NCBI GenBank assembly: GCA_015231925.1 | Contig: JADGAQ010000002.1 | Location: 4,791-68,790, forward strand | Source of the DNA: Magnetococcales bacterium | GTDB lineage: Bacteria; Pseudomonadota; Magnetococcia; Magnetococcales; JADGAQ01 | Direction: 5' to 3' | DNA length: 64,000 bases | Shown here: piece by piece, positions 1 to 64,000 of the stretch | How the letters are laid out: every line of letters begins with the position of its first letter | Numbering within the stretch: position 1 is the first letter of the stretch | The notes under the pieces: model-generated | The model's input: only the letters and a program-made list of their open reading frames with translations | Databases searched by the model: none | What the model was told of the DNA's origin: nothing | Program-made: the position numbers and the translations under genes

Positions 1-66
1 AAATAAAGTCGGTGGGGTTTCGCCGGCCGGAAGGGGTCGCAAGGGGCCGGTGCGGCTGGGAGGGAC

Positions 67-648
67 TCAAACGGAGGAGGGTTTTGGAGCGAACGGATCG
101 CCCAGGAGACAGACTTCCCGTTTACTCAGCAACCACTGTCGCCACACCTCGCCGGATTCGAGGAAGAAGACGATTTTGCGTCCCCGATGTCCTCCGGTGT
201 CCACCCGCATGGGCTGGAGTTCGACGGTGCTGAGAATCTTCAGAGCCGATTCGACGTTGGCTTTTCCGACACTGAAACGGGATTTGTGGAACGACCTGCC
301 ATGAATCAGCATGTCGGAACCCCCGAAGAGTTTGAGCTGCAACTCCCGGTAGGGCAGACCGCGGTCGGCGCATTCCGTCAACATGTGGGCCACGACGCAA
401 TCCACGTAACGGAAGCAGTTGGCATCCCACCCCCGGCAATGATCCTGCTCCACCAGATGCTCCGCCCGGCAGGTGGGCAGCATGCCGTGACACATCATGC
501 CGGTACGGGTTGGGGCGTGATAGATGGTCAAGGCCACGCAGGAACCCAGAATGGTGGTGACCACCCCGTGATTCTGGCCGATGAAGAACTCCCCCTGTTT
601 GAGATTGACCGCCATGGCCAAGTGGTGCTGGGTAAGTCGGTCCCTCAT
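67..648 (-). CDS. cheD: Chemoreceptor glutamine deamidase CheD
   Basis: 193-aa ORF with CheD-family sequence including the catalytic-Cys motif TILGSCVALTIYH. It lies 23 bp downstream of cheR on the same strand. Confidence 0.85.
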   Translation of the reverse strand: MRDRLTQHHLAMAVNLKQGEFFIGQNHGVVTTILGSCVALTIYHAPTRTGMMCHGMLPTCRAEHLVEQDHCRGWDANCFRYVDCVVAHMLTECADRGLPYRELQLKLFGGSDMLIHGRSFHKSRFSVGKANVESALKILSTVELQPMRVDTGGHRGRKIVFFLESGEVWRQWLLSKREVCLLGDPFAPKPSSV

Positions 649-671
649 GTGGGCAACAGTCCTTTTTCAGA

Positions 672-1550
672 CTACTTTGGCAACTGATAGATGGTGGGGG
701 CGACCTGTTTGACCGGCACGTTGAGATTGTTCAGAGATTCGGAATGACCGATGAAAAGATAACCTCCTGGAATCAGATGACGACATATCTTGTTGACAAT
801 CTGCTCGGTGGTGATGCGGTCGAAATAGATGATGACGTTGCGACAGAAGACCACATCCATGCGCTCTCTCAAGCCGTAATCGGCATCCATGAAATTGAGG
901 CGCTGGAAGCGCACCATCTGCCGCAACTCCGGCCCGATGCGGGCCAGGGGACGCTCCCGGCTTTTGAGCAGGTATTTCTTCTTCAGGGTCATGGGGATGG
1001 GCGCCACCTTTTCCAGTTCGTAGATGGCATCCTTGGCCTTTTTCAAGACCCGGGTGGAGATGTCCGTGGCCAGGATGGAGGCCTGAAAGGAGCCCTGGCT
1101 TTCGCCGAACTCCGCCAGCACCATGGCCAGGGTGTAGGGCTCCTCCCCCGAGGAACAGGCCGCGCTCCAGACATTGAGACGACGCCGTACCCCGGCCCCT
1201 TCCCGAGCGATCAGATCGGGCAGGGCCTCCCGCACCAGGTAGTCGAAATGGGCCGATTCCCGGAAAAAATCGGTCTTGTTGGTGGTGACGATGTCGATGA
1301 AGTGAATCAGCTCGTCCCCGGCCGCACCCGGCGTCAGCACCCAGTCGATGTATTCCGAAAAGGAGTCCATGCCCAGAGTGCGCAACCGCTTCTGAATACG
1401 CGCCGTCAGCATGGTTTTTTTGGCAGGCGGCATTTGAATACCGCACTGCTGATAGATAAACTGGCTGAGCTGATTGAACTTGTGGTCCGGGATGGTGGTT
1501 TCCATGAGACTCGGATCGATCGTGGCGGCTAGGGTGGACGACAGGAGCAT
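672..1550 (-). CDS. cheR: Chemotaxis protein methyltransferase CheR
   Basis: ORF 672..1619. Has the CheR N-terminal helical domain (FNQLSQFIYQQCGI) and the SAM-MTase core (VWSAACSSGEEPYTLAM, VFCRNVIIYFD, GGYLFIGHSES). Start is uncertain: ATG 1550 is preferred; 1505 and 1619 are possible. Confidence 0.85.
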   Translation of the reverse strand: MLLSSTLAATIDPSLMETTIPDHKFNQLSQFIYQQCGIQMPPAKKTMLTARIQKRLRTLGMDSFSEYIDWVLTPGAAGDELIHFIDIVTTNKTDFFRESAHFDYLVREALPDLIAREGAGVRRRLNVWSAACSSGEEPYTLAMVLAEFGESQGSFQASILATDISTRVLKKAKDAIYELEKVAPIPMTLKKKYLLKSRERPLARIGPELRQMVRFQRLNFMDADYGLRERMDVVFCRNVIIYFDRITTEQIVNKICRHLIPGGYLFIGHSESLNNLNVPVKQVAPTIYQLPK

Positions 1551-1664
1551 TGTACCCTGGTTGCAACGCGGACGCTCCCCTTTTTTCACGATCCCCCCTG
1601 GGGAAATCGAGAGAGGCATGCGAGGAAACCGTGATCTTTTCCTTGACCGGGAAGGGAAATTCGA

Positions 1665-1691
1665 GAGAATATGAGAATCTTAGAATATTCT
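1665..1691. promoter_or_regulatory. Three AGAAT half-sites phased 8 bp apart, the last inside the perfect 10-bp palindrome AGAATATTCT
   Basis: gAGAATatgAGAATcttAGAATATTCT in the cheR/dsrA divergent intergenic region. AGAAT starts at 1666, 1674 and 1682. Confidence 0.3.
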
Positions 1692-1855
1692 ATTATGTTG
1701 CGTTGCAAAAAATCCCCGAATCGCAAACAACAAGAAAAGGCTCGGCGACACGCCGGGCACTGCGGGCGATGCAGAAGAAACTGAAGGGTTTGTTCGCCCC
1801 TTTGGTCCGTTTTTGACCTGAATCACTGAATGCCAACGAGGAAAGGAATGAAACA

Positions 1856-3130
1856 ATGAGCGGGCAGGTCACGGAGTTGAAAACGCCGTTGCTGGATCAA
1901 TTGGAATCCGGCGATTGGCCCAGTTTTGTGACGGATTTGAAGGCGTGGTCGAAAGTCAAGCCCCAGGTGGCCCAACTGCTGAACCAGTTGAACGAATCCT
2001 ACGAGAATCGCTGGAACTACTGGACCGGAACCGTGCTGAACGTTCCCGGTTACGGCGGCGGGGTCATCGCCCGTCTCTCCGAGAAGGCGGACAAGTATCC
2101 CGATATCGCCCAGTTCCATACCATCCGCATCATCGAGCCGCCGGGCTGGGTATACAATACCAAGTCCCTGCGCAATCTGGCGGATACCAGCTCCAAGTAC
2201 GGCGCGGGCATCCTGCAGTTGCACGGCATGACCGGCGACGTGCTGTTGCTGGGCTTCGACAACGAGAACACCTACAAGGCCGCGGAAGCCCTGATGAGCG
2301 ACGGCTGGGATCTGGGCGGCTCCGGCGGCGCCCTGCGCACCCTGCAGTGCTGCGTGGGTCAGGCCCGTTGCGAAATGGCCTGCTACGACACCATGCGCAC
2401 CACCAAGTTCCTGACGGATCACTACATCGATTTCCTGCATCGTCCGGAATTCGTCTACAAGTTCAAGTTCAAGCTCTCCGGATGCCCGAACGACTGCGCC
2501 AACGCCATGATGCGCTGCGACATGCCCATCATCGGCACCTGGCGCGGCCCGATGCAGGTCGATCAGGCGGAAGTCAAAGCCTTCATCGAAAAGAAGGGCG
2601 TGGAGTACGTCATCGACAACGTGCTGACCCGCTGCCCGACCCGCTGCATGTCCCTGCGCAACGGCGAAATGGTCATCGAGCACGAGAACTGCGTGCGCTG
2701 CATGCACTGCATCAACGTGATGCACAAGGCGCTGAAGCCGGGCAAGGATCGTGGCGTCACCATCCTCGTGGGCGGCAAGCGCACCCTGAAGATCGGCGAC
2801 ACCATGAGCACCATGATCGTGCCCTTCATGAAGCTGGAGACGGAAGAGGATTACGAGAAGCTGGTCGATTTCGTGGATCGTTGCTGGGAGTTCTGGAACG
2901 ACAACGGCATGGATCACGAGCGTATCGGCGAGTTCATCTATCGCGTCGGTCTGGGCACCTTCCTGGAAGGCATCGGGGAGAAGCCGGACGCCCGCATGGT
3001 GACCCGTCCCCGCACCAGCCCCTACATCAAGTTCGAGGAGCTGGCTCCGCGTCGTTTGGACGGCGAGGAGAAGGGACGCATCACGCCGGTCTGGAATCGC
3101 GAACCGGAATTCACCGAAGCGGCCTCCTGA
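1856..3130 (+). CDS. dsrA: Dissimilatory sulfite reductase alpha subunit DsrA
   Basis: 424 aa. Has the siroheme/[4Fe-4S] Cys clusters (CCVGQARCEMAC; SGCPNDCANA) and the ferredoxin insert (CPTRC ... CVRCMHCINV). RBS aggaaaggaa lies upstream of the ATG. Confidence 0.93.
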   Translation: MSGQVTELKTPLLDQLESGDWPSFVTDLKAWSKVKPQVAQLLNQLNESYENRWNYWTGTVLNVPGYGGGVIARLSEKADKYPDIAQFHTIRIIEPPGWVYNTKSLRNLADTSSKYGAGILQLHGMTGDVLLLGFDNENTYKAAEALMSDGWDLGGSGGALRTLQCCVGQARCEMACYDTMRTTKFLTDHYIDFLHRPEFVYKFKFKLSGCPNDCANAMMRCDMPIIGTWRGPMQVDQAEVKAFIEKKGVEYVIDNVLTRCPTRCMSLRNGEMVIEHENCVRCMHCINVMHKALKPGKDRGVTILVGGKRTLKIGDTMSTMIVPFMKLETEEDYEKLVDFVDRCWEFWNDNGMDHERIGEFIYRVGLGTFLEGIGEKPDARMVTRPRTSPYIKFEELAPRRLDGEEKGRITPVWNREPEFTEAAS

Positions 3131-3205
3131 CACGGACCATGACGCCATCCCGATCTTCGGGATGGATGGAATTCGACCTCTACGTTTCTCCAAAGGAAGC
3201 GCGAC

Positions 3206-4279
3206 ATGAGTGAACAGAAAATGGGTCCCCGCAACCAGGGGGCTCCCGACTATACGCAGCACCTGCATCCCCTGATGACCAAGAACTACGGCAAGTGGTC
3301 CTACCACGAGCGGCTCCGGCCCGGCGTGCTGGTCCATGTCGCCGAGAACGGCGACAAGCTCTTCACGGTGCGGGCCGGTTCCCCCCGTACCATGAGCGCC
3401 GCCACGGTCCACAAAATCTGCGACATCGCCGACAAGTACTGTGACGGTTTCCTGCGTTTCACCACCCGCACCAACGTGGAATTCCTCCTGGGCAAGGAGT
3501 CGGATATCCCCGCCCTGATCGCGGACGTGGAAAAGACCCTGGGCTTCCCCATCGGCGGCACCGGTCCTTCGATCTCCAACATCGCCCACACCCAGGGTTG
3601 GCTGCACTGCAACCTGCCCGGCACCGACGCCGCCGGCGCGGTCAAGGCCATGATGGACGAACTGATCGACGAGTTCACCCACGAGCGCCTGCCCAACCGC
3701 GTGCGCCTCTCCACCTCCTGCTGCCAGATCAACTGCGCCAGCCATGCGGACATCTCCGTGATCGTCCAGCATCACCATCCGCCTCGCATCAACCACAACA
3801 ACATGCAGATCTGCGAACTGCCGAAAGTGGTGGCCATCTGCCCGGCGGCGGCCATTCGTCCGGCCGTGGTCAACGGCAAGGAGTCGGTGGAAGTGGTGGA
3901 TGAGAAGTGCATGTACTGCGGCGCCTGCCACGGCCAGTGCCCCAGCATGGAAATCCGCGACGCCGAAACCGACTCCCTCTCCATCTGGATCGGCGGCAAG
4001 ACGGCCAACACCCGCGGCGGCCCCACCTTCATGAAGCTCGCGGTCTGGGGTCTGCCCAACAGACCCCCCCGCTGGCCCGAAGTGGGCACTGCGGTGCGCA
4101 CCATCATCGAGGCCTACAAGTCCTCCGCCAAACCCTGGGAACGGGTCGGCGAATGGGTCGAGCGCATCGGCTGGCAGCGTTTCTTCGAGATGACCGGCTT
4201 CCCCTTCACCAAGTATCACATTGATGACAGCCCGGAAGCCTTCACCACCTTCAACCGCTCCACCCACGTTCGTTTGTAG
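3206..4279 (+). CDS. dsrB: Dissimilatory sulfite reductase beta subunit DsrB
   Basis: 357 aa. Motifs HTQGWLHCN and CCQINCASH, plus ferredoxin insert CMYCGACHGQCP. Starts 75 bp after dsrA. Confidence 0.93.
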   Translation: MSEQKMGPRNQGAPDYTQHLHPLMTKNYGKWSYHERLRPGVLVHVAENGDKLFTVRAGSPRTMSAATVHKICDIADKYCDGFLRFTTRTNVEFLLGKESDIPALIADVEKTLGFPIGGTGPSISNIAHTQGWLHCNLPGTDAAGAVKAMMDELIDEFTHERLPNRVRLSTSCCQINCASHADISVIVQHHHPPRINHNNMQICELPKVVAICPAAAIRPAVVNGKESVEVVDEKCMYCGACHGQCPSMEIRDAETDSLSIWIGGKTANTRGGPTFMKLAVWGLPNRPPRWPEVGTAVRTIIEAYKSSAKPWERVGEWVERIGWQRFFEMTGFPFTKYHIDDSPEAFTTFNRSTHVRL

Positions 4280-4285
4280 CGGGTG

Positions 4286-4364
4286 TATCCCCGGGTTGGC
4301 CGGGGATATCGACATCCCTGGCCAACTTCGGATCAAGCGCCGCGAGGAGTTCTCTTCGCGGCGC
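4286..4364 (+). other. Two GC-rich hairpins in the dsrB-dsrL spacer
   Basis: TATCCCCGG-gttgg-CCGGGGATA (4286-4308) and AGCGCCGCGA-ggagttctct-TCGCGGCGCT (4335-4364). Neither is followed by a T-run. Confidence 0.5.
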
Positions 4365-4497
4365 TGTCAAATCCCCCGGCCCGAGGCACGGTGCGGAACC
4401 CTTCCGCATCGATGCCGGGGCTCGGGGATTTTCCCCGGAATCGTCACGTCCGGCGCGTCAGCGGTCGGCGTATGCAATTGTTCTAGGAGGGTTGTGC

Positions 4498-6369
4498 ATG
4501 GTTGCCCCGTCCATTTTAAGTACGCAAACCCGTGAAGAGGTTGAGTCCCACCTGAAGAACTTCGTTCCCGAAGAGATCGTGGTTCGCAACGGCAGCAGTT
4601 GGAAGTGCCCGACCTATGTGCAGCGCATGCCTCCGTGCCGGGACAGTTGCCCCAGCAGCGAAGACATTCGCGGCTATCTGACCACCATCGCCCAGGCCGA
4701 CATGCTGCGCAAGTCGTCGGAAGAGGTGCTGGATCAGGCCTGGGAGATTCTCACCGACAAGAATCCCCTGCCCGCAGTTCACGGGCGTATTTGCCCCCAT
4801 CCCTGCGAGACCGGCTGCAACCGTCAGCATCTGCCGGACGGCTCCGTGGCCATCAACAACATGGAGCGCTTCGTCGGCGATCATGGCCTGCGTCGCAAAC
4901 TGAAGTTCAAGAAGATCACCGACAAGGTTCAGAGCAAAAAGATCGCCGTGATCGGTTCCGGTCCCAGCGGTCTCTCCTGCGCCTATCAACTGGCGCGTCG
5001 CGGTTATCCCGTGACCATTTTCGAGGCTTTCGAAAAGGCGGGCGGCATGCTGCGTTACGGCATCCCCTCCTACCGTTTGCCGGAGGATGTGCTGGATGGC
5101 GAGATTCAGGCCATTCTCGATCTGGGGGTGGAGCTGCGCTGCAACACCCGGGTCGGTCGGGACATCTCCTTCGAGCAACTGCGCAAGGAATATGACGCCG
5201 TCTATATCGCCGCCGGGGCTCACAAGGGTGTGGCTCTGGGTGTCGAGGGGGAGAATTCCGCCAATGTCTTCACCGGCGCCAGCTTCCTCAACCGGGTCAA
5301 TACCGGCGCCAAAGTGGAGATCGGACGCCGTGTGGTGGTCATCGGTGGTGGTGACAGCGCCGTGGACGCCGCCCGTGTTTCCCTGCGTCTGAACAACGCC
5401 CTGGAAGCCGCCGAGGCCAAGCATGATCCCGACGCCATCGCCGATGCGCAGCATGCCATCGAGCAGGAAGCCGAGGGAGTCGATACCGTGGCCGACAAGA
5501 CCATGTTCGACGCCGCTCGGGCTTCCAAGCGCAGCTCCCGCTACTCCGAGGTGACCATTCTCTACCGGCGCACCCGGGAAGAGATGCCGGCCATCACCAA
5601 GGACGTGGTGGAGGCCGAACACGAAGGCATTCGCTTCGAATTCCTGGCCGCTCCGGTGGGTTTCGTCACCGAGGGGGGGCGCGCCACCGCCATCAAGTGC
5701 ATTCGCATGGAACTTGGTCCCAAAGACAAGTCCGGGCGTCGTTCCCCGGTTCCCATTGCCGGTTCCGAGTTCACCCTGCCGGTGGATACCGTCATCGTGG
5801 GTATCGGGCAGCAGCCCGAGTTGGTCGAGGGCATGGAGGAGCTGGCCAATAAATGGGGTTGGGTTGATGCCAACGCCACCCATTGCACCAAGGTTGCCGG
5901 TATTTTCGCCGGCGGCGACGTGCTGGGGCTGGGTATTTCCACCCGTTCCGTGGGTCACGGACGCATCGCGGCCCGAGCCATCAATGCCTATTTGACCGGC
6001 GAGAACTATCAGTTGCCTTATCGGGGCAAGCCGGTTCGCATCGAGGAGATGCGGCCCTCCTATTACAAGCCGTTGGCGCGTAACGAGGAGGAGCATATCG
6101 ACCTGGAGGTGGCGTCCAAGGACTTTTCGGAGATTTTCAAGACCCTGTCCACCTCTCAGGCGTTGGCCGAAGCCAAACGGTGCATGAGCTGCGGCTTGTG
6201 TTTCGTTTGTGACCAGTGCCGGATTTACTGCCCGCGGGAGGCGATTCATCGCGATCTCAAGCGTCCCAAGGGCCGTATCATGTTTACCGACTACACCCGC
6301 TGCAACGGGTGTCACGTCTGTCAGCAGGCCTGTCCCTGCGGGTACATTCAGATGGGCATGGGTTTCTGA
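4498..6369 (+). CDS. dsrL: DsrL-type NAD(P)H:acceptor oxidoreductase (GltD-like iron-sulfur flavoprotein)
   Basis: N-terminal Cys cluster, two dinucleotide folds (IAVIGSGPSGLSCAY; VVVIGGGDSAVDAA) and a C-terminal 2x[4Fe-4S] ferredoxin (CMSCGLCFVCDQCRIYCP; CNGCHVCQQACP). ATG 4498 lies 7 nt after AGGAGG; the track start at 4492 is TTG. Confidence 0.85.
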   Translation: MVAPSILSTQTREEVESHLKNFVPEEIVVRNGSSWKCPTYVQRMPPCRDSCPSSEDIRGYLTTIAQADMLRKSSEEVLDQAWEILTDKNPLPAVHGRICPHPCETGCNRQHLPDGSVAINNMERFVGDHGLRRKLKFKKITDKVQSKKIAVIGSGPSGLSCAYQLARRGYPVTIFEAFEKAGGMLRYGIPSYRLPEDVLDGEIQAILDLGVELRCNTRVGRDISFEQLRKEYDAVYIAAGAHKGVALGVEGENSANVFTGASFLNRVNTGAKVEIGRRVVVIGGGDSAVDAARVSLRLNNALEAAEAKHDPDAIADAQHAIEQEAEGVDTVADKTMFDAARASKRSSRYSEVTILYRRTREEMPAITKDVVEAEHEGIRFEFLAAPVGFVTEGGRATAIKCIRMELGPKDKSGRRSPVPIAGSEFTLPVDTVIVGIGQQPELVEGMEELANKWGWVDANATHCTKVAGIFAGGDVLGLGISTRSVGHGRIAARAINAYLTGENYQLPYRGKPVRIEEMRPSYYKPLARNEEEHIDLEVASKDFSEIFKTLSTSQALAEAKRCMSCGLCFVCDQCRIYCPREAIHRDLKRPKGRIMFTDYTRCNGCHVCQQACPCGYIQMGMGF

Positions 6370-6374
6370 TTCAA

Positions 6375-6424
6375 GGTCCGTGGTGGGGAACCGGAGGGCT
6401 CAGGCCCTCCGGTGGACCGTTTTT
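6375..6424 (+). terminator. Intrinsic terminator after dsrL
   Basis: GGTCC...CCGGAGGGC-tcag-GCCCTCCGG...GGACC followed by GTTTTT. Confidence 0.6.
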
Positions 6425-6666
6425 CGTCGTATCCCCCTCTCCGCTTTCCTGTGCGACTCTCTTTCCCCCCTACGGGGATTCGGGGGCTCCGACGGTTCCG
6501 GCAGCACCCTGGGACCCCCTCTTCCGTCTTCAGCCGCTCTTCTTTCAAGCTTGTCCTGCAAAAACACGGGGTTCGGGGGGAAAACATCCCCTCTGAACCC
6601 CGTGTTCCCGAATCGTTTCGCTTGCCTTCGGGTCAATAACATGGCTTCAGAGAGCGCAACCGTCTC

Positions 6667-6786
6667 ATTTGCAGATAGGAATTATTTATATCATTAGTTT
6701 TGCATCTATAAGCACAATAAATTAGCAAGCTATAATATATTTCCCTGTCAAACAATTATATATAATAATTATACATCATTATTCAC
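6667..6786. promoter_or_regulatory. Extremely AT-rich tract upstream of mucR
   Basis: About 120 bp of attatttatatcattag...ctataatatatt...attatatataataattatacatcattatt in an otherwise GC-rich window. Contains a perfect TATAAT at 6731-6736. Confidence 0.4.
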
Positions 6787-6996
6787 CGGTCCCGCCAGCA
6801 CCTTCCAAACAGCCTAAATAAATTCAAAAAAGACCACATCACCACTTGCCGATTACATCATCCTTCGCTACAAAGAGAATCAACCGGAACGGAGCCGTCA
6901 CGCTCCATGACAAGAAGAGAGTCGGTTCCTCTTCATAAACTATTTGCTTTGTCCAATTCCCATATCCATATGCCCTTTTCCCGGAGTCTCTCCAAC

Positions 6997-7464
6997 ATGT
7001 CTTTGGAGCTCATCAAACGCACCGCAGAACTGGTTACCGCCTTCGTCACCCGTAACGAAATGGCCGCCAAGGAGATCAAACCCCTGCTGGAAGAGGTGTA
7101 CAATACCCTTTCCGGCTTTGCCGCCGAAACAAGCAGGCAAACATCCGGTAAAATACCCGCAGGCGCCATCCTGAAAACGCATGAAATCCCCTCTTCCGCC
7201 CCCACCAATGTTCCCGTCTTCGACGATGCCGCAGACAAGGAAACCGTGAGATGCCTGGTCTGCTCCAAAAAATTCCGCACCCTTAAGAGACATCTCATTG
7301 CAAAACACGGAATAACCCAGGATCAATATCGTAAACAATACGGTCTTAAAGCTAAGGATTTAATCGCTCCAGGATACTCCGCAATGCGGGCCAATATGGC
7401 CAAAGAACATAATTTAGGGGGTAATTTGCGTCATTCAAAGAGTGATCGTGTGTCAGAAGAGTAA
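6997..7464 (+). CDS. mucR: MucR/Ros family zinc-finger transcriptional regulator
   Basis: C-terminal Ros/MucR signature VRCLVCSKKFRTLKRHLIAKHGITQDQYRKQYGL. The N-terminus MSLELIKRTAELVTAFV is typical of the family. ATG 6997 (155 aa) is preferred over the track start at 6907. Confidence 0.85.
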   Translation: MSLELIKRTAELVTAFVTRNEMAAKEIKPLLEEVYNTLSGFAAETSRQTSGKIPAGAILKTHEIPSSAPTNVPVFDDAADKETVRCLVCSKKFRTLKRHLIAKHGITQDQYRKQYGLKAKDLIAPGYSAMRANMAKEHNLGGNLRHSKSDRVSEE

Positions 7465-7471
7465 TTCCATT

Positions 7472-7659
7472 GTAACTATTCAGACCCCTGAACGGTGCAG
7501 CATGATTGTGTCAACGGCGAAAGGAAAAGTCCCAGGGGTGCCCCCTGGATCCCATGGGGTCGGAAGTCAACAGCAAACGGAAGAGTCCCAGGGCGCTGCC
7601 CTGGACCCGTCGAGGGGGAGGGATAATCCCCGCCGCCCCCCATATATCCGAACAGTTAA
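7472..7659. repeat. GC-rich MITE-like element (family D), copy with a duplicated inner module
   Basis: Termini GTAACTATTCAGA ... CCGAACAGTTAA. Inner modules GTCCCAGGG-n-CCCTGGA and GGGATAATCCCC. Related to the copies at 11224, 36302, 37330, 42251, 42488 and 62345. Confidence 0.7.
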
Positions 7660-7830
7660 TATTTTTTCATTTCAAACTACTAAAGAAATTTAAATTAACA
7701 AATTAAAACAAGAGCGGACAATTATCGGAAACATTGAACTTAAACTGTCGCCCCGGTAAAGCCGAAGGTTTGTCAGCCTTCACTTTACTTTATTAGATTT
7801 CATATATCTCAAATCTTAGCGGAGTGGAAG

Positions 7831-8547
7831 ATGACTAACAGGAAGATATGGACTCTTTTATCCTTGTTGACCGTGCTATTCGGTGTATCCGGATGTGCAA
7901 CGCTTCTTCCTTTACCGGATGAAATGGCCAGCGTCTTGTTGGACGAGAAGGTCGAAAAGGTATTGGATAGATTTTGCCCCATCTCCGCCGACCCGAAGAA
8001 CGTAACCTTCGATGACCGGGTTATTCGTTCCTACGCCGTCTTGGCAGCTGTCGTTGGACACGGATATCGGACGCTTGAGAATTACGGCTTCTCGAAAGAG
8101 GACTCAAAGTTCTTTGCTGAAAAGATCGTGAGCAAAATAAAACCATCGCTTGAGCTGATCAAAAAGATGGATGATGAAAAATCAGCTTACTTTTTTCTTC
8201 CACACGGCGATGTCGTTGTGGAATTAAGCAAAGTGGCCTTGGCATCGATCGAACCCTCCATAAAGATCGGCAAGAAACCGGCCGATCTATTGCTCTCTTC
8301 AAATCGGGAGCAAGCGGCAGGATTGCTCATTCAAATCCTGGAGGACAAGCTCTATTTCGACGCCTTCCACAATAGTTGCTACTGCTATGCAAACACTGGA
8401 AAAAAAGCCGAGACAATACCCATGACCTGCCCCACAACAGCGACGGACATGAAGGCCAAATTCAAAGAGCGCATCACGGATCGCTGCGAGAAGCTAAAAG
8501 GTTTCTTTGATAATAATAGTACTAATTATGAGTGCGAGGTAAAGTAA
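7831..8547 (+). CDS. Cys-rich lipoprotein of unknown function
   Basis: Signal peptide with lipobox (LLTVLFGVSGC). No family recognised. Visibly lower GC than neighbouring genes. Ends 31 bp upstream of the lipase gene. Confidence 0.6.
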   Translation: MTNRKIWTLLSLLTVLFGVSGCATLLPLPDEMASVLLDEKVEKVLDRFCPISADPKNVTFDDRVIRSYAVLAAVVGHGYRTLENYGFSKEDSKFFAEKIVSKIKPSLELIKKMDDEKSAYFFLPHGDVVVELSKVALASIEPSIKIGKKPADLLLSSNREQAAGLLIQILEDKLYFDAFHNSCYCYANTGKKAETIPMTCPTTATDMKAKFKERITDRCEKLKGFFDNNSTNYECEVK

Positions 8548-8578
8548 ATCATCCATACTCTAAATACAGGGGGAGTAT

Positions 8579-11194
8579 ATGACCTGGGGATATGCCATCG
8601 AAGAGGAACAGAAAAAGCTCCGTAGCGAGGGCTACCTCTCTGGTGAACCGATAGGACTGGCTCTTTCGGGCGGAGGCATTCGCAGTGCCACCTTCAACCT
8701 GGGCCTGATTCAGGCACTGGCCAAAAAGAGGGTACTCACCTCTTTTTCTTACCTCTCCACCGTTTCGGGCGGCGGCTATATCGGCTCCTGGTTGATGACC
8801 TGGGCCAAGCAGTCGCCCAAGGGCATGGAGACCGTTCAGACCGCGCTGTCTTCAGCCAATGCCGAATCTGGAACCGAAGCAAAACCCGTAGCTTGGCTGA
8901 GGACCTACAGCAACTACCTCACCCCACGCAAAGGTTTGTTGACCCTGGATACTCTGACCGGAATCACCTACCAGTTTCGCAACGTTTTCCTGTCAAGTCT
9001 GGTGTTGACTCTGTTCGTTTCAGGCGTTTTATCCATCCTGGCTGGACTGGTCAATGGCGTAAAATATCTTCCGACTTCGTCCTTCCAAATTATCTTCCTG
9101 TTTTTTGGCTCGGTAGCAGCCTTTCTTTTTGGCAGAGCCCTGGCCCGATTGATCGACGACAACACCAACTCCGATTCCATCTCAACAAAACCAACCGCTT
9201 TCGGAATGGTCTTGGCGATACTGGCGTTCGGCTTCTGTAAGGATTCGACCCCCCTCTCCCCTCTGCATTTCGGTTTATCCGTCGGCACGGTTTACTTCCT
9301 CGGCGTAAGTATCGGTTCTTGGATGTTCCTGTCCAGAAAGAGCCTATGGGATCACTTGTTTCTTCGCTCTCTTTTTGCCGGATTTCCCATTTTCGCCATC
9401 GCCGGTTTCCTCCTCCCCGTCCTCCTGCAGCAAGGATCCTGGAACTCCTCCTGGGAACTGGCGGGATTTGGGGTGCCACTCGCCTGCCTGCTGTTCGCCC
9501 TGGCGGCCTCCGTTCACCTCGGTGTGATTGGTCGCCTTCTGCCCGACGAGGCCTATTTCTGGATCAGCCGCCTCGCGGGACGGCTGCTGCAATACTCCCT
9601 GATCTGGAGCCTGCCCTTCCTGATATTTCTGCTTGTACTACCGCTGATCGACTGGACGGAACACTTTGCCCTCGCCGGCGGCACCAGTGTCGTCTACGCC
9701 TTTCTGGTCCGATGGCTGGCAGCGGGCTCCAGCACCGGCGGAGAAGGCGCCAAGGCTGGAAAAGGCTGGAAAAATCAGTTGATCGAAGGCCTTGTCGCCA
9801 CCGCTCCCTATCTGTTGATGCTGCTGCTGGTTGGTTTCATGGCCTTGGGGGTGCGTTACGGTTTTGTTGAAAGGTTCGCGGACACCAAAGCCTCCGCCAA
9901 CACGCCCCCCTCCTGCACCCCGTGCCAGGTGGTCGTGGTAAACACCGGCGCCCAACCCGACTGCCAGACACAAAAATGCCTCGTCAGCGAGGGAAAACAT
10001 TCCCCCTACTATGGTGAAATGTATCAGGAAAATCTTAAACTGCTGGAAAAAATTTCGCCCTGGTGGGGCATAGCCATCGGGTTGGTTTTGGCTGAAATAT
10101 CGCTATTATTGTCGCACCTGATAGATGCCAATCTTTTTTCGCTGCACGGCTTCTACCGCAACCGCTTGACCAACGCCTATCTTGGCGCCAGCAATCCGAA
10201 TCGTCGTCACCCGCCTTCCGAAACCGGCGTCGACCCTGGGGACTCCCCCAAACTGGCCGATTTGGTAGGCATCCGCCCCTATTTTCTGATCAACACCACC
10301 TTGAATCTGACGGGCCGGAAAAACGACCTGGCTTGGCAAAATCGTCAGGGAGCCGCCTTTCTCTTTTCCCCGCTCTATTGCGGTTTCAGCGCAGGCGTCA
10401 CCAATGCATACAAACCCACAAAGGACTACGGCAAGGACGCCTCTCTACCTCTCAAGCTCGACTTGGCCATGACCATCTCCGGAGCCGCCGCCAGCCCTCT
10501 GGAGGGATTTCATACCAAACCGGGTCTGTCGATGCTTCTGGCCCTCCTGGGCGCACGCCTGGGATGGTGGTTGACGAATCCGGCAAAAGATGAATGGAAT
10601 AAAACTCCACCAAAAGCCACCCTCCTGACAACTCTCTACAAGGAAATGACGGCTCAAGCCGATGCCTCTCAACCGCTAGTCAACCTGAGCGACGGCGGCC
10701 ACTTCGAGAATCTCGGCATTTACGAACTGGTGCGACGACGTTGTACCGTCATCCTGGCCAGCGATGCCGGAGCGGATCCTGACTACGTTTTCGACGACTT
10801 GGGCAACGCTATCCACAAGATTCGTACCGATTTCGGCGTCGAAATCGACATCGATCCACTGCCCATCCGGCCTGCCGCATCATCAAATTCCACTTCGGGA
10901 ACCGTAGTGGGCAGTGACGAAAATTTTGTGGAAGGAACAATCCGTTATAGTACAAGTCCCCTGCCCTGGTTCAAGAACCTGAAAGACGGGAAACTGATCT
11001 ATCTCAAGGCCTCGCTTCCGAGGCCGTTCGAGAAAAAGGCTGCCGATGTGCTGTACTACGCAGCCACCCATCCCTTGTTTCCGCAGGAACCCACCTCCGA
11101 CCAATGGTTCAGTGAGGAGCAGTTCGAGGCCTATCGGAAACTGGGAGAATTGCTTGGGGAGTCTCTCCCCGACAACATGTTCAGTCCCTCATAG
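8579..11194 (+). CDS. Membrane-embedded cPLA2/patatin-like phospholipase
   Basis: Oxyanion motif LSGGGIRSA and nucleophile motif YLSTVSGGGYIGSW at the N-terminus. The Asp-dyad motif LSDGGHFENLGIYELVRRRCTVILASDAG lies about 630 aa later. About 9-10 hydrophobic helices sit between them (aa ~130-430). Confidence 0.7.
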   Translation: MTWGYAIEEEQKKLRSEGYLSGEPIGLALSGGGIRSATFNLGLIQALAKKRVLTSFSYLSTVSGGGYIGSWLMTWAKQSPKGMETVQTALSSANAESGTEAKPVAWLRTYSNYLTPRKGLLTLDTLTGITYQFRNVFLSSLVLTLFVSGVLSILAGLVNGVKYLPTSSFQIIFLFFGSVAAFLFGRALARLIDDNTNSDSISTKPTAFGMVLAILAFGFCKDSTPLSPLHFGLSVGTVYFLGVSIGSWMFLSRKSLWDHLFLRSLFAGFPIFAIAGFLLPVLLQQGSWNSSWELAGFGVPLACLLFALAASVHLGVIGRLLPDEAYFWISRLAGRLLQYSLIWSLPFLIFLLVLPLIDWTEHFALAGGTSVVYAFLVRWLAAGSSTGGEGAKAGKGWKNQLIEGLVATAPYLLMLLLVGFMALGVRYGFVERFADTKASANTPPSCTPCQVVVVNTGAQPDCQTQKCLVSEGKHSPYYGEMYQENLKLLEKISPWWGIAIGLVLAEISLLLSHLIDANLFSLHGFYRNRLTNAYLGASNPNRRHPPSETGVDPGDSPKLADLVGIRPYFLINTTLNLTGRKNDLAWQNRQGAAFLFSPLYCGFSAGVTNAYKPTKDYGKDASLPLKLDLAMTISGAAASPLEGFHTKPGLSMLLALLGARLGWWLTNPAKDEWNKTPPKATLLTTLYKEMTAQADASQPLVNLSDGGHFENLGIYELVRRRCTVILASDAGADPDYVFDDLGNAIHKIRTDFGVEIDIDPLPIRPAASSNSTSGTVVGSDENFVEGTIRYSTSPLPWFKNLKDGKLIYLKASLPRPFEKKAADVLYYAATHPLFPQEPTSDQWFSEEQFEAYRKLGELLGESLPDNMFSPS

Positions 11195-11223
11195 CGCGGC
11201 ATAGCCGCAACCAAACTGCAATG

Positions 11224-11452
11224 GTAACTGTTCAGGATCCTGCACAGCGGGACATGACCGTATCAACAGCGAAAGAATAAGTCCCAGGGGTACCCCCTGG
11301 ACCCCGGGAGGTCATAACGTCAACGGCAAAAGGAAGAGTCCCAGGGCGCTGTCCTGGATCCGTCGGGGGGGATAATCCCCCCCGAACCCCCGTATATCTG
11401 AATAGTTACTTCCTTTTTGATATTTAAAGGATAACATATTGAAAGTTAAAGG
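11224..11452. repeat. Family-D MITE-like element fused to a partial TIR60 unit
   Basis: GTAACTGTTCAGG ... CCCCGTATATCTGAATAGTTAC followed by ttcctttttgatatttaaaggataacatattgaaagttaaagg. Confidence 0.7.
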
Positions 11453-11473
11453 ATTCTAATCTCTATCTCCGGA

Positions 11474-14308
11474 TCACGGCTTCACCAGCAGGGGCTGCAA
11501 ATACCGCCCCGTCCAAGACTCCGCACAAGCCACCACCTGCTCCGGCGGCCCCGCCACCAGAATACGCCCTCCGCCTTCGCCGCCTTCCGGTCCCAGGTCG
11601 ATGACCCAGTCACAGCTTTTGACCACATCCAGATTGTGTTCGATCACCACCACCGTATTGCCCGCCCCCACCAACTGCTGCAACACCTCCAGCAGCTTGC
11701 GGATGTCATCGAAGTGCAGTCCGGTGGTCGGTTCGTCCAGGATGTAAAAGGTGCGCCCCGTGGCCCGCTTGCTCAACTCCTTGGCAATCTTGACCCGCTG
11801 CGCCTCCCCGCCCGAAAGGGTGGTGGCCGCCTGACCCAGACGCATATACCCCAACCCCACCTCCATGAGGGTGGCCAGCTTGCCACGAATCGCCGGAACC
11901 GCCTGAAAGAAGGCCAACCCCTCCTCCACCGTCAGATCCAGCACCTCGGCAATGGAACGATCCCGATAGCGGATTTCCAGGGTTTCGCGATTGTAACGAC
12001 TGCCGTGGCACTGGTCGCACTGCACGAAAAGATCGGGCAGAAAATGCATTTCGATCTTGATCAGACCGTCGCCGGCACAGGCTTCGCAGCGCCCCCCCTT
12101 GACGTTGAAGCTGAAACGCCCCGGCTGGTATCCCCTGGCCCGCGCCTCCGGCACCCCGGCGAAGAGATCCCGAATCGGCGTGAACAAACCGGTATAGGTG
12201 GCGGGATTGGAACGCGGCGTGCGCCCGATGGGGGACTGGTCGATGTGGATGATCTTGTCCAGATGCTCCAGCCCGGAAAGGGATTCGAAACGCCCGCCGG
12301 GCAGTCGCGCGTTATTGAGACGCTGGGCCAGGGCCGGATAGAGGGTATCGAGAATCAGACTCGACTTGCCCGAACCGGAGACACCGGTAATGCAGGTGAA
12401 CAGCCCCAGGGGCACCGCCAGATCGACGCCGCGCAAATTGTGGGTGGTCACTTTGTCCAAACGCAGCCAGCGTTCGTCGCCCGGAGGCGAACGTCGCCCG
12501 CCGGGCGCGGCAATGGTGAGCTGCCCGCTGAGATAACGACCTGTCAGCGAGTCGGGATTGGCGGTGATCTCCGCAGGTGTTCCCGTGGCCACCACCCGAC
12601 CCCCGTGTTCACCCGGTCCGGGCCCCATATCCACCACGAAATCGGAGGTGCGCATGGCCTCTTCGTCGTGTTCCACCACCACCACGGTATTGCCCAGATC
12701 GCGCAGTCGCAGCAGAGTGGCCAACAGACGGGAGTTGTCCCGCTGGTGCAGCCCGATGCTGGGCTCGTCCAGAATGTAGAGTACCCCCGTCAGCCCGGAA
12801 CCGATCTGATTGGCCAGCCGGATGCGTTGTCCCTCCCCGCCCGAAAGGGTGCCGGCGGCCCGATCCAGCGACAGATAATCGAGTCCCACGGCGATGAGGA
12901 AATCGAGTCGCTCCCGCACCTCCTTGAGAATGCGTTCCGCCACCACCGTCTCCCGCGGGGTCAGGCTCAACTGGCCCATCATGGCTCGCGACTCCCGCAG
13001 GGAGAGGGCGGAGAGTTCGGCGATATTGAGACCGCCCACCCGCACCGCCAGGGCTTCGGGTCGCAGGCGGGCGCCGCCGCAGCGGGGACAGGGCGAGGTG
13101 TTGCGATAGGGTTGCAGCTCCTCGCGCACCTCGTCGGAATCGGTTTCCAGATAGCGTTTCTCCAGATGGGCGATCACCCCCTCCCAGAGGCGGAAGGAGC
13201 GAAAACGGCGTCGACCCCGTACATGAAAGCGCACCTTCTCGGACCCGCTGCCGAAGAGCATCAACTGGCGGTGTTCCTCGGGCAACTGGTTCCAGGGGGT
13301 ATGGATGTCGATGCCGAAGTGTTCGGCCACGGTATAGAGCATCTCCTGCCCGGCGCGGGCGGTGGGCTTGGCCCAGGGGGCCACGGCGCCGTCGCGGATG
13401 GTCAGCTCCGCGATGGGCACGATCAGCTCCGGGTCGAAGAACTCGCGTGCCCCCAGACCGTCGCAGGCGGGGCAGGCGCCGGCGGGATTGTTGAAGGAGA
13501 AGAGTCGGGGCTCGATCTCCGGGTAGGAGATGTTACAGTGGATGCAGGCATGGCGTTCCGAAAAGAGCTGCTGCCGGGGGGGGGTCTCATCGAGCAGGGA
13601 GACGGCGGCCAACCCCTCCCCCAGGCGCAACGCCGTCTCCAGGGAGTCGGCCAGACGGCTTTCCAGGCCGGAACGCACCACGATGCGGTCCACCACCACC
13701 TCGATGGTGTGGGCGGTATTGCGATCCAGGGGGGGCATCTGGTCGATTTCGTGTTGCACGCCGTCCACCACCACCCGGGTGAAGCCTTGTTGCTGCAGAT
13801 CGGCCAGCTCCTTGCGGTGTTCCCCTTTGCGGCCCCGCACCAGCGGCGCCAGCAACAGCAGGCGGGAGCGTTCCGGAAGCCCCAGGATGGCATCGACCAT
13901 CTGGCTGATGGTTTGGCATTCGATGGGACGTTGACAGCTGGGGCAGTGGGGTCGACCGGCGCGGGCGTAGAGCAGGCGCAGATAGTCGTGGATTTCGGTG
14001 ACGGTGCCCACGGTGGAGCGGGGATTGCGGCTGGTGCTTTTCTGCTCGATGGAGATGGAGGGCGAGAGGCCTTCGATGGAATCGACATCGGGTTTGCCCT
14101 GCAGACTGAGGAACTGCCGGGCGTAGGCGGAGAGGGATTCCACGTAGCGGCGCTGGCCCTCGGCGTAGAGGGTATCGAAGGCCAGGGAGCTTTTTCCGGA
14201 TCCGGAAACGCCGGTGATGACGGTCAGGGTGTGACGGGGAATCTCCAGATGGATATTCTGGAGATTGTGTTCCCGGGCGCCGCGGATGATGATGTGGGTA
14301 TTGGACAT
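11474..14308 (-). CDS. uvrA: Excinuclease ABC subunit A
   Basis: UvrA throughout: [33 protein letters not shown], two ABC signature/Walker sets and zinc-finger Cys pairs. ATG at 14308 is preferred over the 38-codon upstream extension. Confidence 0.95.
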
Positions 14309-14357
14309 GCAATTCGAGGCCAGGCAGTAGGGCGGAAGAGGAAAGGTAGAGGGTAGC

Positions 14358-14990
14358 ATGGCTTTGTACATGGTGGAACTTGTCTTGAGGGACCGGCTGG
14401 TGTTGATTGCGGGGGGAGGCATGGTGGCGGCCCGAAAAGTGACGGGAATGTTGCCGTGCGGAGCGCGATTGAAGGTGGTGGCGCCTCAGGCGTGCCCCCA
14501 GGTGGAGGCGTTGGCCCGGGAGGGGCGATTGCAGTGGGTGGTGGACACATTCCGGGAGGGGCATTTGAAGGAGAAGCCGGCGTTGGTTTTCGCCGCCACG
14601 GGAGAGGGGGGGACCAATCGGGAGATTGCCCGTATTTGTGCCCGGCAGGGGGTGTGGTGCAATTCGGCGGATGATCCGGAGGTCTCGGGTTTTCTGGTAC
14701 CGGCGGTGGTGCGGCGGGGGGTGATCAGTGTCGGGGTGGGCACCTCCGGGAACAGTCCGGCGTTGGCGCGGGTGTTGAAGGAGCGGTTGGAGGGGTGGCT
14801 GGATCCGCAGTGGGGTGAGGTGGCGGTATTGTTCGGGCGGTTGAGGGAACGGGTCAAGGAGCGGATCAGGGATGGCGAGGTGCGCAGTCGTTTCTGGCGG
14901 GAGGCGGCGGTGGCGGTGGAGGGGGTGATGCGGGAAGGGAAGAATGTGGAGGACTGGTTGCGGCAGAAGATCGATGCGTTGAGGGAGTAA
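14358..14990 (+). CDS. Siroheme-branch precorrin-2 dehydrogenase/sirohydrochlorin ferrochelatase (SirC/Met8/CysG N-domain-like)
   Basis: 210 aa. Rossmann motif [13 protein letters not shown] and [23 protein letters not shown], typical of the CysG N-terminal domain. Confidence 0.75.
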
Positions 14991-15455
14991 ACGGGGGTCC
15001 GGGGGGGCGAGCCCCCTCGGTGGGGTTTGGGGCGAAGCCCCAAGGTGTGGCCGTCGACGTGGCCGTAAGCGGTCCGCAGACAATCGGTCGTGGCTGCCAA
15101 GCTGTTCCCCAGGCGATCCAAACGGAATCCCGCGGACCGCCGGGGGGGCAAGGGGGGGCCTCATCCCCCCATCCTTGAACCCGACACCCGGCGAAAAGCC
15201 GGTACAGTCCCCAAAAGGCCTGACGGCTGAAGTTGGTTTTGCATCATGCCGTTCGTCCCGGATGGCGAGTCCGCAACGGATGGGGGGATGAGGCCCCCCC
15301 TTGCCCCCCCGCGGTCCGCTGCGAAACAGTCAGCCGGTGCGGGTGAACGGCTTTTGCGCTTATATCGGGGGCAGCGGACCGCTTACGGCCACGTCAACAC
15401 CTTGGGGCTTCGCCCCAAACCCCACCGGGGGGGATAATCCCCCCCGGACCCCCGT
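14991..15455. repeat. Nested palindromic element, copy A
   Basis: Outer arms of about 95 bp (ACGGGGGTCCGGGGGGG...GGCCGTAAGCGGTCCGC vs GCGGACCGCTTACGGCC...CCCCCCCGGACCCCCGT). Inner inverted repeat GGGGGGCAAGGGGGGGCCTCATCCCCCC / GGGGGGATGAGGCCCCCCCTTGCCCCCC. It fills the convergent intergenic space almost exactly, from stop codon to stop codon. Confidence 0.85.
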
Positions 15456-15460
15456 TATAA

Positions 15461-16207
15461 TCAGTGCTGCATATGTTCGCTGTGATCGACCACCCCATCC
15501 TCCATCGAATGGTGGTGCGCCCCGCCCGGCCAGGCCATACCCGCCAGCCCGAGCAGAATCAGCAGGATCGCCACCAACCGCCGCCAGCGCGGCTGCTGGG
15601 CGCGGCTCAACAACCACCCGGCCAGCAGACCCGTGGTCACCGTGGCCGGCAAGGTGCCCAAGCCGAACGCCGCCATGGCCATCGCCCCCCGCAAGGGGGC
15701 GCCGCTCGCCGCCGCCATGAGCAGCGCGGCATAAACCAGGAAACAGGGCAGCCAACCCCACACCAAACCCGCACCCCAGGCCCGAAGCGGTGAATCGACC
15801 GGCATGAAACGCCGCCAAAGGGGTTGCAAGGCGCGCCACAACCCTGCACCCAACCGTTCCAGCCCGGCAAGCGCCGGAAGCCACCCGGCCAGTTGCAATC
15901 CGGCCCCCACCAGAATCAGCCCGGCCAGAAACTGCAACACCCGATGGCCCACCGCCATCTCTTCCGGCAGCAAGGTCAAACCCTGACCCAGCCAACCGGC
16001 CAGAAATCCGCCCAGAGTATAACTGGTGATCCGCCCCAGATTGATCAGCAGAACGAACAGCAGCAGCCGGCGGCGATCCTGCCGCACCGCCGGAGGCAGG
16101 CTCATGGAGACCGCACCCAGAATGCCGCCGCACATGCCGACACAATGGAACAGACTGGCCAGACCCAGGAGAAAGGCCGGAATGAAGGAAAAACCGGTAA
16201 CGTCCAT
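15461..16207 (-). CDS. DsbD_2/TauE-like membrane protein with HCxGMCGG motif and His-rich tail
   Basis: Polytopic membrane protein with SLFHCVGMCGGILG and the C-terminal tail GGAHHHSMEDGVVDHSEHMQH. ATG 16207 (MDVTGFSFIPAF) is preferred over the track start at 16351. Confidence 0.65.
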   Translation of the reverse strand: MDVTGFSFIPAFLLGLASLFHCVGMCGGILGAVSMSLPPAVRQDRRRLLLFVLLINLGRITSYTLGGFLAGWLGQGLTLLPEEMAVGHRVLQFLAGLILVGAGLQLAGWLPALAGLERLGAGLWRALQPLWRRFMPVDSPLRAWGAGLVWGWLPCFLVYAALLMAAASGAPLRGAMAMAAFGLGTLPATVTTGLLAGWLLSRAQQPRWRRLVAILLILLGLAGMAWPGGAHHHSMEDGVVDHSEHMQH

Positions 16208-16328
16208 CAAGCGCAACACGATCAAGAGGCAAGGAGAATGGAAAAGGGCATCATGGCGGCATTGACGCGGCTGGTCAATGGGACCATGCTTTGCCGAGGA
16301 ATGACCCGCAAGCGATGAGATAGGATCC

Positions 16329-18440
16329 ATGGACCCGAAAGACATGCACAAGGCCCTGGCCCACTTGCGTCAGGGAGCGGCGGCGGAAGCTCTGGCGGAG
16401 TTTCGCAAGCTGCTGCAACTCCACCCCCATCCGGCGGAACTGCTCTATCACGCCGGGGTGGCGGCCCATCAGGCCGGAGAGGCGCGGGAAGCGCTGCACT
16501 ACCTGGAAAAGGCGGCGCACAAAGCCCCGGAAGTGGCGGAAATCCAGTTCAGCCTGGCCACGGTGCTTTTCGACCTGGGCCGGGAGACGGACGCGGAAGA
16601 GGCCTATCGACGCGCCATCCACGGCAATCCCAAACTGGAACGCGCCCATTTCCGCCTGGGCGAACTGACCCTGCAACGCGGCAACGCCATCGAGGCGATC
16701 CGCCACTTCAAAGCCTCCCTGCAACTGGCTCCGGGACGGGTGGAAACCCTGTTCGGACTGGGCACCGCCCTGGTGGCCGAAGGCCGCTTCACCGGGGCGC
16801 TTCCCGTGGTGCGGGAAGGCATCGCCCTGGGCGACGGCCGCTTTTTGAATCTGCTGGCCCAACTGCTGCCCTGGATCGATCCACCCCGGGAAGAGAACGC
16901 CGCCCTGCAGAAAGAGGTGCTGATTCTGCTGGAACGGCGTCTGACAGACGCTCAACTTCTGATGCCGGTGGTGCTGGAACTGTTGCGTCAGGACCGGCAA
17001 CTGGCGGCTCTGCTGGCTCTGGGCGACGTGACATCGGTGCTGGAGGACAACTCCCTGGAGACGTGGTGGCGGGAAGCCCTGCGGGGGGAACGGGAAGAGG
17101 CCGCCCTGGAACATCCCCTGCTGCGGGCCATCCTGCCGAGAGGACTGCTGGCGGCGGGAGACTGGGAACGGGCCCTGACCAACCTGCGCGCCCTCTGGCT
17201 GGCGGAAATGCGGCATCGGGATGACGACTGGCGTTGCCCGCCGGCGCTGCAACCCCTGCTGCTGGCCCTGGCCCTGCACTGTTTCCATGGGGGGTACGCC
17301 TGGTTCGAAACGGAACAGGAACGGCAGTGGATCGGCGAGGAGCAGGATCGACTGGTGCGCAACGGTCCCGCCTATCCGGCGGAACGCTGGGTGATGCTGG
17401 CCTGCTACCGGGTGTTTCACCGCATTCCGGGTCTGGTGGACGCTTTGCCGGACCATCCGGTTCCGTTGCTCAAGGAGTTGTTGCGTCATACGGTGATGGA
17501 GCCATTGGAAGAAGAGCAGGAGATGCCGCACATCCCTTTGGCCACCAGCCAGATGCCGGGACTCACCTGCGCGGTGCGGGAGCGTTACGACGATCTGGCC
17601 CATCCCCGCTGGCTGCCGCGTTTTCCGCTGCTGCCTTCCGCCATGCCCGGTCTGGAAGCCTGGCTGGCCCAATGCTGTCCCCGGGTGCCCCTGGCCGATT
17701 GGCGTCCCGTCAATCCCCTGCAGGTATTGGTGGCCGGTTGCGGCAGCGGCGAAGAGACCATCCGGCTGGCGGCGCGTCTGCCGTCGGCCCGACTGCTGGC
17801 CGTGGACGACAACTGCTCCGCATTGGCCTACGCCCGCCGGGCCGCCCGTCTTCTGGGGGTGGAAAACGTGCGTTTCGCCCAGGCGGATCTCTCCCGGCTG
17901 GGGGAGTGGCAGGAGAACTTTCACCTGATCGTGGGAGGTGAAAAGCTCCTGTCGGGAACCGACGCCAGCGTTCTGTGGCGCAGTCTGGTGGAGCTGCTGG
18001 CTCCGGGGGGCATCCTGCGGCTGACGATGGAGAGCGAACGGGGTCTCAAGGAGCGTCATCGCCTGCGGGAGTGGATCGCCAAACACGGCGATCTGCCGAC
18101 GGCGGCGGGATTGCGTCAATTGCGGCGCACCCTGCTGGATCAACCCGGTCTCTGGCCCGGATTGCGTCATTCGCCGGAGTTTTACAGCCTGCCGGGCTGC
18201 CGGGAGCTGTTATTTTCGGAAAGTGGCCGGGGTTTTCGCCTGCCCACCATCGCCGCCATGTCCATCGAACTGGGCCTGACGGTACTGGGCCTGGAACTGG
18301 AAGACCCCCGCCTCATGCCCCGCTACCGGGGACGTTTTCTGGAGGACGAAACCGGCACCGATCTGCTGCTGTGGGACCGCTTCGAGGAGGAGACCCCTCT
18401 GGGCAGCCACTATCGCATCTGGTTCCAGGAAGGGAATTGA
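16329..18440 (+). CDS. TPR-repeat protein with C-terminal class I SAM-dependent methyltransferase domain
   Basis: N-terminal TPR-like repeats (AEEAYRRAIHGNPKLERAHFRLG...). The SAM motif VLVAGCGSGEETIRLA...LLAVDDN lies near aa 480. Confidence 0.65.
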   Translation: MDPKDMHKALAHLRQGAAAEALAEFRKLLQLHPHPAELLYHAGVAAHQAGEAREALHYLEKAAHKAPEVAEIQFSLATVLFDLGRETDAEEAYRRAIHGNPKLERAHFRLGELTLQRGNAIEAIRHFKASLQLAPGRVETLFGLGTALVAEGRFTGALPVVREGIALGDGRFLNLLAQLLPWIDPPREENAALQKEVLILLERRLTDAQLLMPVVLELLRQDRQLAALLALGDVTSVLEDNSLETWWREALRGEREEAALEHPLLRAILPRGLLAAGDWERALTNLRALWLAEMRHRDDDWRCPPALQPLLLALALHCFHGGYAWFETEQERQWIGEEQDRLVRNGPAYPAERWVMLACYRVFHRIPGLVDALPDHPVPLLKELLRHTVMEPLEEEQEMPHIPLATSQMPGLTCAVRERYDDLAHPRWLPRFPLLPSAMPGLEAWLAQCCPRVPLADWRPVNPLQVLVAGCGSGEETIRLAARLPSARLLAVDDNCSALAYARRAARLLGVENVRFAQADLSRLGEWQENFHLIVGGEKLLSGTDASVLWRSLVELLAPGGILRLTMESERGLKERHRLREWIAKHGDLPTAAGLRQLRRTLLDQPGLWPGLRHSPEFYSLPGCRELLFSESGRGFRLPTIAAMSIELGLTVLGLELEDPRLMPRYRGRFLEDETGTDLLLWDRFEEETPLGSHYRIWFQEGN

Positions 18441-18789
18441 GGTTTCGGGAAGATAACCGTTCCGCTTGACGAAGGTTTGGGGGGATTATCCCCCTTGACA
18501 TAGGGTGTTGTTTGCCGGTGTTTATGATATATATTATTTTTGATTCCGCATCAATCGCCTTGTTGCGGGATAACTCTTTCGGTCAAAGATTATGCCATCA
18601 TTTTGAGTCACATTATTTATCAGCAGGATCAAGAGCCGCCTGTTCTTTCATCCGGCGCCGTATTTCAATTGAAATGGCTGTTTTGATGGTATACAACGCC
18701 TTATCAGGAGCCTGCGGCGCGGGTTCCGGCGGCTGAACAGAATAATTATCCAATCGATTTCGTTCCTCCCACTATTGGGAAGGAGTGCC

Positions 18790-21312
18790 ATGAATATTCA
18801 GAATGCCAACCTCTTGGAAGCGTCGAGCCGCGTGGCTTTCGCGGCTCTGGTGCATGATCTGGGAAAGTTCGCCGAACGCGCCGAGATGGCCGTTGCCAAG
18901 GCGGAAATAGATCAGAGGAAAAAAGATTATTGTCCAAAAGGTTCTTCAAAATACACCCACGCCCACGCCGCCTATTCCGCCCTGGCCCTACAGGCTCTCA
19001 AGGGGATGCTGCCCGACTTCCAATCGGGAGACATGTTCCCTTTCGACACGTCGAACGAAACCCTGATCGCCGCTGCCGCCGGGCATCACGAGCCCAAAAC
19101 GTCCCTGCAACGCATCGTGGCCATCGCCGACCGCCTGGCCTCGGGATTCGAGCGCAGCAACTTCACAGAATACGAGCGACTCCAGGAAGGAGATGCCCCC
19201 AACGGTGTGGGACTGCATCGCGCCCGGCAATGGCCGATGCTGGAGACCATTTATCCGGATCAGCAGAATTTGAAGGAACCCAAACAACGTTTCCCCCTGA
19301 AGGCCCTGGCTCCGGAAACCCTTTTCCCCGGAGGGTGGAATCCGGGAACTCCAGACGAGGCCAAGGCCGAGTACCGGGAGCTGTGGGACGCTTTCATCTC
19401 CAAGTTGGAAACCCTCTCCCATCGCAACCGTCTACCCTTGTGGCTCGACCATTTCGACAGCCTGTTCCTCACCTTCACCCACGCCATCCCCTCGGCCACG
19501 GTGAGTCGTGAGAATGGACGTTTCACCAAAATCCCCACCGATGTCTCGCTTTACGACCACTCCAAGGCGGTGGCGGCTTTGGCGGTGGCGCTGTGGCGTT
19601 ATCACCTGGAAAACGGCACGGTGGAGGAGGTCTTTTCCAAGTCCAAATGGAACCACTGGGACGAACACGACGTAGCGGAATTTCTGCTGATTCAGGGTGA
19701 CTTCTCCGGCATTCAGGCCTTCATTTTCGACAGCGCGGAATCCACCTCCAAGGCGGCCAAACGGTTGCGGGGTCGCTCCTTCATGGTTTCGCTGCTGACG
19801 GAGCTGGCGGCGTTGAAGGTGCTGGAGACCCTGGAGCTGCCGTCCACCAGCCAGATCATCAACGCGGCGGGCCGGTTTCTCATCGTGGCTCCCAATCGGG
19901 AGACGGTGCAGCAAAAACTGGAAGGGGTGCGTCGCGAGCTGGACGAGTGGTTTTTGCAGCAAACCTTCGGGCAAAGCGGCATCGCTCTGGTGACCACGGA
20001 GGCCAGCCGGCAGGATTTCCATAAAGAGAGGTTCGCCGCCCTGATGGATCGGTTGTTTGTCGATGCCCAGCGCCGTAAACGGCAGCGGTTTGGCCTGTGC
20101 GGCGAGACACCTCCTGCACCGATCTTCGAAGCGGTGGACTATCCCAACGGGCCCTGCGTCGTGGATGGACACAAACCCGGAGAGATCCTGGCGGAGGGCA
20201 AATACCGCTGTCGGCTGTGCAACGATCAGATCACGGCAGGTGATCAACTGGTCAAGCAGAATCTCCTGTTGATCGGATACACCGTTCCGCAAGAATTACC
20301 CGCCCTGGAAGCCAGCTATTTCGGCTATCGGGTTGCTTTCGCCAGAGAAGAGAAAGGTGGGGATTGGCTGCGGGTGTGGGATTTCGCCCTGCCCGAAGCG
20401 GATGGGAAGACTCCCTTGTGGAACGGCTACGCCCGGCGGGCCATCAATGCCCATGTGCCCCGGAATGAGTCGGGCGAACTCCTCGATTTCGAAACGATTG
20501 CCAAAACGGCCATTGTGCCGGATGAATCGGGCAATCCTCGCGGTGTGGCCGCTCTGGGCATTCTCAAAGGCGATGTGGACAATCTGGGAGCGATTTTCCG
20601 CAAGGGGCTGGAGCATCCCACCTTTGCCCGCATGGCGGGTTTGAGCCGACAGGTCAATGCCTTTTTCGCCATCTGGCTGCCCTGGTGGTGTTCCAAAGAG
20701 TTTCCCAATACCTACACGGTCTTCGCCGGGGGGGATGACTTCTTTCTCATCGGCCCCTGGCTTGAACAGATTCATCTGGCGCGGGAGATTTGCAAAGCCT
20801 TGAGGCTATACGGCGGGAAGAATCCTAAGGTGCATCTTTCCGCCGGTCTGGTGATGACCAAACCGGACCTGCCGGTTCCCGCTTTGGACAGCCTTGCGGA
20901 GGAGGCGTTACAACACGCCAAGAACCATGCTGACAAAACCAAGAACGCCATCACCTGCTGGAACCGCACCGTCTCCTGGCAGGTTTTCGAGGAGATGATG
21001 CAGGCGGAAGAAGAGCTGACAACCCTGACGGCTCTGCTGGCCGAAGAGAAGGTGGAGATGAGTTCCGGCTATCTCTACTCCCTGTTGGATCTTTGCGACA
21101 GGGCGGAAAGCCCCCGCCCGGAAGATCAGCTCTGGCGCTCCTGGTTCGTCTACCGCACCTGGCGATTCGTGGTGGATCGCCTGCCGGAAGAAAAGCGGGA
21201 GCCATATTACAAGGATGAGTTTGTCGCCAAGATCGGCAAGCGGCTCCTCTGCCGCAGCGGCGATTACAAAATAGCCCTGTTCACCCATCTTTATCAGCGA
21301 CGGGAGGCGTGA
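18790..21312 (+). CDS. cas10: Type III CRISPR Cas10/Csm1
   Basis: HD domain (ALVHDLGKF, AAGHHE, IADRLASG), first palm domain (LLIQGDFSGIQAFIF), Zn-binding Cys cluster (CVVDGH...CRLC) and cyclase motif FAGGDDFFLIGPW. ATG 18790 follows GGAAGGAG; the track start at 18775 is TTG. Confidence 0.92.
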   Translation: MNIQNANLLEASSRVAFAALVHDLGKFAERAEMAVAKAEIDQRKKDYCPKGSSKYTHAHAAYSALALQALKGMLPDFQSGDMFPFDTSNETLIAAAAGHHEPKTSLQRIVAIADRLASGFERSNFTEYERLQEGDAPNGVGLHRARQWPMLETIYPDQQNLKEPKQRFPLKALAPETLFPGGWNPGTPDEAKAEYRELWDAFISKLETLSHRNRLPLWLDHFDSLFLTFTHAIPSATVSRENGRFTKIPTDVSLYDHSKAVAALAVALWRYHLENGTVEEVFSKSKWNHWDEHDVAEFLLIQGDFSGIQAFIFDSAESTSKAAKRLRGRSFMVSLLTELAALKVLETLELPSTSQIINAAGRFLIVAPNRETVQQKLEGVRRELDEWFLQQTFGQSGIALVTTEASRQDFHKERFAALMDRLFVDAQRRKRQRFGLCGETPPAPIFEAVDYPNGPCVVDGHKPGEILAEGKYRCRLCNDQITAGDQLVKQNLLLIGYTVPQELPALEASYFGYRVAFAREEKGGDWLRVWDFALPEADGKTPLWNGYARRAINAHVPRNESGELLDFETIAKTAIVPDESGNPRGVAALGILKGDVDNLGAIFRKGLEHPTFARMAGLSRQVNAFFAIWLPWWCSKEFPNTYTVFAGGDDFFLIGPWLEQIHLAREICKALRLYGGKNPKVHLSAGLVMTKPDLPVPALDSLAEEALQHAKNHADKTKNAITCWNRTVSWQVFEEMMQAEEELTTLTALLAEEKVEMSSGYLYSLLDLCDRAESPRPEDQLWRSWFVYRTWRFVVDRLPEEKREPYYKDEFVAKIGKRLLCRSGDYKIALFTHLYQRREA

Positions 21313-21693
21313 GTGAATACTACCGGAATTATTCTGAACAATATTCAGAAAGATTTATTTGATGGGGTCGCCGAGAGGGTAGCCAAGGATCTGGCTGCAA
21401 ATCGGCAATCCAATAAACCTACTCAATTGCGTCGTTTTTATGACGAGATTTGTCAATGGACGGAAAAAGTCGATGGCAAGGACGAGACTTACAAAACATT
21501 AAGCCCATTCATTCATATGCTGAACGCCAAGACAGCCTATGCCTTTGGTCGAAACAAACTGGTTGATGCCAACTTTGTAGAATTGATCCGTTACTGCCTG
21601 AACCAGGTCAATAATGCCGAAACCCTCGGCAATTTCAAACTCTTCATGGAAGCGGTGATGGGATTTTATAAATACGAGCGGCCCGGCAACTGA
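21313..21693 (+). CDS. csm2: Type III-A small subunit Csm2
   Basis: 126 aa, helical. Has the Csm2-like TQLRRFYDEI and NAKTAYAFGR motifs. The GTG start abuts the cas10 stop. Confidence 0.8.
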   Translation: MNTTGIILNNIQKDLFDGVAERVAKDLAANRQSNKPTQLRRFYDEICQWTEKVDGKDETYKTLSPFIHMLNAKTAYAFGRNKLVDANFVELIRYCLNQVNNAETLGNFKLFMEAVMGFYKYERPGN

Positions 21694-21703
21694 GGAACAG
21701 ACC

Positions 21704-22420
21704 ATGAAACTGACCCACATCGACGAAATCTCCGGGCAACTCCTTCTGTGCAGCGGGTTGCATATCGGCAGCGGCAACACCGAAATGCACATCGGCGGTT
21801 CGGACAATCCCGTGATCAAACATCCCCACACCAACCGACCCTACATTCCGGGCAGCAGCCTGAAAGGCAAAATCCGCAGCCTGCTGGAATGGCGTGTTGG
21901 GGGCAAGGCGATACTCGACGGAAAACCGATGAGTTATGGCAAACTTCAACAGCTTCCGGACGATGACCGCCCGGATGCCCTGACCATTCTCAAACTGTTC
22001 GGCAATTCCGCCGGTGAGAAGTTAAAAGATGAAGTGTACCAGGAAATCGGCCTTCCCCGCTTGATCTTTCGGGACTGCATGCTTTCGGATGAATGGGTAA
22101 CATCCGTTAATAACAAAAAGCTTTCTCTGACTGAAACCAAGATGGAAAACACCATCAACCGGGTTAGCGGTGTGGCGGAACACCCCCGCAGCATGGAGCG
22201 GGTTCCGGCGGGAGCGATATTCAATTTTTGCCTGGTGATCCGGCGATTCGGCGAGGAGGAGGAATTGCACGATCTCCTTTTCAAGGGTTTGAAACTGCTG
22301 GAGATGGACAGCCTGGGTGGTTCGGGTTCCCGCGGTTACGGCCGGGTTGAATTCAAACTGCATGCCCCGTGGCAGGAGAAACTCGACAAGACCAACCCCT
22401 GGAGTGACAACGGCAAATGA
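21704..22420 (+). CDS. csm3: RAMP protein Csm3 (Cas7 family)
   Basis: LHIGSG...PYIPGSSLKGKIRSLLEW and C-terminal GGSGSRGYGRV glycine loop. Confidence 0.9.
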   Translation: MKLTHIDEISGQLLLCSGLHIGSGNTEMHIGGSDNPVIKHPHTNRPYIPGSSLKGKIRSLLEWRVGGKAILDGKPMSYGKLQQLPDDDRPDALTILKLFGNSAGEKLKDEVYQEIGLPRLIFRDCMLSDEWVTSVNNKKLSLTETKMENTINRVSGVAEHPRSMERVPAGAIFNFCLVIRRFGEEEELHDLLFKGLKLLEMDSLGGSGSRGYGRVEFKLHAPWQEKLDKTNPWSDNGK

Positions 22421-23322
22421 ACACCCTGCTGATCACCCTGGAGCCCTTGACGGCTTTTGCCACGCCGTTGCACGGGGACACCCTCTTCGGGCAACTCTGC
22501 TGGGCGTTGCGCAATCGTCAGGGCGAAGCCTGGCTGGTGGAGCGGCTGCGGGGATACACCGCCAACGACCCCTTTCTGGTGGTTGGGGATGCGTTTCCCG
22601 AAGGGCACTTTCCCCGTCCCCGAAAACCCTCGAAGGGTTTTCAGAGCAAGGAAAATCGTCAGCAGGTCTGGTTGCCCCGCCGGGAGTGGGGATTGGACTG
22701 TGTGACTGAGGAGGCGATCTGGGGCAAGGACAAAACCCGCATCGAGCGGCCCCAGCCCCACAACAGCATCCATCGCCTGAGCGGAACCACGGGCGAGGGA
22801 GAGCAAGGGTTTGCGCCGTTCGTCACCCGGCAAATCTGGTTTCCCGAAGGAGCCCGCCTGGAGGTGTGGCTGCTTCACGATGCGGATCGCTTGCCGGAGG
22901 AGACGCTGCACACCGCGTTGAGCGATATCGGACAGTTGGGTTTTGGCAAGGAGGCTTCGAGGGGACTCGGCAAATACCGGGTGACTGCCATGCAACCCAC
23001 CCCCCTGCCCCGACAGGAAGGCTGCAACGCCTGGCTGACCCTGGGAAGTTGCGCCCCCCAAGGGTGCGGTTTCGACGCCGCCAACAGTTTTTATGAGCTT
23101 TTCACCCGTTTCGGTCGTCACGGGGATTGGCCGGCGCTGAGCGGACAACCCTTCAAGAAACCGATCCTGATGGCCGGTGCCGGCGCGGTGCTGACCCCCG
23201 CCGTGTGGCGGGATGTCCGCTTCGTCGGGCAGGGTTTGGGTGGCGAGGGCAAGCTGTCGAAGGTCATTGCGGATACCGTGCATCAAGGCTACTGCCCGGT
23301 AGTGGGCATTCGGGTGGATTGA
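22417..23322 (+). CDS. csm4: RAMP protein Csm4 (Cas5 family)
   Basis: The N-terminus LEPLTAFATPLHGDTLFGQLCWAL is typical of Csm4. Has the G-rich motif IGQLGFGKEASRGLGKY. ATGA overlap with csm3. Confidence 0.85.
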   Translation: MNTLLITLEPLTAFATPLHGDTLFGQLCWALRNRQGEAWLVERLRGYTANDPFLVVGDAFPEGHFPRPRKPSKGFQSKENRQQVWLPRREWGLDCVTEEAIWGKDKTRIERPQPHNSIHRLSGTTGEGEQGFAPFVTRQIWFPEGARLEVWLLHDADRLPEETLHTALSDIGQLGFGKEASRGLGKYRVTAMQPTPLPRQEGCNAWLTLGSCAPQGCGFDAANSFYELFTRFGRHGDWPALSGQPFKKPILMAGAGAVLTPAVWRDVRFVGQGLGGEGKLSKVIADTVHQGYCPVVGIRVD

Positions 23323-23335
23323 CGGGAGGGAAAAG

Positions 23336-24508
23336 ATGGCTGAACGATTTTTACAATCCCATCGTCTGGTGATTTCCACCCTTTCACCAGTCCACATCGG
23401 TTGCGGGGAGGATTACGAACCCACCAACTACGTTATTGATGACAACAATAATACGTTGCACTATTTCGAACCAAGCGACCTTTTGACGCTGCCGCAATGG
23501 CCGGAACGGCGTCAAGAATTGCTCAACCTGGTTACCCGACAGGGAGGAAGCCAGGTGGTTCGCGGCATACAGACCTTTTTCCACAAACTGCGCAAGGAAA
23601 TCGCCCCCCTTTCCAGACATCAGGTAAGCGTTTCCCAAGGAATTATGGACTCTTACAAGGAACGTATCGGGCAAGTGGCGCAGCGGGAGTTCGGCAACAA
23701 GGAGACCCTCAACTCTCTGGGAATCCAACGCGGGTATTACCACCCCCACTCCGGTCAACCGATTCTTCCCGGCAGCAGTTTGAAAGGAGCCGTGCGCACG
23801 GCCTTGCTGAATCACGCCCATGGGGGCCAGAAGTTGAAACAGCCTGCTCTGGCGGAGCAACGCACCAATTGGAAAAAGCTCTCCCCGCTTGATGTGACGT
23901 TACGGAATTTTCATGGAGATTTTCACGCCGATCCCCTGCGCCTGATAAAGATTACCGACAGCACCCCATTCCCCACCGAGAAGATCAAACCGCTCATCTG
24001 CTTTGCCGTCAATCGGAGCAAACGGCCCGACGATACGAAAGAGCGGCCCTTTCAAATGAGGGAATGCCTTCCCGGAATGGCCAAAAAGGCTGTAGAGGCC
24101 GAGTTGATTTTGCATGATGTGGGTGCGCTGCGCTCCGAGAAGTTACCGGCCGTGCGTCCGACCATGGAAGAGATTGTGAAACGCTGCAATGACTATTATC
24201 TGCATCGGTTGCAGGAGAGTTTGAAACTGCCGGGTGTAGATAAAGAATGGATCAACAAGATTCAAAGGTCTTTAGATAGAAATATCTGGAGGCTTCAAGA
24301 GGGAGACTCTTTTTTGCTGCGTCTGGGCATGGGCAGCGGGTCCGAAAGCATTACGCTCGATGGAGCAAGACATATTCATCAGCCACAACATAGACAGTGG
24401 GTGGAAAAGCCCTCGACGGTCTGGCTGTTTTCCGAGATGGGCAAGGATGCAAGGGAGGGGCTGTTACCTTTTGGCTGGGTGCTGGTGGCCTGGGATAAAC
24501 GGCCATGA
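23336..24508 (+). CDS. csm5: RAMP protein Csm5 (Cas7 family)
   Basis: STLSPVHIGCGE and ILPGSSLKGAVRTALL motifs. It sits in the csm5 position of the operon. Confidence 0.85.
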   Translation: MAERFLQSHRLVISTLSPVHIGCGEDYEPTNYVIDDNNNTLHYFEPSDLLTLPQWPERRQELLNLVTRQGGSQVVRGIQTFFHKLRKEIAPLSRHQVSVSQGIMDSYKERIGQVAQREFGNKETLNSLGIQRGYYHPHSGQPILPGSSLKGAVRTALLNHAHGGQKLKQPALAEQRTNWKKLSPLDVTLRNFHGDFHADPLRLIKITDSTPFPTEKIKPLICFAVNRSKRPDDTKERPFQMRECLPGMAKKAVEAELILHDVGALRSEKLPAVRPTMEEIVKRCNDYYLHRLQESLKLPGVDKEWINKIQRSLDRNIWRLQEGDSFLLRLGMGSGSESITLDGARHIHQPQHRQWVEKPSTVWLFSEMGKDAREGLLPFGWVLVAWDKRP

Positions 24509-25446
24509 CGATCTATTCCCTTCCCCTGGCGCGATACCGTCTGGAGTGGCGGGTGGAGACACCGTTGCGCTTGCCGGAGTATGCCGGATCAGCGTTGCGG
24601 GGGGTGTTTGGCGCGGCTCTGCGGGGGCTGGCCTGTATCACTCGGGAAAGGGAGTGTCCGGGTTGCGGCCTTTTGCGCACCTGCCCCTATTCCCTGATCT
24701 TCGAAACCCCTGCCCCACTGGTGGCCGAAGGGGAAAAAGGCTTTGCGGTGACACCCAATCCCTACATTATCGAGCCGCCGCCCTGGGGGGTGCGGGAGTA
24801 TGGTGTCGGGGAGGCGTTGGTGTTTCATCTGGTGCTGGTGGGACGGGCGTTGGGCCATTTGCCCCTGCTGATATTGGCCTGGCAACGCGCCCTTGGCCGG
24901 GGTGTCGGGGCGGGAGATGGCAAAGCCGAGTTGCAACAGGTGGTGCTGGAAAGGTCGAACGGCGAAGAGGTGGTTTTTCGGCGGGAGGAAGGGCTGCTGC
25001 GCGACCACGACACGCAGGTTGTCGTGCCATCCTGGCCGGGACAGGAGGCTCTCACTCTGCATCTGCTCACCCCGGTCCGCATTCAGCGCGACGGTTCGCC
25101 TCTCGGTCCGGGACGCCTCACGCCACGGGATCTGCTGGTGGGGTTGATGCGTCGTATCGGTCAGATGGCTCATCTACATGCGGATGTCGACCCGGAGATC
25201 GATTACTCGGAGCTGTCCCGGCAGGCGGGTTTGATTCCGTGTCATGGCAACCTCGCCTGGCGGGACTGGACACGCCGTTCCGCCCGACAGCAGCAAACCA
25301 TGGCCTTGGGCGGTGTCGTCGGTCGATGGACTTTGACGGGTGATCTGCAACCTTTCTGGCCGTTTCTTTATCTGGGGCAGTGGTTGCATGTGGGCAAAAA
25401 TGCCACCTTCGGGTTGGGTGGGTACCAACTTGAAACGCAGGTTTGA
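24505..25446 (+). CDS. cas6: Cas6-family CRISPR endoribonuclease
   Basis: 313 aa. C-terminal G-rich loop HVGKNATFGLGGYQL and N-terminal CPGC...C cluster. ATGA overlap with csm5. It is the last gene before the leader. Confidence 0.75.
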   Translation: MTIYSLPLARYRLEWRVETPLRLPEYAGSALRGVFGAALRGLACITRERECPGCGLLRTCPYSLIFETPAPLVAEGEKGFAVTPNPYIIEPPPWGVREYGVGEALVFHLVLVGRALGHLPLLILAWQRALGRGVGAGDGKAELQQVVLERSNGEEVVFRREEGLLRDHDTQVVVPSWPGQEALTLHLLTPVRIQRDGSPLGPGRLTPRDLLVGLMRRIGQMAHLHADVDPEIDYSELSRQAGLIPCHGNLAWRDWTRRSARQQQTMALGGVVGRWTLTGDLQPFWPFLYLGQWLHVGKNATFGLGGYQLETQV

Positions 25447-25471
25447 TGAATATCGACGAGGATGAGGCGTT

Positions 25472-25507
25472 TGTTAATCATCGCTCCGTTTGATAGGGGA
25501 TTGTAAC
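25472..25507 (+). repeat. Orphan degenerate CRISPR repeat
   Basis: tgTTAA-TCATCGCtCCGtTTGATAGGGGATTGtAAC vs the consensus CCTTAAGTCATCGCCCCGCTTGATAGGGGATTGAAAC. It shares the CGCTCCG variant with the degenerate terminal repeat of the array. Confidence 0.75.
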
Positions 25508-25679
25508 GGTTCTGACGGGGGAGCTTCAAGCCAGAATGGCGGAAGAGGTTAAAGAGCGCATCCGTGGGACGGACGATGCGGTGCAGATTTATCCGCTTTG
25601 TGCCAATTGTGCGGCCAAGGTGCAACGTTTGGGCAACGCCTGTGAGGCTCCTGGTGAGGAGGTGGTATTCGTGGTTTAA
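25497..25679 (+). pseudogene. cas2: cas2 3' remnant
   Basis: The open frame after the stop at 25494-25496 translates to ..VLTGELQARMAEEVKERIRGTDDAVQIYPLCANCAAKVQRLG.., which matches the Cas2 C-terminal pattern (D-x-hydrophobic-x-IY-x-L-C...C...G). The N-terminal half is absent and its place is taken by the orphan repeat. Not in the ORF track because it is under 60 aa from the ATG at 25536. Confidence 0.55.
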
Positions 25680-25721
25680 TGGCAGGCAGGGGATTTTTCA
25701 GAAAAATTATTTTTTTATCTT

Positions 25722-25779
25722 TTGACCTTCAATATGTTTCCTTTAAATAGTAAAAAAAGAAAATGTTCTGTCCGTGGCC
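25722..25779 (+). repeat. TIR60 unit (forward orientation) in the CRISPR leader region
   Basis: TTGACCTTCAATATGTTTCCTTTAAATAGTAAAAAAAGAAAATGTTCTGTCC, matching the family consensus TTGACTTTCAATATGTTATCTTTTAAGTATCAAAAAAAGGAAATGTTCTATCCTTTGAC. Confidence 0.8.
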
Positions 25780-25786
25780 TTTTCCT

Positions 25787-25815
25787 TTGATTATCCTTTT
25801 CAAATAATATATAAT
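25787..25815 (+). promoter_or_regulatory. Candidate sigma70 promoter for the CRISPR array
   Basis: TTGATT (25787-25792), a 17-bp spacer, then a perfect TATAAT (25810-25815). It lies about 215 bp upstream of the first repeat and faces the array. Confidence 0.55.
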
Positions 25816-25841
25816 ATCTAGCATCGATGTATCGAGATGTA

Positions 25842-25883
25842 GTCGTAACCCCGAAAACCCGATTTTCGACCGGGGGTTACGAC
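25842..25883 (+). other. Long bulged hairpin in the leader
   Basis: GTCGTAACCCCGAAAA-cccga-TTTTCG(accgg)GGGGTTACGAC: an 11-bp outer stem plus a 5-6-bp inner stem. Confidence 0.6.
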
Positions 25884-26029
25884 AAGACCCAACCCGTTGG
25901 AAAATAAGAATGTTTACAATCCCGCACTTTCTTTTCACCAGAAAAACCGGGGGCACGGTATGCCAGATGAAACGGTTACGAAAATGTGGTCAATTTCCGA
26001 TGGAAAATCAGGTAAATGTAGCATGGTCT

Positions 26030-27533
26030 CCTTAAGTCATCGCCCCGCTTGATAGGGGATTGAAACAGTTCGATATCGGAGCGGGTCTCGAAGTCCAAGT
26101 GTAAAACGGCCTTAAGTCATCGCCCCGCTTGATAGGGGATTGAAACTGTTTGAAAGCTTCCAGAAGGTCGCTCAACGCTCCCCTTAAGTCATCGCCCCGC
26201 TTGATAGGGGATTGAAACGTTGTCCATCAATAAAGACCAGTGCGCGACGAATTTCCCCTTAAGTCATCGCCCCGCTTGATAGGGGATTGAAACAGTTGAT
26301 TGCCTCGTCCATCCGGGTGATGGCTGCATCTCCTTAAGTCATCGCCCCGCTTGATAGGGGATTGAAACACATCGAACATACGTGTCTTCATAGGTGTAAC
26401 AAGCGCATCCCTTAAGTCATCGCCCCGCTTGATAGGGGATTGAAGCCGTCAAGAGGGGTGTCGCGTCACTCACCGTGGCTCGGATCTCCTTAAGTCATCA
26501 CCCCGCTTGATAGGGGATTGAAACACCAGATGCCCCGGCAGGATCCCGGACCGATAGACGCACCTTTAAGTCATCGCCCCGCTCGATAGGGGATTGAAAA
26601 CACAAACTTTACAGCGTTCGCTACGTTATCACAAAACTCTTTAAGTCATCGCCCCGCTCGATAGGGGATTGAAACACGTCAGCGTCTTGGATGATTTCGA
26701 GTTCCTTCACTTCCTGATCTTTAAGTCATCGCCCCGCTCGATAGGGGATTGAAACGGCAACCCAACATCATCCACCCCGACATTCTCCACCCGATGCTTT
26801 AAGTCATCGCCCCGCTCGATAGGGGATTGAAACAGAAAGAAAAAGCGAGCGCCGCTGGTTGTTTCGACATAGTGCCTTTAAGTCATCGCCCCGCTCGATA
26901 GGGGATTGAAACGCCTCACGGTCAATCCCATCGACCGCCCGAAGGCACCAGACTTTAAGTCATCGCCCCGCTCGATAGGGGATTGAAACCTACGCTCCGC
27001 CGGATTGGCTGTATCCATGGCCATTGCCTTTAAGTCATCGCCCCGCTCGATAGGGGATTGAAACCACTTCCGGCCCCCTCGGCGAAGGTGTAATCCTTCA
27101 CCAGTTCCTTAAGTCATCGCCCCGCTCGATAGGGGATTGAAACTCAACCAGTGCAATGATTGACTCGTCAACATACTCTACAATCCTTAAGTCATCGCCC
27201 CGCTCGATAGGGGATTGAAACGATGCGCCCTGCGCGCCGGTCAAAACGCCGTTTTCGGCTTCCTTAAGTCATCGCCCCGCTCGATAGGGGATTGAAACTT
27301 TTTTCGTTTGGCATGCGCCTGAAATATTCTTCCGCAGTTGCCTTAAGTCATCGCCCCGCTCGATAGGGGATTGAAACTCTGCCGGGCAGGCGGCCGGATC
27401 CCACAGTGTGCCGATACACCTTAAGTCATCGCCCCGCTTGATAGGGGATTGAAACTCAGGGTCGTAGCCGAAATCTGAACAAAAATCCTCGAAAGACCTT
27501 AAGTCATCGCTCCGCTTGATAGGGGATAAACCG
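26030..27533 (+). CRISPR. CRISPR array with 20 repeats and 19 spacers
   Basis: 37-bp repeat C[C/T]TTAAGTCATCGCCCCGCT[T/C]GATAGGGGATTGAAAC; spacers are 35-43 bp. First repeat is 26030-26066. The last repeat, 27497-27533, is degenerate (..CGCTCCGCTTGATAGGGGATAAACCG). The 3' ATTGAAAC matches the usual 8-nt crRNA 5' handle. The degenerate repeat distal to the cas genes places the leader at 25680-26029. Confidence 0.97.
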
Positions 27534-27552
27534 CAGAGACGGCTTTATTCTG

Positions 27553-27581
27553 TTGACTTATAGTACTAGGTACGATATCAT
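27553..27581 (+). promoter_or_regulatory. Candidate hicAB promoter with an embedded palindrome
   Basis: TTGACT (27553-27558), a 17-bp spacer containing the 8-bp palindrome TAGTACTA, then TATCAT (27576-27581). The hicA ATG is at 27589. Confidence 0.45.
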
Positions 27582-27588
27582 CACTGCC

Positions 27589-27816
27589 ATGAACACCTCC
27601 GCCAAACTCCTTGATGCCATGCAGACCAACCCCACCGACTGGAGGATCACCCAATTGCAGACGGTGGCCCAGCAGTACGGGATCACCTGGCGGCACAAGG
27701 GGACAAGCCATTGTTATTTCATGCGTGAAGACGGAGCCGTCCTTTCTGTGCCAGCCCAGCGCCCCATCAAACCGATCTACATCAAAAAATTCATTCTGTT
27801 CGTGAAAGGGGGCTGA
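27589..27816 (+). CDS. hicA: HicA-family mRNA interferase toxin
   Basis: 75 aa. ...WRHKGTSHCYF...LSVPAQRPIKPIYIKKFILFV matches the HicA pattern (GSH..F, VP..kpIKP.Y.K.f). ATG 27589 is preferred over the TTG at 27553. Confidence 0.7.
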   Translation: MNTSAKLLDAMQTNPTDWRITQLQTVAQQYGITWRHKGTSHCYFMREDGAVLSVPAQRPIKPIYIKKFILFVKGG

Positions 27817-27818
27817 CC

Positions 27819-28193
27819 GTGTATAAACCCGAAGATTACCCCTTCGAAATCAGGCCACTGGATCCGGAAGAAGGCGGCGGCTACCTGATCTCCTTCCCGG
27901 ACTTCTGCGAATGCCTCTCGGACGGCGAAACACCGGCGGAAGCGATTGAAAACGGCTTGGATGCCCTGCGAGGCCTGATCACACTCTTTGTGGAAGAGGG
28001 ACGCCCCCTACCAGCACCCCTGTCCGGCGGCTTTTCCGGAAAATTCGTGGCCAGAGTTCCCAAAACCCTGCATGCCCATCTCTCCGCCAGAGCCAAAGCG
28101 GAAGGGGTCAGTCTGAATACGCTGGTGGTGGCCCTGATCGCCGAAGGACTGGGAAGACGGGAGGCGGGAGAGATCCGAAGCCGTTCTGCATGA
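27819..28193 (+). CDS. hicB: HicB-family antitoxin with C-terminal RHH DNA-binding domain
   Basis: HicB fold N-terminus (FEIRPLDPEEGGGYLISFPDFCECLSDGETPAEAIENG). C-terminus FSGKFVARVPKTLHAHLSARAKAEGVSLNTLVVALIAEGL. The GTG start is 2 nt after the hicA stop. Confidence 0.8.
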   Translation: MYKPEDYPFEIRPLDPEEGGGYLISFPDFCECLSDGETPAEAIENGLDALRGLITLFVEEGRPLPAPLSGGFSGKFVARVPKTLHAHLSARAKAEGVSLNTLVVALIAEGLGRREAGEIRSRSA

Positions 28194-28386
28194 TAAATAG
28201 TGGTCAACCGGATACCATCCGGCGGGTGTGGCGAAAACGGTATCGTTCGATGGGCAATCGACAGGAGCAGGAGACGACCCTTGAAGAATTCTATCGGTTT
28301 TATTTAGGATCGATATAAAATATTATAAGTATGATTTTGACCGATTGATCCATATTTATTAAAAAGATTAATAAAAGATACATTCC

Positions 28387-28444
28387 AAAGTCAAAGGATA
28401 GAACGTTTTCTTTTTTTGATACTTAAAAGATAAATATTGAAAGG
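28387..28444 (-). repeat. TIR60 unit (reverse orientation)
   Basis: AAAGTCAAAGGATAGAACGTTTTCTTTTTTTGATACTTAAAAGATAAATATTGAAAGG. It forms an inverted pair with the copy at 25722. Confidence 0.8.
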
Positions 28445-28680
28445 CCACGGGTTCATTTATCCCGGATCGTCACGGATTCCACTTGCCATTTCTGTCAATT
28501 CGTCATAATAAAACCCCGACGAAGGTGCAGAGGATCCCCTCCCCCAGGCTTCGATCCCGTCAATCCGCATTCCGGCGCTATCTTTGCAATGCAAAACCTT
28601 CGAGACCGGAGAAAATCCGGCTACAATGACATCGTCGAACCCGGATAACCCGAACTGCCTTTCATGGAAGGTGCGTGGTC

Positions 28681-30384
28681 ATGCAAGACGCCAAAACCCC
28701 TGGGACCGCCCCCGACTTCATCCGCTCCATCATTCGCGACGACCTGCTGGCAGGCCGACACCACCGGGTGGTGAGCCGCTTCCCCCCCGAGCCCAACGGC
28801 TACCTCCACATCGGTCACGCCAAATCGATCTGCCTCAACTTCGGCGTGGCCCAGGAGTTCCCGGGTAGCTGGTGCAACATGCGCTTCGACGACACCAACC
28901 CCGCCAAGGAAAACCCGGAATACGTGCGCGCCATCCAGGAAGACGTCGCCTGGCTGGGCTTCGCCTGGCACGGACCCGTGCGCTTCACCTCCGACTACTT
29001 CGAACAGCTCTACACCTACGCCGAAGAGCTGATCGTCAAAGGATTGGCCTACGTCTGCGACCTCAACGCCGACCAGATTCGCGCCACCCGCGGCACCCTG
29101 ACCGAGCCGGGACAAGCCTCCCCCTTCCGGGATCGCACCGTGGAAGAAAACCTCGACCTCTTCCGTCGCATGCGCGTCGGAGAGTTCGAAGACGGCAGCC
29201 GCCTGCTGCGCGCTCGCATCGATATGGCCTCCCCCAACATCAACATGCGGGATCCCGCCCTCTATCGCATTCGCCGGCTGACCCACCATCAGACCGGGGA
29301 TCGCTGGTGCATCTATCCCACTTACGACTATTCCCACCCCATCTCCGATGCCCTCGAAGGCGTCACCCACTCCCTCTGCACCCTGGAGTTCGAAGACCAC
29401 CGGCCCCTCTACGACTGGATCCTGGCCAACGTCTCCGTGCCCTGCCGCCCCCGGCAGATCGAGTTCTCCCGGTTGGAGATGGAATACACCGTCCTCTCCA
29501 AACGCAAACTCAACACCCTGGTCAACGAAGGCTACGTCAGCGGCTGGGATGATCCCCGCATGCCGACCCTCGCCGGTTTGCGTCGTCGCGGTTACACCCC
29601 GGAGGCCATTCGCACCTTCTGTCAACGCATCGGCATCACCAAATCCGCCGGAACCGTGGAGATGGCCCTGCTGGAAAGCTGCCTGCGCGAGGATCTGGAA
29701 GTGCGGGCGCCTCGGGCCATGGCGGTCTTGCGTCCCTTGAAGATCGTGCTGGAGAACTTCCCCAAAAAAGGCGTGGAAGAGATTCAGGCCCCGATTCATC
29801 CCCAAAAACCGGAAATGGGTCAGCGCACCCTGCCCTTCACCCGCGAGATCTACATCGATCGCAACGACTTCCGCGAAGAGGCTCCCAAGCAGTTCAAGCG
29901 GCTGTTGCCGGGTGGAGAGGTTCGGCTGCGCAATGCCTATGTGATTCGCTGCGAAAAGGTGATCAAGGATCCGGTGACCAAGGAGATCGTGGAGTTGCGT
30001 TGCACCTACGATCCGCACACCTTGTCGGCCAATCCCGAAGGGCGCAAGGTGCGGGGCGTGATTCACTGGGTATCGGCCTCACGTTCCCATGCGGCGACGG
30101 TGCGCCTGTATGACCGGTTGTTCACCCATGCCGATCCGGGTGCGGGTTTGGCGGCGGGGCAGGATTTCACCGCCCGGCTTAATGCGGATTCGTTGCAGGT
30201 GTTGGAGAATGCGCGTTTGGAGGAGAGTCTGGGTGGGGCCAGGCGGGGGGTTTCGTATCAGTTCGAGCGGGAGGGGTATTTCGTGCTGGATGCCGATTCA
30301 ACCCCGGAGATGCCGGTGTTCAATCGCACGGTGGCCTTGAAGGACTCCTGGGCCAGGATTTCCGGCAGACCGGAAGAGGAATGA
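28681..30384 (+). CDS. glnS: Glutamine--tRNA ligase
   Basis: Class I HIGH motif ([14 protein letters not shown]), KMSKS-like VLSKRKL and GlnRS-specific blocks. ATG 28681 is preferred. Confidence 0.95.
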
Positions 30385-30387
30385 GCC

Positions 30388-30839
30388 GTTGCCGTTCAAT
30401 ATGTTTCCTTTAAGTATCAAAAAAAGGAAATGTTCTGTCCGTTGACGTGGCCTTGAGCGGGTCGAAGCCAAAAGGAAAGCGCAGCAACCCGATTCCCCGC
30501 ACGACCTTGGTGAACACTTCGACCCGCCGGAGGGGGCAAAGGGAGGGACTCACCCTCCCCCTCCTTGAACTCACCACCCATAATAAGCCATAGCCTGTTC
30601 CAAGCAAAACTTTCGGATCAAACTCAAATCGCGGCGGAATGGCCACGTCCCAAAAGGATGGGGAGGATGAAGCCCTCCCCTTGCCCCCTCCGGCGGGTCG
30701 AAGATGGGACAGGGTTTGGAAGACGGTGCGGAGTTGGGCACTTCTCCTTTTGGCTTCGACCCGCCAAAGGCCAAGGCCACGTCAAAGGACAGAACATTTC
30801 CTTTTTTTGATACTTAAAGGCAACATATTGAACGGCAAC
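30388..30839. mobile_element. TIR60-bounded composite with nested-palindrome cargo
   Basis: Forward TIR60 30388-30446 and reverse TIR60 30775-30839. The interior holds long inverted repeats (GGGTCGAAGCCAAAAGGA.. / ..TCCTTTTGGCTTCGACCC; GGGGGCAAAGGGAGGGACTCACCCTCCCC / GGGGAGGATGAAGCCCTCCCCTTGCCCCC). It fills the glnS/MBL convergent spacer. Confidence 0.8.
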
Positions 30840-30842
30840 TGC

Positions 30843-33461
30843 TTAATAAATACATTTATTGTTCAAGAACGCCGCATACTGCCGGTCCTCTTCTAAAATA
30901 TGATGAACCAACCAATCCGTAAAGAAGCTGCGGAAATCCTCCTTGGCCACTCCCCCACCCTTCAAGACCGCCCAATAGCCCACCACCCTCTCCACCAACC
31001 GTCGATGATGCTCCCGATGCACCGCCAACCCCGGATATCCATAAAGCGCCATCAACGCCTCCTCTTCCGCGAAATGATACCGGGTATAATCCATCAACGC
31101 CTGAAAGGCCCGCTCCAAAGGCGGCATCTCCCCCGCCCGCTGCATCTCGATAATGCCGTTGGCAATCTCCACCAAGGTCTTGTGCTGCGTGTCCATGCGC
31201 AAGACATGCACACTGAACTCCTCCCGCCAACGCAACACCTCCCGATCATTGCCGGCATGCACAATCTGCAAGGTGCGCCGCGTATACGACTCGAACAACT
31301 TCCAGCGAATGACGGGAATGTCCTTCAGCAACTCCCCATCCACCTGATAAACCTCCGTCTCCTCCTCCACCTCCAGCCGGAACAGACACGGCAGACTGAA
31401 TAACGCCCCCTCCTCCCCGAAATAGGCCCCGCGTTCCAGCATATCCAGAAACTCACTGCCCACCAAACGCCGCAACCGCCCGCTGCGCACCAGATTGAGA
31501 CTGGTCAGATCCTGACAGGTGATGCGCTCCCCCGGACGAAACCGCTTGACCCGCGCCCGATCCAATATCTGACTGAGTACCGGATAGGAAACCCCCTCCC
31601 CAAACAGCGTCGTGGTCTGGAAAAAGGACCACTTCTCCCATAACGCCTCGATCTTGGGCAACAAACCATTCAGCCGAACCAACTCCAGATAAAGCCTGCC
31701 GGGAATCCGCAACACCTGCACATAACTGGCCGCCCGATAGGTGGCCGGCGAGATTTGATGATGCAGACACGACTTCTCCCCGATCAACGCCCCCGCCGAC
31801 AGCCGACTCTGCACATTGTCCCGGGAGATGATGCGCTCCACCACCCCACCCAGAATCAACAACACATTGCCCGCCCGAGTGCCCTCCCGCAAAATGATGC
31901 TGCCCGGATTGAACTCCTCCAGATCGTTGTTGAGCAGAATGCGCACCTGATGCACCGGCATGTCCGGAAAATAGATGCGCAAATGCTCGAAAGCCCCACG
32001 GCGCGTGAAATCGGACTTGCCCACGATGAGAATGTCGGAGGTGCCATACGGCGCCGAAGAGCCGATCTCCTTCTCCTCGGAAGTCAACGGCCGCGCCACA
32101 TGCGCCAACAAAATCTTGCCCGAGGCATCCTGCCGGAAATCCTTGGCCTGCCCGTGAATCAACCCCCCGCCAATGTCGATCTTCTTCAAATCGGCGGGCG
32201 TCAGATAGGCCTCCTCCACCCGATTGTAAAACTCCCGACTCACCCCCGGAACAGAAGTGTCCGCCGTGATCATGCCCCGCAACAAATCCAACGGAACGAT
32301 ATCGGCAAAATGGGCATAGGTCTTGTAACCATTGGCCCACAGGGTGCGAAACAGAAAGATGGAGGTCTCCACCGGATGAGGCGAGAAGATAGGCTTGACC
32401 TCCACCCCTTCGATGTCATTCCACACATCGAAGGTCAAATCACAAATGTCGAAGAAATCCCGAAAACGCTCCTCCTCCATGGAAAGGAGCGCGGCAATCT
32501 TCTTCTCCGTCGAGGCCCGCACCAGCGGCGTGGCGAAATAACGGATGCGATGACCCGCCTGCATGAGAGTGGTGATGCCGGCAAAGTGGTCATCATGGGC
32601 ATGGGTGTGGAAAATGCCCTCCACTTCATCAAGCCCCACCCCCAACGCCGTGAGATTCTGCGCCAGATTGGGACCCGCATCCACCAGGAAGATGCGGCCT
32701 TGAAAAACCAGAATGCTTGACATGGCGGGACGATTGACATCCCAACCATCCCCCTCCCCGGAGTGAATAATAGAGAAGTAGTCCCGCACCAGACGCTGAT
32801 GCACCAGCGGATAGGGGGTTTCGTACTGCTCCCGCGGGGAGAGATTGAGATCCACCGCCACCTCCTCCTCCTGAAAGCGGAAGACGTAGTGGTTGGTGGC
32901 GGTGCGCCGGATGAAAAGACCGTTGCGGATTTCCACCTCCGTCTGCTCCACCAGACAGGTGTCGAGCAGCTCCTGGGAGGGACGAATGCGCCCGAAGGCA
33001 AAACGCAGCTTGAGACGCATTTGCTCCTGCGCCGCCTCCCGGGAGAGCCCGGCCTGCATCAGCTCCTCCAGGGAAACCAGCCCGTAATTGCCGCGATAGA
33101 TGTATTGCAACTGGGCGTTGACCTGCTGCGGCAACCCGATGAGCAGCGGCTTGGCCCCGGTATTGTTGGGATGCCCCGGCAGAATCATGCCCTGTTTGTA
33201 GAGCATCTGCAGCACGGGAAACTCACTCAAATTGGCGAAATCCCCGTTCTGCAACATGGTGTCGGAGAGCAGAATGGCGTTGGGCCCGCTTTCGCACGGC
33301 ACCCCCTGCTTCTCCTTCTGCAGGATGAGACCCCGCTTGATCAGATGCTTGACGCTGTCGGCGGGACATCCGCACAAAATGCGCAGATCGGCCAACGGGG
33401 CCTCCACCCAGTAGATGCCTTGGGATACCGCAATTTTATGGAGTTTCTCCATGCCATCCAC
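30843..33461 (-). CDS. MBL-fold hydrolase (class-II-PDE-like HxHxDH) + two cNMP-binding domains + hemerythrin domain
   Basis: FHTHAHDDHFAGI; two cNMP-binding-like domains (GALIGEKSCL...RAASYVQVLRI; GAYFGEEGALF); C-terminal hemerythrin (HKTLVEI...HFAEEEALM...HREHHRRL...WLVHHILEEDRQY). The N-terminal ~230 aa are unassigned. Start is GTG 33461 or ATG 33452. Confidence 0.75.
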   Translation of the reverse strand: MDGMEKLHKIAVSQGIYWVEAPLADLRILCGCPADSVKHLIKRGLILQKEKQGVPCESGPNAILLSDTMLQNGDFANLSEFPVLQMLYKQGMILPGHPNNTGAKPLLIGLPQQVNAQLQYIYRGNYGLVSLEELMQAGLSREAAQEQMRLKLRFAFGRIRPSQELLDTCLVEQTEVEIRNGLFIRRTATNHYVFRFQEEEVAVDLNLSPREQYETPYPLVHQRLVRDYFSIIHSGEGDGWDVNRPAMSSILVFQGRIFLVDAGPNLAQNLTALGVGLDEVEGIFHTHAHDDHFAGITTLMQAGHRIRYFATPLVRASTEKKIAALLSMEEERFRDFFDICDLTFDVWNDIEGVEVKPIFSPHPVETSIFLFRTLWANGYKTYAHFADIVPLDLLRGMITADTSVPGVSREFYNRVEEAYLTPADLKKIDIGGGLIHGQAKDFRQDASGKILLAHVARPLTSEEKEIGSSAPYGTSDILIVGKSDFTRRGAFEHLRIYFPDMPVHQVRILLNNDLEEFNPGSIILREGTRAGNVLLILGGVVERIISRDNVQSRLSAGALIGEKSCLHHQISPATYRAASYVQVLRIPGRLYLELVRLNGLLPKIEALWEKWSFFQTTTLFGEGVSYPVLSQILDRARVKRFRPGERITCQDLTSLNLVRSGRLRRLVGSEFLDMLERGAYFGEEGALFSLPCLFRLEVEEETEVYQVDGELLKDIPVIRWKLFESYTRRTLQIVHAGNDREVLRWREEFSVHVLRMDTQHKTLVEIANGIIEMQRAGEMPPLERAFQALMDYTRYHFAEEEALMALYGYPGLAVHREHHRRLVERVVGYWAVLKGGGVAKEDFRSFFTDWLVHHILEEDRQYAAFLNNKCIY

Positions 33462-33687
33462 CCGCGTCGTTCTTTGGAAGTGGAACTTTATCTATTTTCC
33501 AGTCGATATACTGTGCCGCAATTGCCGTCGGGATACAATACCGGTTTCGGTGCCGGGCAATCGCTTGTAACGACGGGGGACCGGCGGACCCCCGTCGTTA
33601 CCAATCCCACCCGTTTTGCCGCGCAACAGAGCCCAGGTTGCCTATTGTTGCGGAAGAGGGTAACCTTACCCCAGGAGGTGGGCTGCC

Positions 33688-35778
33688 ATGGTCAGTCATA
33701 AGGAACTGGAACAGGTTGAATTGTTTCGCGGGATGAATCTCAAAGTGATCCGCAAGGGATTACGGGGTTCGCGCGTCACCGAACTTGCCGGTGGCCAGGT
33801 GCTTCTCTCACCGGACCACGACAATCATCGCCTGTTCGTTCTGCTCTCCGGACGCCTCGCCATCCATTTCGACCGCCGCGAGCCCCCCGAACGCTACATC
33901 GAACCCGGCGGCGCCGTCGGCGAAAGCTCCCTGCTGGAACGCTCCCGCCCCTCGGCCTTCGTCATCGTGGTGGAACCTTCACGGGTGCTGGAAATCACCG
34001 AGGAGGATCTCTGGTCCCTGATGCGCCTTGACGGCACCGCCGCCGTCAACCTGCTGAAAACCTTGATCACCTGGATGAAATCCAACACCGGAAAGGTGAT
34101 GGCCAAACAACAGAAGCTGATGCAGAGCGAAGCCCGCATCCGCTCCATTCTGGAAACCGCCGTTCACGGCATCATCGTCATCAACGAAGCCGGATTGATC
34201 GAATCCTTCAATCTGGCGGCGGAAAAGATGTTCGGCTATGGCGCACAAGAGGTTTACGGCAAAAACGTCAACCTGTTGATGCCCTCCCCCGATGCCGAAA
34301 ACCACGACGGCTACCTGGACCGCTATCGGGAAACCGGGGTGAAGCGCATCCTGGGCAACGGCCGGGAGCTGTTGGGCAAACGCAAGGACGGCACCCTCTT
34401 TCCCATCGAACTCTCGGTCAGCGAGGTGCCCCTGCCCCAGGGTCGGCTCTTCACCGGCGTGGTCATCGACATCACCGCCCGCAAGGAGGCCCAGGAGCGT
34501 CTGCAAGCCCTGCACAACGCCGCCGACCGTTTCGTGCCCCACCGCTTCATCGAACTGCTTGGCAAGCCGGACATCACCGGCGTGGCCCTCGGCGACAGCA
34601 TCGAAGCCTCGATGACGGTCCTCTTCTCCGATATCCGCGGCTTCACCTCCCTTTGCGAGGTGATGACCCCTCACGAGGTCTTTCTCTTCATCAACGGCTA
34701 CCTGAAACGCATGGAACCGCCGATTCAACAACACGGCGGCGTCATCGACAAGTTCATCGGGGACGCCATCATGGCCCTCTTCCCTGCCTCGCCCGATGAA
34801 GCGGTCCAGGCGGCCCTGGCCATGTGCCAGGAGGTGGACCGATACAATCTGGAACGCATCCACTACCAGAAACTGCCCCTGCGCATGGGCATCGGTCTCA
34901 ATACCGGCCGGGTGATGCTGGGTACCATCGGCGGTCGGGAACGCATGGAAAACACCGTGATCGGCGACGTGGTCAACATCGCCTCCCGCATGGAAGGCCT
35001 GACCAATCAGTACGAAACACGCCTGCTGATCACCCACGAAACCCGTTTCCACCTGCAGCATCCGGAACGCTTCTCCATGCGCCTGATCGACTATCTCCGA
35101 CCACGGGGACGGCAGATGCCGGTGCTGGTTTACGAAGTCTTCGATACCGATGTCGACTCCCTCCGGCACGAGAAACAGATCACCCGCACCCAGTTCGAGG
35201 AGGCGGTGGCCCTCTTCCATCTCGGCGAACTGACCGCGGCCCACGACCTCTTCCTGACCTGCCAAACCCATGGCGGACGGGATCCGGTGGCCAAGATCTA
35301 TCTGGAACGCATCGCCACCTATCTCAAGGAAGGGCGTCTTCCCAACGGGGGATCCGCCGGTCGAGCCATGCTCTGGACCCCGGAACTGGCCATCGGGGTG
35401 GAAAATATCGATAGCCAACACCGTCAGATCATGGAAATGGCCTCTCGGGTGGAAGCGGCTCTCCATTCCCGTCATACCCGGGAGGTTCTGCTCGAATCCA
35501 TGAACTTCCTGATGGATTACACCCTCAACCATTTCAGTGAAGAAGAGACGTTGATGGAGAAATGGGGCTATCCCGCCATGGCTCTGCATCGCGCCAAACA
35601 TCGCGCCTTCACCGTCGACTTCCAGCGTCTCCGGGACGAAATGGCCGGATCGGATCATCGGGAGGCCTATCTGCTGTTCCGCCTGCAGTCGCTGCTTTTC
35701 GACTGGCTGGTCAACCACATCGCCCGGGAAGATCAGAAAATTGGCGTCTACCTGCGTGGCGGAGCGTCAACGGATTGA
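33688..35778 (+). CDS. cNMP-binding + PAS + class III nucleotidyl cyclase + hemerythrin domain protein
   Basis: cNMP-binding domain (GGAVGESSLL...RPSAFVIVVEPSRVLEI), PAS, cyclase motifs (VLFSDIRGFTSL, KFIGDAIMALF, TVIGDVVNIASRMEGLT) and hemerythrin (IDSQHRQIM...HFSEEETLM...HRAKHRAF...WLVNHIAREDQKI). RBS AGGAGG. Confidence 0.85.
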   Translation: MVSHKELEQVELFRGMNLKVIRKGLRGSRVTELAGGQVLLSPDHDNHRLFVLLSGRLAIHFDRREPPERYIEPGGAVGESSLLERSRPSAFVIVVEPSRVLEITEEDLWSLMRLDGTAAVNLLKTLITWMKSNTGKVMAKQQKLMQSEARIRSILETAVHGIIVINEAGLIESFNLAAEKMFGYGAQEVYGKNVNLLMPSPDAENHDGYLDRYRETGVKRILGNGRELLGKRKDGTLFPIELSVSEVPLPQGRLFTGVVIDITARKEAQERLQALHNAADRFVPHRFIELLGKPDITGVALGDSIEASMTVLFSDIRGFTSLCEVMTPHEVFLFINGYLKRMEPPIQQHGGVIDKFIGDAIMALFPASPDEAVQAALAMCQEVDRYNLERIHYQKLPLRMGIGLNTGRVMLGTIGGRERMENTVIGDVVNIASRMEGLTNQYETRLLITHETRFHLQHPERFSMRLIDYLRPRGRQMPVLVYEVFDTDVDSLRHEKQITRTQFEEAVALFHLGELTAAHDLFLTCQTHGGRDPVAKIYLERIATYLKEGRLPNGGSAGRAMLWTPELAIGVENIDSQHRQIMEMASRVEAALHSRHTREVLLESMNFLMDYTLNHFSEEETLMEKWGYPAMALHRAKHRAFTVDFQRLRDEMAGSDHREAYLLFRLQSLLFDWLVNHIAREDQKIGVYLRGGASTD

Positions 35779-36050
35779 GGCTTTGTTGGCACTTTTTGCC
35801 GAAGGCTGGTTGACACACCGCGCGGCAGAAAATGTTTCTGTAATGATAACAATGGGATAAATCAATATTCAATTATTGGCCCGGCACTTGCTACATAATA
35901 AACAAACCGAGGAACGGTGCTCTGGTTGCAGGCTCCAAGAAACTGATCTACTCAATCGACACTAAACGAACGAGCTCTGGAAGCCCACTGCGACGAATGC
36001 ATTTGTCCCCTTCGGAACCCGTCCAGCTCCCCCAGAGGGAGACGACACCA

Positions 36051-36079
36051 CCCGGATCTGCGAAGATCCGGGTTTTTTT
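36051..36079 (+). terminator. Canonical intrinsic terminator about 270 nt downstream of the cyclase gene
   Basis: CCCGGATCT-gcga-AGATCCGGG followed by T7. Confidence 0.8.
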
Positions 36080-36092
36080 ATGCCACAATCTT

Positions 36093-36543
36093 TTGACTTT
36101 CAATATGTTATCTTTTAAATATCAAAAAAAGGAAATGTTCTGTCCTTTGACTTTTCGTGACCATTCACTCCTCCTATTTCTCCCCAGCCCCCGAGGGGCC
36201 ATCTGGTCGGGGGGCTGGACGGAAACGGATGGGGCAAAGGACAGAACATTTCCTTTTTTGGATACGTATACCGTGTCTACTTTGGAATACATAATTTTTC
36301 TGTATCTGTTCAAGTATACGGGGGTTTGGAGGGGATTACCCCCCCCCAACGGGTCCAGGGCAGCGCCCTGGGACTTTTCCTTTCGCCGTTGACTTCGTCA
36401 TATCGCGCTGCGCGGGATCCTGAATAGTTATAGAAAAATTACGCATTCCAAAATGGACACGGTATAAATGAATGAAAAATAAAAAGTCAAAGGATAGAAC
36501 ATTTCCTTTTATTGATACTTAAAAGATAACATATTGAAAGTCA
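36093..36543. mobile_element. TIR60-bounded composite carrying a family-D element
   Basis: Forward TIR60 36093-36152, internal partial reverse copy ~36233-36270, second inverted pair ATACCGTGTC.../...GACACGGTAT, reversed family-D core ~36302-36431, and reverse TIR60 36483-36543. Confidence 0.8.
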
Positions 36544-36679
36544 AATGATTAAAATATATTTCCGCTTGGCTGCAGGAGCATTGCCACACCTCCCCCAACA
36601 GGTGAGGCGTTGCCCCAAACACCCTCAAGGAGGATAATGCTCCCCCCGGCCCACGAATGCTCGAAAACGATCGGATCCC

Positions 36680-37258
36680 ATGGAAAAACCGCACTGGACT
36701 TGGCGCTACGCACGCATTCAATGGTGGAAACGCATCATGCGCCCCATGGTTCGTTCCCCCCACCCCCCGGAATATCAAGCCCGGGCCTCCTTCTGGGGCC
36801 TGGTGGTCAACTTCACCCCCTCCATCGGCTTCCAACTGCCCATGGTGGCCGCCATCTGGGCCATCTCCCGCACCTTGCGCAAAGAGTGGGATTTCAACTT
36901 CCCCCTGGCCTTCGCCTGGACCTGGATCACCAACCCCGCCACCGCCGCCCCCCTCTACTACCTGTTTCTGGTCACCGGACGCTTCATGCTGGGCGAGTGG
37001 GACAACCCCAACATGGACTTCGAGGCCTTTCGCAATCTCTTCGGGGAAGTCTTTCGGGAAGGTGGCGCGGAAACAAGCTGGTGGCAGGTGATGCTGGACC
37101 AGATGACCCAGCTTTGGCATCACTTCGGCTTTCCCATGGTGGTGGGTTCCCTGCCCTGGGCCCTGTTCAGCGGCTGGGTCGGCTATGTCTGGACGTTGCG
37201 CTTTCTCAAAGCCTACCACGCCCGCCGGGCAAGGATGTCGAATCAGGCTTCCCTGTAA
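36680..37258 (+). CDS. DUF2062-family membrane protein
   Basis: 192 aa. FWGLVVNFTPSIGFQLPMVAAIWAISR...AFAWTWITNPATAAPLYYL matches the DUF2062 pattern. Overlapping ORFs in other frames are discounted. Confidence 0.65.
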   Translation: MEKPHWTWRYARIQWWKRIMRPMVRSPHPPEYQARASFWGLVVNFTPSIGFQLPMVAAIWAISRTLRKEWDFNFPLAFAWTWITNPATAAPLYYLFLVTGRFMLGEWDNPNMDFEAFRNLFGEVFREGGAETSWWQVMLDQMTQLWHHFGFPMVVGSLPWALFSGWVGYVWTLRFLKAYHARRARMSNQASL

Positions 37259-37265
37259 TTTATCT

Positions 37266-37486
37266 TTCGACTTTCAATATGTTATCCTCTAAGTATCAAA
37301 AAAAGGAAATGTTCTATCCTTTGACTTTGCGCCGCATGATGGTGTCAACGGCGTATGGAAAAGTCCCAGGGTGCTGCCCTGGACCCGTCTGAGGGGAGTA
37401 ATCCACTACGTATATCTGAACAGATATAAATCATAAAGTCAAAGGACAGAACATTGCCTTTTTTTGATACTTGAAGGATAACATAT
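37266..37486. mobile_element. TIR60-bounded composite (short family-D cargo)
   Basis: Forward unit 37266-37328, cargo ..GTCAACGGCGTATGGAAAAGTCCCAGGGTGCTGCCCTGGACCC.., reverse unit 37426-37486. Confidence 0.8.
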
Positions 37487-37536
37487 TGAAAGTCAAAGAA
37501 TTACGGTAACACTGCCATCGGGGTCGGGCCTGAACA

Positions 37537-39234
37537 TCAGGAGGCGTTGTCCAACCGCTCTTCCATGCCCTCTTCATACATCTGGAAGTCGTTGCGACCC
37601 CGCTTTTTGACGGCATACATGGCCATATCGGCCTTCTTGACCAGTTCCTCCGGCGTATGGCCGCTCTTGGGAAAAAGCGCCGCCCCCACGGAAGATCCGA
37701 TGCGGCAGGTATTGCCTTTCAGCTCGAAGGGTTCGTTGAGGGCATCGATGATCTTGCGGGCCACCAGGGCCACCGCGTCCCCGTCCGTCACCACCGAGAG
37801 CAGCAGAACGAACTCGTCCCCACCCAACCGCGCCAGGGTGTCGGCATCGCGCAGGCAACTGCGAATGCGCCGGGAGACCTCCCGCAACAGCATATCGCCG
37901 ATATCGTGGCCCAGAGAGTCGTTGACCTGTTTGAAGCGGTCCAGATCCATGAACAACACCGCAAGCGTTTTCTGCTCCCGTTGGGCGCGGGCCAGGGTGC
38001 GTTCCAGCAACTCCAGGAAGAGTACCCGATTGGGCAAACCCGTCAGGGGATCGTGATGGGCCATGAAACGCAGCTTCTCCTCCGCCTCCCGCAGGCGCTG
38101 TTCCATCTGACGCCGCTCGATGATGCCCGCCAGGGTGATGGCAATGGTGGAGAGAAAGGCCACCTCCTCCGAGGTTTGCTGATGATTGTGGGGCACATAC
38201 AGGTTGAGTACCCCCAGCAGTCGCTGGTTGGAAAGCAGGGGAATGCAGTAGTGGCCGTGTTCGCTGATGCCCTGAAAGGTGACATCGTGGCGATGGTCCA
38301 GGGCGTTGGCGAAGACCAGTTCCCGGGTTTCCGCCGCCCGACCGCACAAACAGTATCCCGGCGGAATGCGGGCGCAGGCCGTGAGCAGATGGCGGTGCAG
38401 ACCCCGCTGACTGGCGATGACCAGATCCCCGGTCTGGGGGTCCACCAGAAAGATGGATCCCTTGTATTCCACCGCCAGCCAGGAGACGGAAAGCACGATG
38501 TCCAGCGCCACTTCCAACTGCCGGCTGAGGGTCAATGGCTCCAGACCCGTCTCCAGCAACGCGGTGATGGCCAGCCGGGAAGCCTGACTGCGCAGCTCCC
38601 GACGCTCCTCCTCCCGTCGGCGGGAGATGTCGCGAAAAACCACCACCGCTCCGGTCGGCACGCCATTTTCCATGATCGGCGAGCTGGTATAATCCACCGG
38701 AAAGCTGCTGCCATCTTTCCGCCAAAAACAATCCCGATCCGTTTGACGCGGTTTTCCGGTGTGAATGGAGGCATAAATCTGACACTCCTCCTTGGGATAG
38801 GGAGAACCGTCCCGATGGGAATGGTGCAGAATTTCATGCTGATGGTGCCCGATCAGATCGTCCCGGGTCCAACCCGTCATGCGGATGGCGGCTTGATTGA
38901 CGAAGGTGGTGTTGCCGTACTGATCGACTCCGTAAATGCCTTCCGCCGCCGCGTTCAAAATCAGTTCGGTGCGATGGTGCAGGGTCTCCAGGGTGGAGCT
39001 TTGTTCGTCCAGACGCATGGCAAGGCGGCGGAAGTGGCCCGACAGGTAGATCAGATAGCCCAATCCCACCAGAATGGAGAGCAGAAAGAGGTTACCCCAA
39101 TGGCGATCCATCTTCTGACGCAGCCATTGGTCCGACAAATGGGCGAACGGATCGATCTCCAGATGCACCAATACGGCATCACCCAGGGTAACCAGGAGCA
39201 GTCCCAGGCCGACATGCAACAGAAAGCGTTTCAT
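37537..39234 (-). CDS. Membrane-anchored PAS-GAF-GGDEF diguanylate cyclase
   Basis: TM start MKRFLLHVGLGLLLV (ATG 39234; the track ORF runs on to 39690 and overlaps the upstream gene). PAS, GAF and the RLGGDEFVLLL active site. Confidence 0.85.
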   Translation of the reverse strand: MKRFLLHVGLGLLLVTLGDAVLVHLEIDPFAHLSDQWLRQKMDRHWGNLFLLSILVGLGYLIYLSGHFRRLAMRLDEQSSTLETLHHRTELILNAAAEGIYGVDQYGNTTFVNQAAIRMTGWTRDDLIGHHQHEILHHSHRDGSPYPKEECQIYASIHTGKPRQTDRDCFWRKDGSSFPVDYTSSPIMENGVPTGAVVVFRDISRRREEERRELRSQASRLAITALLETGLEPLTLSRQLEVALDIVLSVSWLAVEYKGSIFLVDPQTGDLVIASQRGLHRHLLTACARIPPGYCLCGRAAETRELVFANALDHRHDVTFQGISEHGHYCIPLLSNQRLLGVLNLYVPHNHQQTSEEVAFLSTIAITLAGIIERRQMEQRLREAEEKLRFMAHHDPLTGLPNRVLFLELLERTLARAQREQKTLAVLFMDLDRFKQVNDSLGHDIGDMLLREVSRRIRSCLRDADTLARLGGDEFVLLLSVVTDGDAVALVARKIIDALNEPFELKGNTCRIGSSVGAALFPKSGHTPEELVKKADMAMYAVKKRGRNDFQMYEEGMEERLDNAS

Positions 39235-39397
39235 TGTATAGGTATGTACCGTCAAACCGACTTGGGCCATGGCCCTTGTGTCCCGATCCCCCCCCCGGGT
39301 TCCAGGATCTCTTTCCCGGGGTAAATAAGAAGCCTTCCCCCGTTGCGGCGAATTGTAGCAATTCTTCTGCCGGTCGAACAGGTATGGTGAAAGAAGG

Positions 39398-40480
39398 TCA
39401 GCGTGAGGGATCCGTCTCCGGGTCGGCGAAGTCCAGCGCCGTCTGCCGGAAGTCCTCCACCCGGGCATTGAAAGCGTCCACCACATCCGGGTCAAAATGG
39501 GTATTGCGGTTTTCTCGAATGATTCTTTCGGCCTCCGGATGGGAAAAAGCCGATTTATAGACCCGGCAACTGATGAGGGCGTCGAAGACATCGGCCAGAG
39601 CCATGAGGCGTCCGGAGATCGGAATGGCGTCTCCTGCCAGGCCTCGGGGATAGCCGGCGCCGTCCCATTTTTCGTGATGGGTGAAGGCAATTTCGCTGGC
39701 GAGATGGAGAAAGGAGGTGGATCCCAGGCTGCGTTGAGCGGCTTCCAGGGTTTTGTAGCCCAGAAGGGTATGATCCTTCATGCGCTCGAACTCTTCCGCC
39801 GTCAGTTTGCCGGGTTTGAGCAGAATCTGGTCGGGGATGCCCACTTTGCCCATGTCGTGGAGGGGTGCGGATTTGAACAGCATGTCCACCATGGTGTCCG
39901 TCAGGGTGTCCCGGAAGCGGGGGTGTCGTTGCAGGACCGAAGCGAGGATACGAACATAATGCTGGGTACGACGGATGTGTCCTCCGGTTTCGGGATCACG
40001 GGTTTCCGCCAGGGAGGCCAGGGCGTGGATGGTGGCTTCCTGGGTGATGGCGATTTCCCGGGTGCGTTGCTCGACCAGTTCTTCCAGATGGTCCTTGTGC
40101 CGTTTGAGTTCCACCTGGCTGCGGACACGAGCCTTGACCAGGCGGGGCACAATCGGTTTGGTGATAAAATCGACGGCTCCGACGGTCAATCCTCTGACTT
40201 CCGCCTCGGTTTCCGCCAACGCCGTGACAAACAGCACCGGAATACTCCAGGTTATCGGATCCGACTTAAGGCGGAGACAAACCTCGAAACCATCCATGCC
40301 GGGCATCATGACATCCAGCAGAATGACATCCGGAGGATTGGATTCCCGGGCCAGTTGCAGGGCGGTTTCTCCATCCCGGGCCACCACGATGGTATAATCG
40401 TGGCGCAGGGTCTCCGCGAGGATGCGAAGGTTGCCCGGATTGTCATCCACCAGTAGAATCTTGGGGCGGCTCGAATCCAT
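39398..40480 (-). CDS. Response regulator with HD-GYP c-di-GMP phosphodiesterase domain
   Basis: REC (KILLVDDNPGNLR...DVILLDVMMPGMDG) and HD-GYP (LHDMGKVGIPD, HHEKWDGAGYPRGL). Start is ATG 40480 or 40498. Confidence 0.88.
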   Translation of the reverse strand: MDSSRPKILLVDDNPGNLRILAETLRHDYTIVVARDGETALQLARESNPPDVILLDVMMPGMDGFEVCLRLKSDPITWSIPVLFVTALAETEAEVRGLTVGAVDFITKPIVPRLVKARVRSQVELKRHKDHLEELVEQRTREIAITQEATIHALASLAETRDPETGGHIRRTQHYVRILASVLQRHPRFRDTLTDTMVDMLFKSAPLHDMGKVGIPDQILLKPGKLTAEEFERMKDHTLLGYKTLEAAQRSLGSTSFLHLASEIAFTHHEKWDGAGYPRGLAGDAIPISGRLMALADVFDALISCRVYKSAFSHPEAERIIRENRNTHFDPDVVDAFNARVEDFRQTALDFADPETDPSR

Positions 40481-40554
40481 GTGCTTTCGAAAGGGCATGG
40501 GGAATAGTAGCGACCTGGTGATAAAGATAGCACGAAACAGGACAAGTGAAACAC

Positions 40555-42213
40555 ATGTCTGAAAAAAGTCTCCCACCGGCCCTGATGGAAAAACTCAACC
40601 TGGCCTGTCGCAACTGGGCGGGCGAGTTACCGGCGCGATTGCGCAAGATTCAGGAGATCTGGACCGGGCTGCAACCGGACTCCTGGCAAAAGGAGCGCTT
40701 CGACACGCTGCATCGCATGGTGCATTCCCTGGCCGGATCGGGGGCCACCTTCGGTTTCCCCAGGGTAGGCGAAAAGGCCCGGGTGATGGAGAATCTCATC
40801 GCCACCTGGTGTTTGCGCGGTGAGGTTCCGGATCAGACGGGACGGAACGCCGTTTCCCAGGCGTTACAGCATCTGGTGGAGCAGATCGCCCTGGATTTGC
40901 GGACGGGCCCCGCACCGATCATGGTCGAGGAGGCTGAGGAGAGTCAGAAAACACCACCTCGTGAGGCAGCGCTGATATTACTGGCAGAGCCCGACGCGCT
41001 TTGGAGCAAAACACTCGGGCAGCAGTTGGCCTGTTACGGCTATCGGGTGGAAACATGCACCACGCTCGATATTCTGCTGCGCCGTCTGGAAGTGGTTTCG
41101 CCGGGAGTGGTGATTCTCAACGTGGCCATGCCGGATGGCGATGGTGCGCTTTACTGGCGGCGTTTTCGGGAAGAACGGGAAAATCTACCCCCAGTCATTT
41201 TCATCACCCGGCAGGGCGATCTGGAGACCCGGTTGAACGTGGTTCGGGCCGGGGGGGTGACGCTTTTCGAAAAACCGGTGGACATCACCCGTTTGGTGGA
41301 CACGTTGGATGAGCTGGTGCATCCGCTGCACGAGGAGCCCTATCGCATTCTGGTGGTGGACGATTCCAGGGCCTTGGCCCAGCATTTGGCCAATATTCTG
41401 GAAGAGGGGGGCATGCAGACCAAGGTGGTCAACAATCCTTTGGATGTGTTGGAACATCTGCACGAATTCCGGCCGGATCTGGCTTTGATGGATCTCTACA
41501 TGCCGCAGTGTACCGGATTGGAACTGGCGCGGGTCATTCGGCAGCAGCCTGTTTTTGTTGGCATGCCGATCGTTTTTCTGTCGGGTGAAAAGAACCTGGA
41601 TAAGCAACTCAGCGCCATGGCCACGGGAGGGGATGATTTTCTGACCAAGCCGATTCAGCCGGATCATCTGGTTCGGTCGGTATTGACGCGGGTCAGGCGG
41701 TCGCGGATTTTGCAGGGGTTCATGATCAAGGACAGTTTGACGGGTCTTTATAATCACACGCGCACCAAGGAGCAGTTGGCTTTGGCGGTCGGGCGGGCGC
41801 AACGGTTGGGCAAGCCGTTGGCGATGGCCATGGTCGATATCGACAAGTTCAAGTCGGTTAACGACACCTATGGGCATCCCACGGGGGATCGGGTGATTCG
41901 GAGTCTTTCCCGATTGTTGCGGCAGCGGGTGCGTTCCACGGATATCGTAGGGCGGTATGGCGGGGAGGAGTTTGCGGTTATTTTTCCGGAGACGGATGGT
42001 GAAACGGCCTTGGGGGTGATGGATACGTTGCGGGAGGCGTTTTCGACGATTCAGCATCAGTTCGAGGAGACGGTTTTCACGCGGACGTTTTCCTGTGGGG
42101 TGGCGGCGTTTCCGGGGCAGCAGACGGCGACGGCGTTGAATGATGCGGCGGATCGGGCGTTGTACGAGGCGAAGAACGGGGGGAGGAATCGGGTGGTGTT
42201 GGCGGGGAAGTGA
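40555..42213 (+). CDS. Hpt-REC-REC-GGDEF response regulator/diguanylate cyclase
   Basis: N-terminal Hpt-like domain (LHRMVHSLAGSGATFGF), two receiver domains (the second has DLALMDLYMPQCTG) and the RYGGEEFAVIF active site. Confidence 0.85.
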   Translation: MSEKSLPPALMEKLNLACRNWAGELPARLRKIQEIWTGLQPDSWQKERFDTLHRMVHSLAGSGATFGFPRVGEKARVMENLIATWCLRGEVPDQTGRNAVSQALQHLVEQIALDLRTGPAPIMVEEAEESQKTPPREAALILLAEPDALWSKTLGQQLACYGYRVETCTTLDILLRRLEVVSPGVVILNVAMPDGDGALYWRRFREERENLPPVIFITRQGDLETRLNVVRAGGVTLFEKPVDITRLVDTLDELVHPLHEEPYRILVVDDSRALAQHLANILEEGGMQTKVVNNPLDVLEHLHEFRPDLALMDLYMPQCTGLELARVIRQQPVFVGMPIVFLSGEKNLDKQLSAMATGGDDFLTKPIQPDHLVRSVLTRVRRSRILQGFMIKDSLTGLYNHTRTKEQLALAVGRAQRLGKPLAMAMVDIDKFKSVNDTYGHPTGDRVIRSLSRLLRQRVRSTDIVGRYGGEEFAVIFPETDGETALGVMDTLREAFSTIQHQFEETVFTRTFSCGVAAFPGQQTATALNDAADRALYEAKNGGRNRVVLAGK

Positions 42214-42250
42214 GACACCAATCCGTTGACTTTATAATATTTCCTTTGGC

Positions 42251-42379
42251 GTAACCATTCAGACCCCTGAACAGTGCGGCATGATTGTGTCAACGGCGAA
42301 AGGAAAAGTCCCAGGGCGCTGCCCTGGACCCGTCGGGGGGGATAATCCCCCCCGAACCCCCGTATATCTGAATTGTTAC
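42251..42379. repeat. Family-D MITE-like element (near-consensus copy)
   Basis: GTAACCATTCAGACCCCTGAACAGTGCGG...GTCCCAGGGCGCTGCCCTGGACCCGTCGGGGGGGATAATCCCCCCCGAACCCCCGTATATCTGAATTGTTAC. Confidence 0.8.
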
Positions 42380-42429
42380 CCTTTGACTTTCAATAAATCC
42401 TTTTAATTAATAAAAAGGGTTGGGGGAGT

Positions 42430-42464
42430 CTGAGGGGGAGCTCTGCTGCCCCCTCAGGGTTTTT
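42430..42464 (+). terminator. Intrinsic terminator after the Hpt-REC-REC-GGDEF gene
   Basis: CTGAGGGGG-agctctgctg-CCCCCTCAG followed by GGTTTTT. Confidence 0.7.
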
Positions 42465-42487
42465 CCTTGCCTTTCCCTTTAAAAATA

Positions 42488-42613
42488 TTACCGCTGTTCA
42501 GGATCCTGCACAGCGCATATTCGTTTCAACGGCAAAAGGAAGAGTCCCAGGGTGCTGCCCTGGATCCGTCGGGGGGGATAATCCCCTCCGAACCCCCATC
42601 TACCTGAACAGAT
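42488..42613. repeat. Family-D MITE-like element overlapping the 3' end of the methyltransferase ORF
   Basis: TTACCGCTGTTCAGGATCCTGCACAGCG...GGGGGGGATAATCCCCTCCGAACCCCCATCTACCTGAACAGATGG. Confidence 0.8.
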
Positions 42614-43374
42614 GGCAACTTTCGAGTATTCAGCCCCGCCTTCACCATCAAGGGCCAGCTCACCCTGCGTTCCCCCTCCCCCCACATCGTGGCCAACCGC
42701 TGCTCCAGCGCCACCACCGGATCCTGTCCCGTGGCCTTGAGACAGGCCCCGGTCGCCGACCAACTGCGCAAATAGCCCATCAATTCCGCCAAACACCACG
42801 ACTGCGCCATGCAGAACTCGGGAACCTCCCCGATCGGATCAAAGGGAAACGGCAGCTCCCGATACCCCGTCTCCACATGATGTCTCTCCGGCGGCCAATA
42901 AGGCCCCACCACCCGGTGATAAAAGCGCTCCACCTCGCGCCCCACCTCTTCACCCGCCACCCGGAGAATGCCGTAACACCAGACGGCAATCACCCCACCC
43001 GGCTTCAACACCCGTTTAACCTCGGCGTAAAACCGCTCCGGATCGAACCAGTGCAGCGCCTGGGCCACAATCACCAGATCACAGCTCGCCGTTTCCAGAC
43101 CGCTCTCTTCCGCAGGAGCCACCCGATAGACGATGCCCGGATGCCGCATGGCCTTTCCGATCTGGCCGGCACTGGCATCCGTGGCCAATACCCGCTCGAA
43201 ATGGGCCGTCAAAGCCAGGGAAGCCTGTCCGGAACCCGCGCCGCAATCCCAGGCCTGGCGATGCTCCCGGCACAGGGAAGCCAGCCAGGTGAACAACTCC
43301 GCCGGATAAGTGGGCCGATGCCGGGCATAATGGGCGGAAACCGGATCGAAGTGGTCCGAAAAGGCCACCTTCAC
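42526..43374 (-). CDS. Class I SAM-dependent methyltransferase
   Basis: AWDCGAGSGQASLALTAHFERVLATDAS...LKPGGVIAVW. There is a 4-nt start/stop overlap with the upstream GGDEF-EAL gene. The last ~29 codons lie inside a repeat element. Confidence 0.8.
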   Translation of the reverse strand: MKVAFSDHFDPVSAHYARHRPTYPAELFTWLASLCREHRQAWDCGAGSGQASLALTAHFERVLATDASAGQIGKAMRHPGIVYRVAPAEESGLETASCDLVIVAQALHWFDPERFYAEVKRVLKPGGVIAVWCYGILRVAGEEVGREVERFYHRVVGPYWPPERHHVETGYRELPFPFDPIGEVPEFCMAQSWCLAELMGYLRSWSATGACLKATGQDPVVALEQRLATMWGEGERRVSWPLMVKAGLNTRKLPSVQVDGGSEGIIPPDGSRAAPWDSSFCR

Positions 43375-45980
43375 CCCTCCCCCAAGGAACGGGGATCCCG
43401 CAACAACGCTTCCAGCTTCTCCGCCGGCTGGGGCCGACTGTAATAATAGCCCTGAATCTCGTCACAAAGCTGGGTCCGCAGATAATTCAGATGCTCCAGC
43501 GTCTCCACCCCCTCGGCAACCACTTTCAGACCCAGATTGTGAGCCATGGAAATAATGGCCGCCACAATCGAGGCATCATTGGAATCGATGCTCAAATCCC
43601 TCACAAACGACTGGTCAATCTTGAGCGCATTGATCGGAAACCGCTTCAACGTACTCAACGACGAATATCCCGTGCCGAAATCATCCATGGAAAGCGTTAA
43701 ACCCAAAGCCGTCAACTGCTCCAAAATGGCCATCGCCCGATCCAAATCCTCCATCATCAGACTTTCGGTGATCTCCAGATTCAGATACCTGGCCTCCAAC
43801 CCGGTCTTTTCCAATACCTGCTGTACCTGTTCCACCAAATCCTTCTGGCGAAACTGACGCACCGACAGATTCACCGCCATTACAAACGGTCCCAAGCCGG
43901 CATCATTCCACACCTTGACCTGCCGACACGCCGTCTCGATGGTCCACAATCCCATCGGCACGATCAATCCCGTCTCTTCGGCAACCGGAATGAACTCTCC
44001 CGGAGAGACCATGGTGCCATCCGCCTGGCGCCAGCGAATCAACGCCTCCATGCCGGTAATACGATCCAACTCGACATCGACCTTCGGCTGGTAATAGAGA
44101 ACAAACTCCTCCCGCTCCAATCCCTTGCGCAGATCCGCCTCCAGCCGCATGCGACGGGCGGCCTTCTGATCCATGGCTTCGGTGTAAAACTGAAAGTTGT
44201 TGCGACCCGCATCCTTGGCCCGGTTGGTGGCCAGATCCACATTGCGGATCAGGGTATCCACGTCGTTGCCATCTCCGGGAAAAATGGTGATCCCCATGCT
44301 GACAGTCACATAGAGGTCATGGTCACCCAAATGAAAAGGTTCTTCTATAACTTGGAAAAGTTTTTGAATGACATTCATCGCATCCCGGGTCTGTTGCAAA
44401 CCCTCCAGGATGATAGCAAATTCATCACCACCCAAACGACAGGCCGTATCCCCTTCCCTCAAACTGTCCCGAGTACGACGGGCCACCTCCTGGATCAGAC
44501 GATCGCCACTGGCCAACCCCAAGCTGTCGTTGACATTTTTGAACAAATCCAGGTCGAACATGACCACCGCCACCTGACCCCGGCTGCGATGAGCCTGATG
44601 AATGGCATGCTGCAAACGCTCCCTGAAGAGATGGCGATTGGGCAATCCGGTGAGCGGGTCGTAATTGAGTCGATAGCGCAACTCCTCCTCGGTGCGTTTG
44701 GCCTCGGAGAGATCATGGAAAATGGCCACCACCCGGAAAAGTTCCCCGGAGGGGTTGTTCACTGCCGTCATGGCATATTGTTCGGGATAGATCTCCCCAT
44801 TGCGCCGGCGATTCCACAACTCTCCACGCCACTCTCCGCTCTGCAGCATTCCCCTCCAGCCCAGGCGAAAAGCATCGACATGATCCGAACTGATCCGCAA
44901 CGCCTCCGCCTTGCATCCTATAACTTCGGAGCTTTCCATCCCCGTCATAGAGGTAAAAGCAGCATTCACCGAGAGAATCTCTCCCTCGGCATTCATCACC
45001 ATCACCCCTTCCAGCGTACTTTCAAGAATTTTTTCAATGACCCGCCACTGGTTGTCCATCAGGGTCATGGCATCCTCGAAGGTGCGGGTGGCAATGCGCA
45101 ACTGTTCCCGCGCCACCCACTCCTCGGTGATGTCATGCACCACACCCACCAGGTGTTTGGCCCCCTCCTCCGTGCAAACCACCTCCCCCCACTGACGGAC
45201 GACCCGTTCCTGGCCGTCCGGACGGACAACCCGATGGTTGAGGGAAAACGGTTCACACCGATGTCGCGCCCGCACCAAGGCCCGCAGCACCCGAAAACGA
45301 TCCCCGGTATGCACCGCCTGTAAAAAATGGCGGGTGGTGACCACCTGCCCGGCCGAACGATCCAGGCCGAAAATGCGGAACATCTCGTCGGACCAGAACA
45401 TGGTCCCGTTCTGCAGATCCATCTCCCAGTTGGCGAACCGCGCCAGGGACTGGGCGCGCAACATGCTCTCCCGATGGGCCAGCAACTCCCGTTGCGATCT
45501 TCTCTGCTCCGTAACATCCTCACCCGCGTGGAGGAAACCCAGGCATCGGCCCGCTTCATCCTTCAACAGGGAGGTGTGCCAGATGATCAGACATTCCCGG
45601 CCATCGCGAGTCATCACCGTGTTTTCGTGTTGAACGATCTCTTCGGAACCGTCACGGTTCAATTGGTCGAAAAAGTGTCGCGCCGCCTGGCGCTGATCAA
45701 CGGGAACAACCGTCTCGAACCAGTCCCGCCCGGACAGCCTCTTCCGCTGCCAGCCCAGCAAACGACAAAACCGCTGGTTGAGAAAAGCAATGCGCCCACG
45801 ACAATCCAATACCACAAACAGCGTGGCGGCAATATCCAGACAGGCACGGGTTTTTTCACCGAGCAATCCGGCTGTCTTTTGCACTTTTTTTAGACGATTG
45901 CTCATGGATTCATCACTGACCGTCAAATGCGGGTTCGAGGATAACCTCGCATCATCTTCCTTCCGCTGGGACAATGGCAA
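43371..45980 (-). CDS. Multi-PAS GGDEF-EAL c-di-GMP turnover protein
   Basis: Three PAS-like segments, RLGGDEFAIIL and the EAL domain (EALIRWRQADG...DDFGTGYSSLSTLKRF). An alternative start is at 45905. Confidence 0.88.
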   Translation of the reverse strand: MPLSQRKEDDARLSSNPHLTVSDESMSNRLKKVQKTAGLLGEKTRACLDIAATLFVVLDCRGRIAFLNQRFCRLLGWQRKRLSGRDWFETVVPVDQRQAARHFFDQLNRDGSEEIVQHENTVMTRDGRECLIIWHTSLLKDEAGRCLGFLHAGEDVTEQRRSQRELLAHRESMLRAQSLARFANWEMDLQNGTMFWSDEMFRIFGLDRSAGQVVTTRHFLQAVHTGDRFRVLRALVRARHRCEPFSLNHRVVRPDGQERVVRQWGEVVCTEEGAKHLVGVVHDITEEWVAREQLRIATRTFEDAMTLMDNQWRVIEKILESTLEGVMVMNAEGEILSVNAAFTSMTGMESSEVIGCKAEALRISSDHVDAFRLGWRGMLQSGEWRGELWNRRRNGEIYPEQYAMTAVNNPSGELFRVVAIFHDLSEAKRTEEELRYRLNYDPLTGLPNRHLFRERLQHAIHQAHRSRGQVAVVMFDLDLFKNVNDSLGLASGDRLIQEVARRTRDSLREGDTACRLGGDEFAIILEGLQQTRDAMNVIQKLFQVIEEPFHLGDHDLYVTVSMGITIFPGDGNDVDTLIRNVDLATNRAKDAGRNNFQFYTEAMDQKAARRMRLEADLRKGLEREEFVLYYQPKVDVELDRITGMEALIRWRQADGTMVSPGEFIPVAEETGLIVPMGLWTIETACRQVKVWNDAGLGPFVMAVNLSVRQFRQKDLVEQVQQVLEKTGLEARYLNLEITESLMMEDLDRAMAILEQLTALGLTLSMDDFGTGYSSLSTLKRFPINALKIDQSFVRDLSIDSNDASIVAAIISMAHNLGLKVVAEGVETLEHLNYLRTQLCDEIQGYYYSRPQPAEKLEALLRDPRSLGEG

Positions 45981-46147
45981 TCAATTTTTACATTTTTTCT
46001 ATCGAATTTTTTTATAACCTATAAAGATTATCAAATATGGAAACCTGGCCTGTCTGCAAGTAGAATGGGATCCCTGATAATCATCCCGTGAACCTCACCG
46101 CCAGTCAAAGGCCGGGCGGACGTATGCCTTCAGCACGAGGGAGAAGC

Positions 46148-46978
46148 ATGACCGCGACCAATTTGATGGGAATCCTGGGCTTGATCGGCCTGATCGGAGG
46201 CATGTTTTGGATGTTGTTGCAGGAGTTGGGCAAGAGCCGCTCCCCTGCCCGCAGCGCTCCCCGCCGCGAGAGTTCTACACTGAAGGAAGTGGCATTACCA
46301 GTCACCCGTTTCGAAGGTCCCGCGCCGGACCCGACTCCGGTAACCATTGTCGACGAAGCTGTGGAAGCGCCTTCTTGCCGGGTGACGCCTCATTCGGTTT
46401 CGTCCGAACCGGTTCTGGTGGGGAATGGGGAATCTTCCGGGAAGCGTTGGCGTTATCCGCCGTGTCAGCCGTTTCCCTTGCCCGCCCTGCCGGAGAAGTT
46501 CGACAAGGTTTATCAGGCTCGCAGTTTGGGGGGTGAGCCCGGTGCTATTTACGAACTCAATCCGGTGACTCAGACCTGTAGCTGCGAGGATTTCAAGACG
46601 TTGCGGGCCGTCTTTCCCACGGGCGACGTGCGGCGGGTGTGTGCGCATATTGCCATGAAGTTTCAGCAGATTCGGGCGCGGGAGTTTTTCGATCCGTTGA
46701 CCTGGGCCATGGTATCGTCCAGCACCTTTTCGCGCCGGGATGCCTGTTATGCGCGACTGCCCGGCAAGGCAGGGGAGAGTGGAGTGGGTTACACGCCGGG
46801 GCTGGAGGTGGTCAATGTGTTGACCCGGAAGCGTCGCACGGTGGATGGTGCATCCCAGGATGCGACGGGGGATTATGCCTGGTTTTCTTATGACCTGGCG
46901 GCGGAGAAGTGGTTGGAAAAGGATCCCATGGCCGAGGAGTTGACGGGGGAGGTACGGCGCTATTTCGGCTTGGGCTGA
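46148..46978 (+). CDS. Membrane-anchored SWIM zinc-finger protein
   Basis: N-terminal TM (LMGILGLIGLIGGMFWMLL). SWIM CxCx(n)CxH motif: TCSCEDFKTLRAVFPTGDVRRVCAHI. ATG 46148 follows GAGGGAGAAG; the track start at 46088 is GTG. Confidence 0.6.
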   Translation: MTATNLMGILGLIGLIGGMFWMLLQELGKSRSPARSAPRRESSTLKEVALPVTRFEGPAPDPTPVTIVDEAVEAPSCRVTPHSVSSEPVLVGNGESSGKRWRYPPCQPFPLPALPEKFDKVYQARSLGGEPGAIYELNPVTQTCSCEDFKTLRAVFPTGDVRRVCAHIAMKFQQIRAREFFDPLTWAMVSSSTFSRRDACYARLPGKAGESGVGYTPGLEVVNVLTRKRRTVDGASQDATGDYAWFSYDLAAEKWLEKDPMAEELTGEVRRYFGLG

Positions 46979-46995
46979 TCATCTGTTCGGTGAAT

Positions 46996-47034
46996 ACGGG
47001 GTTCGGGGGGGGATTATCCCCTTCGGACCCCCGT
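46996..47034. repeat. Minimal terminal hairpin of the GC-rich repeat families
   Basis: ACGGGGTTCGGGGGGGG-ATTAT-CCCCTTCGGACCCCCGT: the two ends of the large palindromes joined with no cargo. Confidence 0.75.
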
Positions 47035-47057
47035 ATCTTTTGCCAAGGGATTCCGCT

Positions 47058-47657
47058 GTGGACAATCGGCTCGAAACGGATAGAGGCGTTATTTCGTACC
47101 GCTTGTGTCGTCATCCGCGCCGGCAGCGTATGGCTGTTGTGGTGACTGCTGCCGGAGAGGTGGAACTGCGGCTGCCGATGCGTTGTTCCCTGTTGCGGGC
47201 GCAAGGCTTTCTGGCCAGTCAGACCGAGTGGATTTTGGGGCGGTTGGCTGCGCTGCCCGAGCTGGAAACCCGATCTCCGCCGGTATTGACTTATTTGGGG
47301 CGTTCGGTACCTCAAGGCGGGTCTGACACGGAAGTCTGGTTGAAGGATCGGGCACGGCGGTATTTGCCGGCGCGGCTCTTTTTTCTGGCCCGGAAGCATG
47401 GTTTGGAGCCGCAGCGGGTGCAGGTCCGGGATCAACGCAGTCGTTGGGGGAGTTGTTCTTCTCGGGGCACTGTCAGTCTCAACTGGCGTTTGATTCAGTT
47501 GCCGCGACGATTGTCGGATGCGGTGCTGCTGCATGAGTTGGCCCATTTGGTTCATTTGAACCATGGTCCCGGGTTTCAACGGTGGTTGGATGGGGCGGAT
47601 CCGGGATGGCGGGCGCATCGGCGGGAGTTGCGCGGGCTGTGGAATGAGGTGAGGTGA
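47058..47657 (+). CDS. YgjP/DUF45-family (M48-like) zinc metallopeptidase
   Basis: HExxH in VLLHELAHLVHLNHGPGF, and SRWGSCSSRGTVSLNWRL, which is typical of DUF45. GTG 47058 follows AAGGGA; the track start at 47040 is TTG. Confidence 0.75.
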   Translation: MDNRLETDRGVISYRLCRHPRRQRMAVVVTAAGEVELRLPMRCSLLRAQGFLASQTEWILGRLAALPELETRSPPVLTYLGRSVPQGGSDTEVWLKDRARRYLPARLFFLARKHGLEPQRVQVRDQRSRWGSCSSRGTVSLNWRLIQLPRRLSDAVLLHELAHLVHLNHGPGFQRWLDGADPGWRAHRRELRGLWNEVR

Positions 47658-47710
47658 GGTGGGATGGGGTGAGGTGAGGTGAGGTGAGGTGAGGTGGGGT
47701 GGGGTGGGGT
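47646..47710 (+). repeat. G-rich pentanucleotide microsatellite
   Basis: (GAGGT)3-GGGAT-GGGGT-(GAGGT)5-(GGGGT)3. The stop codon of the DUF45 gene (47655-47657) lies inside the first block. Confidence 0.9.
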
Positions 47711-47725
47711 GATCTTTTCAGTCAT

Positions 47726-48241
47726 ACGGGGGTCCGGGGGGGATTATCCCCCCCGGCGGGGTTCGGGGCGGAGCCCCGAGGTGTTGCCGTTGCGGTCCGC
47801 TGCAGCCAATGAAATCCCAAAAGTCCCCACCCGCACCCAACGGATTTATCGCAGCGGACCGCGGGGGGGCAAGGGGGGGCCTCATCCCCCCCTCCTTGAA
47901 CCCGCCCCACGACGAGAAGCAGGGCCAACCCTCCGCATCGAGCCTCACGGCGAACGGCAACGGCGAACGGCAACGGATGGGGGGATGAGGCCCCCCCTTG
48001 CCCCCCCGCGGTCCGCTGCGTTTCTCAAGATCGCATTTGGAATCGGCTTTTTGTGCTTCCATTGGCTGCAGCGGACCGCAACGGCAACAGACACGGCAAC
48101 AGACACGGCAGCAGACACGGCAGCAGACACGGCAGCAGGCACGGCAGCAGACACGGCAGCAGACACGGCAACAGACACGGCAACACCTCGGGGCTCCGCC
48201 CCGAACCCCGCCGGGGGGGATAATCCCCCCCGGACCCCCGT
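47726..48241. repeat. Nested palindromic element, copy B
   Basis: Same termini as copy A (ACGGGGGTCCGGGGGGGATTATCCCCCC ... GGGGGGGATAATCCCCCCCGGACCCCCGT) and the same inner GGGGGCAAGGGGGGGCCTCATCCCCCC inverted pair. Confidence 0.85.
48081..48186 (+). repeat. 12-bp tandem repeat inside palindrome copy B
   Basis: ACGGCA[A/G]CAG[A/G]C in about 8.8 copies. Other copies of the element have only ACGTCAACGTCAAC or GTCGACGTGGCC at this position. Confidence 0.9.
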
Positions 48242-48247
48242 ATATCT

Positions 48248-49504
48248 TCAACAGCCCATCAGGCTCCGCAAACGCCACGCCTTGGCACTCCAGGACTCCT
48301 CCTTCACCACCTCCCGTCGCCCCTGCGCCAACCGCATCCCCTCCCCCCGCATCGTCGCCAACACCCGGACATAATCCTCCCCACTCCCCTCCCCCACCCA
48401 GGCGATATGCCCCTCGAAACGCCGCAACGACGGCACCCGCGTCGCCAACACCGGCAGACCCATGGCCAGATACTCCACCCCCTTCAAGGGATCACTGGCC
48501 ATGGTGAAAGCATTGAGCCGATACGGCACCCCCCCCGCCTGACAATGCCGCATAAACGCCGGAACCCGCTGCAACGCCACCGGCGCCAGAACATGCCACG
48601 GCATTCCCGAACCCGGTTGCAACCACGCCTTCACCTCTCCATCCAGATCCGGCGACAAACCTCCCAGAAAAACCCACTGCCACTCCGGTAACAGACAACT
48701 CGCCGCCCGAATCCCCTCCCAATCCAACCGCCCGGAAAGATGCCCCGCCACAAGAATCCGCGGTCGGGGAATCGCCGCCAACTCCTCCGGTTCCGGCCAG
48801 TCACGATCGGGATCAAAGAGATACTCGTCATAACCATTGCCCAGAACCGCAATGGGAACGCTCTGCCTCATCCGCATCAACAAACGCCCCGCCAACGTCT
48901 CACTGACGCAGACCACATGATCCACCCCCGCCAGAAGACGCCTCTCCAGCTCCAACTCCCCCGGAATGACATCGCCCTCCAACGTCACCGTATGGTCGTC
49001 AATGGCCAGATAAGCCTGCTGGGTCGCCTGCAGACGATTGAGCAGGGAACACTGCACAGGCATGTCGAAAAGCACGTTCCGCCTGCCCCGTACCGGTCCC
49101 AGCAAGGCATTGAGCTCCCGTAACAACAGATGCCGGTTCAACGCGCCGGCAAAAGCCCCGGCCACCGGCAACCGTTCGGGAAAATAGAGGGGGGTATAGA
49201 GCCAAGCCGCAGGAAACGACTCCAAGCGCTGCACACGGGAGGAAAAAGCCGGAAGACGACGATGTTTCAAAACACTGAACGGCGTGTTGACCACCACCAC
49301 CGGATCCTGCCCCGCCAGACGCATGGGCAACGCCCGGCGCAACGAAGAAGGCTTGGGGGCTTTGGTGGCAAAAAAAATCCATTGTACCTCGGAAGGAGCG
49401 CTCCCTTGAAATCCGGAGCGATCGGACCCACCCGATCCATTCATGTCCTTCACCCGTTCGAGCCGCTTCGGAGGAGAACCCCTCCGGTTCTTTCCGAGTG
49501 TCAA
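48248..49504 (-). CDS. Putative GT-B-fold glycosyltransferase
   Basis: C-terminal half resembles the GT1/GT4 family (ILVAGHLSGRLDW...GVEYLAMGLPVLATRVPSL). Start is uncertain (49504 or 49444). Confidence 0.5.
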   Translation of the reverse strand: MTLGKNRRGSPPKRLERVKDMNGSGGSDRSGFQGSAPSEVQWIFFATKAPKPSSLRRALPMRLAGQDPVVVVNTPFSVLKHRRLPAFSSRVQRLESFPAAWLYTPLYFPERLPVAGAFAGALNRHLLLRELNALLGPVRGRRNVLFDMPVQCSLLNRLQATQQAYLAIDDHTVTLEGDVIPGELELERRLLAGVDHVVCVSETLAGRLLMRMRQSVPIAVLGNGYDEYLFDPDRDWPEPEELAAIPRPRILVAGHLSGRLDWEGIRAASCLLPEWQWVFLGGLSPDLDGEVKAWLQPGSGMPWHVLAPVALQRVPAFMRHCQAGGVPYRLNAFTMASDPLKGVEYLAMGLPVLATRVPSLRRFEGHIAWVGEGSGEDYVRVLATMRGEGMRLAQGRREVVKEESWSAKAWRLRSLMGC

Positions 49505-49558
49505 GGATGCCGGTATGCGACGATGCGCAGGAGAAACGGCCCCTCGTATCCTTGAAAT

Positions 49559-50176
49559 TCAAAGCGGTGACGGCGCACGAGGCCGTTTTTTCTCCTGCTC
49601 CTCTTCCTCACGATCTTTACGATATCCACGCCACTTCTGGATAGCCCAAATCAAAACACCGATACCAACAAAGATACCAAGTACATACATCTGAGCATGT
49701 TCGGCTTCGCCGATGAATTGTTCGATGCTGCGACCGAACCAGTATCCCGCCGTGCCGAAGCTGATGGCCCAAACCGCCGCCGCCAGAAAATTGAGCAGGA
49801 AAAAGCGATAGGTGGGCACCCGGCTCATGCCGACGGCGAAGGGTGTGACGTTGCGCACCCCGTAGACGAAGCGAAAGGAGAGGATGAACCAGGTATCGTA
49901 CTTGTTGAGCAGATACAACACCAAGGTAATACGACGACGCCATTGTCGCGAGCGGTTGGGCATGAGCTTGCGCCCGAAACGACGGCCCAGGAAAAAGTAG
50001 AGCTGGTCTCCGGAAAAGGTGCCGCCAAACGCGGAGAGGATGCACAGGGGCAGAGAGAGCCAACCGAGGCTTGCGGCATAGCCCGCTACCAACAGAATGG
50101 TCTCTCCTTCCAGAAAGGTGCCGATGAAAAGCACCCAATAACCATATTCTTCCAGAATTTTCAGTAAAGTATCCAA
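49559..50176 (-). CDS. dedA: DedA/SNARE-associated family membrane protein
   Basis: EEYGYWVLFIGTFLEGETILLVAGYAA...FVYGVRNVTPFAVGMS. Confidence 0.85.
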   Translation of the reverse strand: MDTLLKILEEYGYWVLFIGTFLEGETILLVAGYAASLGWLSLPLCILSAFGGTFSGDQLYFFLGRRFGRKLMPNRSRQWRRRITLVLYLLNKYDTWFILSFRFVYGVRNVTPFAVGMSRVPTYRFFLLNFLAAAVWAISFGTAGYWFGRSIEQFIGEAEHAQMYVLGIFVGIGVLIWAIQKWRGYRKDREEEEQEKKRPRAPSPL

Positions 50177-50566
50177 GAAACTCCTCCCCGCTTCCTGCGA
50201 TCAACAGCTTATCCGCCTGCCATGGCGCGTCCCGGGACAAATCCATGCCATGCGTGTCCGGCTTGAAGCTTTGGTATATACCATAATGCGGCATTTTTCG
50301 AGTGGCATCGGTGTTCCGTTTCGTCAAGAACCGGATGCCCGCAATCGTGTCGTCAGAGGAATACACCGGTCCCTGCAAGGGAATGTTCCCCTCCGCATGC
50401 CCCGTTCCCGGTTGGGCTATCTTGCGGAGAAGTATCCGGTACCCTGAAGCGGTACTCACTACGGACTTTTTGGGAAGCACCCGCTAATCTTCTGGCACTT
50501 TTCAGGTGAAATCGTCATAATTGCCGTGTCGCGCCGCAAGGAAATGCACCACAACGGGGGAGGGAA

Positions 50567-51526
50567 ATGCGACGACTTCGCGTCCTGCCGCACGCCGTGC
50601 GACTCGTTTGTTGTCTCCTCATGCTCCTGGTCCACTCCAACGGAGCAAAAGCCGAGATTCCGGAAACCGTCCTGCCCCGTTCCGCCCGGCTGGTGGTGGC
50701 CCAAATCGGCAACAACCCCCTTAAGTACCATGCCCAACTGGCTCCCCTGGTCGCTTACGTGGCTGATCGCATGGCCGACCTCGGCATCCGCCGGGGGGAA
50801 GTGGTGGTGGCCCGGAACCTGACCGAACTCAGCCGGAAGCTGGCCGCCGGCGAAGTGGACTGGTGCAATGCCACCATCCACGCCGCCTTCTCCCTCGAAG
50901 CCGACGGGTTGGCCGAACCCTTCCTGCTGCGCCATAAACAGGGCGTTTCTCTCTACAAGACCGTCTTCGTCAGTCGCGCCGAGGAGCCCCTCTCTTCGCT
51001 GGCCGATCTCCGGACGAAACGTATCGCCTTCGGCGAGACCGATTCCACCTCCTCCTTTCATCTGCCGAGCGCACTGGCGGTCGAAGCGGGTCTGGCGCTT
51101 TTTCCCCTGCAGCAGCCGGAACAAGCCGTGCCGCCTGCCAAAACCGGCTACCTCTTCGCCGGCACACCCCTCAATCAGGCGACCTGGGTGGTGCGCGGTC
51201 TCGCCGACGCGGCCGCGTTCAGCAATCTGGACTGGGAAACGCCTCAGTCCGTCCCCCCCGTCTTGCGGGACCGGCTGAAAATGTTCCACGTCTCCCAACC
51301 CGTGCCTCGCGCCCTGGAGCTGGTATCCCCCGCACTGGATGCCCGCCTCCGGGACCGCTTGCGGGAGATTCTCCTGAACGCCCCCGCCGACCCGGAGGGA
51401 CGCCTGGCTTTGGAGGCCTATCAACAAACCAGCGGCTTCGCAACCATTTCGGATGAGCAGAAAGAGCTTCTCTCGAAGGCGCGGGCCCTGCTGAAGCGAA
51501 CTCCCATCCCTCAGGGGCAGCCATGA
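50567..51526 (+). CDS. PhnD-like periplasmic substrate-binding protein
   Basis: Signal peptide followed by a Phosphonate-bd-like fold ([25 protein letters not shown]...). ATGA overlap with the downstream kinase gene. Confidence 0.65.
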
Positions 51527-54327
51527 ATCTGCGTAACCGCTACATTCTGGTCATACTGGGAGCCATCGTTCTGGTTTCCGCCACCCTCGGAGGCCTGCTG
51601 CTGCACCAGTTCCGCGCCGCCGTCCAACAGGAGACCCACGCCGGACGGGAGGTGGTCGCACCGCTTCTCGAAAGCGAGTTGCGCCAAAAAGGGGAGTTCT
51701 TCACCCGGCTGCTGGCCAACCTGTTGGTCAACCCCGTCTACCGGCTCGACATGGAGGCTATCGGTCAGCTTCTGGAAGAGGCCCTGCGTCAACCCGATGT
51801 CCGTCTGGTTCAGGTGGTGGATCCGGAAGGAAAACTCCTGCATGACGGCAACCGCACCCTGCCCGATTACGGCAAGCCGATTCTGACTCCCGAAGCCGTC
51901 ACTTCTCTGGCGACCTCGTCCGCTCCGACCGTGCGGAAAGAGCAGCACCTGGAAATCGTCATGCCGATCCTCATGGGCGGGCAGCTTATCGGCGGCGTGC
52001 GCATCCATTTCACCCTGGAGCGACTGAACGAACAGGTGCAGACCCTGAGCAACCGCATGATGGCCATCCACCACGAAGGTGAGGAACACAGCGTGCGGGT
52101 GGCCCTTTTTCTGATTGCCGGCCTGATCAGTCTGGGCATGATCCTGGCCATCACCGCCGCCAACAGTCTGATCCGGCCCATTCTGGCCCTGACCCGGCAG
52201 GCAGGCCGCCTGGGACAAGGGGAGATGGAACAACCCATCATTCTGCAGCGCGGTGATGAACTGGGCATGCTGGGAGCCGCCCTTGAAACCATGCGCCGGG
52301 ATCTGCTCGAATCCAATCGCAAGATCAGCCAGCAAATGGAGGCCCTGCTGGCCAGTCAGCTCGCGGAAGCGCATTCCCAACACCAGAAAGAGCTCGCGGA
52401 AGCGGCCAATCGGGCCAAAAGCGCTTTTCTGGCCACCATGAGCCATGAAATCCGCTCTCCGATGAACGCCATCATCGGCATGACCGATCTGGTTCTCGAT
52501 TCGGAACTGGACGCCGAACAACGCCATTATCTGCTGGTGGTGCAACAGGCTTCGGAGGCGCTGCTCTCCCTGATCAACAGCATTCTGGACCTCTCCAAGA
52601 TCGAGGCGGGCCGGCTGGAGCTGGAAGATGTCGAATTCTCCCTGCAGGAGGTCATGGAACAGGTTTGTCTGACCCTGGCGGTCAAGGCTCACCAGAAGGG
52701 ATTGGAGCTGCTGCTGGATGTTTCCCCCGAGGTGCCGAGGCTGCTGACCGGGGATCCGTTGCGCCTGCGCCAGATTCTGGTCAACCTGGTGGGCAACGCC
52801 ATCAAGTTCACCGACACGGGCCACGTTCTGGTCGAGGTTCGCCTCTCCAGTCAGGAGAAAGCGGTTGCACACAAAGCCCTGCTGCATTTCACCGTTTGCG
52901 ATACCGGTATCGGCATTCCCGCCAACCGGCTCGACGCGGTCTTCGACAGCTTTTCCCAGGCCGATCACTCCATCAGTCGACGCTACGGCGGCACCGGTCT
53001 CGGTCTGACCATCTCCCGGCAACTGGCGGTCCACATGAAGGGCGCCATGTGGGTGGAAAGCACCGTGGGCGAAGGCAGCCGCTTTCATTTCACCGCGCTT
53101 CTGGGATCTCCCGAAACGGTCGAAAACCAGTCTCCGGAGATGATCGTTCTGGCGGGATACCGCATGTTGGTCGCGGAACGCCACGCCACGGCGCGTCATC
53201 TGCTGTGCCACCCCTTGCGGATCTGGGGTGCGGAGGTGACGGAGGTGGATTGCGCAGCGGCCTTGCACAACACCCTGCTGGAGGCCCGGCAGAAAGGAGG
53301 GGATTTTCATCTGCTGCTGCTGGACGCCCCGATGCTGCAGGATGCGGACGAAGCCCTGGCCCTGGCGCTGTGTGCCCTGGGACCCTTTCAGCCCACCCTG
53401 CTTCTCTCCCCGGTGGGGGAGAAGCAGCGGGAGGGGAATCCCCTCTGCACCGCTCTCGACGTGCGGGGTCGTCTGGTGAAACCCCTGTTGCGCAGCCATC
53501 TGGTGCAGGCTCTGGCCACCGCCTTGAAACTGGGCGATTCCGGTGAAGAACCCGCTTCCCGGAAAGAAACGGTCTGCGAAAGCCGCCATCTGTTGTTGGT
53601 GGAAGATCGGCCCGATCACCGCCAGTTGGCTCTGGCCATTCTGAGCCGCGCGGGACATCGGGTCGAGGTGGTGGATAACGGTCGTGAGGCCCTGGAGTGG
53701 CTGGCCGGCCACCGTTGTCAGCTCATCCTCTCGGATGTCAACATGCCGGAAGTCGATGGGCTGGAGCTGGTGCGCGCCATCCGGCAGGGCAAGGTGGCCG
53801 GGGTACCCCGCGATTTTCCGCTGCTGGCCATCACCGCCTGCGCCTTGCAGGAGGATCGGGAACGCTGCCGGGAGGCGGGCTTCAGCGATTTCCTGGCCAA
53901 ACCCTATCACCCCGAGGAGCTGCTGCAGCGTGTCGATCAACTGGCCCGAGAAAAAGAGGGGGGCGCCCCCTTCCCGGAACGGGTTGATACGCCGGTTCTT
54001 TCCCCTCCCCCCGGCCAGGAAAGTCCGTCCATGGCCATGGCGCGCCGCACCTTTTCCCGAAAGGCCGGGGAGATTCTGCACGCCCTGGATCAGGTTCCCG
54101 CCCATGCCGAATCCCAGGGAGTGGAACATCTGGCCCTGCGCCTGAAAGAACTGGCTGTCGCCGTCGGCGCACCCCAATTGCGGCAGGAAGCCTTCCGACT
54201 GGTCATGGCCGCCCGAAAATTCCATCCGGAGGCGTTGCACGCACACGCAAAAACGTTGCACGGCATGGTGCAAAAAGTGGAAAATCACCTGGCATCGGGA
54301 CCCGCTGCCACTGACCTGTACGGCTAG
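51523..54327 (+). CDS. Hybrid sensor histidine kinase (TM-sensor-HAMP-HisKA-HATPase-pseudoREC-REC-Hpt-like)
   Basis: H-box [21 protein letters not shown]-box [16 protein letters not shown], and receiver [13 protein letters not shown]...[13 protein letters not shown]. Confidence 0.88.
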
Positions 54328-54344
54328 AGAAGAAAGACTCCTGC

Positions 54345-54743
54345 ATGAAAATCATGATTGCCGACGATGAACTCAACAATCGCATTCTGTTGGAACGCAT
54401 CCTCTCTCCTTACGGAGAGTGCGATTTCGTCATCAATGGCCGTGAGGCCATCGAGGCCTTCGAACTGGCCATGATGGACAACAAGCCTTACGATCTGATC
54501 TGCCTCGACATCATGATGCCCGAGGTGGATGGACAGGAGGCGCTGAAAACCATGCGCGACATGGAGCGCGGGGGACGCCCCGACGGCAAGGAGACCATCA
54601 TTTTCATGGTTTCCGCCCTCGACACCGAAGAGCAGGTGGTCAAGGCCTTCTTCCGAGGGGGGTGTTCCGATTATCTGGCCAAGCCGATCACCCGGGACAA
54701 GGTGTTGGACAAACTGCGGCAGTATCGTCTCATTCCGGAATGA
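54345..54743 (+). CDS. Single-domain CheY-like response regulator
   Basis: 132 aa; MKIMIADDELNNRILLERIL...DLICLDIMMPEVDG...DYLAKP. Confidence 0.88.
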   Translation: MKIMIADDELNNRILLERILSPYGECDFVINGREAIEAFELAMMDNKPYDLICLDIMMPEVDGQEALKTMRDMERGGRPDGKETIIFMVSALDTEEQVVKAFFRGGCSDYLAKPITRDKVLDKLRQYRLIPE

Positions 54744-54759
54744 TTCCGCGAGAGGGAAT

Positions 54760-55209
54760 ACGGGGGGCCGGGGGGATTATCCCACCGGCGGGGGCCGGGG
54801 CGAAGCCCGGGGAGTTGACGTAGCCTTCGGCGGGTCGATGCCAAAAGGTTGAATATATGGTTTCGAGCCACCTTTAAACTAAAGTAATACATCGACCCAC
54901 CGGAGGGACCAGGGGAGGGACTCATCCTCCCCATCCTAAAGGTACCGACACGATACAGCCGGGGCTGTTCAAACGAGGAAATGACTCTGGAAACAACCCC
55001 GAACCAAGGCGGAATGGGCACTTCCCAAAAAGATGGGGAGGATGAAGCCCTCCCCTGGCCCCCTGCGGCGGGTTGAAGCGTTTACCAAGATCGTGCGAGG
55101 GATCGGGTTGGTGCGCTTTCCTCCAGGGCTTCGACCCGCTACGTCAACGTCAACACCTCGGGGCTCCGCCCCGAACCCGCCGGGGGGATAATCGCCCCCG
55201 GACCCCCGT
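54760..55209. repeat. Nested palindromic element, copy C
   Basis: ACGGGGGGCCGGGGGGATTATCCCACC ... GGGGGGATAATCGCCCCCGGACCCCCGT, with the inner pair GGGGAGGGACTCATCCTCCCC / GGGGAGGATGAAGCCCTCCCC. Confidence 0.8.
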
Positions 55210-55307
55210 AATACTTGCAAGATGTCGCCCTGGACCACGGTCTTCTTGCCATTTTAGCGCGATTGTTGCAAATTGTTCACTTCCTGTCACCGTGACCCGG
55301 GTAGACC

Positions 55308-57560
55308 ATGGCTCCCTTTACCGATTCCCAGCACTTGCGGGCACGACTCCCGGCTTCCGGATGGCTGGGCGGAGCCGCGGTCCTCCTGGTCCTCGTTCTG
55401 GCCCGCCTGACCCCCGCCGAAATCGCCTGGCCGGGCGGCGTCCTCCTGGCCCTGATCACCATCTGGGGAGTCGGCAAGACGGCCATGCGGCGCGAAGAGC
55501 GGCTGCAACGCCTGGGAGATCTCGTCCAACAGCGTTGTGAACCCCAACGCACCGATACCGCTCCAATCGAGGAACTCCTGCCGCGTCTGGCCCATCTCGT
55601 CGAAAACAGCGCCCGCGCCATGGCCCTCCATGCCGGCAACGTCACGGCGCTGGTCTGCGATATCGTCCAGGTACACCGGTTCCTGAGCAAGGACTCCACC
55701 GACCTGGCCAGCCTCTCCCGGAACATTCAAAGCGAAAATGATCGCCTGCTTGGGGAAGTCGCCAACATCAGCGAACAGATGAGTGTTCTGAACGGCTATG
55801 TGGAGGCCATTTCGGCCCAGGCCGGCGCCATCGTGCAAGAGACCACCGCCGTCAGCGAAACCACCTCCGTGGCGCACGGAGCCATGGCCGCCATGGTGAA
55901 CGGCAGCGAGGAGATGTCGCGAACCATCTCCGTGGTGCATCGCAATCTGGCGGAGGTGGAAGCCTTCTCCAGCGGGGTGATGCAAACCATGCAGGAGATG
56001 ATCCGCGCCATCGAACAGGTGCGCGCCATCACCACCCGGGCGGATCAGGCCTCTCTTCGCGCCCACGCCGCCACGATGGAAAACGAAACGGTCATGGAGC
56101 GTCTGGCAGGCCTGGCGCGAGACATCGGCGCCATGGTGGAAGCGATCACCGATATCGCCGCCCAAACCAACATGCTGGCTCTGAACGCCGCCATCGAGGC
56201 CGCCGGCGCCGGCAGCGCCGGACGCGGATTCGCGGTGGTGGCGGGAGAGATCAAACAATTGGCCAGCCAGACCGCTACCGCCACCCAGGAGATCATTTCC
56301 AAAATCGGCGACATTCAGGAAGAGGTCAAACAGGCCAATACCTCTTCCCGCACCACCTCGGAGACCATGTCCATCCTGCTGGGTTTCAACCGGCAGATCT
56401 CCTCGGCCATGGAACAGCGTCTGCTCGCCATTCATCGGGTCAACGAATCCCTCTCCCAGGTTCAAACCGTGTTGGCCAGCATCACCCACAACACCCGTGG
56501 TCTCGAAGAGGCCGCCACCCGGGTACACCGTGACGCGGATCAGGCGGCGCATCTCACCCGAACCGCCGCCGGCCAGGCCGAGGCCGCCGCCAGCGCCGCC
56601 GAAACCATCCGCTCCCACATCGAGGAGGGACGCCGCTCTTCCCTGGCCACTCTGGCTTCGACCCGGGCTACGCACCAACTGGCCACCACCACCCGGGAAT
56701 CACTGGTGCGTTCTTTGCGCCTGAGCGGTTTTCTGCACGGCTCCATCAGTCAGTTCCAGGCATCAAGCACCTTCGCCAGGGAGATCAACGATCACCTGCT
56801 GGCCTGGAAACCCCGTTTGCCGCCCTTCCAGGAACCGTTCGACATCAAACGCATGAAGGAGCCCCTGCTGATTCTGGGGGGACGGCTGGCCAAAGCCTTT
56901 CACGGCAACATACCCCGGCAGGAAAACCTCTCCTGGGAAGAGAGTTATCCCGGCTTATGGCTGAACCGCTGCCCCCTCGACGCCCAGCAAACCCGCCCCG
57001 TGATTCAGGAACTCAAATCCGCTTACGAACTGGCCCTTCAAGGCCTCGCCGCTTTGCGGGATAATCGTCGGGACCAGGCGGTGCAGCTTGTCGAGGCCTT
57101 TCACCAACAACGCCGCCTCTTTTTCAACGCCGTGGATACCCTCTATCTGCAACTCGACATCCCTCCGCTGGATCTGCCCGCCATGCGGTGGAGTGCCGAT
57201 CTGGCCATCGGCCATGCCGACATCGATGCGGCGCATCAACGCATCTACTCTTTGGTCAATCAATTGTATCTCGCCCTGACCCGCAGTCAGGATCAGGCCG
57301 GACGTCTGGCCCTCTTCAAGGAACTCAATACCTTGTTATTGAAGCATTTCCGTGAAGAAGAGGCCCTCATGGACCAGACGAACCATCCCGATCGGGAGTT
57401 TCACAAAAGCCAGCACCGCATTTTGCAGCAACGTCTCTCCGGTCATATCGAATCCGGGGAGGTGGAGAGTCTGACCCTCTCCCTGGATCTGCTCTCCTTC
57501 CTGGAAAACTGGTTTTCCTATCATATCTGCCATGTGGACAGTCGTCTGAAGTCCCGATGA
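55308..57560 (+). CDS. Methyl-accepting chemotaxis protein with C-terminal hemerythrin domain
   Basis: Two N-terminal TM helices. MCP signalling hairpin ([37 protein letters not shown]). Hemerythrin ([11 protein letters not shown]...HFREEEALM...HKSQHRIL...[13 protein letters not shown]). Confidence 0.88.
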
Positions 57561-57767
57561 GCTGAAAGCCTCTGTTTCACCCCCTCTTCCCGCCGGATCC
57601 GCTGCCTGCATCGCCACCCTTTTTGACAAACGGGTGACGATCTTATTACCTTTTTATTTGTCCTGATATTTTTATTGCGATGTTATTTTGTTTATCGGTA
57701 TTCTCATTGTCAAGCACAGGGCATACCAAATAATATTTGGACACCTTCAAACTGCATGGAGCAACGT

Positions 57768-58565
57768 ATGACGCAACGCAAGGCAAATGGTTTCAAACTG
57801 GCTGTCGCGCTTCTTCTCCTCTACCCGGCGCTGGCCAGCGGGGATGAGGAACTTCCAAGTTACACCAACACCATCGGCATGACTTTTATCCGCTTGCCTG
57901 CCGGATTTTTCACCATGGGATCGGACAAGAATTTTGATGCCGAGGCCAGTCGGGACGAACAACCTCCTCATCAGGTTACCATCACTCAGCCGTTTTTCAT
58001 GGGCAAGTATGAAGTGACCCAAAGCCAGTGGGTGGCTTTGATGGGCACCAATCCCAGTTCGAACAAGGGGCGCAGCCAGCCGGTGGAGCAGGTCAACTGG
58101 ATGGATGTGCAGGAGTTCATTCGTCGATTGAACACCAAGGAGAACACGGGTAGTTATCGTTTGCCCACGGAAGCGGAATGGGAATATGCGGCTCGTGCTG
58201 GAACGGACACCACCCGTCACTGGGGGGACAGTAGTGACGGCATGGAAAAATACGCCTGGTTCAAGAGCAACTCGGGTGGGGAGAGTCATGCGGTGGGGCA
58301 GTTGCTGCCCAATGCCTGGGGTTTGTATGATATGTTGGGCAATGTTTGGGAGTGGGTATCTGATTTGTATGATGCCCGGTACTATTCGAACAGCCCGGCG
58401 GCGGATCCGAAGGGTCCGACGTTTGGTTCCATTCGGGTTCGGCGTGGAGGGGGGTGGTTCGACAATTCGACTTATCTGCGATCTTCTTCGCGTTTCTGGT
58501 TTGATCCGGGGGTGCGATATTCTTATTTAGGTTTTCGTTTGGTCAAACAGGTTGAGGGTCCCTGA
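57768..58565 (+). CDS. Secreted formylglycine-generating-enzyme (FGE/SUMF1) family protein
   Basis: Signal peptide (KLAVALLLLYPALASG). FGE-sulfatase blocks (GSDKNFDAEASRDEQPPHQVTI, YRLPTEAEWEYAARAG, NAWGLYDMLGNVWEWV, RVRRGGGW). ATG 57768 follows GGAG. Confidence 0.8.
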   Translation: MTQRKANGFKLAVALLLLYPALASGDEELPSYTNTIGMTFIRLPAGFFTMGSDKNFDAEASRDEQPPHQVTITQPFFMGKYEVTQSQWVALMGTNPSSNKGRSQPVEQVNWMDVQEFIRRLNTKENTGSYRLPTEAEWEYAARAGTDTTRHWGDSSDGMEKYAWFKSNSGGESHAVGQLLPNAWGLYDMLGNVWEWVSDLYDARYYSNSPAADPKGPTFGSIRVRRGGGWFDNSTYLRSSSRFWFDPGVRYSYLGFRLVKQVEGP

Positions 58566-58630
58566 TTTGCCGTTTCACCCGGGTTTCCGAGTTTTCGGAA
58601 ACCGGGGATTTTCAGACAACGCCAATTTTT

Positions 58631-58790
58631 TTGACGTTCAATATTTTTTCTTTAAGTATCAAAAAAAGAAAATGTTCTATTTTTTGACGTTCAATATTTT
58701 TCTTTAAGTATCAAAAAAAGAAAATGTTCTATTTTTTGACGTTCAATATTTTTCTTTAAGTATCAAAAAAAGAAAATGTTCTATCCTCTA
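58631..58790 (+). repeat. Tandem triplication of the TIR60 unit
   Basis: Three head-to-tail copies of TTGACGTTCAATATTTTTCTTTAAGTATCAAAAAAAGAAAATGTTCTATTTT, with TTGAC starts at 58631, 58684 and 58736 (53- and 52-bp periods). Confidence 0.92.
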
Positions 58791-58987
58791 TTCTTTCAGG
58801 CTCGCCCAGCTCATGGCCATCCTTTTCGGCGGCCTTTTGCCGAAAAGGATGGCCCAAGAGCGAGCCCGCCATTGGTCTTGTCTTCAGCCAATCGTCCGTT
58901 TGATTGGCTGAAGACAAGAGCGGATTGCCCGTGAAAATGGCTTCGACGTTTTGGTTTTTTATTATATAAAATCAACAGACAAGACAG

Positions 58988-59046
58988 AGTCAAAGGATAG
59001 AACATTTTCTTTTTTTGATTTTTAAAAGATAAATATTAAAAGTCAA
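58988..59046 (-). repeat. TIR60 unit (reverse) closing the 58631-59046 composite
   Basis: GAGTCAAAGGATAGAACATTTTCTTTTTTTGATTTTTAAAAGATAAATATTAAAAGTCAA. Confidence 0.8.
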
Positions 59047-59052
59047 AGAAAA

Positions 59053-62217
<3,165 letters not shown>

Positions 62218-62255
62218 CTTTCCTCTTTTCCGAAGGGTGGGTAATATTAAATTTT

Positions 62256-62531
62256 TTGACTTTCAATATTTTATCTTATAAATATCAAAAAAAAGGAAAT
62301 GTTCTATCCTTTGACTTTTTCATTTATCATTTATTTAGATCGTTTTGAACCATTGCTTCTCCTTTCGCTGTTGACGTTCAAACCCCATGGGATCCAGGGG
62401 GCGCAGGGACTTGTCCTTTGATTGTTGATACGGTCACGCTACGCTACGCAGGGTTCTGAATCGTTACGGAAAGTCAAAGGATAGAACATTTCCTTTTTTT
62501 GATACTTAAAAGATAAAATATTGAAAGTCAA
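62256..62531. mobile_element. TIR60-bounded composite with reversed family-D-like cargo
   Basis: Forward unit 62256-62318 and reverse unit 62471-62531. The cargo contains GGATCCAGGGGGCGCAGGGAC and ends in ..TTCTGAATCGTTAC. Confidence 0.8.
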
Positions 62532-62592
62532 AAGATCAAAGACATATACCCACAGGATCTCGGGAGTTTTGCAACTCCCTCGGATGACGGAA

Positions 62593-62991
62593 TCAGGTCA
62601 CGAGGTGATGGGTTCGGAGTTTGTCCAGCATCTCCTGCCGGGTAACCGGCTTGCTCAGAAAATCGGTACAGCCCTGGGAAAAGAGACCCTCCACCGACAA
62701 ATCACCCAGATCCGACCCGGTAACCAGAAAGATGGAAGAGAGTTGATTCGACGTCAGACCGAATTCCGTCTCCTGCTCACGCATGCATTGCAAGGCTTCG
62801 CGTCCGTTCATGGCAGGCATTTGGAAATCGAGACAGACCAGACGGTAGGGGTGGCCCTCCTCCAGCGCGAACTGAAAGGCTTCCGTGGCTTCCTGCCCGT
62901 CGGCGACGAAATCGCAGTGGCCGAGAGGACCGAGTATGCGCTCCAAAAGCAGTCGATTGTCGAGTTCGTCATCCGCGACCAGAATGCGCAT
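62593..62991 (-). CDS. Single-domain CheY-like response regulator (paralog of 54345..54743)
   Basis: 132 aa from ATG 62991 ([13 protein letters not shown]); MRILVADDELDNRLLLERIL...LVCLDFQMPAMNG...DFLSKP. Confidence 0.85.
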   Translation of the reverse strand: MRILVADDELDNRLLLERILGPLGHCDFVADGQEATEAFQFALEEGHPYRLVCLDFQMPAMNGREALQCMREQETEFGLTSNQLSSIFLVTGSDLGDLSVEGLFSQGCTDFLSKPVTRQEMLDKLRTHHLVT

Positions 62992-63165
62992 GTCCTCTTC
63001 CTTGAAGGCAGGAGTGAAACTTCCCTCGCTACGCCCCGCCATTGTTCACCGTCGAGGGGAAATTTTCAATCATTTCTCTACCGGAATCGGTGCGCCTTAA
63101 CGGAAAATACCAATTGCATTATGGTGACGCAATGGTTCATCATGATTTAAAGTAACAAAACAGGA

Positions 63166-63223
63166 AAAGTCAAAGTATAGAACATTTTCCTTTTTTACTT
63201 TCTAAAGGATAACATATTGAAAG
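63166..63223 (-). repeat. Solo TIR60 unit
   Basis: AAAGTCAAAGTATAGAACATTTTCCTTTTTTACTTTCTAAAGGATAACATATTGAAAGG. Confidence 0.75.
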
Positions 63224-63389
63224 GAAAAGGATTTAAAATATACTACCCGCTTGGCTTCGTGGCATATTGCAACTCCCTCGGACTTGCCGATATTCGGGAT
63301 TCCGCCTCTTTTCCGCTCGTCAAGCGCATCCGTCCTCGTTACCATGGGCGATACACTCGTCCCCATTGAACAAACCAGCCCTTTTGCAG

Positions 63390-64000
63390 ATGGAGTCGCC
63401 TCCGATGGAACGCACCCGCATTTTGTTATCGGAAGAGGATATTCCCACCCATTGGTACAATGTGGTGTCGGACATGCCCAACGTCCCGGCCCCTCCCCTG
63501 GGACCGGATGGCAAGCCTCTGGGACAGGAGGCTTTGGCGGCGATATTCCCACCGGCTCTGATCGAACAGGAGATGGCCACCGAGCGATGGATACCGATTC
63601 CCGAGGAGGTTCGCGGCGCCCTGAGTCTGTGGCGTCCCACTCCGCTGCATCGGGCCTGGCGTCTGGAAGAGGCGCTGAACACGCCGGCCCGCATCTATTA
63701 CAAATACGAAGGGGTCAGTCCCGCCGGATCCCACAAACCCAATACGGCGGTAGCGCAGGCCTATTACAACCGCGAAGCGGGCATCCGCCGCCTGACCACG
63801 GAGACGGGCGCCGGGCAATGGGGCTCCTCCATCGCTTTGGCAGGCCGCATGTTCGGGTTGGAAGTGCGGGTTTACATGGTGAAGGTCAGCTATCAGCAAA
63901 AGCCCTTCCGCCGTTCCATGATGCAAAGCTGGGGCGCGGAGGTCTTCGCCAGCCCGTCGAACATGACCAACTCGGGACGCGCCGCCCTGCTGGCCGATGC
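63390..64000 (+). CDS. trpB: TrpB2-type tryptophan synthase beta-like PLP enzyme (5' part; runs off the window)
   Basis: Hand-translated open frame: [31 protein letters not shown]...[25 protein letters not shown]...[16 protein letters not shown]. The PLP-Lys context SHKPN is typical of TrpB2. Absent from the ORF track because it has no stop inside the window. Confidence 0.8.

What the first reader, a model, noticed from the sequence alone, without database searches (positions are those of the whole stretch)
25447..25679. Orphan degenerate repeat fused to a cas2 3' remnant directly after cas6: a footprint of adaptation-module loss
Between the cas6 stop (25446) and the leader lies a 36-bp sequence with about 5 differences from the array repeat. 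It is followed in frame by an open stretch encoding ..VLTGELQARMAEEVKERIRGTDDAVQIYPLCANCAAKVQRLG.., which reads like the C-terminal half of Cas2. No cas1 and no Cas2 N-terminus are present. The orphan repeat carries the same CGCTCCG substitution as the decayed terminal repeat of the array (27497-27533). That pattern fits a recombination or deletion between an old trailer repeat and the interior of cas2 that removed cas1 and the cas2 5' half. The array would then be frozen unless adaptation is supplied in trans.
Basis: partly seen in the sequence, partly recalled or inferred. Interest (0 to 1): 0.7.

Follow-up and report, generated by a model that had tools for sequence, protein, structure and literature searches.

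The report
Deletion scar: lone repeat plus cas2 stub
A bacterial type III-A CRISPR locus recently lost its spacer-acquisition genes in a 2.5-kb deletion, leaving one decayed repeat joined to the back half of cas2; this is ordinary gene decay, mapped here to the base.

Summary
A complete 37-nt degenerate CRISPR repeat (25471-25507) follows cas6. It has 7 ungapped mismatches to the array repeat, or 4 substitutions plus 1 deletion. It abuts the 3' 56 codons of cas2 (25509-25679), then the leader and a 20-repeat array.

The stub is 100% identical in protein to residues 37-92 of an intact 92-aa Cas2 from a related Magnetococcales MAG (L001). That locus reads cas6-cas02710-cas1-cas2-leader. About 2.5 kb there is replaced by 88 bp here.

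All nine relatives examined keep an ancillary module, cas1 and cas2 after cas6. None has a repeat in that position. No Cas1, Cas02710 or NE0113 homologue lies anywhere in the 64-kb window.

All 10 nucleotide differences between the stub and L001 cas2 are synonymous. The loss is therefore recent, and the repeat was probably already degenerate when it was joined.

The interference genes (cas10, csm2-5, cas6), the leader promoter and the array look intact. The locus should still defend but cannot add spacers by itself.

Two things remain unresolved: where the repeat and the 24-25 nt before it came from, and whether cas1-cas2 exists elsewhere in the genome. This is a new example of a known kind of decay, of modest interest.

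The parts
18791..21312 (+). cas10/csm1. The ORF lister starts it at TTG 18775; ATG 18791 is the likelier start. HD and GGDD motifs are present.
   Evidence: TIGR02578 E=2.4e-187; motifs H27-D28 and GGDD at 652; start region read
21313..24508 (+). csm2 (21313-21693), csm3 (21704-22420), csm4 (22417-23322), csm5 (23336-24508)
   Evidence: TIGR01870, TIGR02582, TIGR01903 and TIGR01899, all above their cut-offs
24505..25446 (+). cas6, intact (313 aa)
   Evidence: PF10040 E=2.5e-16; 81% identical to L001 Cas6 over 309 aa; dN/dS about 0.22 against L001
25447..25470 (+). 24-25 nt of unknown origin between the cas6 stop and the orphan repeat. It may be the tail of a lost spacer. The left deletion junction lies at about 25446-25452.
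   Evidence: Homology to the L001 and L003 cas6-downstream region fades here. No significant match in the deleted segments of relatives, the leader, the array or viral contigs
25471..25507 (+). Solitary, complete but degenerate CRISPR repeat. The stem CCCC/GGGG is weakened to CUCC/GGGG and the 5'-tag region reads ATTGTAAC instead of ATTGAAAC.
   Evidence: folds (-5.0 against -8.5 kcal/mol)
25508..25679 (+). cas2 pseudogene remnant (codons 37-92 plus the stop). The right deletion junction lies at 25507|25508, within 0-1 nt of the repeat's 3' end. PGAP calls the internal ATG ORF 25536-25679 a 47-aa 'Cas2'.
25680..26029 (+). CRISPR leader. It holds a promoter-like site at 25787-25815, a conserved hairpin at 25842-25885 and a second GGTTACGAAAA motif at about 25975-25985.
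26030..27533 (+). CRISPR array: 19 spacers, 20 repeats (37 nt). The last repeat (27498-27533) is degenerate and carries the same C-to-T change as the orphan.

Best explanation
This is a non-functional scar of a recent deletion of about 2.5 kb in a chromosomal type III-A (csm) locus of a Magnetococcales bacterium.

The ancestor read cas6 - ancillary gene(s) - cas1 - cas2 - leader - array, as every sampled relative still does. The event removed everything from just past the cas6 stop to cas2 codon 36. In its place are 61 bp: 24-25 nt of unknown origin and one already-decayed repeat unit, whose 3' end sits at the cas2 breakpoint.

What follows from the anatomy:
- The stub lacks the N-terminal 36 residues, including the conserved Asp of beta-1, and has no in-frame start before Met46. 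It cannot make Cas2.
- With cas1 gone as well, the locus cannot integrate spacers on its own.
- cas10, csm2-5, cas6, the leader promoter and the array are intact. crRNA production and interference should continue on a frozen set of 19 spacers, unless a compatible Cas1-Cas2 is encoded elsewhere.

Shown: the homology, the junctions, the absence of adaptation genes from the window, and the recency of the loss.
Inferred: the ancestral gene order, the functional consequences, and that the repeat was degenerate before the fusion.
Unknown: the molecular route that put the repeat there.
For: - Intact homologue and context: (P0001, 92 aa; L001 = cas6-cas02710-cas1-cas2).
- Collinearity on both flanks with a 2,521-bp gap.
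- Cas2 residues 37-92 match the window 100%, E=1e-33, and there is no Cas1, Cas02710 or NE0113 hit in the window.
- Junction alignments.
- Conserved gene order in relatives L002-L005 and L007-L010. None has a repeat between cas6 and cas1.
- Stub against L001: 10 synonymous and 0 non-synonymous differences; cas6 has dS 0.64 and dN 0.139.
- P(10 random substitutions are all synonymous) is about 5e-6. Neutral time since the loss is at most about 0.024 substitutions per site. That predicts at most 0.9 changes in the repeat, against the 4-5 seen (P = 0.002-0.016).
- The rest of the window holds housekeeping and signalling genes and no second CRISPR-Cas system.
- Degraded solitary repeats near type III loci are common and judged non-functional in a systematic survey (bioRxiv 10.1101/2023.03.03.530964).
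Against: - No relative closer than 81% Cas6 identity was found, so the immediate pre-deletion state is inferred rather than seen.
- A single simple deletion needs a repeat already sitting after cas6, which none of nine relatives shows. At least one further event, or a complex event, is needed.
- Zero non-synonymous change in the stub is also what continued selection on a peptide would give.
- The contig comes from a metagenome bin and the raw reads could not be checked.
Confidence: 0.85

Rival explanations
1. The solitary repeat is a working element. It is read through from the cas operon and cut by Cas6. The product is either a defined 3' end for the cas mRNA or a crRNA-like RNA (5' tag AUUGUAAC plus cas2-derived guide) that loads into the Csm complex as a regulatory or decoy guide, like the CreR, CreA or crlRNA mini-arrays of type I and V-A systems.
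For: - It lies 25 nt after cas6 with no terminator-like site between them.
- The repeat is full length, keeps a 4-bp stem through a G-U pair, and keeps 7 of 8 tag bases.
- Type III crRNA 3' ends are trimmed by host nucleases, so one repeat could suffice (my own knowledge of Csm crRNA maturation).
Against: - There is only one repeat, not a mini-array.
- It is absent from all nine relatives.
- The would-be guide is simply collinear cas2 sequence and has no other match in the window longer than 11 nt.
- Such an RNA would pair only with antisense cas2 RNA.
- The survey found no conserved or targeted mini-arrays in type III loci.
- The fold is no better than shuffled sequence (z = -0.05).
Confidence: 0.06
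2. The 47-56-residue C-terminal Cas2 fragment is still translated (from ATG 25536) and kept by selection for some new role. That would explain why it has no amino-acid changes.
For: - 0 non-synonymous against 10 synonymous differences.
- An in-frame ATG with a GGAG about 12 nt upstream (sequence).
- PGAP annotates it as a gene.
Against: - It lacks the first three strands and helix 1 of the Cas2 fold and the catalytic Asp.
- Its partner cas1 is absent.
- A recent deletion explains the same pattern without a new function.
- No second genome carries such a fragment; the protein search with the stub found only itself and the intact L001 Cas2.
Confidence: 0.04
3. Assembly or binning artefact: the contig is a chimera joined at CRISPR repeats, and the real genome has an intact cas6-...-cas1-cas2.
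For: The source is a metagenome-assembled genome. Repeats are a known cause of misjoins (general knowledge).
Against: - The orphan shares at most 14 consecutive bases with any array repeat, shorter than usual assembly k-mers.
- It carries private substitutions.
- A misjoin at a repeat would not place a repeat against the interior of cas2.
- Both flanks are collinear with L001 in the expected order and orientation.
Confidence: 0.04

Closest known systems
Type III CRISPR-Cas loci without their own adaptation module
   Same: An effector module plus array with no cas1-cas2. Such loci are expected to keep defending with existing spacers or to rely on a Cas1-Cas2 encoded elsewhere. The classification papers PMC12669027 and PMC6452270, and the Marinomonas type III-B/I-F study PMC5576922, surfaced; I did not open them, and their content is cited from my own knowledge.
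   Different: Here the loss is caught in the act. A cas2 3' fragment still identical in protein to a functional relative marks the breakpoint, and the leader and array are those that the lost module served.
Degraded standalone repeats and mini-arrays near type III loci (Shmakov et al. 2023, bioRxiv 10.1101/2023.03.03.530964)
   Same: A solitary degenerate repeat close to the array of a type III locus, not conserved in relatives and with no target. That is the class the survey judged to be degraded, non-functional repeats. Further examples turned up here in L003 and in L004/L005.
   Different: The survey found no excess of such repeats between type III cas genes. This one sits between cas6 and a cas2 remnant, and its 3' end coincides with a deletion breakpoint.
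crRNA-like regulatory mini-arrays (CreA/CreR, scaRNA) of type I, II and V-A systems
   Same: A degenerate repeat derived from the CRISPR array, inside a cas locus and downstream of a cas gene.
   Different: There is no second repeat, no partially matching pseudo-spacer, no conservation, and the effector is RNA-targeting type III.
cas2 nonsense allele in related loci L004/L005
   Same: Independent inactivation of cas2 in the same clade of Magnetococcales type III-A loci, beside a large array.
   Different: That is a point mutation (in-frame TAG at codon 60) with cas1 retained, not a deletion with a repeat at the junction.

Membership tests
Cas2 (PF09827 / TIGR01573) | Significant sequence similarity to Cas2 | tested here: met
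   56/56 identity to residues 37-92 of an intact Cas2, E=1e-33. The profile hits are sub-threshold because only half the domain is present: TIGR01573 scores 21 bits against a 24.5 cut-off, and PF09827 scores 14 bits against 23.8.
Cas2 (PF09827 / TIGR01573) | Complete domain of about 90 aa with the N-terminal beta-1 strand, the conserved Asp, and a start codon | tested here: not met
   Homology starts at codon 37. Upstream lie repeat sequence and two stop codons. The feature is therefore filed as a pseudogene fragment, not a Cas2 gene.
Cas2 (PF09827 / TIGR01573) | Partner cas1 adjacent | tested here: not met
   No Cas1 match in the 64-kb window with four related Cas1 queries, best E=0.11. The rest of the genome is not testable here.
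CRISPR repeat of the adjacent array | Sequence match over the full repeat length, same strand | tested here: met
   29/36 ungapped, and a full-length covariance-model match at 25471-25507.
CRISPR repeat of the adjacent array | Member of a regularly spaced repeat-spacer series | tested here: not met
   It is a single copy, 523 bp before repeat 1, with no second repeat-like sequence within 12 mismatches nearby.
Type III-A (Csm) interference module | cas10/csm1, csm2, csm3, csm4, csm5 and cas6 in one operon | tested here: met
   The five csm equivalog models score above their cut-offs; cas6 is identified by Pfam PF10040.
crRNA-like regulatory mini-array (CreR/CreA class) | Two repeat-like sequences flanking a pseudo-spacer with partial complementarity to a promoter, conserved among related loci | tested here: not met
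   One repeat only. It is absent from nine relatives. The downstream 43 nt have no match longer than 11 nt elsewhere in the window.

The most novel reading that the evidence does not exclude
The breakpoint lies within 0-1 nt of the repeat-spacer boundary. That is the bond Cas1-Cas2 attacks during spacer integration. The deletion may therefore have been made by the integrase itself. In this reading, a broken and resected DNA end inside cas2 was used as a still-attached 'prespacer' 3'-OH and joined to the spacer-side edge of a stray repeat. The adaptation module would then have destroyed its own genes. Natural scars of integrase-mediated genome rearrangement would be a new consequence of CRISPR adaptation.
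Probability: 0.04. Interest if true: 0.7.

Novelty: new member of a known kind. Interest (0 to 1): 0.3.

Why it matters
The finding gives a base-resolved, datable example of how a type III locus loses its adaptation module while keeping interference. Such intermediates are rarely caught, because the remnants decay quickly.

Practical value:
- The 47-aa 'Cas2' in the public annotation is a pseudogene fragment.
- This locus should be scored as lacking adaptation genes.
- Its 19 spacers should be read as a closed record.

The coincidence of the breakpoint with the repeat boundary is a small lead. Other cas pseudogene junctions could be checked for the same pattern.

Tried and rejected
1. A partial second repeat at the end of cas6. 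CTTGAAAC at 25429-25436 lies 35 nt before the orphan. Rejected: the same TTGAA(A/G)C lies in the homologous cas6 3' end of L003, so it is native cas6 sequence.

2. Deletion driven by self-targeting. None of the 19 spacers matches the window or the deleted genes of relatives beyond 10-13 nt chance hits.

3. Origin of the 24-25 nt filler. There is no significant ungapped match in the deleted segments of L001-L003 or in the window's leader and array (the best hit, 17/25 in L003, was reached by 7 of 200 shuffles). There is no exact match in viral contigs.

4. Tandem duplication of the terminal array unit as the source. The spacer before the terminal repeat is unlike the filler, and the terminal repeat has a different, degraded 3' end (sequence).

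5. Finding the same repeat elsewhere. Zero hits in genome contigs and in metagenome contigs. The Cas6-based genome scan also found nothing.

6. Locating the source contig. Exact look-ups of the window's Cas6 and of the 47-aa ORF are not on record.

7. P0123, a 1,223-aa protein clustered with the 47-aa ORF, is an unrelated SIR2-domain protein. This is a clustering artefact.

8. Recent transfer of the cas2'-leader module from an L001-like donor. The leader is only about 60% identical to L001's, so this is not supported.

Full report
**What is in the sequence.** The window carries a complete type III-A interference operon on the + strand: cas10 (about 18791-21312), csm2, csm3, csm4, csm5 and cas6 (24505-25446). 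All were identified with curated models. Cas10 keeps its HD and GGDD motifs.

After the cas6 stop come, in order:
- 24-25 nt with no match to anything;
- a solitary repeat-like sequence;
- an open frame ending at 25679;
- a 350-bp AT-rich leader with a promoter-like site (25787-25815);
- an array of 20 repeats and 19 spacers (26030-27533);
- a HicA/HicB-like pair.

The solitary repeat is 25471-25507. Ungapped, it differs from the array repeat at 7 of 36 positions. With one gap, it differs by 4 substitutions and 1 deletion. A covariance model for a CRISPR repeat family matches it end to end with about the same score as the true repeats. Nothing else in 64 kb, on either strand, comes within 11 mismatches, so chance is excluded.

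The frame that follows is Cas2-like by profile, but below the cut-offs because only half the domain is present. TIGR01573 gives E=2.9e-4 on positions 43-86 of 96.

The decisive result came from a protein search with the 60-residue stretch. It found an intact 92-aa Cas2 (P0001) from another Magnetococcales metagenome bin, identical over the shared part. By tblastn, residues 37-92 of that protein equal window 25509-25676, 56/56, E=1e-33. Two more distant Cas2 proteins match the same stretch at 52-55%.

**The deletion mapped.** P0001 lies on a 3.9-kb contig (L001) that reads cas6 - cas02710-family gene - cas1 - cas2 - leader. L001 1-1011 aligns with window 24414-25424 at 83%. L001 3533-3916 aligns with window 25513-25882. 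The 2,521 bp between them have no counterpart; the window has 88 bp instead.

Alignments place the two junctions as follows:
- Right junction: 25507|25508, within 0-1 nt of the 3' end of the repeat.
- Left junction: about 25446-25452, at the cas6 stop and the start codon of the next gene.

I first suspected that CTTGAAAC at the end of cas6 was a second, partial repeat. The homologous position in L003 has the same motif, so it is native cas6 sequence.

**The derived state is the window's.** Eight further loci from this Cas6 clade were read (L002-L005, L007-L010; Cas6 61-70% identical). Each has cas6, then an ancillary module, then cas1-cas2 and the array, wherever the contig reaches that far. 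The ancillary module is either cas02710 or VVA1548 plus a 400-aa protein. Most also have an NE0113-family gene before cas10. None has a repeat between cas6 and cas1.

The window has no Cas1, Cas02710, NE0113 or VVA1548 homologue anywhere. Its other large genes are housekeeping and signalling genes such as UvrA, a class I Glu/Gln tRNA synthetase, and GGDEF/EAL and histidine kinases. The locus is chromosomal, and no second CRISPR-Cas system lies nearby.

**Timing.** The stub differs from L001 cas2 at 10 nucleotides, all synonymous (dS 0.31, dN 0). Over the same lineages, cas6 has dS 0.64 and dN 0.139.

Ten randomly placed substitutions would all be synonymous with probability about 5e-6. The stub was therefore under protein-level selection for nearly the whole time since the split from L001. 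At 95% confidence, the neutral divergence since selection ended is at most about 0.024 substitutions per site.

Over that span a 37-nt repeat should collect at most 0.9 changes, yet it shows 4-5 (P = 0.002-0.016). Two readings fit:
- The repeat was already degenerate when it was joined to cas2.
- The stub is still under selection. I consider this unlikely, because the fragment lacks the N-terminal 36 residues, lacks a start before Met46, and has no cas1 partner.

**What I could not resolve.** The source of the repeat and the 24-25 nt before it is unknown. They match nothing in the deleted segments of relatives, the leader, the array or viral contigs. A single simple deletion would need a stray repeat already sitting after cas6, which no relative shows. 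The alternatives are a two-step history or a complex event.

Stray degenerate repeats are common around these loci. L003 has a two-repeat remnant upstream of its operon. L004/L005 have a solitary repeat of the window's own repeat family 1.3 kb past their array. A published survey likewise found degraded, unconserved repeats near 10-14% of type III loci and judged them non-functional.

The C-to-T change shared with the terminal repeat is real. As a single transition it is weak evidence of common origin.

**Consequences (inferred).** Interference genes, cas6, the leader promoter and the array are intact, so crRNA production and targeting should continue. Spacer uptake needs Cas1-Cas2, which this locus no longer encodes.

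Whether another copy exists in the genome is untested. The assembly is absent from the searchable collections. A search with L001 Cas1 found no relative on a 78,001-bp contig. Ten Magnetococcales Cas1 hits from the same NCBI series were checked, and none has an accession near the window's MBF0307998. This is weak negative evidence only.

**Rivals.**
- A working crRNA-like or Cas6-site element is not supported. There is one repeat, no conservation, no target, and the 'guide' is collinear cas2 sequence.
- A misassembly is unlikely. The orphan shares at most 14 consecutive bases with array repeats, and both flanks are collinear with L001. Read mapping would settle it.

**Most novel reading not excluded.** The breakpoint coincides with the repeat-spacer boundary, which I estimate would happen about 3-4% of the time by chance. 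This could mean Cas1-Cas2 chemistry made the junction. I give that about 4%.

**Verdict.** This is a real, recently formed deletion scar: a cas2 pseudogene fragment fused to a decayed solitary repeat. It marks the loss of the adaptation module, and of an ancillary gene, from a type III-A locus. It is a new, well-resolved example of a known kind of decay, of modest interest.

Noticed in passing
L004 13498-13776 and L005 13498-13776: In two related assemblies with identical DNA here, cas2 carries an in-frame TAG at codon 60 (...NTED*VHIHPLC...VFVV*), next to cas1 and a 52-repeat array. This is an independent cas2 inactivation in the same clade.
   Followed up: partly
window 25842-25885 and about 25975-25985; alignment A3: All seven leaders compared share invariant CGTAACC ... 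GGTTACGA hairpin arms around a variable loop (window fold -20.5 kcal/mol, z = -3.5). They also share a second GGTTACGAAAA about 55 nt before repeat 1. This may be a protein-binding or leader-anchoring motif for this family.
   Followed up: partly
window 18441-18790 and 25447-25679: Cas10 keeps the GGDD cyclase motif, but the window has no CARF-type ancillary gene. Relatives have an NE0113-family gene before cas10 (seven of the eight whose contigs extend upstream of cas10) and cas02710 or VVA1548 after cas6. Any cyclic-oligoadenylate signal would have no effector within the window.
   Followed up: partly
L003 1808-1917: A two-repeat degenerate mini-array with a 38-nt spacer lies about 220 bp upstream of the NE0113 gene, at the head of the operon.
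   Followed up: no
L004 and L005 19179-19214: A solitary repeat, ATTAAGTCTTCGCCCCGCTTGATAGGGGATTGCGCC, is closer to the window's repeat (5 mismatches) than to the loci's own array repeat. It lies 1.3 kb beyond their array. It hints at past exchange or replacement of arrays between these lineages.
   Followed up: no
window 26030-27533: The array has blocks of repeat variants: repeats 1-7 have T at position 20, repeats 8-18 have C, and repeat 19 has T again. Position 2 is T only in repeats 8-14. This suggests successive mutations of the leader-proximal repeat, or recombination between arrays.
   Followed up: no
window 18791-18799 and 25446-25454: The likely cas10 start (ATGAATATT) and the 15-codon ORF that overlaps the cas6 stop (ATGAATATC) share ATGAATAT. 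This is probably chance; about two occurrences of an 8-mer are expected in 64 kb.
   Followed up: no
window 27553-28193: A HicA-like ORF (no family hit) and a HicB antitoxin gene (PF05534, E=1e-10) lie directly after the array's terminal repeat.
   Followed up: no
protein cluster of P0002: The 90% cluster of the 47-aa Cas2 fragment also lists an unrelated 1,223-aa SIR2-domain protein (P0123, locus L006). This is a clustering artefact in the protein collection.
   Followed up: yes

What the first reader, a model, noticed from the sequence alone, without database searches (positions are those of the whole stretch)
26030..27533. The array is a mosaic of repeat-variant blocks (A7-B7-C4-A2), inconsistent with simple leader-end growth
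Two polymorphic repeat positions define the blocks. R1-R7 carry CC...GCTTGATA. R8-R14 carry CT...GCTCGATA. R15-R18 carry CC...GCTCGATA. R19-R20 carry CC...GCTTGATA again. Polarised acquisition copies the leader-proximal repeat, so the youngest block would have to revert at both sites to match the oldest. Recombination with a second array, or a block insertion, is more parsimonious. Private mutations cluster at the A/B junction: R6 ends GAAGC, R7 has CATCACCCC and R8 ends GAAAA. Both block-defining polymorphisms fall outside the CCCC/GGGG stem and the ATTGAAAC handle, which fits selection for Cas6 processing.
Basis: seen in the sequence. Interest (0 to 1): 0.6.

Follow-up and report, generated by a model that had tools for sequence, protein, structure and literature searches.

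The report
Mosaic repeat variants in CRISPR array
A 20-repeat type III-A CRISPR array from an uncultured magnetotactic bacterium carries its repeat variants in blocks whose order cannot come from growth at one end alone; exchange between repeats most likely made it, and this kind of pattern is already documented as common.

Summary
There are 20 repeats of 37 nt at 26030-27533, in blocks A7-B7-C4-A2 defined by positions 2 and 21. Private mutations sit in R6, R7 and R8.

Orientation is secure. The array lies downstream of cas10-csm2-5-cas6, and R1 keeps leader motifs at the distances conserved in relatives. All eight complete related arrays have T at position 21, so type A is ancestral and the leader-end A block cannot descend from B by copying.

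The window comes from a Magnetococcales MAG. A conspecific MAG (backbone 99.2% identical) has an array at the same site. That array carries the fourth haplotype (T2,T21). Its cas6 region is only about 83% identical. Each strain has a rearrangement scar at a repeat's 3' end. In the window, csx1, cas1 and the 5' part of cas2 are deleted.

Exchange at repeats is the best explanation. I cannot separate replacement of the leader end, block insertion, gene conversion and ectopic acquisition. Each block transition spans 113-116 nt, so misassembly is unlikely.

The pattern is a known kind: Ou & McInerney (2022) found apparent reversals or flip-flops in about half of 1,095 arrays with trackable repeat mutations. 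Interest is low to moderate.

The parts
18790..21312 (+). cas10/csm1, the type III-A signature gene
   Evidence: NCBIfam TIGR02578, 625 bits against a cut-off of 170. The exact product is annotated Cas10/Csm1 in the source MAG.
21313..24508 (+). csm2, csm3, csm4 and csm5 (21313-21693, 21704-22420, 22417-23322, 23336-24508)
   Evidence: NCBIfam TIGR01870, TIGR02582, TIGR01903 and TIGR01899, all above their cut-offs.
24505..25446 (+). cas6, the pre-crRNA endoribonuclease
   Evidence: Pfam PF10040, E = 2.5e-16. It is 100% identical to the protein annotated Cas6 of a Magnetococcales MAG. Divergence from the conspecific strain is uneven: identity at 4-fold sites is about 80% in the N-terminal half and about 50% in the C-terminal half.
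25446..25477 (+). Probable remnant of the csx1 (Cas02710) start
   Evidence: An ATG overlaps the cas6 stop as in relatives, with weak similarity to csx1 5' ends. This is an inference.
25471..25507 (+). R0, an orphan degenerate repeat at the deletion junction
   Evidence: It matches the consensus at 29 of 37 positions, and at 27 of 30 over positions 8-37. It is followed directly by cas2 codon 37.
25509..25679 (+). cas2 C-terminal fragment (residues 37-92)
   Evidence: tblastn gives 56/56 amino acids identical to Cas2 of L001. DNA identity is 94%, and the differences beyond the junction are synonymous. No cas1 or csx1 is found anywhere in the window.
25680..26029 (+). Leader. Contains a copy of a dispersed AT-rich element (25722-25769), a promoter-like site (25787-25815), a hairpin CGTAACCCC...GGGGTTACG (25844-25881) and the motif GGTTACGAAA (25974-25983).
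   Evidence: The motif lies exactly 56 nt upstream of R1 in the window and in L002, L003, L004 and L010. The hairpin ends 148-149 nt upstream in the window, L002 and L004. The promoter scan is.
26030..26524 (+). Block A: R1-R7 (C2, T21), leader-proximal. Private mutations in R6 (A36G) and R7 (G13A).
26564..27064 (+). Block B: R8-R14 (T2, C21). Private mutation in R8 (C37A).
27107..27377 (+). Block C: R15-R18 (C2, C21)
27419..27533 (+). Trailer block A: R19 (type A) and R20 (type A, with C15T and a degenerate 3' end)
27589..28193 (+). hicA-like gene (27589-27816) and hicB (27819-28193), the toxin-antitoxin pair flanking the trailer
   Evidence: Pfam HicB, E = 1e-10. In the conspecific strain the array ends inside this hicB.

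Best explanation
This is a genuine type III-A CRISPR array whose present order was produced by at least one exchange at the repeats, not by leader-end growth alone. The history I consider most likely has four steps. An ancestral A-type array (C2, T21) grew at the leader. T21C arose in the first repeat and was copied, giving block C. C2T then arose and was copied, giving block B. Finally, homologous recombination in a repeat, most simply in the 3' 16 nt of R7, joined an A-type leader-proximal cassette (leader plus R1-R7) from another A-type array onto the B-C-A array. The donor could be a co-occurring strain or a second, possibly tandem, array in the same genome. Insertion of the B-C block into an A-type array is an equivalent version of this. 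Shown here: the block structure, the polarity, the ancestral state, the four haplotypes in the species, the patchwork divergence of the locus and the rearrangement scars at repeats. Inferred: the identity of the donor, the position of the crossover, and whether spacers moved together with the repeats.
For: 1. Polarity. The order is cas10-csm2-5-cas6, then a cas2 remnant, leader and array. The leader motif at -56 and the hairpin at -148 from R1 are conserved in relatives. The degenerate repeat is at the far end. Rfam CRISPR-DR10 matches full length on the + strand.

2. Ancestral state. All eight complete related arrays have T21, and seven of the eight have C2.

3. Both apparent reversions coincide at one boundary, R7/R8, where R8 also carries A37. 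Going from B to A by copying would therefore need two or three simultaneous changes.

4. A conspecific MAG, GCA_015229045.1, has GlnS 566/567 identical and 7.8 kb of backbone at 99.2%. It has an array at the same site with the repeats CCTGAAGTC...GCTCGATA and CTTTAAGTC...GCTTGATA. All four combinations of sites 2 and 21 therefore exist in the species, which fails the four-gamete test.

5. Divergence between the two strains across the locus is a patchwork. The cas6 region is 81-83% identical (identity at 4-fold sites is about 80% in the N-terminal half and about 50% in the C-terminal half), the cas2 fragment 94%, the leader about 65% and the hicB fragment 93%, against a backbone of 99.2%.

6. 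Repeats take part in rearrangements in both strains. In the window R0 abuts cas2 codon 37, and in L007 the last repeat abuts the inside of hicB.

7. Related arrays show comparable non-monotonic patterns. L004 and L005 have G7 islands at R25-26, R38 and R48-49. L006 has T1 in R2-R4 only.

8. Literature. Such patterns are frequent and are attributed to recombination or mid-array insertion (bioRxiv 10.1101/2022.05.19.492656). Recombination between arrays has been detected in Streptococcus thermophilus (PMC4524480).
Against: No donor array was found. There is no second array in the 64 kb. The repeat is absent from the genome, metagenome and viral contig collections that I could scan. The two visible spacers of the conspecific array are not shared with the window, so no conflict in spacer order could be demonstrated.

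Spacer length and GC content do not differ between blocks. No hybrid repeat marks the A/B junction. Kupczok et al. found that recombination contributes little in most species they studied. The cluster of private mutations in R6-R8 is not explained by a simple crossover.
Confidence: 0.55

Rival explanations
1. Ectopic (internal) spacer acquisition. Spacers were integrated at internal repeats, and each event duplicated the local variant repeat. The C21 block, and then the T2 block within it, would have expanded inside an otherwise A-type array, with no transfer between arrays.
For: Ectopic acquisition is documented in type II-A arrays (PMC7999890; PMC5338259). Ou & McInerney list mid-array insertion as one explanation for reversal patterns. 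The nesting of T2 (R8-R14) inside C21 (R8-R18) is what local expansion would give. The paired G7 repeats in L004 (R25-26, R48-49) look like single local duplications.
Against: It needs about ten internal integrations, all within one block, alongside seven canonical ones at the leader. The sequence upstream of R8 does not resemble the leader end, matching at 1 of 7 positions. The conserved -56 leader motif argues for leader-anchored integration. Internal expansion cannot explain why L004 has the derived T7 state at its trailer end. It is not documented for arrays associated with type III-A systems.
Confidence: 0.15
2. In-place reset. Gene conversion of the leader-proximal repeat from an A-type repeat, such as R19/R20 of the same array or the array that left R0, restored the ancestral sequence without moving spacers. 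S1-S7 were then acquired normally.
For: A-type templates exist in the same array (R19, R20). The degenerate R0 is T21. A single short conversion tract would change both sites at once. The intact family-typical leader next to R1 fits continued local acquisition. The cas2 remnant has only synonymous differences from the relative, so loss of the adaptation genes is recent.
Against: The tract would have to span positions 2-21 or more within only 37 nt of homology, flanked by unique spacers, which makes for poor recombination substrates. There is no direct evidence. It does not explain the private mutations in R6-R8.
Confidence: 0.12
3. Point mutation only. T21C and C2T arose and were propagated, and both later reverted in the first repeat. 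Any intermediate units would have been lost by spacer deletion.
For: Both changes are C/T transitions. C15T recurs independently in R20, in R0 and in L008 R16, so recurrent transitions do happen in this repeat family. Spacer deletion is reported to be far more frequent than mutation (PMC12839519 abstract), so intermediates could vanish.
Against: Only two propagated mutations occurred in 19 acquisition steps across 37 sites. Two specific back-mutations at exactly those sites, ending at one boundary, is improbable by orders of magnitude (my own rough estimate is 1e-4 or less). The same argument is made for a two-site case by Ou & McInerney.
Confidence: 0.05
4. Assembly or strain-mixture artefact. 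The contig is a chimera of arrays from co-occurring strains, or the variant bases are errors.
For: The source is a short-read MAG. Conspecific strains with different arrays exist. The relative's assembly breaks at its array (L001 ends in the leader, and L007 starts inside the array).
Against: The variants are consistent across runs of 7, 7, 4 and 2 repeats, so random error is excluded. Each block transition (R7-S7-R8 is 113 nt, R14-S14-R15 is 116 nt, R18-S18-R19 is 115 nt) fits within one Illumina read if reads were at least about 125 nt; I did not check the read length, and the study used HiSeq 2000/2500/4000. R7 and R8 carry private mutations that make them unique. The likely source study used metaSPAdes defaults (PMC7602337), and the largest default k of 55 (my own knowledge) exceeds the 37-nt repeat. 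Attribution to that study rests on the accession series and is an inference. A related mosaic array is identical in two separate deposits, L004 and L005.
Confidence: 0.08

Closest known systems
Non-canonical repeat-mutation patterns in CRISPR arrays ('pattern 2', apparent reversal; Ou & McInerney 2022, bioRxiv 10.1101/2022.05.19.492656)
   Same: A repeat mutation is propagated through two or more duplications and the array then returns to the original base towards the leader. The paper includes a two-site case, discussed as needing either simultaneous back-mutations or recombination.
   Different: Here two sites are nested and share one boundary. The ancestral state is fixed by outgroups. A conspecific array supplies the fourth haplotype. 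The array is type III-A, from an uncultured Magnetococcales bacterium.
Recombination between homologous CRISPR arrays (Kupczok, Landan & Dagan 2015, PMC4524480)
   Same: The proposed process is the same: exchange of spacer blocks between arrays of strains of one species.
   Different: That work infers recombination from conflicts in spacer order among many strains. Here the inference rests on repeat variants and on locus divergence, and no spacer-order comparison was possible.
[quoted passage not shown] 2017 and 2021; PMC5338259, PMC7999890)
   Same: It would also give arrays whose order is not chronological.
   Different: That is a type II-A system, where a specific spacer misguides the integrase. 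No leader-like sequence lies upstream of R8 here, and the window encodes no Cas1 and only a Cas2 fragment.
Type III-A (Csm) CRISPR-Cas loci of Magnetococcales MAGs (L002-L006, L008-L010)
   Same: They share cas10-csm2-5-cas6 and the same 37-nt repeat family (ATCGCCCC...GGGGATTGARAC), and the leader motifs sit at the same distances.
   Different: The window lacks the Cas_NE0113 gene upstream of cas10, as well as csx1/Cas02710, cas1 and the 5' part of cas2. An orphan repeat sits at the deletion junction.

Membership tests
CRISPR array (type III-A associated) | Regularly spaced, near-identical direct repeats separated by unique spacers of similar length | tested here: met
   There are 20 repeats of 37 nt and 19 unique spacers of 35-43 nt, and no two spacers share a word of 9 nt or more.
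CRISPR array (type III-A associated) | Adjacent cas operon containing cas10/csm1 and csm2-csm5, plus cas6 | tested here: met
   The NCBIfam equivalog models score above their cut-offs. Pfam finds Cas6.
CRISPR array (type III-A associated) | Leader upstream of the first repeat and a degenerate repeat at the trailer end | tested here: met
   A 350-nt AT-rich leader carries family-conserved motifs at -56 and -148. R20 is degenerate.
CRISPR array (type III-A associated) | Adaptation genes cas1 and cas2 present. This is typical of the relatives but not required for the family. | tested here: not met
   tblastn with Cas1, Csx1 and Cas2 of relatives finds only Cas2 residues 37-92 in the window. The rest of the genome could not be examined.
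Rfam CRISPR-DR10 (RF01323) | Score at or above the gathering threshold of 39 bits | tested here: not met
   The best score is 29.8 bits, matching full length on the + strand. The repeat is therefore related to this family but is not a member.
Reversal-type repeat mutation pattern (Ou & McInerney pattern 2) | A variant shared by three or more repeats, contiguous, and followed towards the leader by a return to the original base | tested here: met
   T2 occurs in R8-R14 and C21 in R8-R18, and both return to the ancestral base in R1-R7.
Recombinant CRISPR array in the sense of Kupczok et al. | Conflict in spacer order, or shared spacer blocks, among arrays of conspecific strains | not testable with these tools
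   Only two spacers of the one conspecific array are visible (L007). Neither is shared with the window. The other contigs of that assembly could not be reached.
Recombinant CRISPR array, tested on repeat haplotypes | Four-gamete test on two biallelic repeat sites | tested here: met
   The window has (C,T), (T,C) and (C,C). L007 repeat 129-165 has (T,T). Recurrent mutation is the only alternative explanation for this result.
Ectopic spacer acquisition (Streptococcus thermophilus type) | A leader-like sequence at the 3' end of the spacer preceding the internal integration site | tested here: not met
   The last 7 nt before R8 match the leader end at 1 of 7 positions, and no spacer exceeds 4 of 7. 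The anchoring motif for this system is unknown, so the test is weak.

The most novel reading that the evidence does not exclude
Two independent rearrangement junctions lie exactly at the 3' end of a complete repeat. In the window, R0 abuts cas2 codon 37. In the conspecific strain, the last repeat abuts the inside of hicB. These junctions could be footprints of integrase-type chemistry (Cas1-Cas2) joining a repeat end to ordinary chromosomal DNA. If so, the CRISPR adaptation machinery itself would drive deletions and duplications around the array, including destruction of its own genes, and could generate the mosaic blocks.
Probability: 0.06. Interest if true: 0.65.

Novelty: new member of a known kind. 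Interest (0 to 1): 0.3.

Why it matters
Spacer order is widely read as a chronological record of infections. This array is a clean, well-polarised example in which that reading fails, with two nested marker sites, a known ancestral state and a verified leader. The comparison with a conspecific strain shows that a type III-A locus in an uncultured magnetotactic lineage is a recombination patchwork that has just lost its adaptation and CARF-type (cyclic-oligoadenylate-sensing) accessory genes. This illustrates processes that are already recognised and does not change the current understanding.

Tried and rejected
1. Exact scans for the repeat core (GTCATCGCCCCGCTNGATAGGGGATTGAA) in genome, metagenome and viral contigs gave 0 hits.

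3. Exact look-ups of the window's own Cas6 and Csm3, and of the identical P0001, returned 'not on record'. The remaining 14 kb of the source contig, and the rest of that assembly, could not be read.

4. I searched the protein database with the spurious minus-strand array ORF (FQSPIKRGDDLR...) to fish for arrays in other assemblies. Nothing was found.

5. Clusters at 90% identity for eight proteins of the window (four upstream backbone or cas10 products, three csm proteins and the hicA-like gene) held only the source itself. The left boundary of the diverged region in the conspecific strain is therefore unknown.

6. Protospacer searches found nothing usable. BLAST of the whole array against phages gave no match. 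Against plasmids it gave only chance E. coli hits with E of 0.03 or higher. Six 30-nt spacer cores were absent from IMG/VR. There were no self-matches in the window. The blocks could therefore not be compared by target.

7. Spacer length and GC content by block showed no difference.

8. I rejected the shared C15T of R0 and R20 as a sign of common descent, because the same change recurs in L008 R16.

9. The higher similarity of the cas2 fragment (83% at 4-fold sites) than of cas6 (66%) is not significant on its own, and the N-terminal half of cas6 is about as similar as cas2.

10. I rejected reading position 2 as spacer-derived, because T occurs in seven consecutive repeats.

Full report
**1. 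What is there**

The region 26030-27533 holds 20 direct repeats of 37 nt (consensus CCTTAAGTCATCGCCCCGCTYGATAGGGGATTGAAAC) separated by 19 unique spacers of 35-43 nt.
- R1-R7 have C2 and T21 (type A).
- R8-R14 have T2 and C21 (type B).
- R15-R18 have C2 and C21 (type C).
- R19-R20 are type A again.
- R6 has A36G, R7 has G13A and R8 has C37A.
- R20 also has C15T and a degenerate 3' end.

Contiguity of each variant is far from chance, at 1.8e-4 and 6e-5. Three private mutations falling in three neighbouring repeats has p = 0.018, or 0.002 for straddling the A/B junction. Both of these are post hoc. All three types fold into the same 4-bp stem with the same energy.

**2. Context and polarity**

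Upstream lies a type III-A operon: cas10/csm1, csm2, csm3, csm4, csm5 and cas6. Cas6 is 100% identical to a protein of a Magnetococcales metagenome-assembled genome on a 78-kb contig.

Relatives found through Cas6 share the layout Cas_NE0113 - cas10 - csm2-5 - cas6 - accessory gene(s) - cas1 - cas2 - leader - array. The accessory gene is csx1/Cas02710 in L001-L003 and L006, and Cas_VVA1548 plus an unannotated gene in L004/L005 and L008-L010.

The window's leader (25680-26029) has the motif GGTTACGAAA exactly 56 nt before R1, as in L002, L003, L004 and L010. It also has a hairpin CGTAACCCC...GGGGTTACG ending 148 nt before R1, as in L002 and L004. Together with the degenerate R20 and full-length + strand matches to Rfam CRISPR-DR10 (below threshold), this fixes R1 as the leader-proximal repeat.

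**3. Ancestral state**

All eight complete related arrays have T at position 21, and seven of the eight have C at position 2. Type A is therefore ancestral, which agrees with its place at the trailer. Read from the trailer, the array goes from A to C (T21C), then from C to B (C2T), and then back to A at both sites in one step. R8 carries A37 as well. Copying of the first repeat cannot produce that last step.

**4. A conspecific strain**

The 90% cluster of the window's GlnS contains a second protein, 566/567 identical, from GCA_015229045.1. That is the same assembly as the closest Cas6 relative, L001 (81% amino-acid identity).

Its contig L007 matches the window at 99.2% over 7.8 kb downstream of the array. 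L007 begins inside a CRISPR array at the same chromosomal site. It opens with the last 7 nt of a repeat ending GAGAC. Then comes CCTGAAGTCATCGCCCCGCTCGATAGGGGATTGAAAC, and then CTTTAAGTCATCGCCCCGCTTGATAGGGGATTGAAAC. The last of these has T2 with T21, so all four combinations of the two sites exist in the species. That requires recombination or recurrent mutation.

Across the locus the two strains differ unevenly.

| Segment | Identity between the two strains |
|---|---|
| cas6 region | 81-83% (4-fold sites about 80% in the N-terminal half, about 50% in the C-terminal half) |
| cas2 fragment | 94% |
| leader | about 65% |
| hicB fragment | 93% |
| downstream backbone | 99.2% |

The CRISPR-cas locus has therefore been exchanged piecewise between lineages.

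**5. Scars**

The window has no cas1, csx1 or Cas_NE0113. Between cas6 and the leader lie three things:
- an ATG overlapping the cas6 stop, which is probably the csx1 start;
- a degenerate repeat, R0 (25471-25507; 27 of 30 identical over positions 8-37);
- directly after R0, cas2 codons 37-92, which are 56/56 identical to L001.

Beyond the junction the cas2 fragment differs from L001 only at synonymous sites, so the deletion is recent. In L007 the last repeat is followed directly by the middle of hicB. Both junctions sit exactly at a repeat's 3' end. Repeats at this locus clearly take part in rearrangements. R0 may be a relic of a second, upstream array or of a tandem duplication, but that is an inference.

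**6. Is it an artefact?**

Random error is excluded by the runs of 7, 7, 4 and 2. Each transition spans 113-116 nt (repeat, spacer, repeat), which fits within one Illumina read if reads were at least about 125 nt; I did not check the read length. R7 and R8 are unique sequences.

The MAG series to which the relatives belong was assembled with metaSPAdes defaults (PMC7602337). The largest default k of 55 (my own knowledge) is longer than the repeat. Linking the window to that study is an inference from the accession numbers. A related mosaic array is identical in two separate deposits. Reads were not available, so I leave 0.08 on this rival.

**7. Mechanism**

The best explanation is exchange at repeats with another A-type array. 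This would be either replacement of the leader-proximal cassette, with a crossover in the 3' part of R7, or insertion of the B-C block. I give it 0.55.

The rivals are ectopic acquisition (0.15), in-place gene conversion of the first repeat (0.12), double reversion (0.05) and artefact (0.08). No donor array, shared spacer or protospacer was found, so these cannot be separated.

The cluster of private mutations in R6-R8 remains unexplained. One idea is that these repeats were once array ends, because terminal and proximal repeats of type III-A arrays mutate more often than internal ones: 21.2 and 10.9 against 5.8 per 1000 nt (PMC12839519).

**8. Comparison with what is known**

Ou & McInerney classified 1,095 arrays with trackable repeat mutations. 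The canonical pattern accounted for 40.8%, apparent reversal for 18.1%, and flip-flop patterns for 20.4% and 13.6%. They discussed a two-site case in the same terms.

Among the relatives examined here, L004/L005 show a flip-flop at position 7 and L006 a reversal at position 1. L002, L003 and L008-L010 show only private changes. The window's array is thus a clear new example of a known and frequent pattern.

**9. Verdict**

- Novelty: a new member of a known kind.
- Interest: 0.3.

Noticed in passing
window 25446-25679: Relative to all eight related cas6-bearing loci examined, csx1 (or the equivalent accessory genes), cas1 and the first 36 codons of cas2 are deleted. An orphan degenerate repeat (R0, 25471-25507) sits at the junction and abuts cas2 codon 37 exactly. 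The cas2 remnant differs from the conspecific strain only at synonymous sites beyond the junction, so the loss is recent.
   Followed up: partly
window 18440-18790 and the whole window: The type III-A locus has neither of the two accessory genes seen in relatives (the Cas_NE0113 gene upstream of cas10, and csx1/Cas02710 after cas6). It is reduced to the Csm complex genes plus cas6.
   Followed up: partly
L007 1-330 (GCA_015229045.1): In the conspecific strain the last repeat of the array is fused directly to the middle of hicB (equivalent to window position 28040). A second hicAB pair that is absent from the window follows. The three visible repeats are all different variants.
   Followed up: partly
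window 25844-25881 and 25974-25983; L002, L003, L004 and L010 leaders: Leader elements are conserved at fixed distances from the first repeat. GGTTACGAAA lies at -56, and a hairpin with arms CGTAACCCC/GGGGTTACG and a variable loop ends at -148/-149. These may be docking or regulatory sites for adaptation or transcription.
   Followed up: partly
window 25722-25769, 30389-30436, 30791-30838 (-), 58627-58784 (three tandem copies), 58999-59046 (-), and weaker copies near 36100, 37300 and 62250-62530: A dispersed AT-rich intergenic element of about 50 nt (TTGACNTTCAATAT...AAAAAAAGAAAATGTTCT) contains a possible sigma-70 promoter. One copy lies inside the CRISPR leader, and L001's leader has one as well.
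   Followed up: no
window 24505-25446 compared with L001 92-1039: Divergence of cas6 from the conspecific strain changes abruptly around codon 130-150. Identity at 4-fold sites drops from about 80% to about 50%, which suggests a recombination breakpoint inside the gene.
   Followed up: partly
L004 and L005 13976-17898: A 52-repeat array, identical in two deposits, has the family-ancestral G7 variant as islands (R25-26, R38, R48-49) in a derived T7 background. The trailer end is also T7. This is a flip-flop pattern.
   Followed up: partly
window R20 (27511), R0 (25485); L008 R16: The same C15T change, which keeps the stem through a G-U pair, arose at least three times in this repeat family. It looks like a tolerated, recurrent mutation.
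   Followed up: no
window 47645-47712 and 48081-48182: Two short tandem repeats: TGAGG x 13.6 and ACGGCAGCAGAC x 8.5. I did not examine them.
   Followed up: no

What the first reader, a model, noticed from the sequence alone, without database searches (positions are those of the whole stretch)
30843..35778. Divergent pair: a cNMP cyclase and an MBL-fold putative cNMP phosphodiesterase, both carrying cNMP-binding and hemerythrin domains
Gene 33688..35778 combines a cNMP-binding domain, PAS, a class III cyclase domain and a C-terminal hemerythrin. The divergently transcribed 30843..33461 combines an MBL-fold hydrolase with the HxHxDH signature of class II cyclic-nucleotide phosphodiesterases, two cNMP-binding domains and the same type of hemerythrin. 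MBL plus tandem cNMP-binding domains is the architecture of the Dictyostelium GbpA/GbpB cyclic-nucleotide-stimulated phosphodiesterases. A bacterial version that is additionally hemerythrin-tagged and paired with a product-sensing cyclase would form a closed synthesis/degradation loop, with feedback on both arms and a shared O2/iron/redox input. I know of no described bacterial module of this kind, but I cannot search to confirm that.
Basis: partly seen in the sequence, partly recalled or inferred. Interest (0 to 1): 0.72.

Follow-up and report, generated by a model that had tools for sequence, protein, structure and literature searches.

The report
Two adjacent oxygen-sensor enzymes, not a module
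An oxygen-sensing adenylate cyclase and a sensor-tagged metallo-hydrolase that probably cleaves cyclic nucleotides lie back to back in this Magnetococcales genome, but the pairing is not conserved and the proposed feedback sites look non-functional; the hydrolase does belong to a large, widespread, unstudied enzyme family.

Summary
Three things need adding. The cyclase's PAS is a FixL-type heme-PAS, so that protein carries two putative O2 sensors. The cyclase has Lys/Thr specificity residues, so it is predicted to be a class IIIb adenylate cyclase. The MBL protein has a further ~225-aa N-terminal domain that is the most conserved part of the protein and has no Pfam or PDB sequence match; its predicted fold is weakly MBL-like.

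The "closed loop module" reading is not supported. Of 80 species-representative loci with the MBL gene, only 4 have any class III cyclase within 10 kb, and none is divergent. The cyclase's orthologues sit next to rsmJ and gltB. No neighbour of the MBL gene is conserved. All three cNMP-binding-fold domains lack the phosphate-binding Arg, family-wide.

The PDE idea partly survives. The catalytic MBL has all its metal ligands, and its nearest solved relatives are YhfI, Apyc1 and RNase Z. The pseudo-MBL+MBL core is fused to REC, CHASE2, SBP, CNB or hemerythrin sensors in at least 516 genomic loci and 633 sequence clusters, and none is characterised.

Verdict: ordinary adjacency of two one-component sensors. 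The MBL family itself is a worthwhile target of unknown substrate.

The parts
30843..33461 (-). Gene A: [N-terminal conserved domain]-[catalytic MBL]-[CNB-A]-[CNB-B]-[bacteriohemerythrin]. 872 aa from the GTG; the probable true start is the ATG at 33452 (869 aa).
   Evidence: P0001 is 100% identical, 869 aa
32784..33452 (-). N-terminal domain (res 4-226). It has no Pfam or PDB sequence match. Invariant motifs are LCGCP.D..KH (res 29-39), FPVLQMLY.QG (81-91), HPNN.G (97-102) and YRGNYGL (122-128). The predicted fold is weakly MBL-like (pseudo-MBL, tentative).
   Evidence: Foldseek best hit Apyc1 7u2r, E 4e-4, then PNGM-1, RNase J/Z; no sequence-level support
32007..32783 (-). Catalytic metallo-beta-lactamase-fold domain (res 227-485). 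Motifs: HSGEGDGWD; H287xH289xD291H292 (32586..32603); H362; D387; H436; H454. All are invariant in the family.
31626..31979 (-). CNB-A fold (res 495-612). The cassette is non-canonical: Ser571 sits at the Arg position, and the Glu after Gly561 is not conserved in the family.
31242..31625 (-). CNB-B fold (res 613-740). FGEE..P is retained, but Cys692 (C/S/G/Y across the family) sits at the Arg position.
30855..31235 (-). Bacteriohemerythrin domain (res 743-869) with the complete diiron ligand set: H760, H796, E800, H815, H819, H854, D859.
   Evidence: (DcrH-Hr 2avk, E 2.4e-20)
33462..33687 (.). 226-bp divergent intergenic region. It contains a 35-bp palindrome at 33567-33601 (17-nt arms, 1 mismatch) that is unique in the window. 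No sigma-70 consensus was found.
33688..35778 (+). Gene B: [CNB-like]-[FixL-type heme-PAS]-[class IIIb adenylate cyclase]-[bacteriohemerythrin], 696 aa.
33715..34077 (+). CNB-like domain (res 10-130). The cassette reads G78-E..R87-P88-S-A-F91, with Pro at the canonical Arg position.
34123..34503 (+). Heme-PAS (res 146-272). His206, Arg212 and Arg226 align with BjFixL His200, Arg206 and Arg220.
   Evidence: FixL model, E 8.6e-41; 1dp6, E 6.6e-33
34585..35127 (+). Class III cyclase catalytic domain (res 300-480). Metal ligands Asp315/Asp359; specificity Lys355/Thr423; transition state Asn430/Arg434.
   Evidence: (CyaB 3r5g and bPAC have K/T; the guanylate cyclase Cya2 2w01 has E/G)
35368..35754 (+). 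Bacteriohemerythrin domain (res 561-689). Ligand motifs are present: H578, H615..E619, H634..H638, H677..D682.

Best explanation
The two genes are independent one-component O2/redox sensors that happen to be neighbours in this Magnetococcales genome, where signalling genes are very dense. They are not a conserved synthesis/degradation module.

Gene B is predicted to make cAMP. It is a class IIIb cyclase with a Lys/Thr specificity pair. Its activity would be set by two different O2/redox-sensing cofactor domains in the same chain: a FixL-type heme-PAS upstream of the catalytic domain and a diiron hemerythrin downstream. Its N-terminal CNB-like domain lacks the phosphate-clamping Arg, so it probably does not sense cAMP in the canonical way.

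Gene A belongs to a large, uncharacterised bacterial family. The invariant ~480-aa core is a novel N-terminal domain (predicted pseudo-MBL) packed against a catalytically complete binuclear MBL of the YhfI/Apyc1/RNase Z type. That arrangement is a single-chain version of the homodimer those enzymes form. The core behaves as a signalling output domain, because in different members it is coupled to REC, CHASE2, SBP_bac_3, tandem CNB-fold domains and hemerythrin.

The most likely chemistry is hydrolysis of a phosphodiester, most plausibly a 3',5'-cyclic nucleotide. Activity would be gated by the tandem CNB-fold module, whose ligand is unknown and is probably not cAMP/cGMP bound canonically. In this subfamily it would also be gated by the O2/redox/iron state of the hemerythrin.

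Shown here: domain composition, catalytic and cofactor ligands, fold neighbours, family breadth, lack of synteny, and non-canonical cassettes. Inferred: the substrate, cofactor loading, the direction of regulation, and any functional coupling of the two enzymes through a shared cAMP pool.
For: Domains.

Cyclase:
- Lys355/Thr423 as in CyaB and bPAC, against Glu/Gly in the guanylate cyclase Cya2.
- Heme pocket residues conserved relative to BjFixL.
- Hemerythrin ligand sets complete.

MBL protein:
- All metal ligands are invariant across 21-43 homologues.
- With the family profile, the best solved MBL match is Apyc1 (E 1.3e-7), ahead of any RNase Z.
- Foldseek gives YhfI/1zkp/Apyc1 at TMt 0.72, RNase Z at 0.56-0.66 and ELAC2 at TMq ~0.53.
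- YhfI prefers cAMP/cGMP, and Apyc1/YhfI/PDE1/RNase Z are homodimeric class II MBL phosphodiesterases (PMC9117128).
- The N-terminal domain model matches Apyc1, PNGM-1 and RNase J/Z.

Family breadth and architectures:
- At least 516 loci in species-representative genomes.
- 633 clusters at 50% identity.
- Architectures: core only, core+2CNB, core+2CNB+Hr, REC-, CHASE2- and SBP-fused.

No synteny.

Signalling-dense neighbourhood (GGDEF, HD-GYP, GGDEF-EAL, MCP-Hr).

Non-canonical cassettes.
Against: - No activity data exist for any member, so the substrate is inferred from distant relatives (about 15% identity to YhfI/Apyc1). The Pfam Apyc1 score (18-27 bits) is well below its cutoff of 50.
- The pseudo-MBL reading of the N-terminal domain rests on a weak fold match (TM ~0.4). 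It has no sequence support: hhalign probability 0.1%, and 0 PDB hits.
- Three lineages do place a class III cyclase in or next to the MBL gene's apparent operon: this window, L002 (Fer2-cyclase immediately downstream), and L014/L015 (cyclase-PilZ two genes upstream). Some functional link to cyclases cannot be dismissed.
- The two genes share a 226-bp divergent promoter region with a unique palindrome.
Confidence: 0.6

Rival explanations
1. The divergent pair is a dedicated closed loop: the cyclase makes a cNMP, the MBL enzyme degrades it, both are allosterically controlled by that cNMP through their CNB domains, and both share an O2/iron input through hemerythrin.
For: - The genes are adjacent, with a shared 226-bp divergent control region carrying a unique 35-bp palindrome.
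- Both proteins carry CNB-fold and hemerythrin domains.
- The MBL domain is nearest to cNMP-hydrolysing MBLs.
- Class III cyclases of other architectures lie operon-like beside the MBL gene in L002 and L014/L015.
Against: - The pair is absent from 76 of 80 loci and is never divergent.
- The cyclase's orthologues sit between rsmJ and gltB.
- The closest MBL relatives have unrelated neighbours.
- 4 cyclases in 1.39 Mb of flanking DNA (~3 per Mb) looks similar to my rough guess of how often class III cyclases occur in signalling-rich genomes; that background was not measured here.
- All three CNB cassettes lack the phosphate-binding Arg.
- The hemerythrin domains are only 33% identical, and hemerythrin tags are common in this genome.
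Confidence: 0.12
2. Gene A is a sensor-regulated phosphodiesterase for a different substrate: RNA (RNase Z/ELAC2- or RNase J-like processing), a cyclic dinucleotide, 2',3'-cNMP, or another nucleotide messenger. In this case the CNB-fold domains are allosteric sites for an unrelated ligand.
For: - RNase Z, ELAC1/2, RNase J and PhnP are among the top fold matches, and the two-domain model superposes on long-form RNase Z (TMq ~0.53).
- NCBIfam's best MBL-region hit is RNase Z (34.5 bits).
- The N-terminal pseudo-MBL plus C-terminal catalytic MBL layout is that of ELAC2.
- The CNB cassettes are non-canonical.
Against: - The catalytic domain is compact (~255 aa) like YhfI and Apyc1, and it is best covered by them (TMt 0.72 against 0.56-0.66 for RNase Z).
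- The RNase Z equivalog models score far below cutoff (34.5 against 293 bits).
- By family profile, Apyc1 outranks all RNases in the PDB.
- Fusion to REC, CHASE2 and CNB sensors is, from general knowledge of bacterial signalling proteins, typical of second-messenger enzymes rather than RNases.
Confidence: 0.22
3. The pair is a Pycsar-like anti-phage system. The cyclase produces a cNMP on infection, and the neighbouring protein is a CNB-domain effector whose MBL nuclease domain is the toxic output.
For: - PADLOC PycC models match the cyclase (best E 7e-28), and PycTIR/effector models match the CNB regions of both proteins.
- The cyclase's CNB is weakly similar to PycTIR 8jsk.
- A CRISPR-Cas6 gene and a HicAB pair lie upstream in the window.
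Against: - The PADLOC matches are generic class III cyclase and CNB homology.
- The cyclase has the purine-type Lys/Thr pair and physiological sensor domains (heme-PAS, hemerythrin).
- The MBL family is 50-60% identical across phyla, has no conserved partner, and is fused to REC, CHASE2 and SBP sensors. That is the opposite of a fast-evolving two-gene defence cassette.
- There is no TIR or TM effector.
Confidence: 0.03

Closest known systems
Dictyostelium GbpA (PDE5/PdeD) and GbpB (PDE6/PdeE), 'class IIb' MBL-type cNMP-stimulated phosphodiesterases
   Same: The domain order is the same: an MBL-fold catalytic domain followed by two CNB-fold domains (PMC11988041). The overall size (~870 aa) is similar to what I recall for GbpA.
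   Different: The bacterial family adds a conserved ~225-aa N-terminal domain and, in this subfamily, a C-terminal hemerythrin. Both CNB domains lack the phosphate-binding Arg family-wide, whereas GbpA/B are activated by cGMP/cAMP. None of the 150 best cluster representatives shows homopolymer runs; the two most AT-rich, read directly, did not look protist, and one (P0363) sits on a contig with compact bacterial gene spacing.
YhfI (B. subtilis) and Apyc1 (phage/bacterial) MBL-fold cNMP phosphodiesterases
   Same: A compact binuclear MBL with HxHxDH. These are the best-covered fold matches (TMt 0.72) and the best PDB sequence match with the family profile (Apyc1, E 1.3e-7). Both hydrolyse 3',5'-cNMPs (PMC9117128).
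   Different: Identity is only ~15%, and the Pfam Apyc1 score is below its cutoff. YhfI and Apyc1 are ~245-aa stand-alone homodimers without sensor domains. Here the partner subunit seems to be replaced by a fused degenerate domain, and sensors are appended.
Long-form RNase Z (ELAC2/Trz1)
   Same: A single chain with an N-terminal catalytically dead MBL-like domain and a C-terminal active MBL. The 500-aa model aligns over ~700 columns at TMq ~0.5.
   Different: RNase Z HMMs score far below cutoff. RMSDs are large (9-20 A). No internal sequence similarity is detectable. Sensor fusions are unknown for RNase Z.
FixL / DosP heme-PAS O2 sensors, and hemerythrin-coupled signalling enzymes (DcrH, Bhr-DGC, Bhr-HD-GYP)
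   Same: Gene B's PAS is ~50% identical to the BjFixL heme domain and keeps its key residues. Both genes' C-terminal domains match DcrH-Hr and bacteriohemerythrin models.
   Different: The output here is a class III adenylate cyclase (gene B) or an MBL hydrolase (gene A). The outputs the 2022 review describes do not include a cyclase or an MBL hydrolase (PMC9388753). Combining heme-PAS and hemerythrin in one protein is rare: only P0127 shares the heme pocket among the listed homologues.
Class IIIb adenylate cyclases (P. aeruginosa CyaB, bPAC, Spirulina CyaC)
   Same: All catalytic residues are present, with the Lys/Thr substrate pair.
   Different: The sensor complement differs (CNB-like + heme-PAS + hemerythrin). 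A simpler cyclase-hemerythrin core of ~430-465 aa is widespread and also uncharacterised.

Membership tests
Class II cNMP phosphodiesterase sensu Pfam PF02112 (yeast PDE1, V. fischeri CpdP, Dictyostelium PdsA) | MBL fold with a binuclear HxHxDH site | tested here: met
   H287xH289xD291H292, H362, D387 and H436/H454 are invariant. The fold is MBL.
Class II cNMP phosphodiesterase sensu Pfam PF02112 (yeast PDE1, V. fischeri CpdP, Dictyostelium PdsA) | Match to the PDEase_II profile | tested here: not met
   No PF02112 hit for the MBL region even at E<=10.
Class II cNMP phosphodiesterase sensu Pfam PF02112 (yeast PDE1, V. fischeri CpdP, Dictyostelium PdsA) | Hydrolysis of 3',5'-cAMP/cGMP | not testable with these tools
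   Needs an enzyme assay.
Dictyostelium GbpA/GbpB-type (class IIb) cNMP-stimulated PDE | MBL catalytic domain followed by two CNB domains | tested here: met
   Pfam finds two cNMP_binding stretches after the MBL. The tandem CNB region matches PKG CNB-A/B at E 2.5e-24.
Dictyostelium GbpA/GbpB-type (class IIb) cNMP-stimulated PDE | CNB domains competent for cNMP binding (canonical phosphate-binding cassette G-E...R-[ST]-A-[ST]) | tested here: not met
   Ser571 and Cys692 sit at the Arg position. None of 270 family members has a canonical cassette in the tandem CNBs.
Dictyostelium GbpA/GbpB-type (class IIb) cNMP-stimulated PDE | Sequence or structure orthology of the catalytic region to GbpA/B | not testable with these tools
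   The GbpA/B sequences were not retrievable. The afdb50 library was unavailable. The original papers are not held.
YhfI/Apyc1-type MBL cNMP phosphodiesterase | Compact ~245-aa MBL closely superposable on YhfI/Apyc1 | tested here: met
   Foldseek E 1e-10 to 1e-8, TMt 0.67-0.72 for 6kns/6knt/1zkp/7u2r/7u2s/7t28.
YhfI/Apyc1-type MBL cNMP phosphodiesterase | Pfam PF23023 (Anti-Pycsar_Apyc1) at or above the gathering score | tested here: not met
   17.8-20.2 bits against a cutoff of 50. Up to 26.9 bits in core-only members.
Long-form RNase Z (ELAC2) | N-terminal pseudo-MBL plus C-terminal catalytic MBL in one chain | tested here: inconclusive
   The N-domain model matches MBL folds only weakly (E 4e-4, TM ~0.4). 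ELAC2 gives TMq ~0.53. hhalign finds no internal similarity.
Long-form RNase Z (ELAC2) | RNase Z family HMM above cutoff | tested here: not met
   TIGR02651 scores 34.5 bits against a cutoff of 293, over 59 residues only.
Class III (IIIb) adenylate cyclase (gene B) | Two metal Asp, transition-state Asn/Arg, and a Lys + Thr/Asp substrate pair | tested here: met
   D315, D359, N430, R434, K355, T423. These were aligned to CyaB 3r5g, bPAC and Cya2 and are invariant in homologues.
FixL-type heme-PAS O2 sensor (gene B) | Proximal His and the Arg residues of the heme pocket | tested here: met
   His206/Arg212/Arg226 align with BjFixL His200/Arg206/Arg220 (E 6.6e-33). Heme loading itself is not testable here.
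Bacteriohemerythrin domain (both genes) | H...HxxxE...HxxxH...HxxxxD diiron ligands; NCBIfam NF033749 above cutoff | tested here: met
   106.4 and 102.4 bits against a cutoff of 84. The ligands are invariant.
Conserved divergent cyclase/PDE gene pair (the proposed module) | Co-occurrence of the two genes as neighbours across genomes | tested here: not met
   4 of 80 loci have any class III cyclase within 10 kb, and none is divergent. No neighbour is conserved. The cyclase's orthologues have rsmJ and gltB as neighbours.
Pycsar anti-phage system | Two-gene cassette of a PycC cyclase plus a CNB-TIR or CNB-TM effector | tested here: not met
   Only generic PycC/CNB homology in PADLOC. There is no TIR or TM effector, the cyclase carries physiological sensor domains, and the pair is not conserved.

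The most novel reading that the evidence does not exclude
The ~480-aa pseudo-MBL+MBL core of gene A defines a new, widespread class of bacterial second-messenger phosphodiesterase output domain. It would be a single-chain version of the YhfI/Apyc1 dimer and the prokaryotic counterpart of Dictyostelium GbpA/B. In gradient-dwelling bacteria (Magnetococcales, Gallionellaceae, Magnetospirillum, Campylobacterota, anammox Planctomycetota, Nitrospinota) it would act as an O2/redox-gated cNMP phosphodiesterase. Its Arg-less tandem CNB domains would sense a ligand other than cAMP/cGMP, for example a nucleoside or 5'-NMP, as I recall has been reported for trypanosomatid PKA regulatory subunits.
Probability: 0.3. 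Interest if true: 0.7.

Novelty: new variant of a known kind. Interest (0 to 1): 0.45.

Why it matters
To my knowledge, cAMP/cGMP turnover in bacteria is usually attributed to CpdA-type (class III) phosphodiesterases.

A strongly conserved, sensor-coupled MBL family is present in hundreds of species and fused to REC, CHASE2, SBP, CNB and hemerythrin modules. If it hydrolyses cyclic nucleotides, it would be a major unrecognised arm of bacterial second-messenger control. It would also give Dictyostelium GbpA/B a prokaryotic context.

The Arg-less CNB pair raises a concrete and testable question about what such domains bind.

Gene B combines heme-PAS and hemerythrin on one adenylate cyclase. It would be a compact system for asking how two O2 sensors with different chemistries are integrated.

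The specific claim that prompted the finding, a dedicated closed-loop gene module, does not hold. The locus itself is therefore of modest interest.

Tried and rejected
- **Older papers.** The original GbpA/PdeD papers and Bader 2007 are not held.
- **Literature searches.** Searches for hemerythrin + CNB + MBL, hemerythrin + class III cyclase, heme-PAS adenylate cyclase, and the family in magnetotactic bacteria found nothing relevant.
- **Internal duplication.** hhalign of the N-terminal domain against the catalytic MBL gave probability 0.1%. The N-domain profile against PDB sequences gave 0 hits at E<=10. Pfam on the N-domain gave only a sub-threshold AbiEi_4 hit.
- **Conserved neighbours.** De novo clustering of neighbours across 80 loci gave no cluster in more than 4 loci.
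- **R576 as a shifted cassette Arg.** I rejected this. The G(0)..(+10)..T(+13) spacing is canonical, and R576 aligns with CAP R87 / PKA K214 in beta7 (plus my recollection of the CAP and PKA sequences).
- **Regulatory signals.** The promoter scan of the intergenic region found no sigma-70 match there. Rfam found nothing credible.
- **Defence-system membership.** Only generic homology.
- **Eukaryote-like members.** None of the 150 best representatives shows homopolymer runs, and the two most AT-rich, read directly, did not look protist. P0363 is a catalytically degenerate bacterial member.

Full report
**1. Observation**

Both ORFs are present as stated. The window is a Magnetococcales MAG contig: identical proteins P0001 and P0121 are annotated 'bacteriohemerythrin' on a 78-kb contig.

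Gene A (30843..33461, minus strand) contains an MBL domain with H287-x-H289-x-D291-H292, two cNMP_binding stretches and a bacteriohemerythrin domain. NCBI's model starts at the ATG at 33452.

Gene B (33688..35778, plus strand) contains cNMP_binding, PAS, a class III cyclase domain and a bacteriohemerythrin domain.

**2. Gene B, the cyclase**

- The catalytic domain aligns best with bacterial class III cyclases (Cya2 2w01, CyaB 3r5g, bPAC; E 1e-25 to 1e-21).
- At the substrate-defining positions it has Lys355 (IDKFIGD) and Thr423 (ENTVIGD), like the adenylate cyclases CyaB and bPAC. The guanylate cyclase Cya2 has Glu and Gly there.
- The metal Asp residues (315, 359) and Asn430/Arg434 are present and are invariant among homologues. 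It is therefore predicted to be a class IIIb adenylate cyclase.
- Its PAS domain is a FixL-type heme-PAS, not a generic PAS. It scores E 8.6e-41 to NCBIfam's FixL model and E 6.6e-33 to the BjFixL heme domain. His206, Arg212 and Arg226 align with the proximal His200 and with Arg206 and Arg220.
- With the C-terminal hemerythrin, whose ligand set is complete, the protein carries two chemically different putative O2/redox sensors.
- The full four-domain architecture is rare. Only a few Magnetococcales proteins (P0123-P0126, 40-43% identity) share it, and in those the heme pocket is deleted or replaced. Only P0127 keeps it.
- A simpler cyclase-hemerythrin protein of ~430-465 aa is widespread. It did not appear in any paper I could find.

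**3. Gene A, the MBL protein**

*Family.* It belongs to a tightly conserved family of ~870 aa, 50-62% identical across Magnetococcales, Gallionellaceae, Rhodocyclales, Rhodospirillales/Magnetospirillum, Campylobacterota, Planctomycetota, Nitrospinota and Desulfobacterales. An exhaustive phmmer search with residues 1-500 found 633 clusters at 50% identity, 210 of them at E<=1e-30.

*N-terminal domain.* Residues 1-500 are the most conserved part of the protein, and within them residues 4-226 form a domain with no Pfam or PDB sequence match. It has invariant motifs LCGCP.D..KH, FPVLQMLY.QG, HPNN.G and YRGNYGL.

*Catalytic domain.* AlphaFold models are confident (pLDDT 87 for residues 1-500, 79 for 1-228). 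The catalytic domain (227-485) falls in the phosphodiesterase branch of the MBL superfamily: RNase Z, ElaC-like 1zkp, YhfI, PhnP and Apyc1. The compact cNMP phosphodiesterases YhfI and Apyc1 are the best covered (TMt 0.72), while RNase Z gives 0.56-0.66. With the family profile, the best solved MBL by sequence is Apyc1 (E 1.3e-7), and no RNase Z appears in the top 60. Hobbs et al. 2022 report that YhfI prefers cAMP/cGMP. They group Apyc1, YhfI, yeast PDE1 and RNase Z as homodimeric class II MBL phosphodiesterases (PMC9117128).

*Tandem arrangement.* The N-terminal domain's own model matches MBL folds weakly: Apyc1 at E 4e-4, then PNGM-1 and RNase J/Z, with TM ~0.4. The two-domain model aligns to long-form RNase Z at TMq ~0.53. 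This suggests a fused pseudo-dimer. However, hhalign finds no internal similarity, so I treat this as tentative.

*Architectures.* The core occurs in these forms:
- alone, ~480 aa (P0274, P0304);
- with two CNBs, ~730 aa, which is the commonest form among cluster representatives;
- with two CNBs plus hemerythrin, ~870 aa;
- with REC (P0241), CHASE2 (P0252) or SBP_bac_3 (P0250) at the N-terminus.

That is the behaviour of a signalling output domain.

**4. The CNB domains**

The tandem region is unmistakably CNB-fold (E 2.5e-24 to PKG). In the canonical register, G(0)-E(+1)...P(+9)-R(+10)...T(+13), the sites read as follows:

| Domain | Residue at +10 (Arg position) | Other features |
|---|---|---|
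| Gene A CNB-A | Ser571 | Glu at +1 is not conserved in the family |
| Gene A CNB-B | Cys692 (C/S/G/Y across the family) | FGEE...P is retained |
| Gene B CNB | Pro88 | Arg87 at +9, Phe91 at +13; orthologues read F-[AS]-T-A-F |

The conserved Arg576 in CNB-A aligns with the beta7 residue (CAP Arg87 / PKA Lys214), not with the phosphate clamp. A regex scan found no canonical cassette in the tandem CNBs of 270 family members. The only canonical cassette is in an extra third CNB of P0325. Canonical cNMP sensing is thus unsupported on either arm.

**5. Is the pair a module?**

- Among 80 species-representative loci (1.39 Mb), only 4 contain any class III cyclase within 10 kb by tblastn or by a cyclase HMM. 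None is in the divergent-upstream position.
- No window neighbour, and no de novo neighbour cluster, recurs in more than 4 loci.
- From the other side, the cyclase's orthologues lie between rsmJ and glutamate synthase in three genomes.
- The closest MBL relative (P0002) and M. marinus MC-1 have unrelated neighbours.
- The window region is packed with signalling genes: PAS-GAF-GGDEF, RR-HD-GYP, Hpt-RR-RR-GGDEF, PAS3-GGDEF-EAL and an MCP-hemerythrin.
- The two hemerythrin domains are only 33% identical.

A caveat applies. In L002 a Fer2-cyclase gene follows the MBL gene directly. In L014/L015 a cyclase-PilZ gene lies two genes upstream on the same strand. With this window, that makes three lineages with different cyclases beside the gene. 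The overall density (~3 per Mb) looks similar to my rough guess for signalling-rich genomes; no background was measured here. I read this as at most a weak hint of functional linkage.

**6. Mechanism, with rivals**

Most likely (0.6), these are two independent one-component sensors.
- Gene B makes cAMP under control of heme-PAS and hemerythrin.
- Gene A is a sensor-gated phosphodiesterase-type hydrolase. It most plausibly acts on a 3',5'-cNMP, with an unknown ligand for its Arg-less CNB pair and an O2/redox/iron input from hemerythrin.
- If both act on cAMP they would influence the same pool, but as parts of the cell's general network and not as a dedicated cassette.

Rivals:
- a different phosphodiester substrate, including RNA (0.22);
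- a Pycsar-like defence pair (0.03; PADLOC shows only generic homology).

**7. Comparison and novelty**

The closest known systems are Dictyostelium GbpA/B (same MBL + 2 CNB order), YhfI/Apyc1 (nearest catalytic domains), ELAC2 (tandem layout), and FixL and DcrH for the sensors. The family fails the profile tests for PDEase_II, Apyc1 and RNase Z, and it fails the canonical-cassette test for GbpA-like regulation. It should therefore not be filed as a member of any of them. It is a new variant of the MBL phosphodiesterase kind. No paper in the held library describes it.

Interest in the locus as proposed is modest. The family itself is a good experimental target.

Noticed in passing
window 28390, 30423, 30781, 36128, 36233, 36486, 37302, 37438, 58989, 62292, 62473 (24-nt core; full unit ~70 nt, e.g. 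36087-36157): An AT-rich ~70-nt repeat (core AAAGGAAATGTTCTGTCCTTTGAC) occurs 11 times in the window, where 0 copies are expected by chance. The copies lie in gaps between the long ORFs, often as inverted pairs. Pairs bracket the two-gene block (30423/30781 and 36128/36233) and the DUF2062 gene. It looks REP/MITE-like.
   Followed up: partly
window 33567-33601: A 35-bp near-perfect palindrome (GTAACGACGGGGGACCG / CGGACCCCCGTCGTTAC) lies in the middle of the 226-bp divergent intergenic region. It is unique in the window and could be an operator or a 5'-UTR hairpin.
   Followed up: partly
window 8579..11194 (+): An 871-aa ORF with no Pfam hit at all. It is not related to the MBL family: one search found no second match to the N-terminal or MBL domain in the window.
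   Followed up: no
window 55308..57560 (+): A third hemerythrin-tagged signalling protein, an MCP with a C-terminal hemerythrin (DcrH-like), showing that hemerythrin tags are common in this genome.
   Followed up: partly
window 24505..25446 (+) and 27553..28193 (+): A Cas6 endoribonuclease gene, implying a CRISPR-Cas locus upstream, and a probable HicA/HicB toxin-antitoxin pair (HicB confirmed by Pfam; the upstream 87-aa ORF not scanned) just before glnS.
   Followed up: no
P0145-P0240 (not in the window): A widespread ~430-465-aa cyclase-hemerythrin protein family (Desulfobacula, Holophagaceae, Rhodocyclaceae and many metagenomes). It is the common core of gene B and seems uncharacterised.
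   Followed up: no
P0363 / L084:909-3056: A member of the MBL family from an AT-rich bacterium has lost the catalytic motif (SSNLHDDN in place of HTHAHDDH) and the GEGDGWD motif but keeps the N-terminal domain and the CNBs. It is a naturally inactivated variant.
   Followed up: partly
L014:7418-12610 and L002:10001-14419: Operon-like clusters link the MBL gene to other class III cyclases: cyclase-PilZ, then an FGE-sulfatase-domain protein, then the MBL gene in Gallionellaceae; and the MBL gene followed by a Fer2-cyclase in another Magnetococcales MAG.
   Followed up: partly

What the first reader, a model, noticed from the sequence alone, without database searches (positions are those of the whole stretch)
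36093..36543. A ~60-bp AT-rich unit (TIR60) acts as the terminal inverted repeat of MITE-like composites with different cargos
The consensus is TTGACTTTCAATATGTTATCTTTTAAGTATCAAAAAAAGGAAATGTTCTATCCTTTGAC. It occurs at least 16 times in 64 kb, mostly as inward-facing pairs. Cargo ranges from a ~100-bp family-D fragment (37266-37486) to nested palindromes (30388-30839) and twin hairpins (58631-59046). In the 36093-36543 copy there is a further internal partial unit and a second inverted pair (ATACCGTGTC/GACACGGTAT). The unit begins and ends with the direct repeat TTGAC, about 52 bp (roughly five helical turns) apart. That could reflect a phased protein-binding site (transposase, IHF-like or a regulator). 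No transposase is encoded in the window.
Basis: seen in the sequence. Interest (0 to 1): 0.55.

Follow-up and report, generated by a model that had tools for sequence, protein, structure and literature searches.

The report
AT-rich arm of foldback intergenic repeats
A 68-bp AT-rich sequence really does sit in inward-facing pairs around small non-coding inserts between genes of an uncultured magnetotactic coccus, and it is best read as one arm type of a new but ordinary family of selfish, hairpin-forming intergenic repeats.

Summary
The window holds 13 full unit loci, 2 extra tandem copies and 2-3 partial copies. Ten of the 13 loci form five inward-facing pairs 230-460 bp long, and there are no outward or same-sense close pairs (P about 1e-4 to 1e-3).

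The same family occurs in two Magnetococcales MAGs (JADGCJ01, 99.6% identical to the window, and JADGAP01) and nowhere else that I could search.

The classical MITE reading is only partly supported:
- No target-site duplication appears at any offset.
- No transposase is encoded in the window, and no autonomous partner was found.
- The cargos are mostly other repeat families (D, P) that also occur on their own. P elsewhere carries a GC-rich arm instead of TIR60, joined at the same GTYGAC.
- Three arms share about 50 bp of homology outside the unit.
- Partner arms are nevertheless more alike than non-partners, and one whole composite recurs at a non-orthologous locus, so doublets behave as units.

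Each arm carries three phased copies of ATCYTTTRA, 22 and 32 bp apart. Every pair can fold into an A7-stem-insert-stem-U7 structure, which resembles a terminator on both strands.

Verdict: this is a new family of modular foldback repeats, similar to MITEs or BIMEs. The enzyme that moves it is unknown and its interest is modest.

The parts
36087..36155 (+). Left TIR60 arm of composite W2 (the copy in the finding)
   Evidence: 69-nt arm, 94% complementary to 36482-36550
36177..36225 (.). GC-rich hairpin between the left arm and the internal half-unit
   Evidence: I8, 16-nt arms
36233..36268 (-). Internal partial unit. It keeps only the inner half (stem half plus T-run) and pairs with 36120-36149
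   Evidence: I3, 30 nt, 97%
36267..36466 (.). Nested family-D element with long inverted ends (the ATACCGTGTC/GACACGGTAT pair); the D core is 36303-36430
   Evidence: (I2)
36482..36550 (-). Right TIR60 arm of W2; about 50 bp of shared homology continues outside it to about 36600
30384..30843 (.). Composite W1: TIR60 arms (30384-30455, 30772-30843) around a family-P nested palindrome. It fills the whole gap between the convergent glnS and cNMP/hemerythrin genes
37262..37501 (.). Composite W3: TIR60 arms around a 106-bp family-D fragment, between convergent genes
58629..59049 (.). Composite W4: three tandem units (period 52 bp), twin hairpins and one inverted unit, between convergent genes
62252..62537 (.). 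Composite W5: TIR60 arms around a family-D right half, between a response-regulator gene and a hybrid kinase gene (both on the - strand)
25717..25785 (+). Solo unit between the truncated cas2-like ORF and the CRISPR leader
28385..28452 (-). Solo unit between hicB and glnS
63163..63233 (-). Solo unit upstream of the response-regulator gene, with outer and inner extensions shared with other arms
11410..11454 (-). Partial unit (outer half) fused to a family-D copy
42378..42416 (+). Weak partial unit fused to a family-D copy
   Evidence: (E = 0.022)

Best explanation
TIR60 is the roughly 68-bp AT-rich arm (RATCYTTTGAC...TCCTTTGACTTT) of a lineage-restricted family of non-coding foldback repeats. 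The family most likely spreads, or once spread, through intergenic DNA as inverted doublets, moved in trans by an enzyme encoded elsewhere in the genome.

Each arm carries three same-sense copies of ATCYTTTRA, 22 and 32 bp apart (two and three helical turns). I infer that these are the docking sites for that enzyme.

The variety of inserts arises because the arms are one module in a mosaic. The same cores (family P) also occur with a GC-rich arm joined at the same GTYGAC, and family D elements are nested inside doublets.

The elements are tolerated at gene 3' ends. When transcribed, each doublet can fold into a long hairpin. In the nascent RNA this is a 21-bp stem followed directly by U7, on either strand, so a side effect or co-opted role as a bidirectional terminator or RNA-stability element is plausible.

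Shown: the anatomy, the pairing, the coupling of partner arms, recurrence of a whole composite, the absence of a TSD, and the mosaic structure. Inferred: mobility, protein binding and termination.
For: - Pairing is non-random: 5 of 5 close pairs in the window and 4 of 4 in JADGAP01 face inward.
- Partner arms are more alike than non-partner arms of the same genome: 0.925 against 0.885 (p = 0.003), and 0.912 against 0.880 (p = 0.048). W1's two arms share private variants.
- The whole W4 architecture (one unit, hairpin 1, hairpin 2, three tandem units) recurs as M4 in JADGAP01 between pyrB and pyrC, which is a non-orthologous context. Its cargo is 79% identical, about as conserved as the arms.
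- The composites are 180-460 bp, non-coding and intergenic. They occupy 4 of the 6 convergent gaps and none of the 5 divergent gaps.
- A composite folds with z = -15, whereas a single unit has no structure (z = -0.5).
- Three phased 9-mers occur per arm (47 of 5000 shuffles reach this) and are kept in most copies.
- The A7-stem-U7 geometry is present on both strands in 8 of 9 composites. The internal half-unit of W2 keeps exactly the stem half and T-run.
- The family is confined to two related MAGs and is absent from another Magnetococcales MAG.
Against: - No target-site duplication appears at any offset (at most 2 of 9 composites for k >= 3), and there is no consistent TA.
- No autonomous partner or transposase was found.
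- No empty or filled site pair could be obtained.
- Inserts are unrelated even in the two shortest doublets, which is unusual for a family amplified from one master copy.
- Homology runs past the 'terminus' in three arms.
- The inner half is better conserved than the tip, whereas transposase-cleaved ends are usually best conserved at the tip.
- The data set is small: 24 arms from two genomes, one of them a fragmented MAG.
Confidence: 0.5

Rival explanations
1. This is a host-selected cis element. The doublets are kept because they work as bidirectional intrinsic terminators or mRNA 3'-end stabilisers, comparable to REP/BIME or the pneumococcal SPRITE repeat. Their conservation would then reflect that function rather than recent transposition.
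For: - The best-conserved part is the inner half, A7 plus the 21-nt stem strand (0.92-0.98 per column).
- In 8 of 9 composites, on both strands, the predicted nascent RNA ends in a 19-21-bp stem followed directly by U7.
- Four of the six convergent gene gaps carry the element, and W1 starts 0-5 nt after each of the two stop codons.
- W2's internal half-unit keeps exactly the stem and T-run.
- SPRITE and REP precedents are described in PMC3184786.
Against: - The 'loop' is 55-330 nt, far larger than in known intrinsic terminators.
- W2 lies directly after a canonical terminator at 36050-36080.
- M3 and M4 lie inside a pyrR-pyrB-pyrC cluster, where termination would be harmful.
- Solo units cannot form the stem.
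- A7/U7 next to a stem follows automatically from any inverted repeat that contains an A-run.
- This reading does not explain how the copies spread.
Confidence: 0.2
2. Single units, not doublets, are the inserting entity. Each unit lands in a fixed orientation next to a TTGAC/GTYGAC site. Because the targets are palindromic repeats (P cores, hairpins) that carry this site at both ends, inward-facing pairs arise automatically. This could be an IS200/IS605-like single-strand mechanism, which leaves no TSD and inserts 3' of a pentanucleotide.
For: - Units begin and end with TTGAC, and tandem units share it.
- In W1 the unit abuts the P core exactly at GTTGAC. Other P copies have a GC-rich arm at that same junction.
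- Solo units exist.
- There is no TSD.
- Most cargos are hairpin-rich.
Against: - Partner arms share private variants and are significantly more alike than non-partners.
- The shortest doublets (M1, M3) enclose non-palindromic unique inserts.
- The unit has no hairpin of its own for a Y1 transposase to read.
- The direct repeat is 13 bp, not 5.
Confidence: 0.1
3. The unit is a regulatory protein-binding array (promoter or operator, or a site for a nucleoid protein such as the MucR/Ros encoded at 6907-7464), and the pairs are symmetric operators.
For: - Three phased 9-mers occur per arm.
- It is AT-rich DNA in a 58% GC genome.
- Outer ends often face nearby gene starts: 36680, 62217, 28675, and pyrB and pyrC in L001.
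- Two outward promoter-like matches use the unit's outer end.
Against: - Half of the doublets lie between convergent stop codons, where there is nothing to regulate.
- None lies in a divergent promoter region.
- Promoter-like matches are no more frequent than in shuffles.
- The density, about one per 4 kb, is too high for a specific regulon.
Confidence: 0.07
4. The pairs are invertible segments (invertons) flipped by a site-specific recombinase acting on the 68-bp inverted repeats.
For: Inverted repeats flank 55-330-bp segments, and many loci share one repeat consensus, as in Bacteroides promoter invertons (my own knowledge, not tested here).
Against: - W3 has the same orientation in the window and in the independent assembly L011: the alignment is collinear with 14 mismatches rather than the roughly 75% expected for an inverted insert.
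- No recombinase gene is present in the window.
- Several loci are between convergent genes.
- The inserts are other repeats, not promoters.
Confidence: 0.03

Closest known systems
Bacterial MITEs with long stem-loops (Correia/CREE of Neisseria, ERIC/IRU, Nezha), as summarised in PMC3184786
   Same: Small, non-coding and multi-copy. They have terminal inverted repeats, lie in intergenic DNA, fold into long hairpins and are often nested. They are known to supply promoters, terminators or RNase III sites (the last point is from my own knowledge).
   Different: TIR60 has no target-site duplication and no known parent IS. Its arms are about 68 bp, against 20-30 bp in those families. Its inserts are unrelated between copies, and homology sometimes continues outside the arms.
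REPINs / REP-RAYT system (PMC3116915, PMC3337134)
   Same: The replicating entity is an inverted doublet and singletons look like remnants. There is no TSD. Copy density is very high, with a preference for gene 3' ends and convergent gaps.
   Different: REP units are about 20-25-nt GC-rich palindromes. TIR60 is 68 bp, AT-rich and not self-complementary. No RAYT gene was seen.
Mosaic intergenic repeats: BIMEs of enterobacteria and NIMEs of Neisseria (named in PMC3184786)
   Same: Intergenic blocks are assembled from a small set of modules in alternating orientation. The same core occurs with different flanking modules.
   Different: The module sequences are unrelated. BIME function (gyrase and IHF binding) and the NIME dRS3 20-bp repeats have no counterpart demonstrated here.
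[quoted passage not shown]
   Same: A dispersed repeat whose fold resembles an intrinsic terminator.
   Different: SPRITE is a compact hairpin of about 105 bp. Here the stem closes a 55-330-nt insert, and termination is untested.
Transposon ends with several transposase-binding repeats (IR-DR ends of Tc1/Sleeping Beauty; Tn7, Mu and IS21 ends) - from my own knowledge
   Same: There are several same-sense short repeats inside each inverted end, phased on one face of the helix.
   Different: All of those make target-site duplications (TA or 4-8 bp) and none is seen here. No related transposase was found.

Membership tests
MITE (definition in PMC3184786) | Terminal inverted repeats around a core | tested here: met
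   69-72-nt arms, 94-96% complementary; 9 of 9 close pairs are inverted
MITE (definition in PMC3184786) | Flanking target-site duplication (direct repeats) | tested here: not met
   All offsets 0-14 and k = 2-10 were scanned. At most 2 of 9 composites agree for k >= 3, and there is no consistent TA
MITE (definition in PMC3184786) | Small size, no transposase gene, multi-copy | tested here: met
   180-460 bp; 17 copies in 64 kb; no transposase family hit in the window
MITE (definition in PMC3184786) | Folds into a long stem-loop | tested here: met
   W3: -75 kcal/mol, z = -15
MITE (definition in PMC3184786) | TIRs shared with an autonomous IS | tested here: inconclusive
   No partner was found in the window, the fetched loci, plasmids, viral contigs or metagenomes. 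The host genome itself could not be scanned
MITE (definition in PMC3184786) | Empty versus filled orthologous sites | not testable with these tools
   The only close relative (L011, 99.6%) has the same copies. The next relatives are not syntenic
REPIN / REP-RAYT | Inverted doublet as the repeated entity, with singletons as remnants | tested here: met
REPIN / REP-RAYT | Unit is a short GC-rich palindrome that forms its own hairpin | tested here: not met
   The unit is 68 bp, AT-rich and folds with z = -0.5
REPIN / REP-RAYT | A RAYT (Y1 transposase) gene flanked by the repeats | tested here: inconclusive
   None in the window; the rest of the genome was not available
Mosaic intergenic repeats (BIME/NIME type) | The same modules recombine in different combinations and orientations | tested here: met
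   The P core occurs with TIR60 arms (W1) or with GC-rich arms (14988-15459, 47712-48254, 54758-55223). D occurs solo or nested. An outer module is shared by three arms
Intrinsic terminator-like repeat (SPRITE type) | Stem directly followed by a U-run | tested here: met
   8 of 9 composites, both strands
Intrinsic terminator-like repeat (SPRITE type) | Compact hairpin (short loop) and measured termination | tested here: not met
   The stem encloses 55-330 nt. The consensus terminator scan does not call it. Termination activity is not testable here
Inverton | Both orientations of the enclosed segment occur | tested here: not met
   W3 is collinear in the window and in L011. Only two assemblies were compared
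IR-DR type transposon end | Several same-sense binding repeats within each inverted end | tested here: met
   ATCYTTTRA occurs three times, spaced 22 and 32 bp
IR-DR type transposon end | TA target duplication and a Tc1/mariner or IS630 transposase | tested here: not met
   no such gene was found

The most novel reading that the evidence does not exclude
TIR60 and the GC-rich arm are two interchangeable end modules that both finish in YTTGAC. A single recombinase that leaves no TSD (for example a single-strand HUH/Y1 or IS110-like enzyme that reads TTGAC) might assemble and move hairpin cassettes between intergenic sites. The host might have co-opted the result as portable bidirectional terminators. 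That would be a modular cassette system for intergenic DNA rather than a simple MITE family.
Probability: 0.12. Interest if true: 0.6.

Novelty: new member of a known kind. Interest (0 to 1): 0.3.

Why it matters
If the reading is right, repeats of this and two companion families make up most of the DNA at gene 3' ends in this uncultured Magnetococcales lineage. That has three consequences:
- It explains why short-read MAGs of the lineage break at these sites. L011 starts inside W2.
- It provides strain-typing markers.
- It offers a test case for a TSD-less, multi-module foldback repeat whose mobilising enzyme is unknown.

Beyond that it is an ordinary example of a well-known phenomenon.

Tried and rejected
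- Metagenome scans: one exact pattern gave nothing and one gapped pattern gave only chance hits.
- Viral contig and plasmid searches gave nothing.
- Rfam gave nothing at gathering scores. At relaxed thresholds it gave only generic miRNA-hairpin matches, which I rejected as meaningless.
- I searched the protein database with the one open reading frame through the unit (LTFNMLSFKYQKKEMF...) to fish out more copies. No candidates were found.
- I looked for empty sites through orthologues of DUF2062 and GlnS. The next relatives are only 48% and 68% identical and not syntenic.
- I tried to extend beyond the window through exact-protein look-ups. Nothing was on record.
- The 3.8-kb interval between two inward-facing solo units in L004 holds HigBA, an unknown ORF and GspM/N-like ORFs (my reading of the ORF translations; no family search was run) but no transposase. 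The 2.7-kb interval between the window's solo units holds the CRISPR array and HicAB. I treated both as chance pairs.
- An internal ATGTT...ATC sub-repeat that I saw by eye is not significant.
- A TA target duplication was considered and rejected.
- IHF-site and sigma-54, EcfG or sigma-32 promoter matches were checked by eye only and none fits.
- The CCKTTGAC enrichment (23 observed against 5 expected) merely reflects the repeat families themselves.

Full report
**What is there**

The two arms are 69 nt long and 94% complementary.

A BLAST census and then a profile search give the following in the window:
- 13 full unit loci
- two additional tandem copies at 58682 and 58734 (period 52 bp)
- partial copies at 36233-36268 and 11410-11454
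- a weak partial copy at 42378-42416

Ten of the 13 loci form five inward-facing pairs:
- W1 30384-30843
- W2 36087-36550
- W3 37262-37501
- W4 58629-59049
- W5 62252-62537

No close pair has any other orientation. The chance probability is 7e-5 under random placement in intergenic DNA and 9e-4 when only the orientations are shuffled.

Aligning all copies with their flanks shows that conservation starts about 5 bp outside the quoted consensus (RATCYT-TTGAC) and ends about 3 bp inside it (TTGAC-TTT). The unit is therefore about 68 bp.

**Where it comes from**

The window is about 58% GC and chromosomal. Its genes include CheD/CheR, sulfite reductase, UvrA, GlnS, many PAS/GGDEF/hemerythrin signalling proteins and a type III-A Csm CRISPR-Cas locus.

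A scan of one genome per species found the unit only in a Magnetococcales MAG, JADGAP01. A second MAG contig (JADGCJ010000104, locus L011) is 99.56% identical to window 36481-47258 and begins inside W2, so short-read assemblies break at this repeat.

JADGAP01 carries four more inward pairs (M1-M4) and three solos. Its flanking genes are not homologous to the window.

Another Magnetococcales MAG, whose GlnS is 68% identical, has no copy in 21.7 kb. Metagenome, viral and plasmid collections hold nothing real, and I found no paper describing such repeats in magnetotactic bacteria.

**Anatomy of the arm**

A third, degenerate copy lies between them. The 9-mer ATCYTTTRA occurs at positions 2, 24 and 56 of the 68-mer, spaced 22 and 32 bp apart, which is two and three helical turns. 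Only 47 of 5000 shuffles give three copies, and most genomic copies keep the motifs within one mismatch.

The inner half (ATC-A7-GRAAATGTTCTRTCCTTTGAC) is the best-conserved part, at 0.92-0.98 per column. The outer half scores 0.86-0.90.

A single unit has no secondary structure of its own (z = -0.5). A composite folds into one long hairpin (W3: -75 kcal/mol, z = -15).

**Is it a MITE?**

By the definition in PMC3184786, several features are met. The element has inverted arms, is small, lacks a transposase gene, is multi-copy and folds into a long stem-loop.

The target-site duplication is not met. I scanned every combination of offsets 0-14 bp outside each arm for direct repeats of 2-10 bp. 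At most 2 of 9 composites agree for k >= 3, and there is no consistent TA.

No transposase family is detectable in any substantial ORF of the window. The 3.8-kb interval between two inward solos in JADGAP01 holds a HigBA pair and GspM/N-like ORFs (read from the ORF translations; no family search was run), not a transposase. I could not obtain empty sites, because the nearest non-identical relatives are not syntenic.

**The cargos are other repeats, and the arms are exchangeable modules**

- The inserts of W2, W3, W5 and M2 contain family D. This is a roughly 135-bp element with its own ends (GTAACTATTCAGA...) and a CCAGGGCAGCGCCCTGG hairpin. It also occurs alone at 7472-7658, 11222-11409, 42251-42378 and 42494-42613.
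- W1's insert is a nested palindrome (family P). P also occurs at 14988-15459, 47712-48254 and 54758-55223. There it is flanked not by TIR60 but by a 60-nt GC-rich inverted arm related to the left end of D, and that arm is joined to the core at the same GTYGAC-GTGGCC junction.
- The two shortest doublets (M1, M3) enclose unrelated unique inserts of 54-60 bp.
- Three arms (36544-, 62531-, 63227-) share about 50 bp more homology outside the unit.
- Partial units are fused to D copies at 11410 and 42378.

This is the pattern of mosaic intergenic repeats of the BIME/NIME kind, with nesting, rather than of one MITE amplified from one master copy.

**Evidence that doublets nevertheless behave as units**

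Within each genome, partner arms are more similar than randomly paired arms: 0.925 against 0.885 (p = 0.003) in the window, and 0.912 against 0.880 (p = 0.048) in JADGAP01. W1's two arms share private variants (TTGCC for TTGAC, and a 1-bp deletion).

The complete W4 architecture (unit, hairpin 1, hairpin 2, three tandem units) recurs as M4 in JADGAP01. M4 lies between pyrB and pyrC, whereas W4 lies between a sulfatase-maturase-like gene and a hybrid kinase gene. In that comparison the insert is 79% identical, about as conserved as the arms. Hairpin 1 differs at six stem positions on each strand, all compensatory, while the loop is identical. The twin-hairpin insert is strongly structured (z = -8.4). 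It matches no Rfam family beyond generic hairpins.

**Position and possible effect**

By my gene map, all six convergent gene gaps in the window contain one of these repeat families. Four of them carry TIR60 sequence: W1, W3, W4 and the partial copy at 11410. None of the five divergent gaps contains TIR60, D or P. W1 fills the whole gap between two stop codons.

Because each arm carries an A7 run just outside its inner 21 nt, a transcript entering a doublet from either side would fold as follows once the far arm's T-run is reached: a 19-21-bp stem formed by the two inner halves, followed directly by U7. ViennaRNA predicts this stem in 8 of 9 composites on both strands. W2's internal half-unit retains exactly that stem strand and the T-run, and pairs with the left arm at 97%.

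This geometry follows automatically from an inverted repeat that contains an A-run, and the enclosed 'loop' is 55-330 nt. I therefore treat termination as a plausible consequence, not a finding.

Simple sigma-70 scans give two outward-facing promoter-like matches that use the unit's outer end plus flanking sequence.

**Most likely mechanism**

The explanation I favour has confidence of about 0.5. TIR60 is an arm module of a lineage-specific family of foldback repeats that spread as doublets, moved in trans by an unknown enzyme. The three phased 9-mers are its likely binding sites. Insert diversity comes from module exchange and nesting.

The absence of a TSD argues against the usual DDE families. 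It leaves TSD-less enzymes (HUH/Y1, IS110-like, serine or tyrosine recombinases) or non-transpositional spread.

The rivals are:
- a host-selected terminator or RNA-stability element (0.2; not exclusive of the above)
- independent, oriented insertion of single units next to TTGAC sites of palindromic repeats (0.1; weakened by the coupling of partner arms)
- a regulatory binding array (0.07)
- invertons (0.03; W3 has the same orientation in two assemblies)

**Unexplained**

Between the window and L011, 14 of the 47 mismatches fall in the 230 bp of W3, and 4 fall in or next to the adjacent W2 arm. The repeats are therefore about 20 times more divergent than their surroundings. This may be consensus contamination in a short-read MAG, or it may be real gene conversion among copies.

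**Novelty**

This is a new family of a known kind of element. It has some unusual traits: 68-bp arms with three phased motifs, no TSD, tandem arm arrays and interchangeable AT-rich and GC-rich arms. Interest is modest.

Noticed in passing
window 18775-27537: A type III-A (Csm) CRISPR-Cas locus: Cas10, Csm2-5 and Cas6, followed by a 20-repeat array at 26029-27532 (repeat ...TTAAGTCATCGCCCCGCTYGATAGGGGATTGAAAC). Two repeat variants (T or C at one position) are arranged in blocks. A degenerate lone repeat at 25470-25506 sits just before a 47-aa ORF at 25536-25679 that looks by eye like a truncated Cas2 C-terminus (no family search run). No cas1 was seen.
   Followed up: partly
window 27553-28193: A HicB antitoxin gene (Pfam hit) preceded by an 87-aa ORF with no family hit (possibly hicA), directly after the CRISPR array. 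In JADGAP01 a solo TIR60 unit likewise sits next to a pair of ORFs that look like HigBA by their translations (L004 3553-4157).
   Followed up: partly
window 7472-7658, 11222-11409, 42251-42378, 42494-42613 (nested at 36303-36430, 37331-37426, 62360-62469): Family D: a roughly 135-190-bp MITE-like repeat with ends GTAACTATTCAGA, a G-rich palindrome GGGGGGATTATCCCCCCC, and one or two copies of a terminator-like hairpin CCAGGGCAGCGCCCTGG followed by ...GCCGTTGAC. It is also present in JADGAP01.
   Followed up: partly
window 14988-15459, 47712-48254, 54758-55223: Family P: 470-540-bp nested palindromes with about 60-nt GC-rich inverted arms related to the left end of family D. The copy at 48080-48180 also contains a (CAGACACGG)n-like tandem run.
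   Followed up: partly
window 6000-11200: A lower-GC stretch (50-53%) holding a MucR/Ros-type regulator (6907-7464) and two ORFs (7831-8547 and 8579-11194, the latter 871 aa) with no Pfam or NCBIfam hit. It may be a foreign island.
   Followed up: no
L001 (JADGAP010000238.1) 713-3038: In the related MAG, TIR60 elements sit upstream of pyrR, between pyrR and pyrB, and between pyrB and pyrC. The last unit's outer end lies within about 10 nt of the pyrC start codon. M4 also carries a (TTAGAGGA)x3-4 microsatellite.
   Followed up: partly
window 36481-47258 versus L011: 18 of the 47 mismatches between the two assemblies fall in or next to TIR60 elements (14 in W3). The first 142 bp of L011 match nothing in the window, which suggests a chimeric join through the repeat or a structural variant of W2.
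   Followed up: partly
window 62540-62592, 63234-63290, 36551-36600: A shared motif of about 50 bp outside three arms (CCGAGGGAGTTGCAA...GCCAAGCGG...TATATTTTAATC). In one copy it forms a small hairpin, GGGAGTT-GCA-AACTCCC. Its function is unknown.
   Followed up: no
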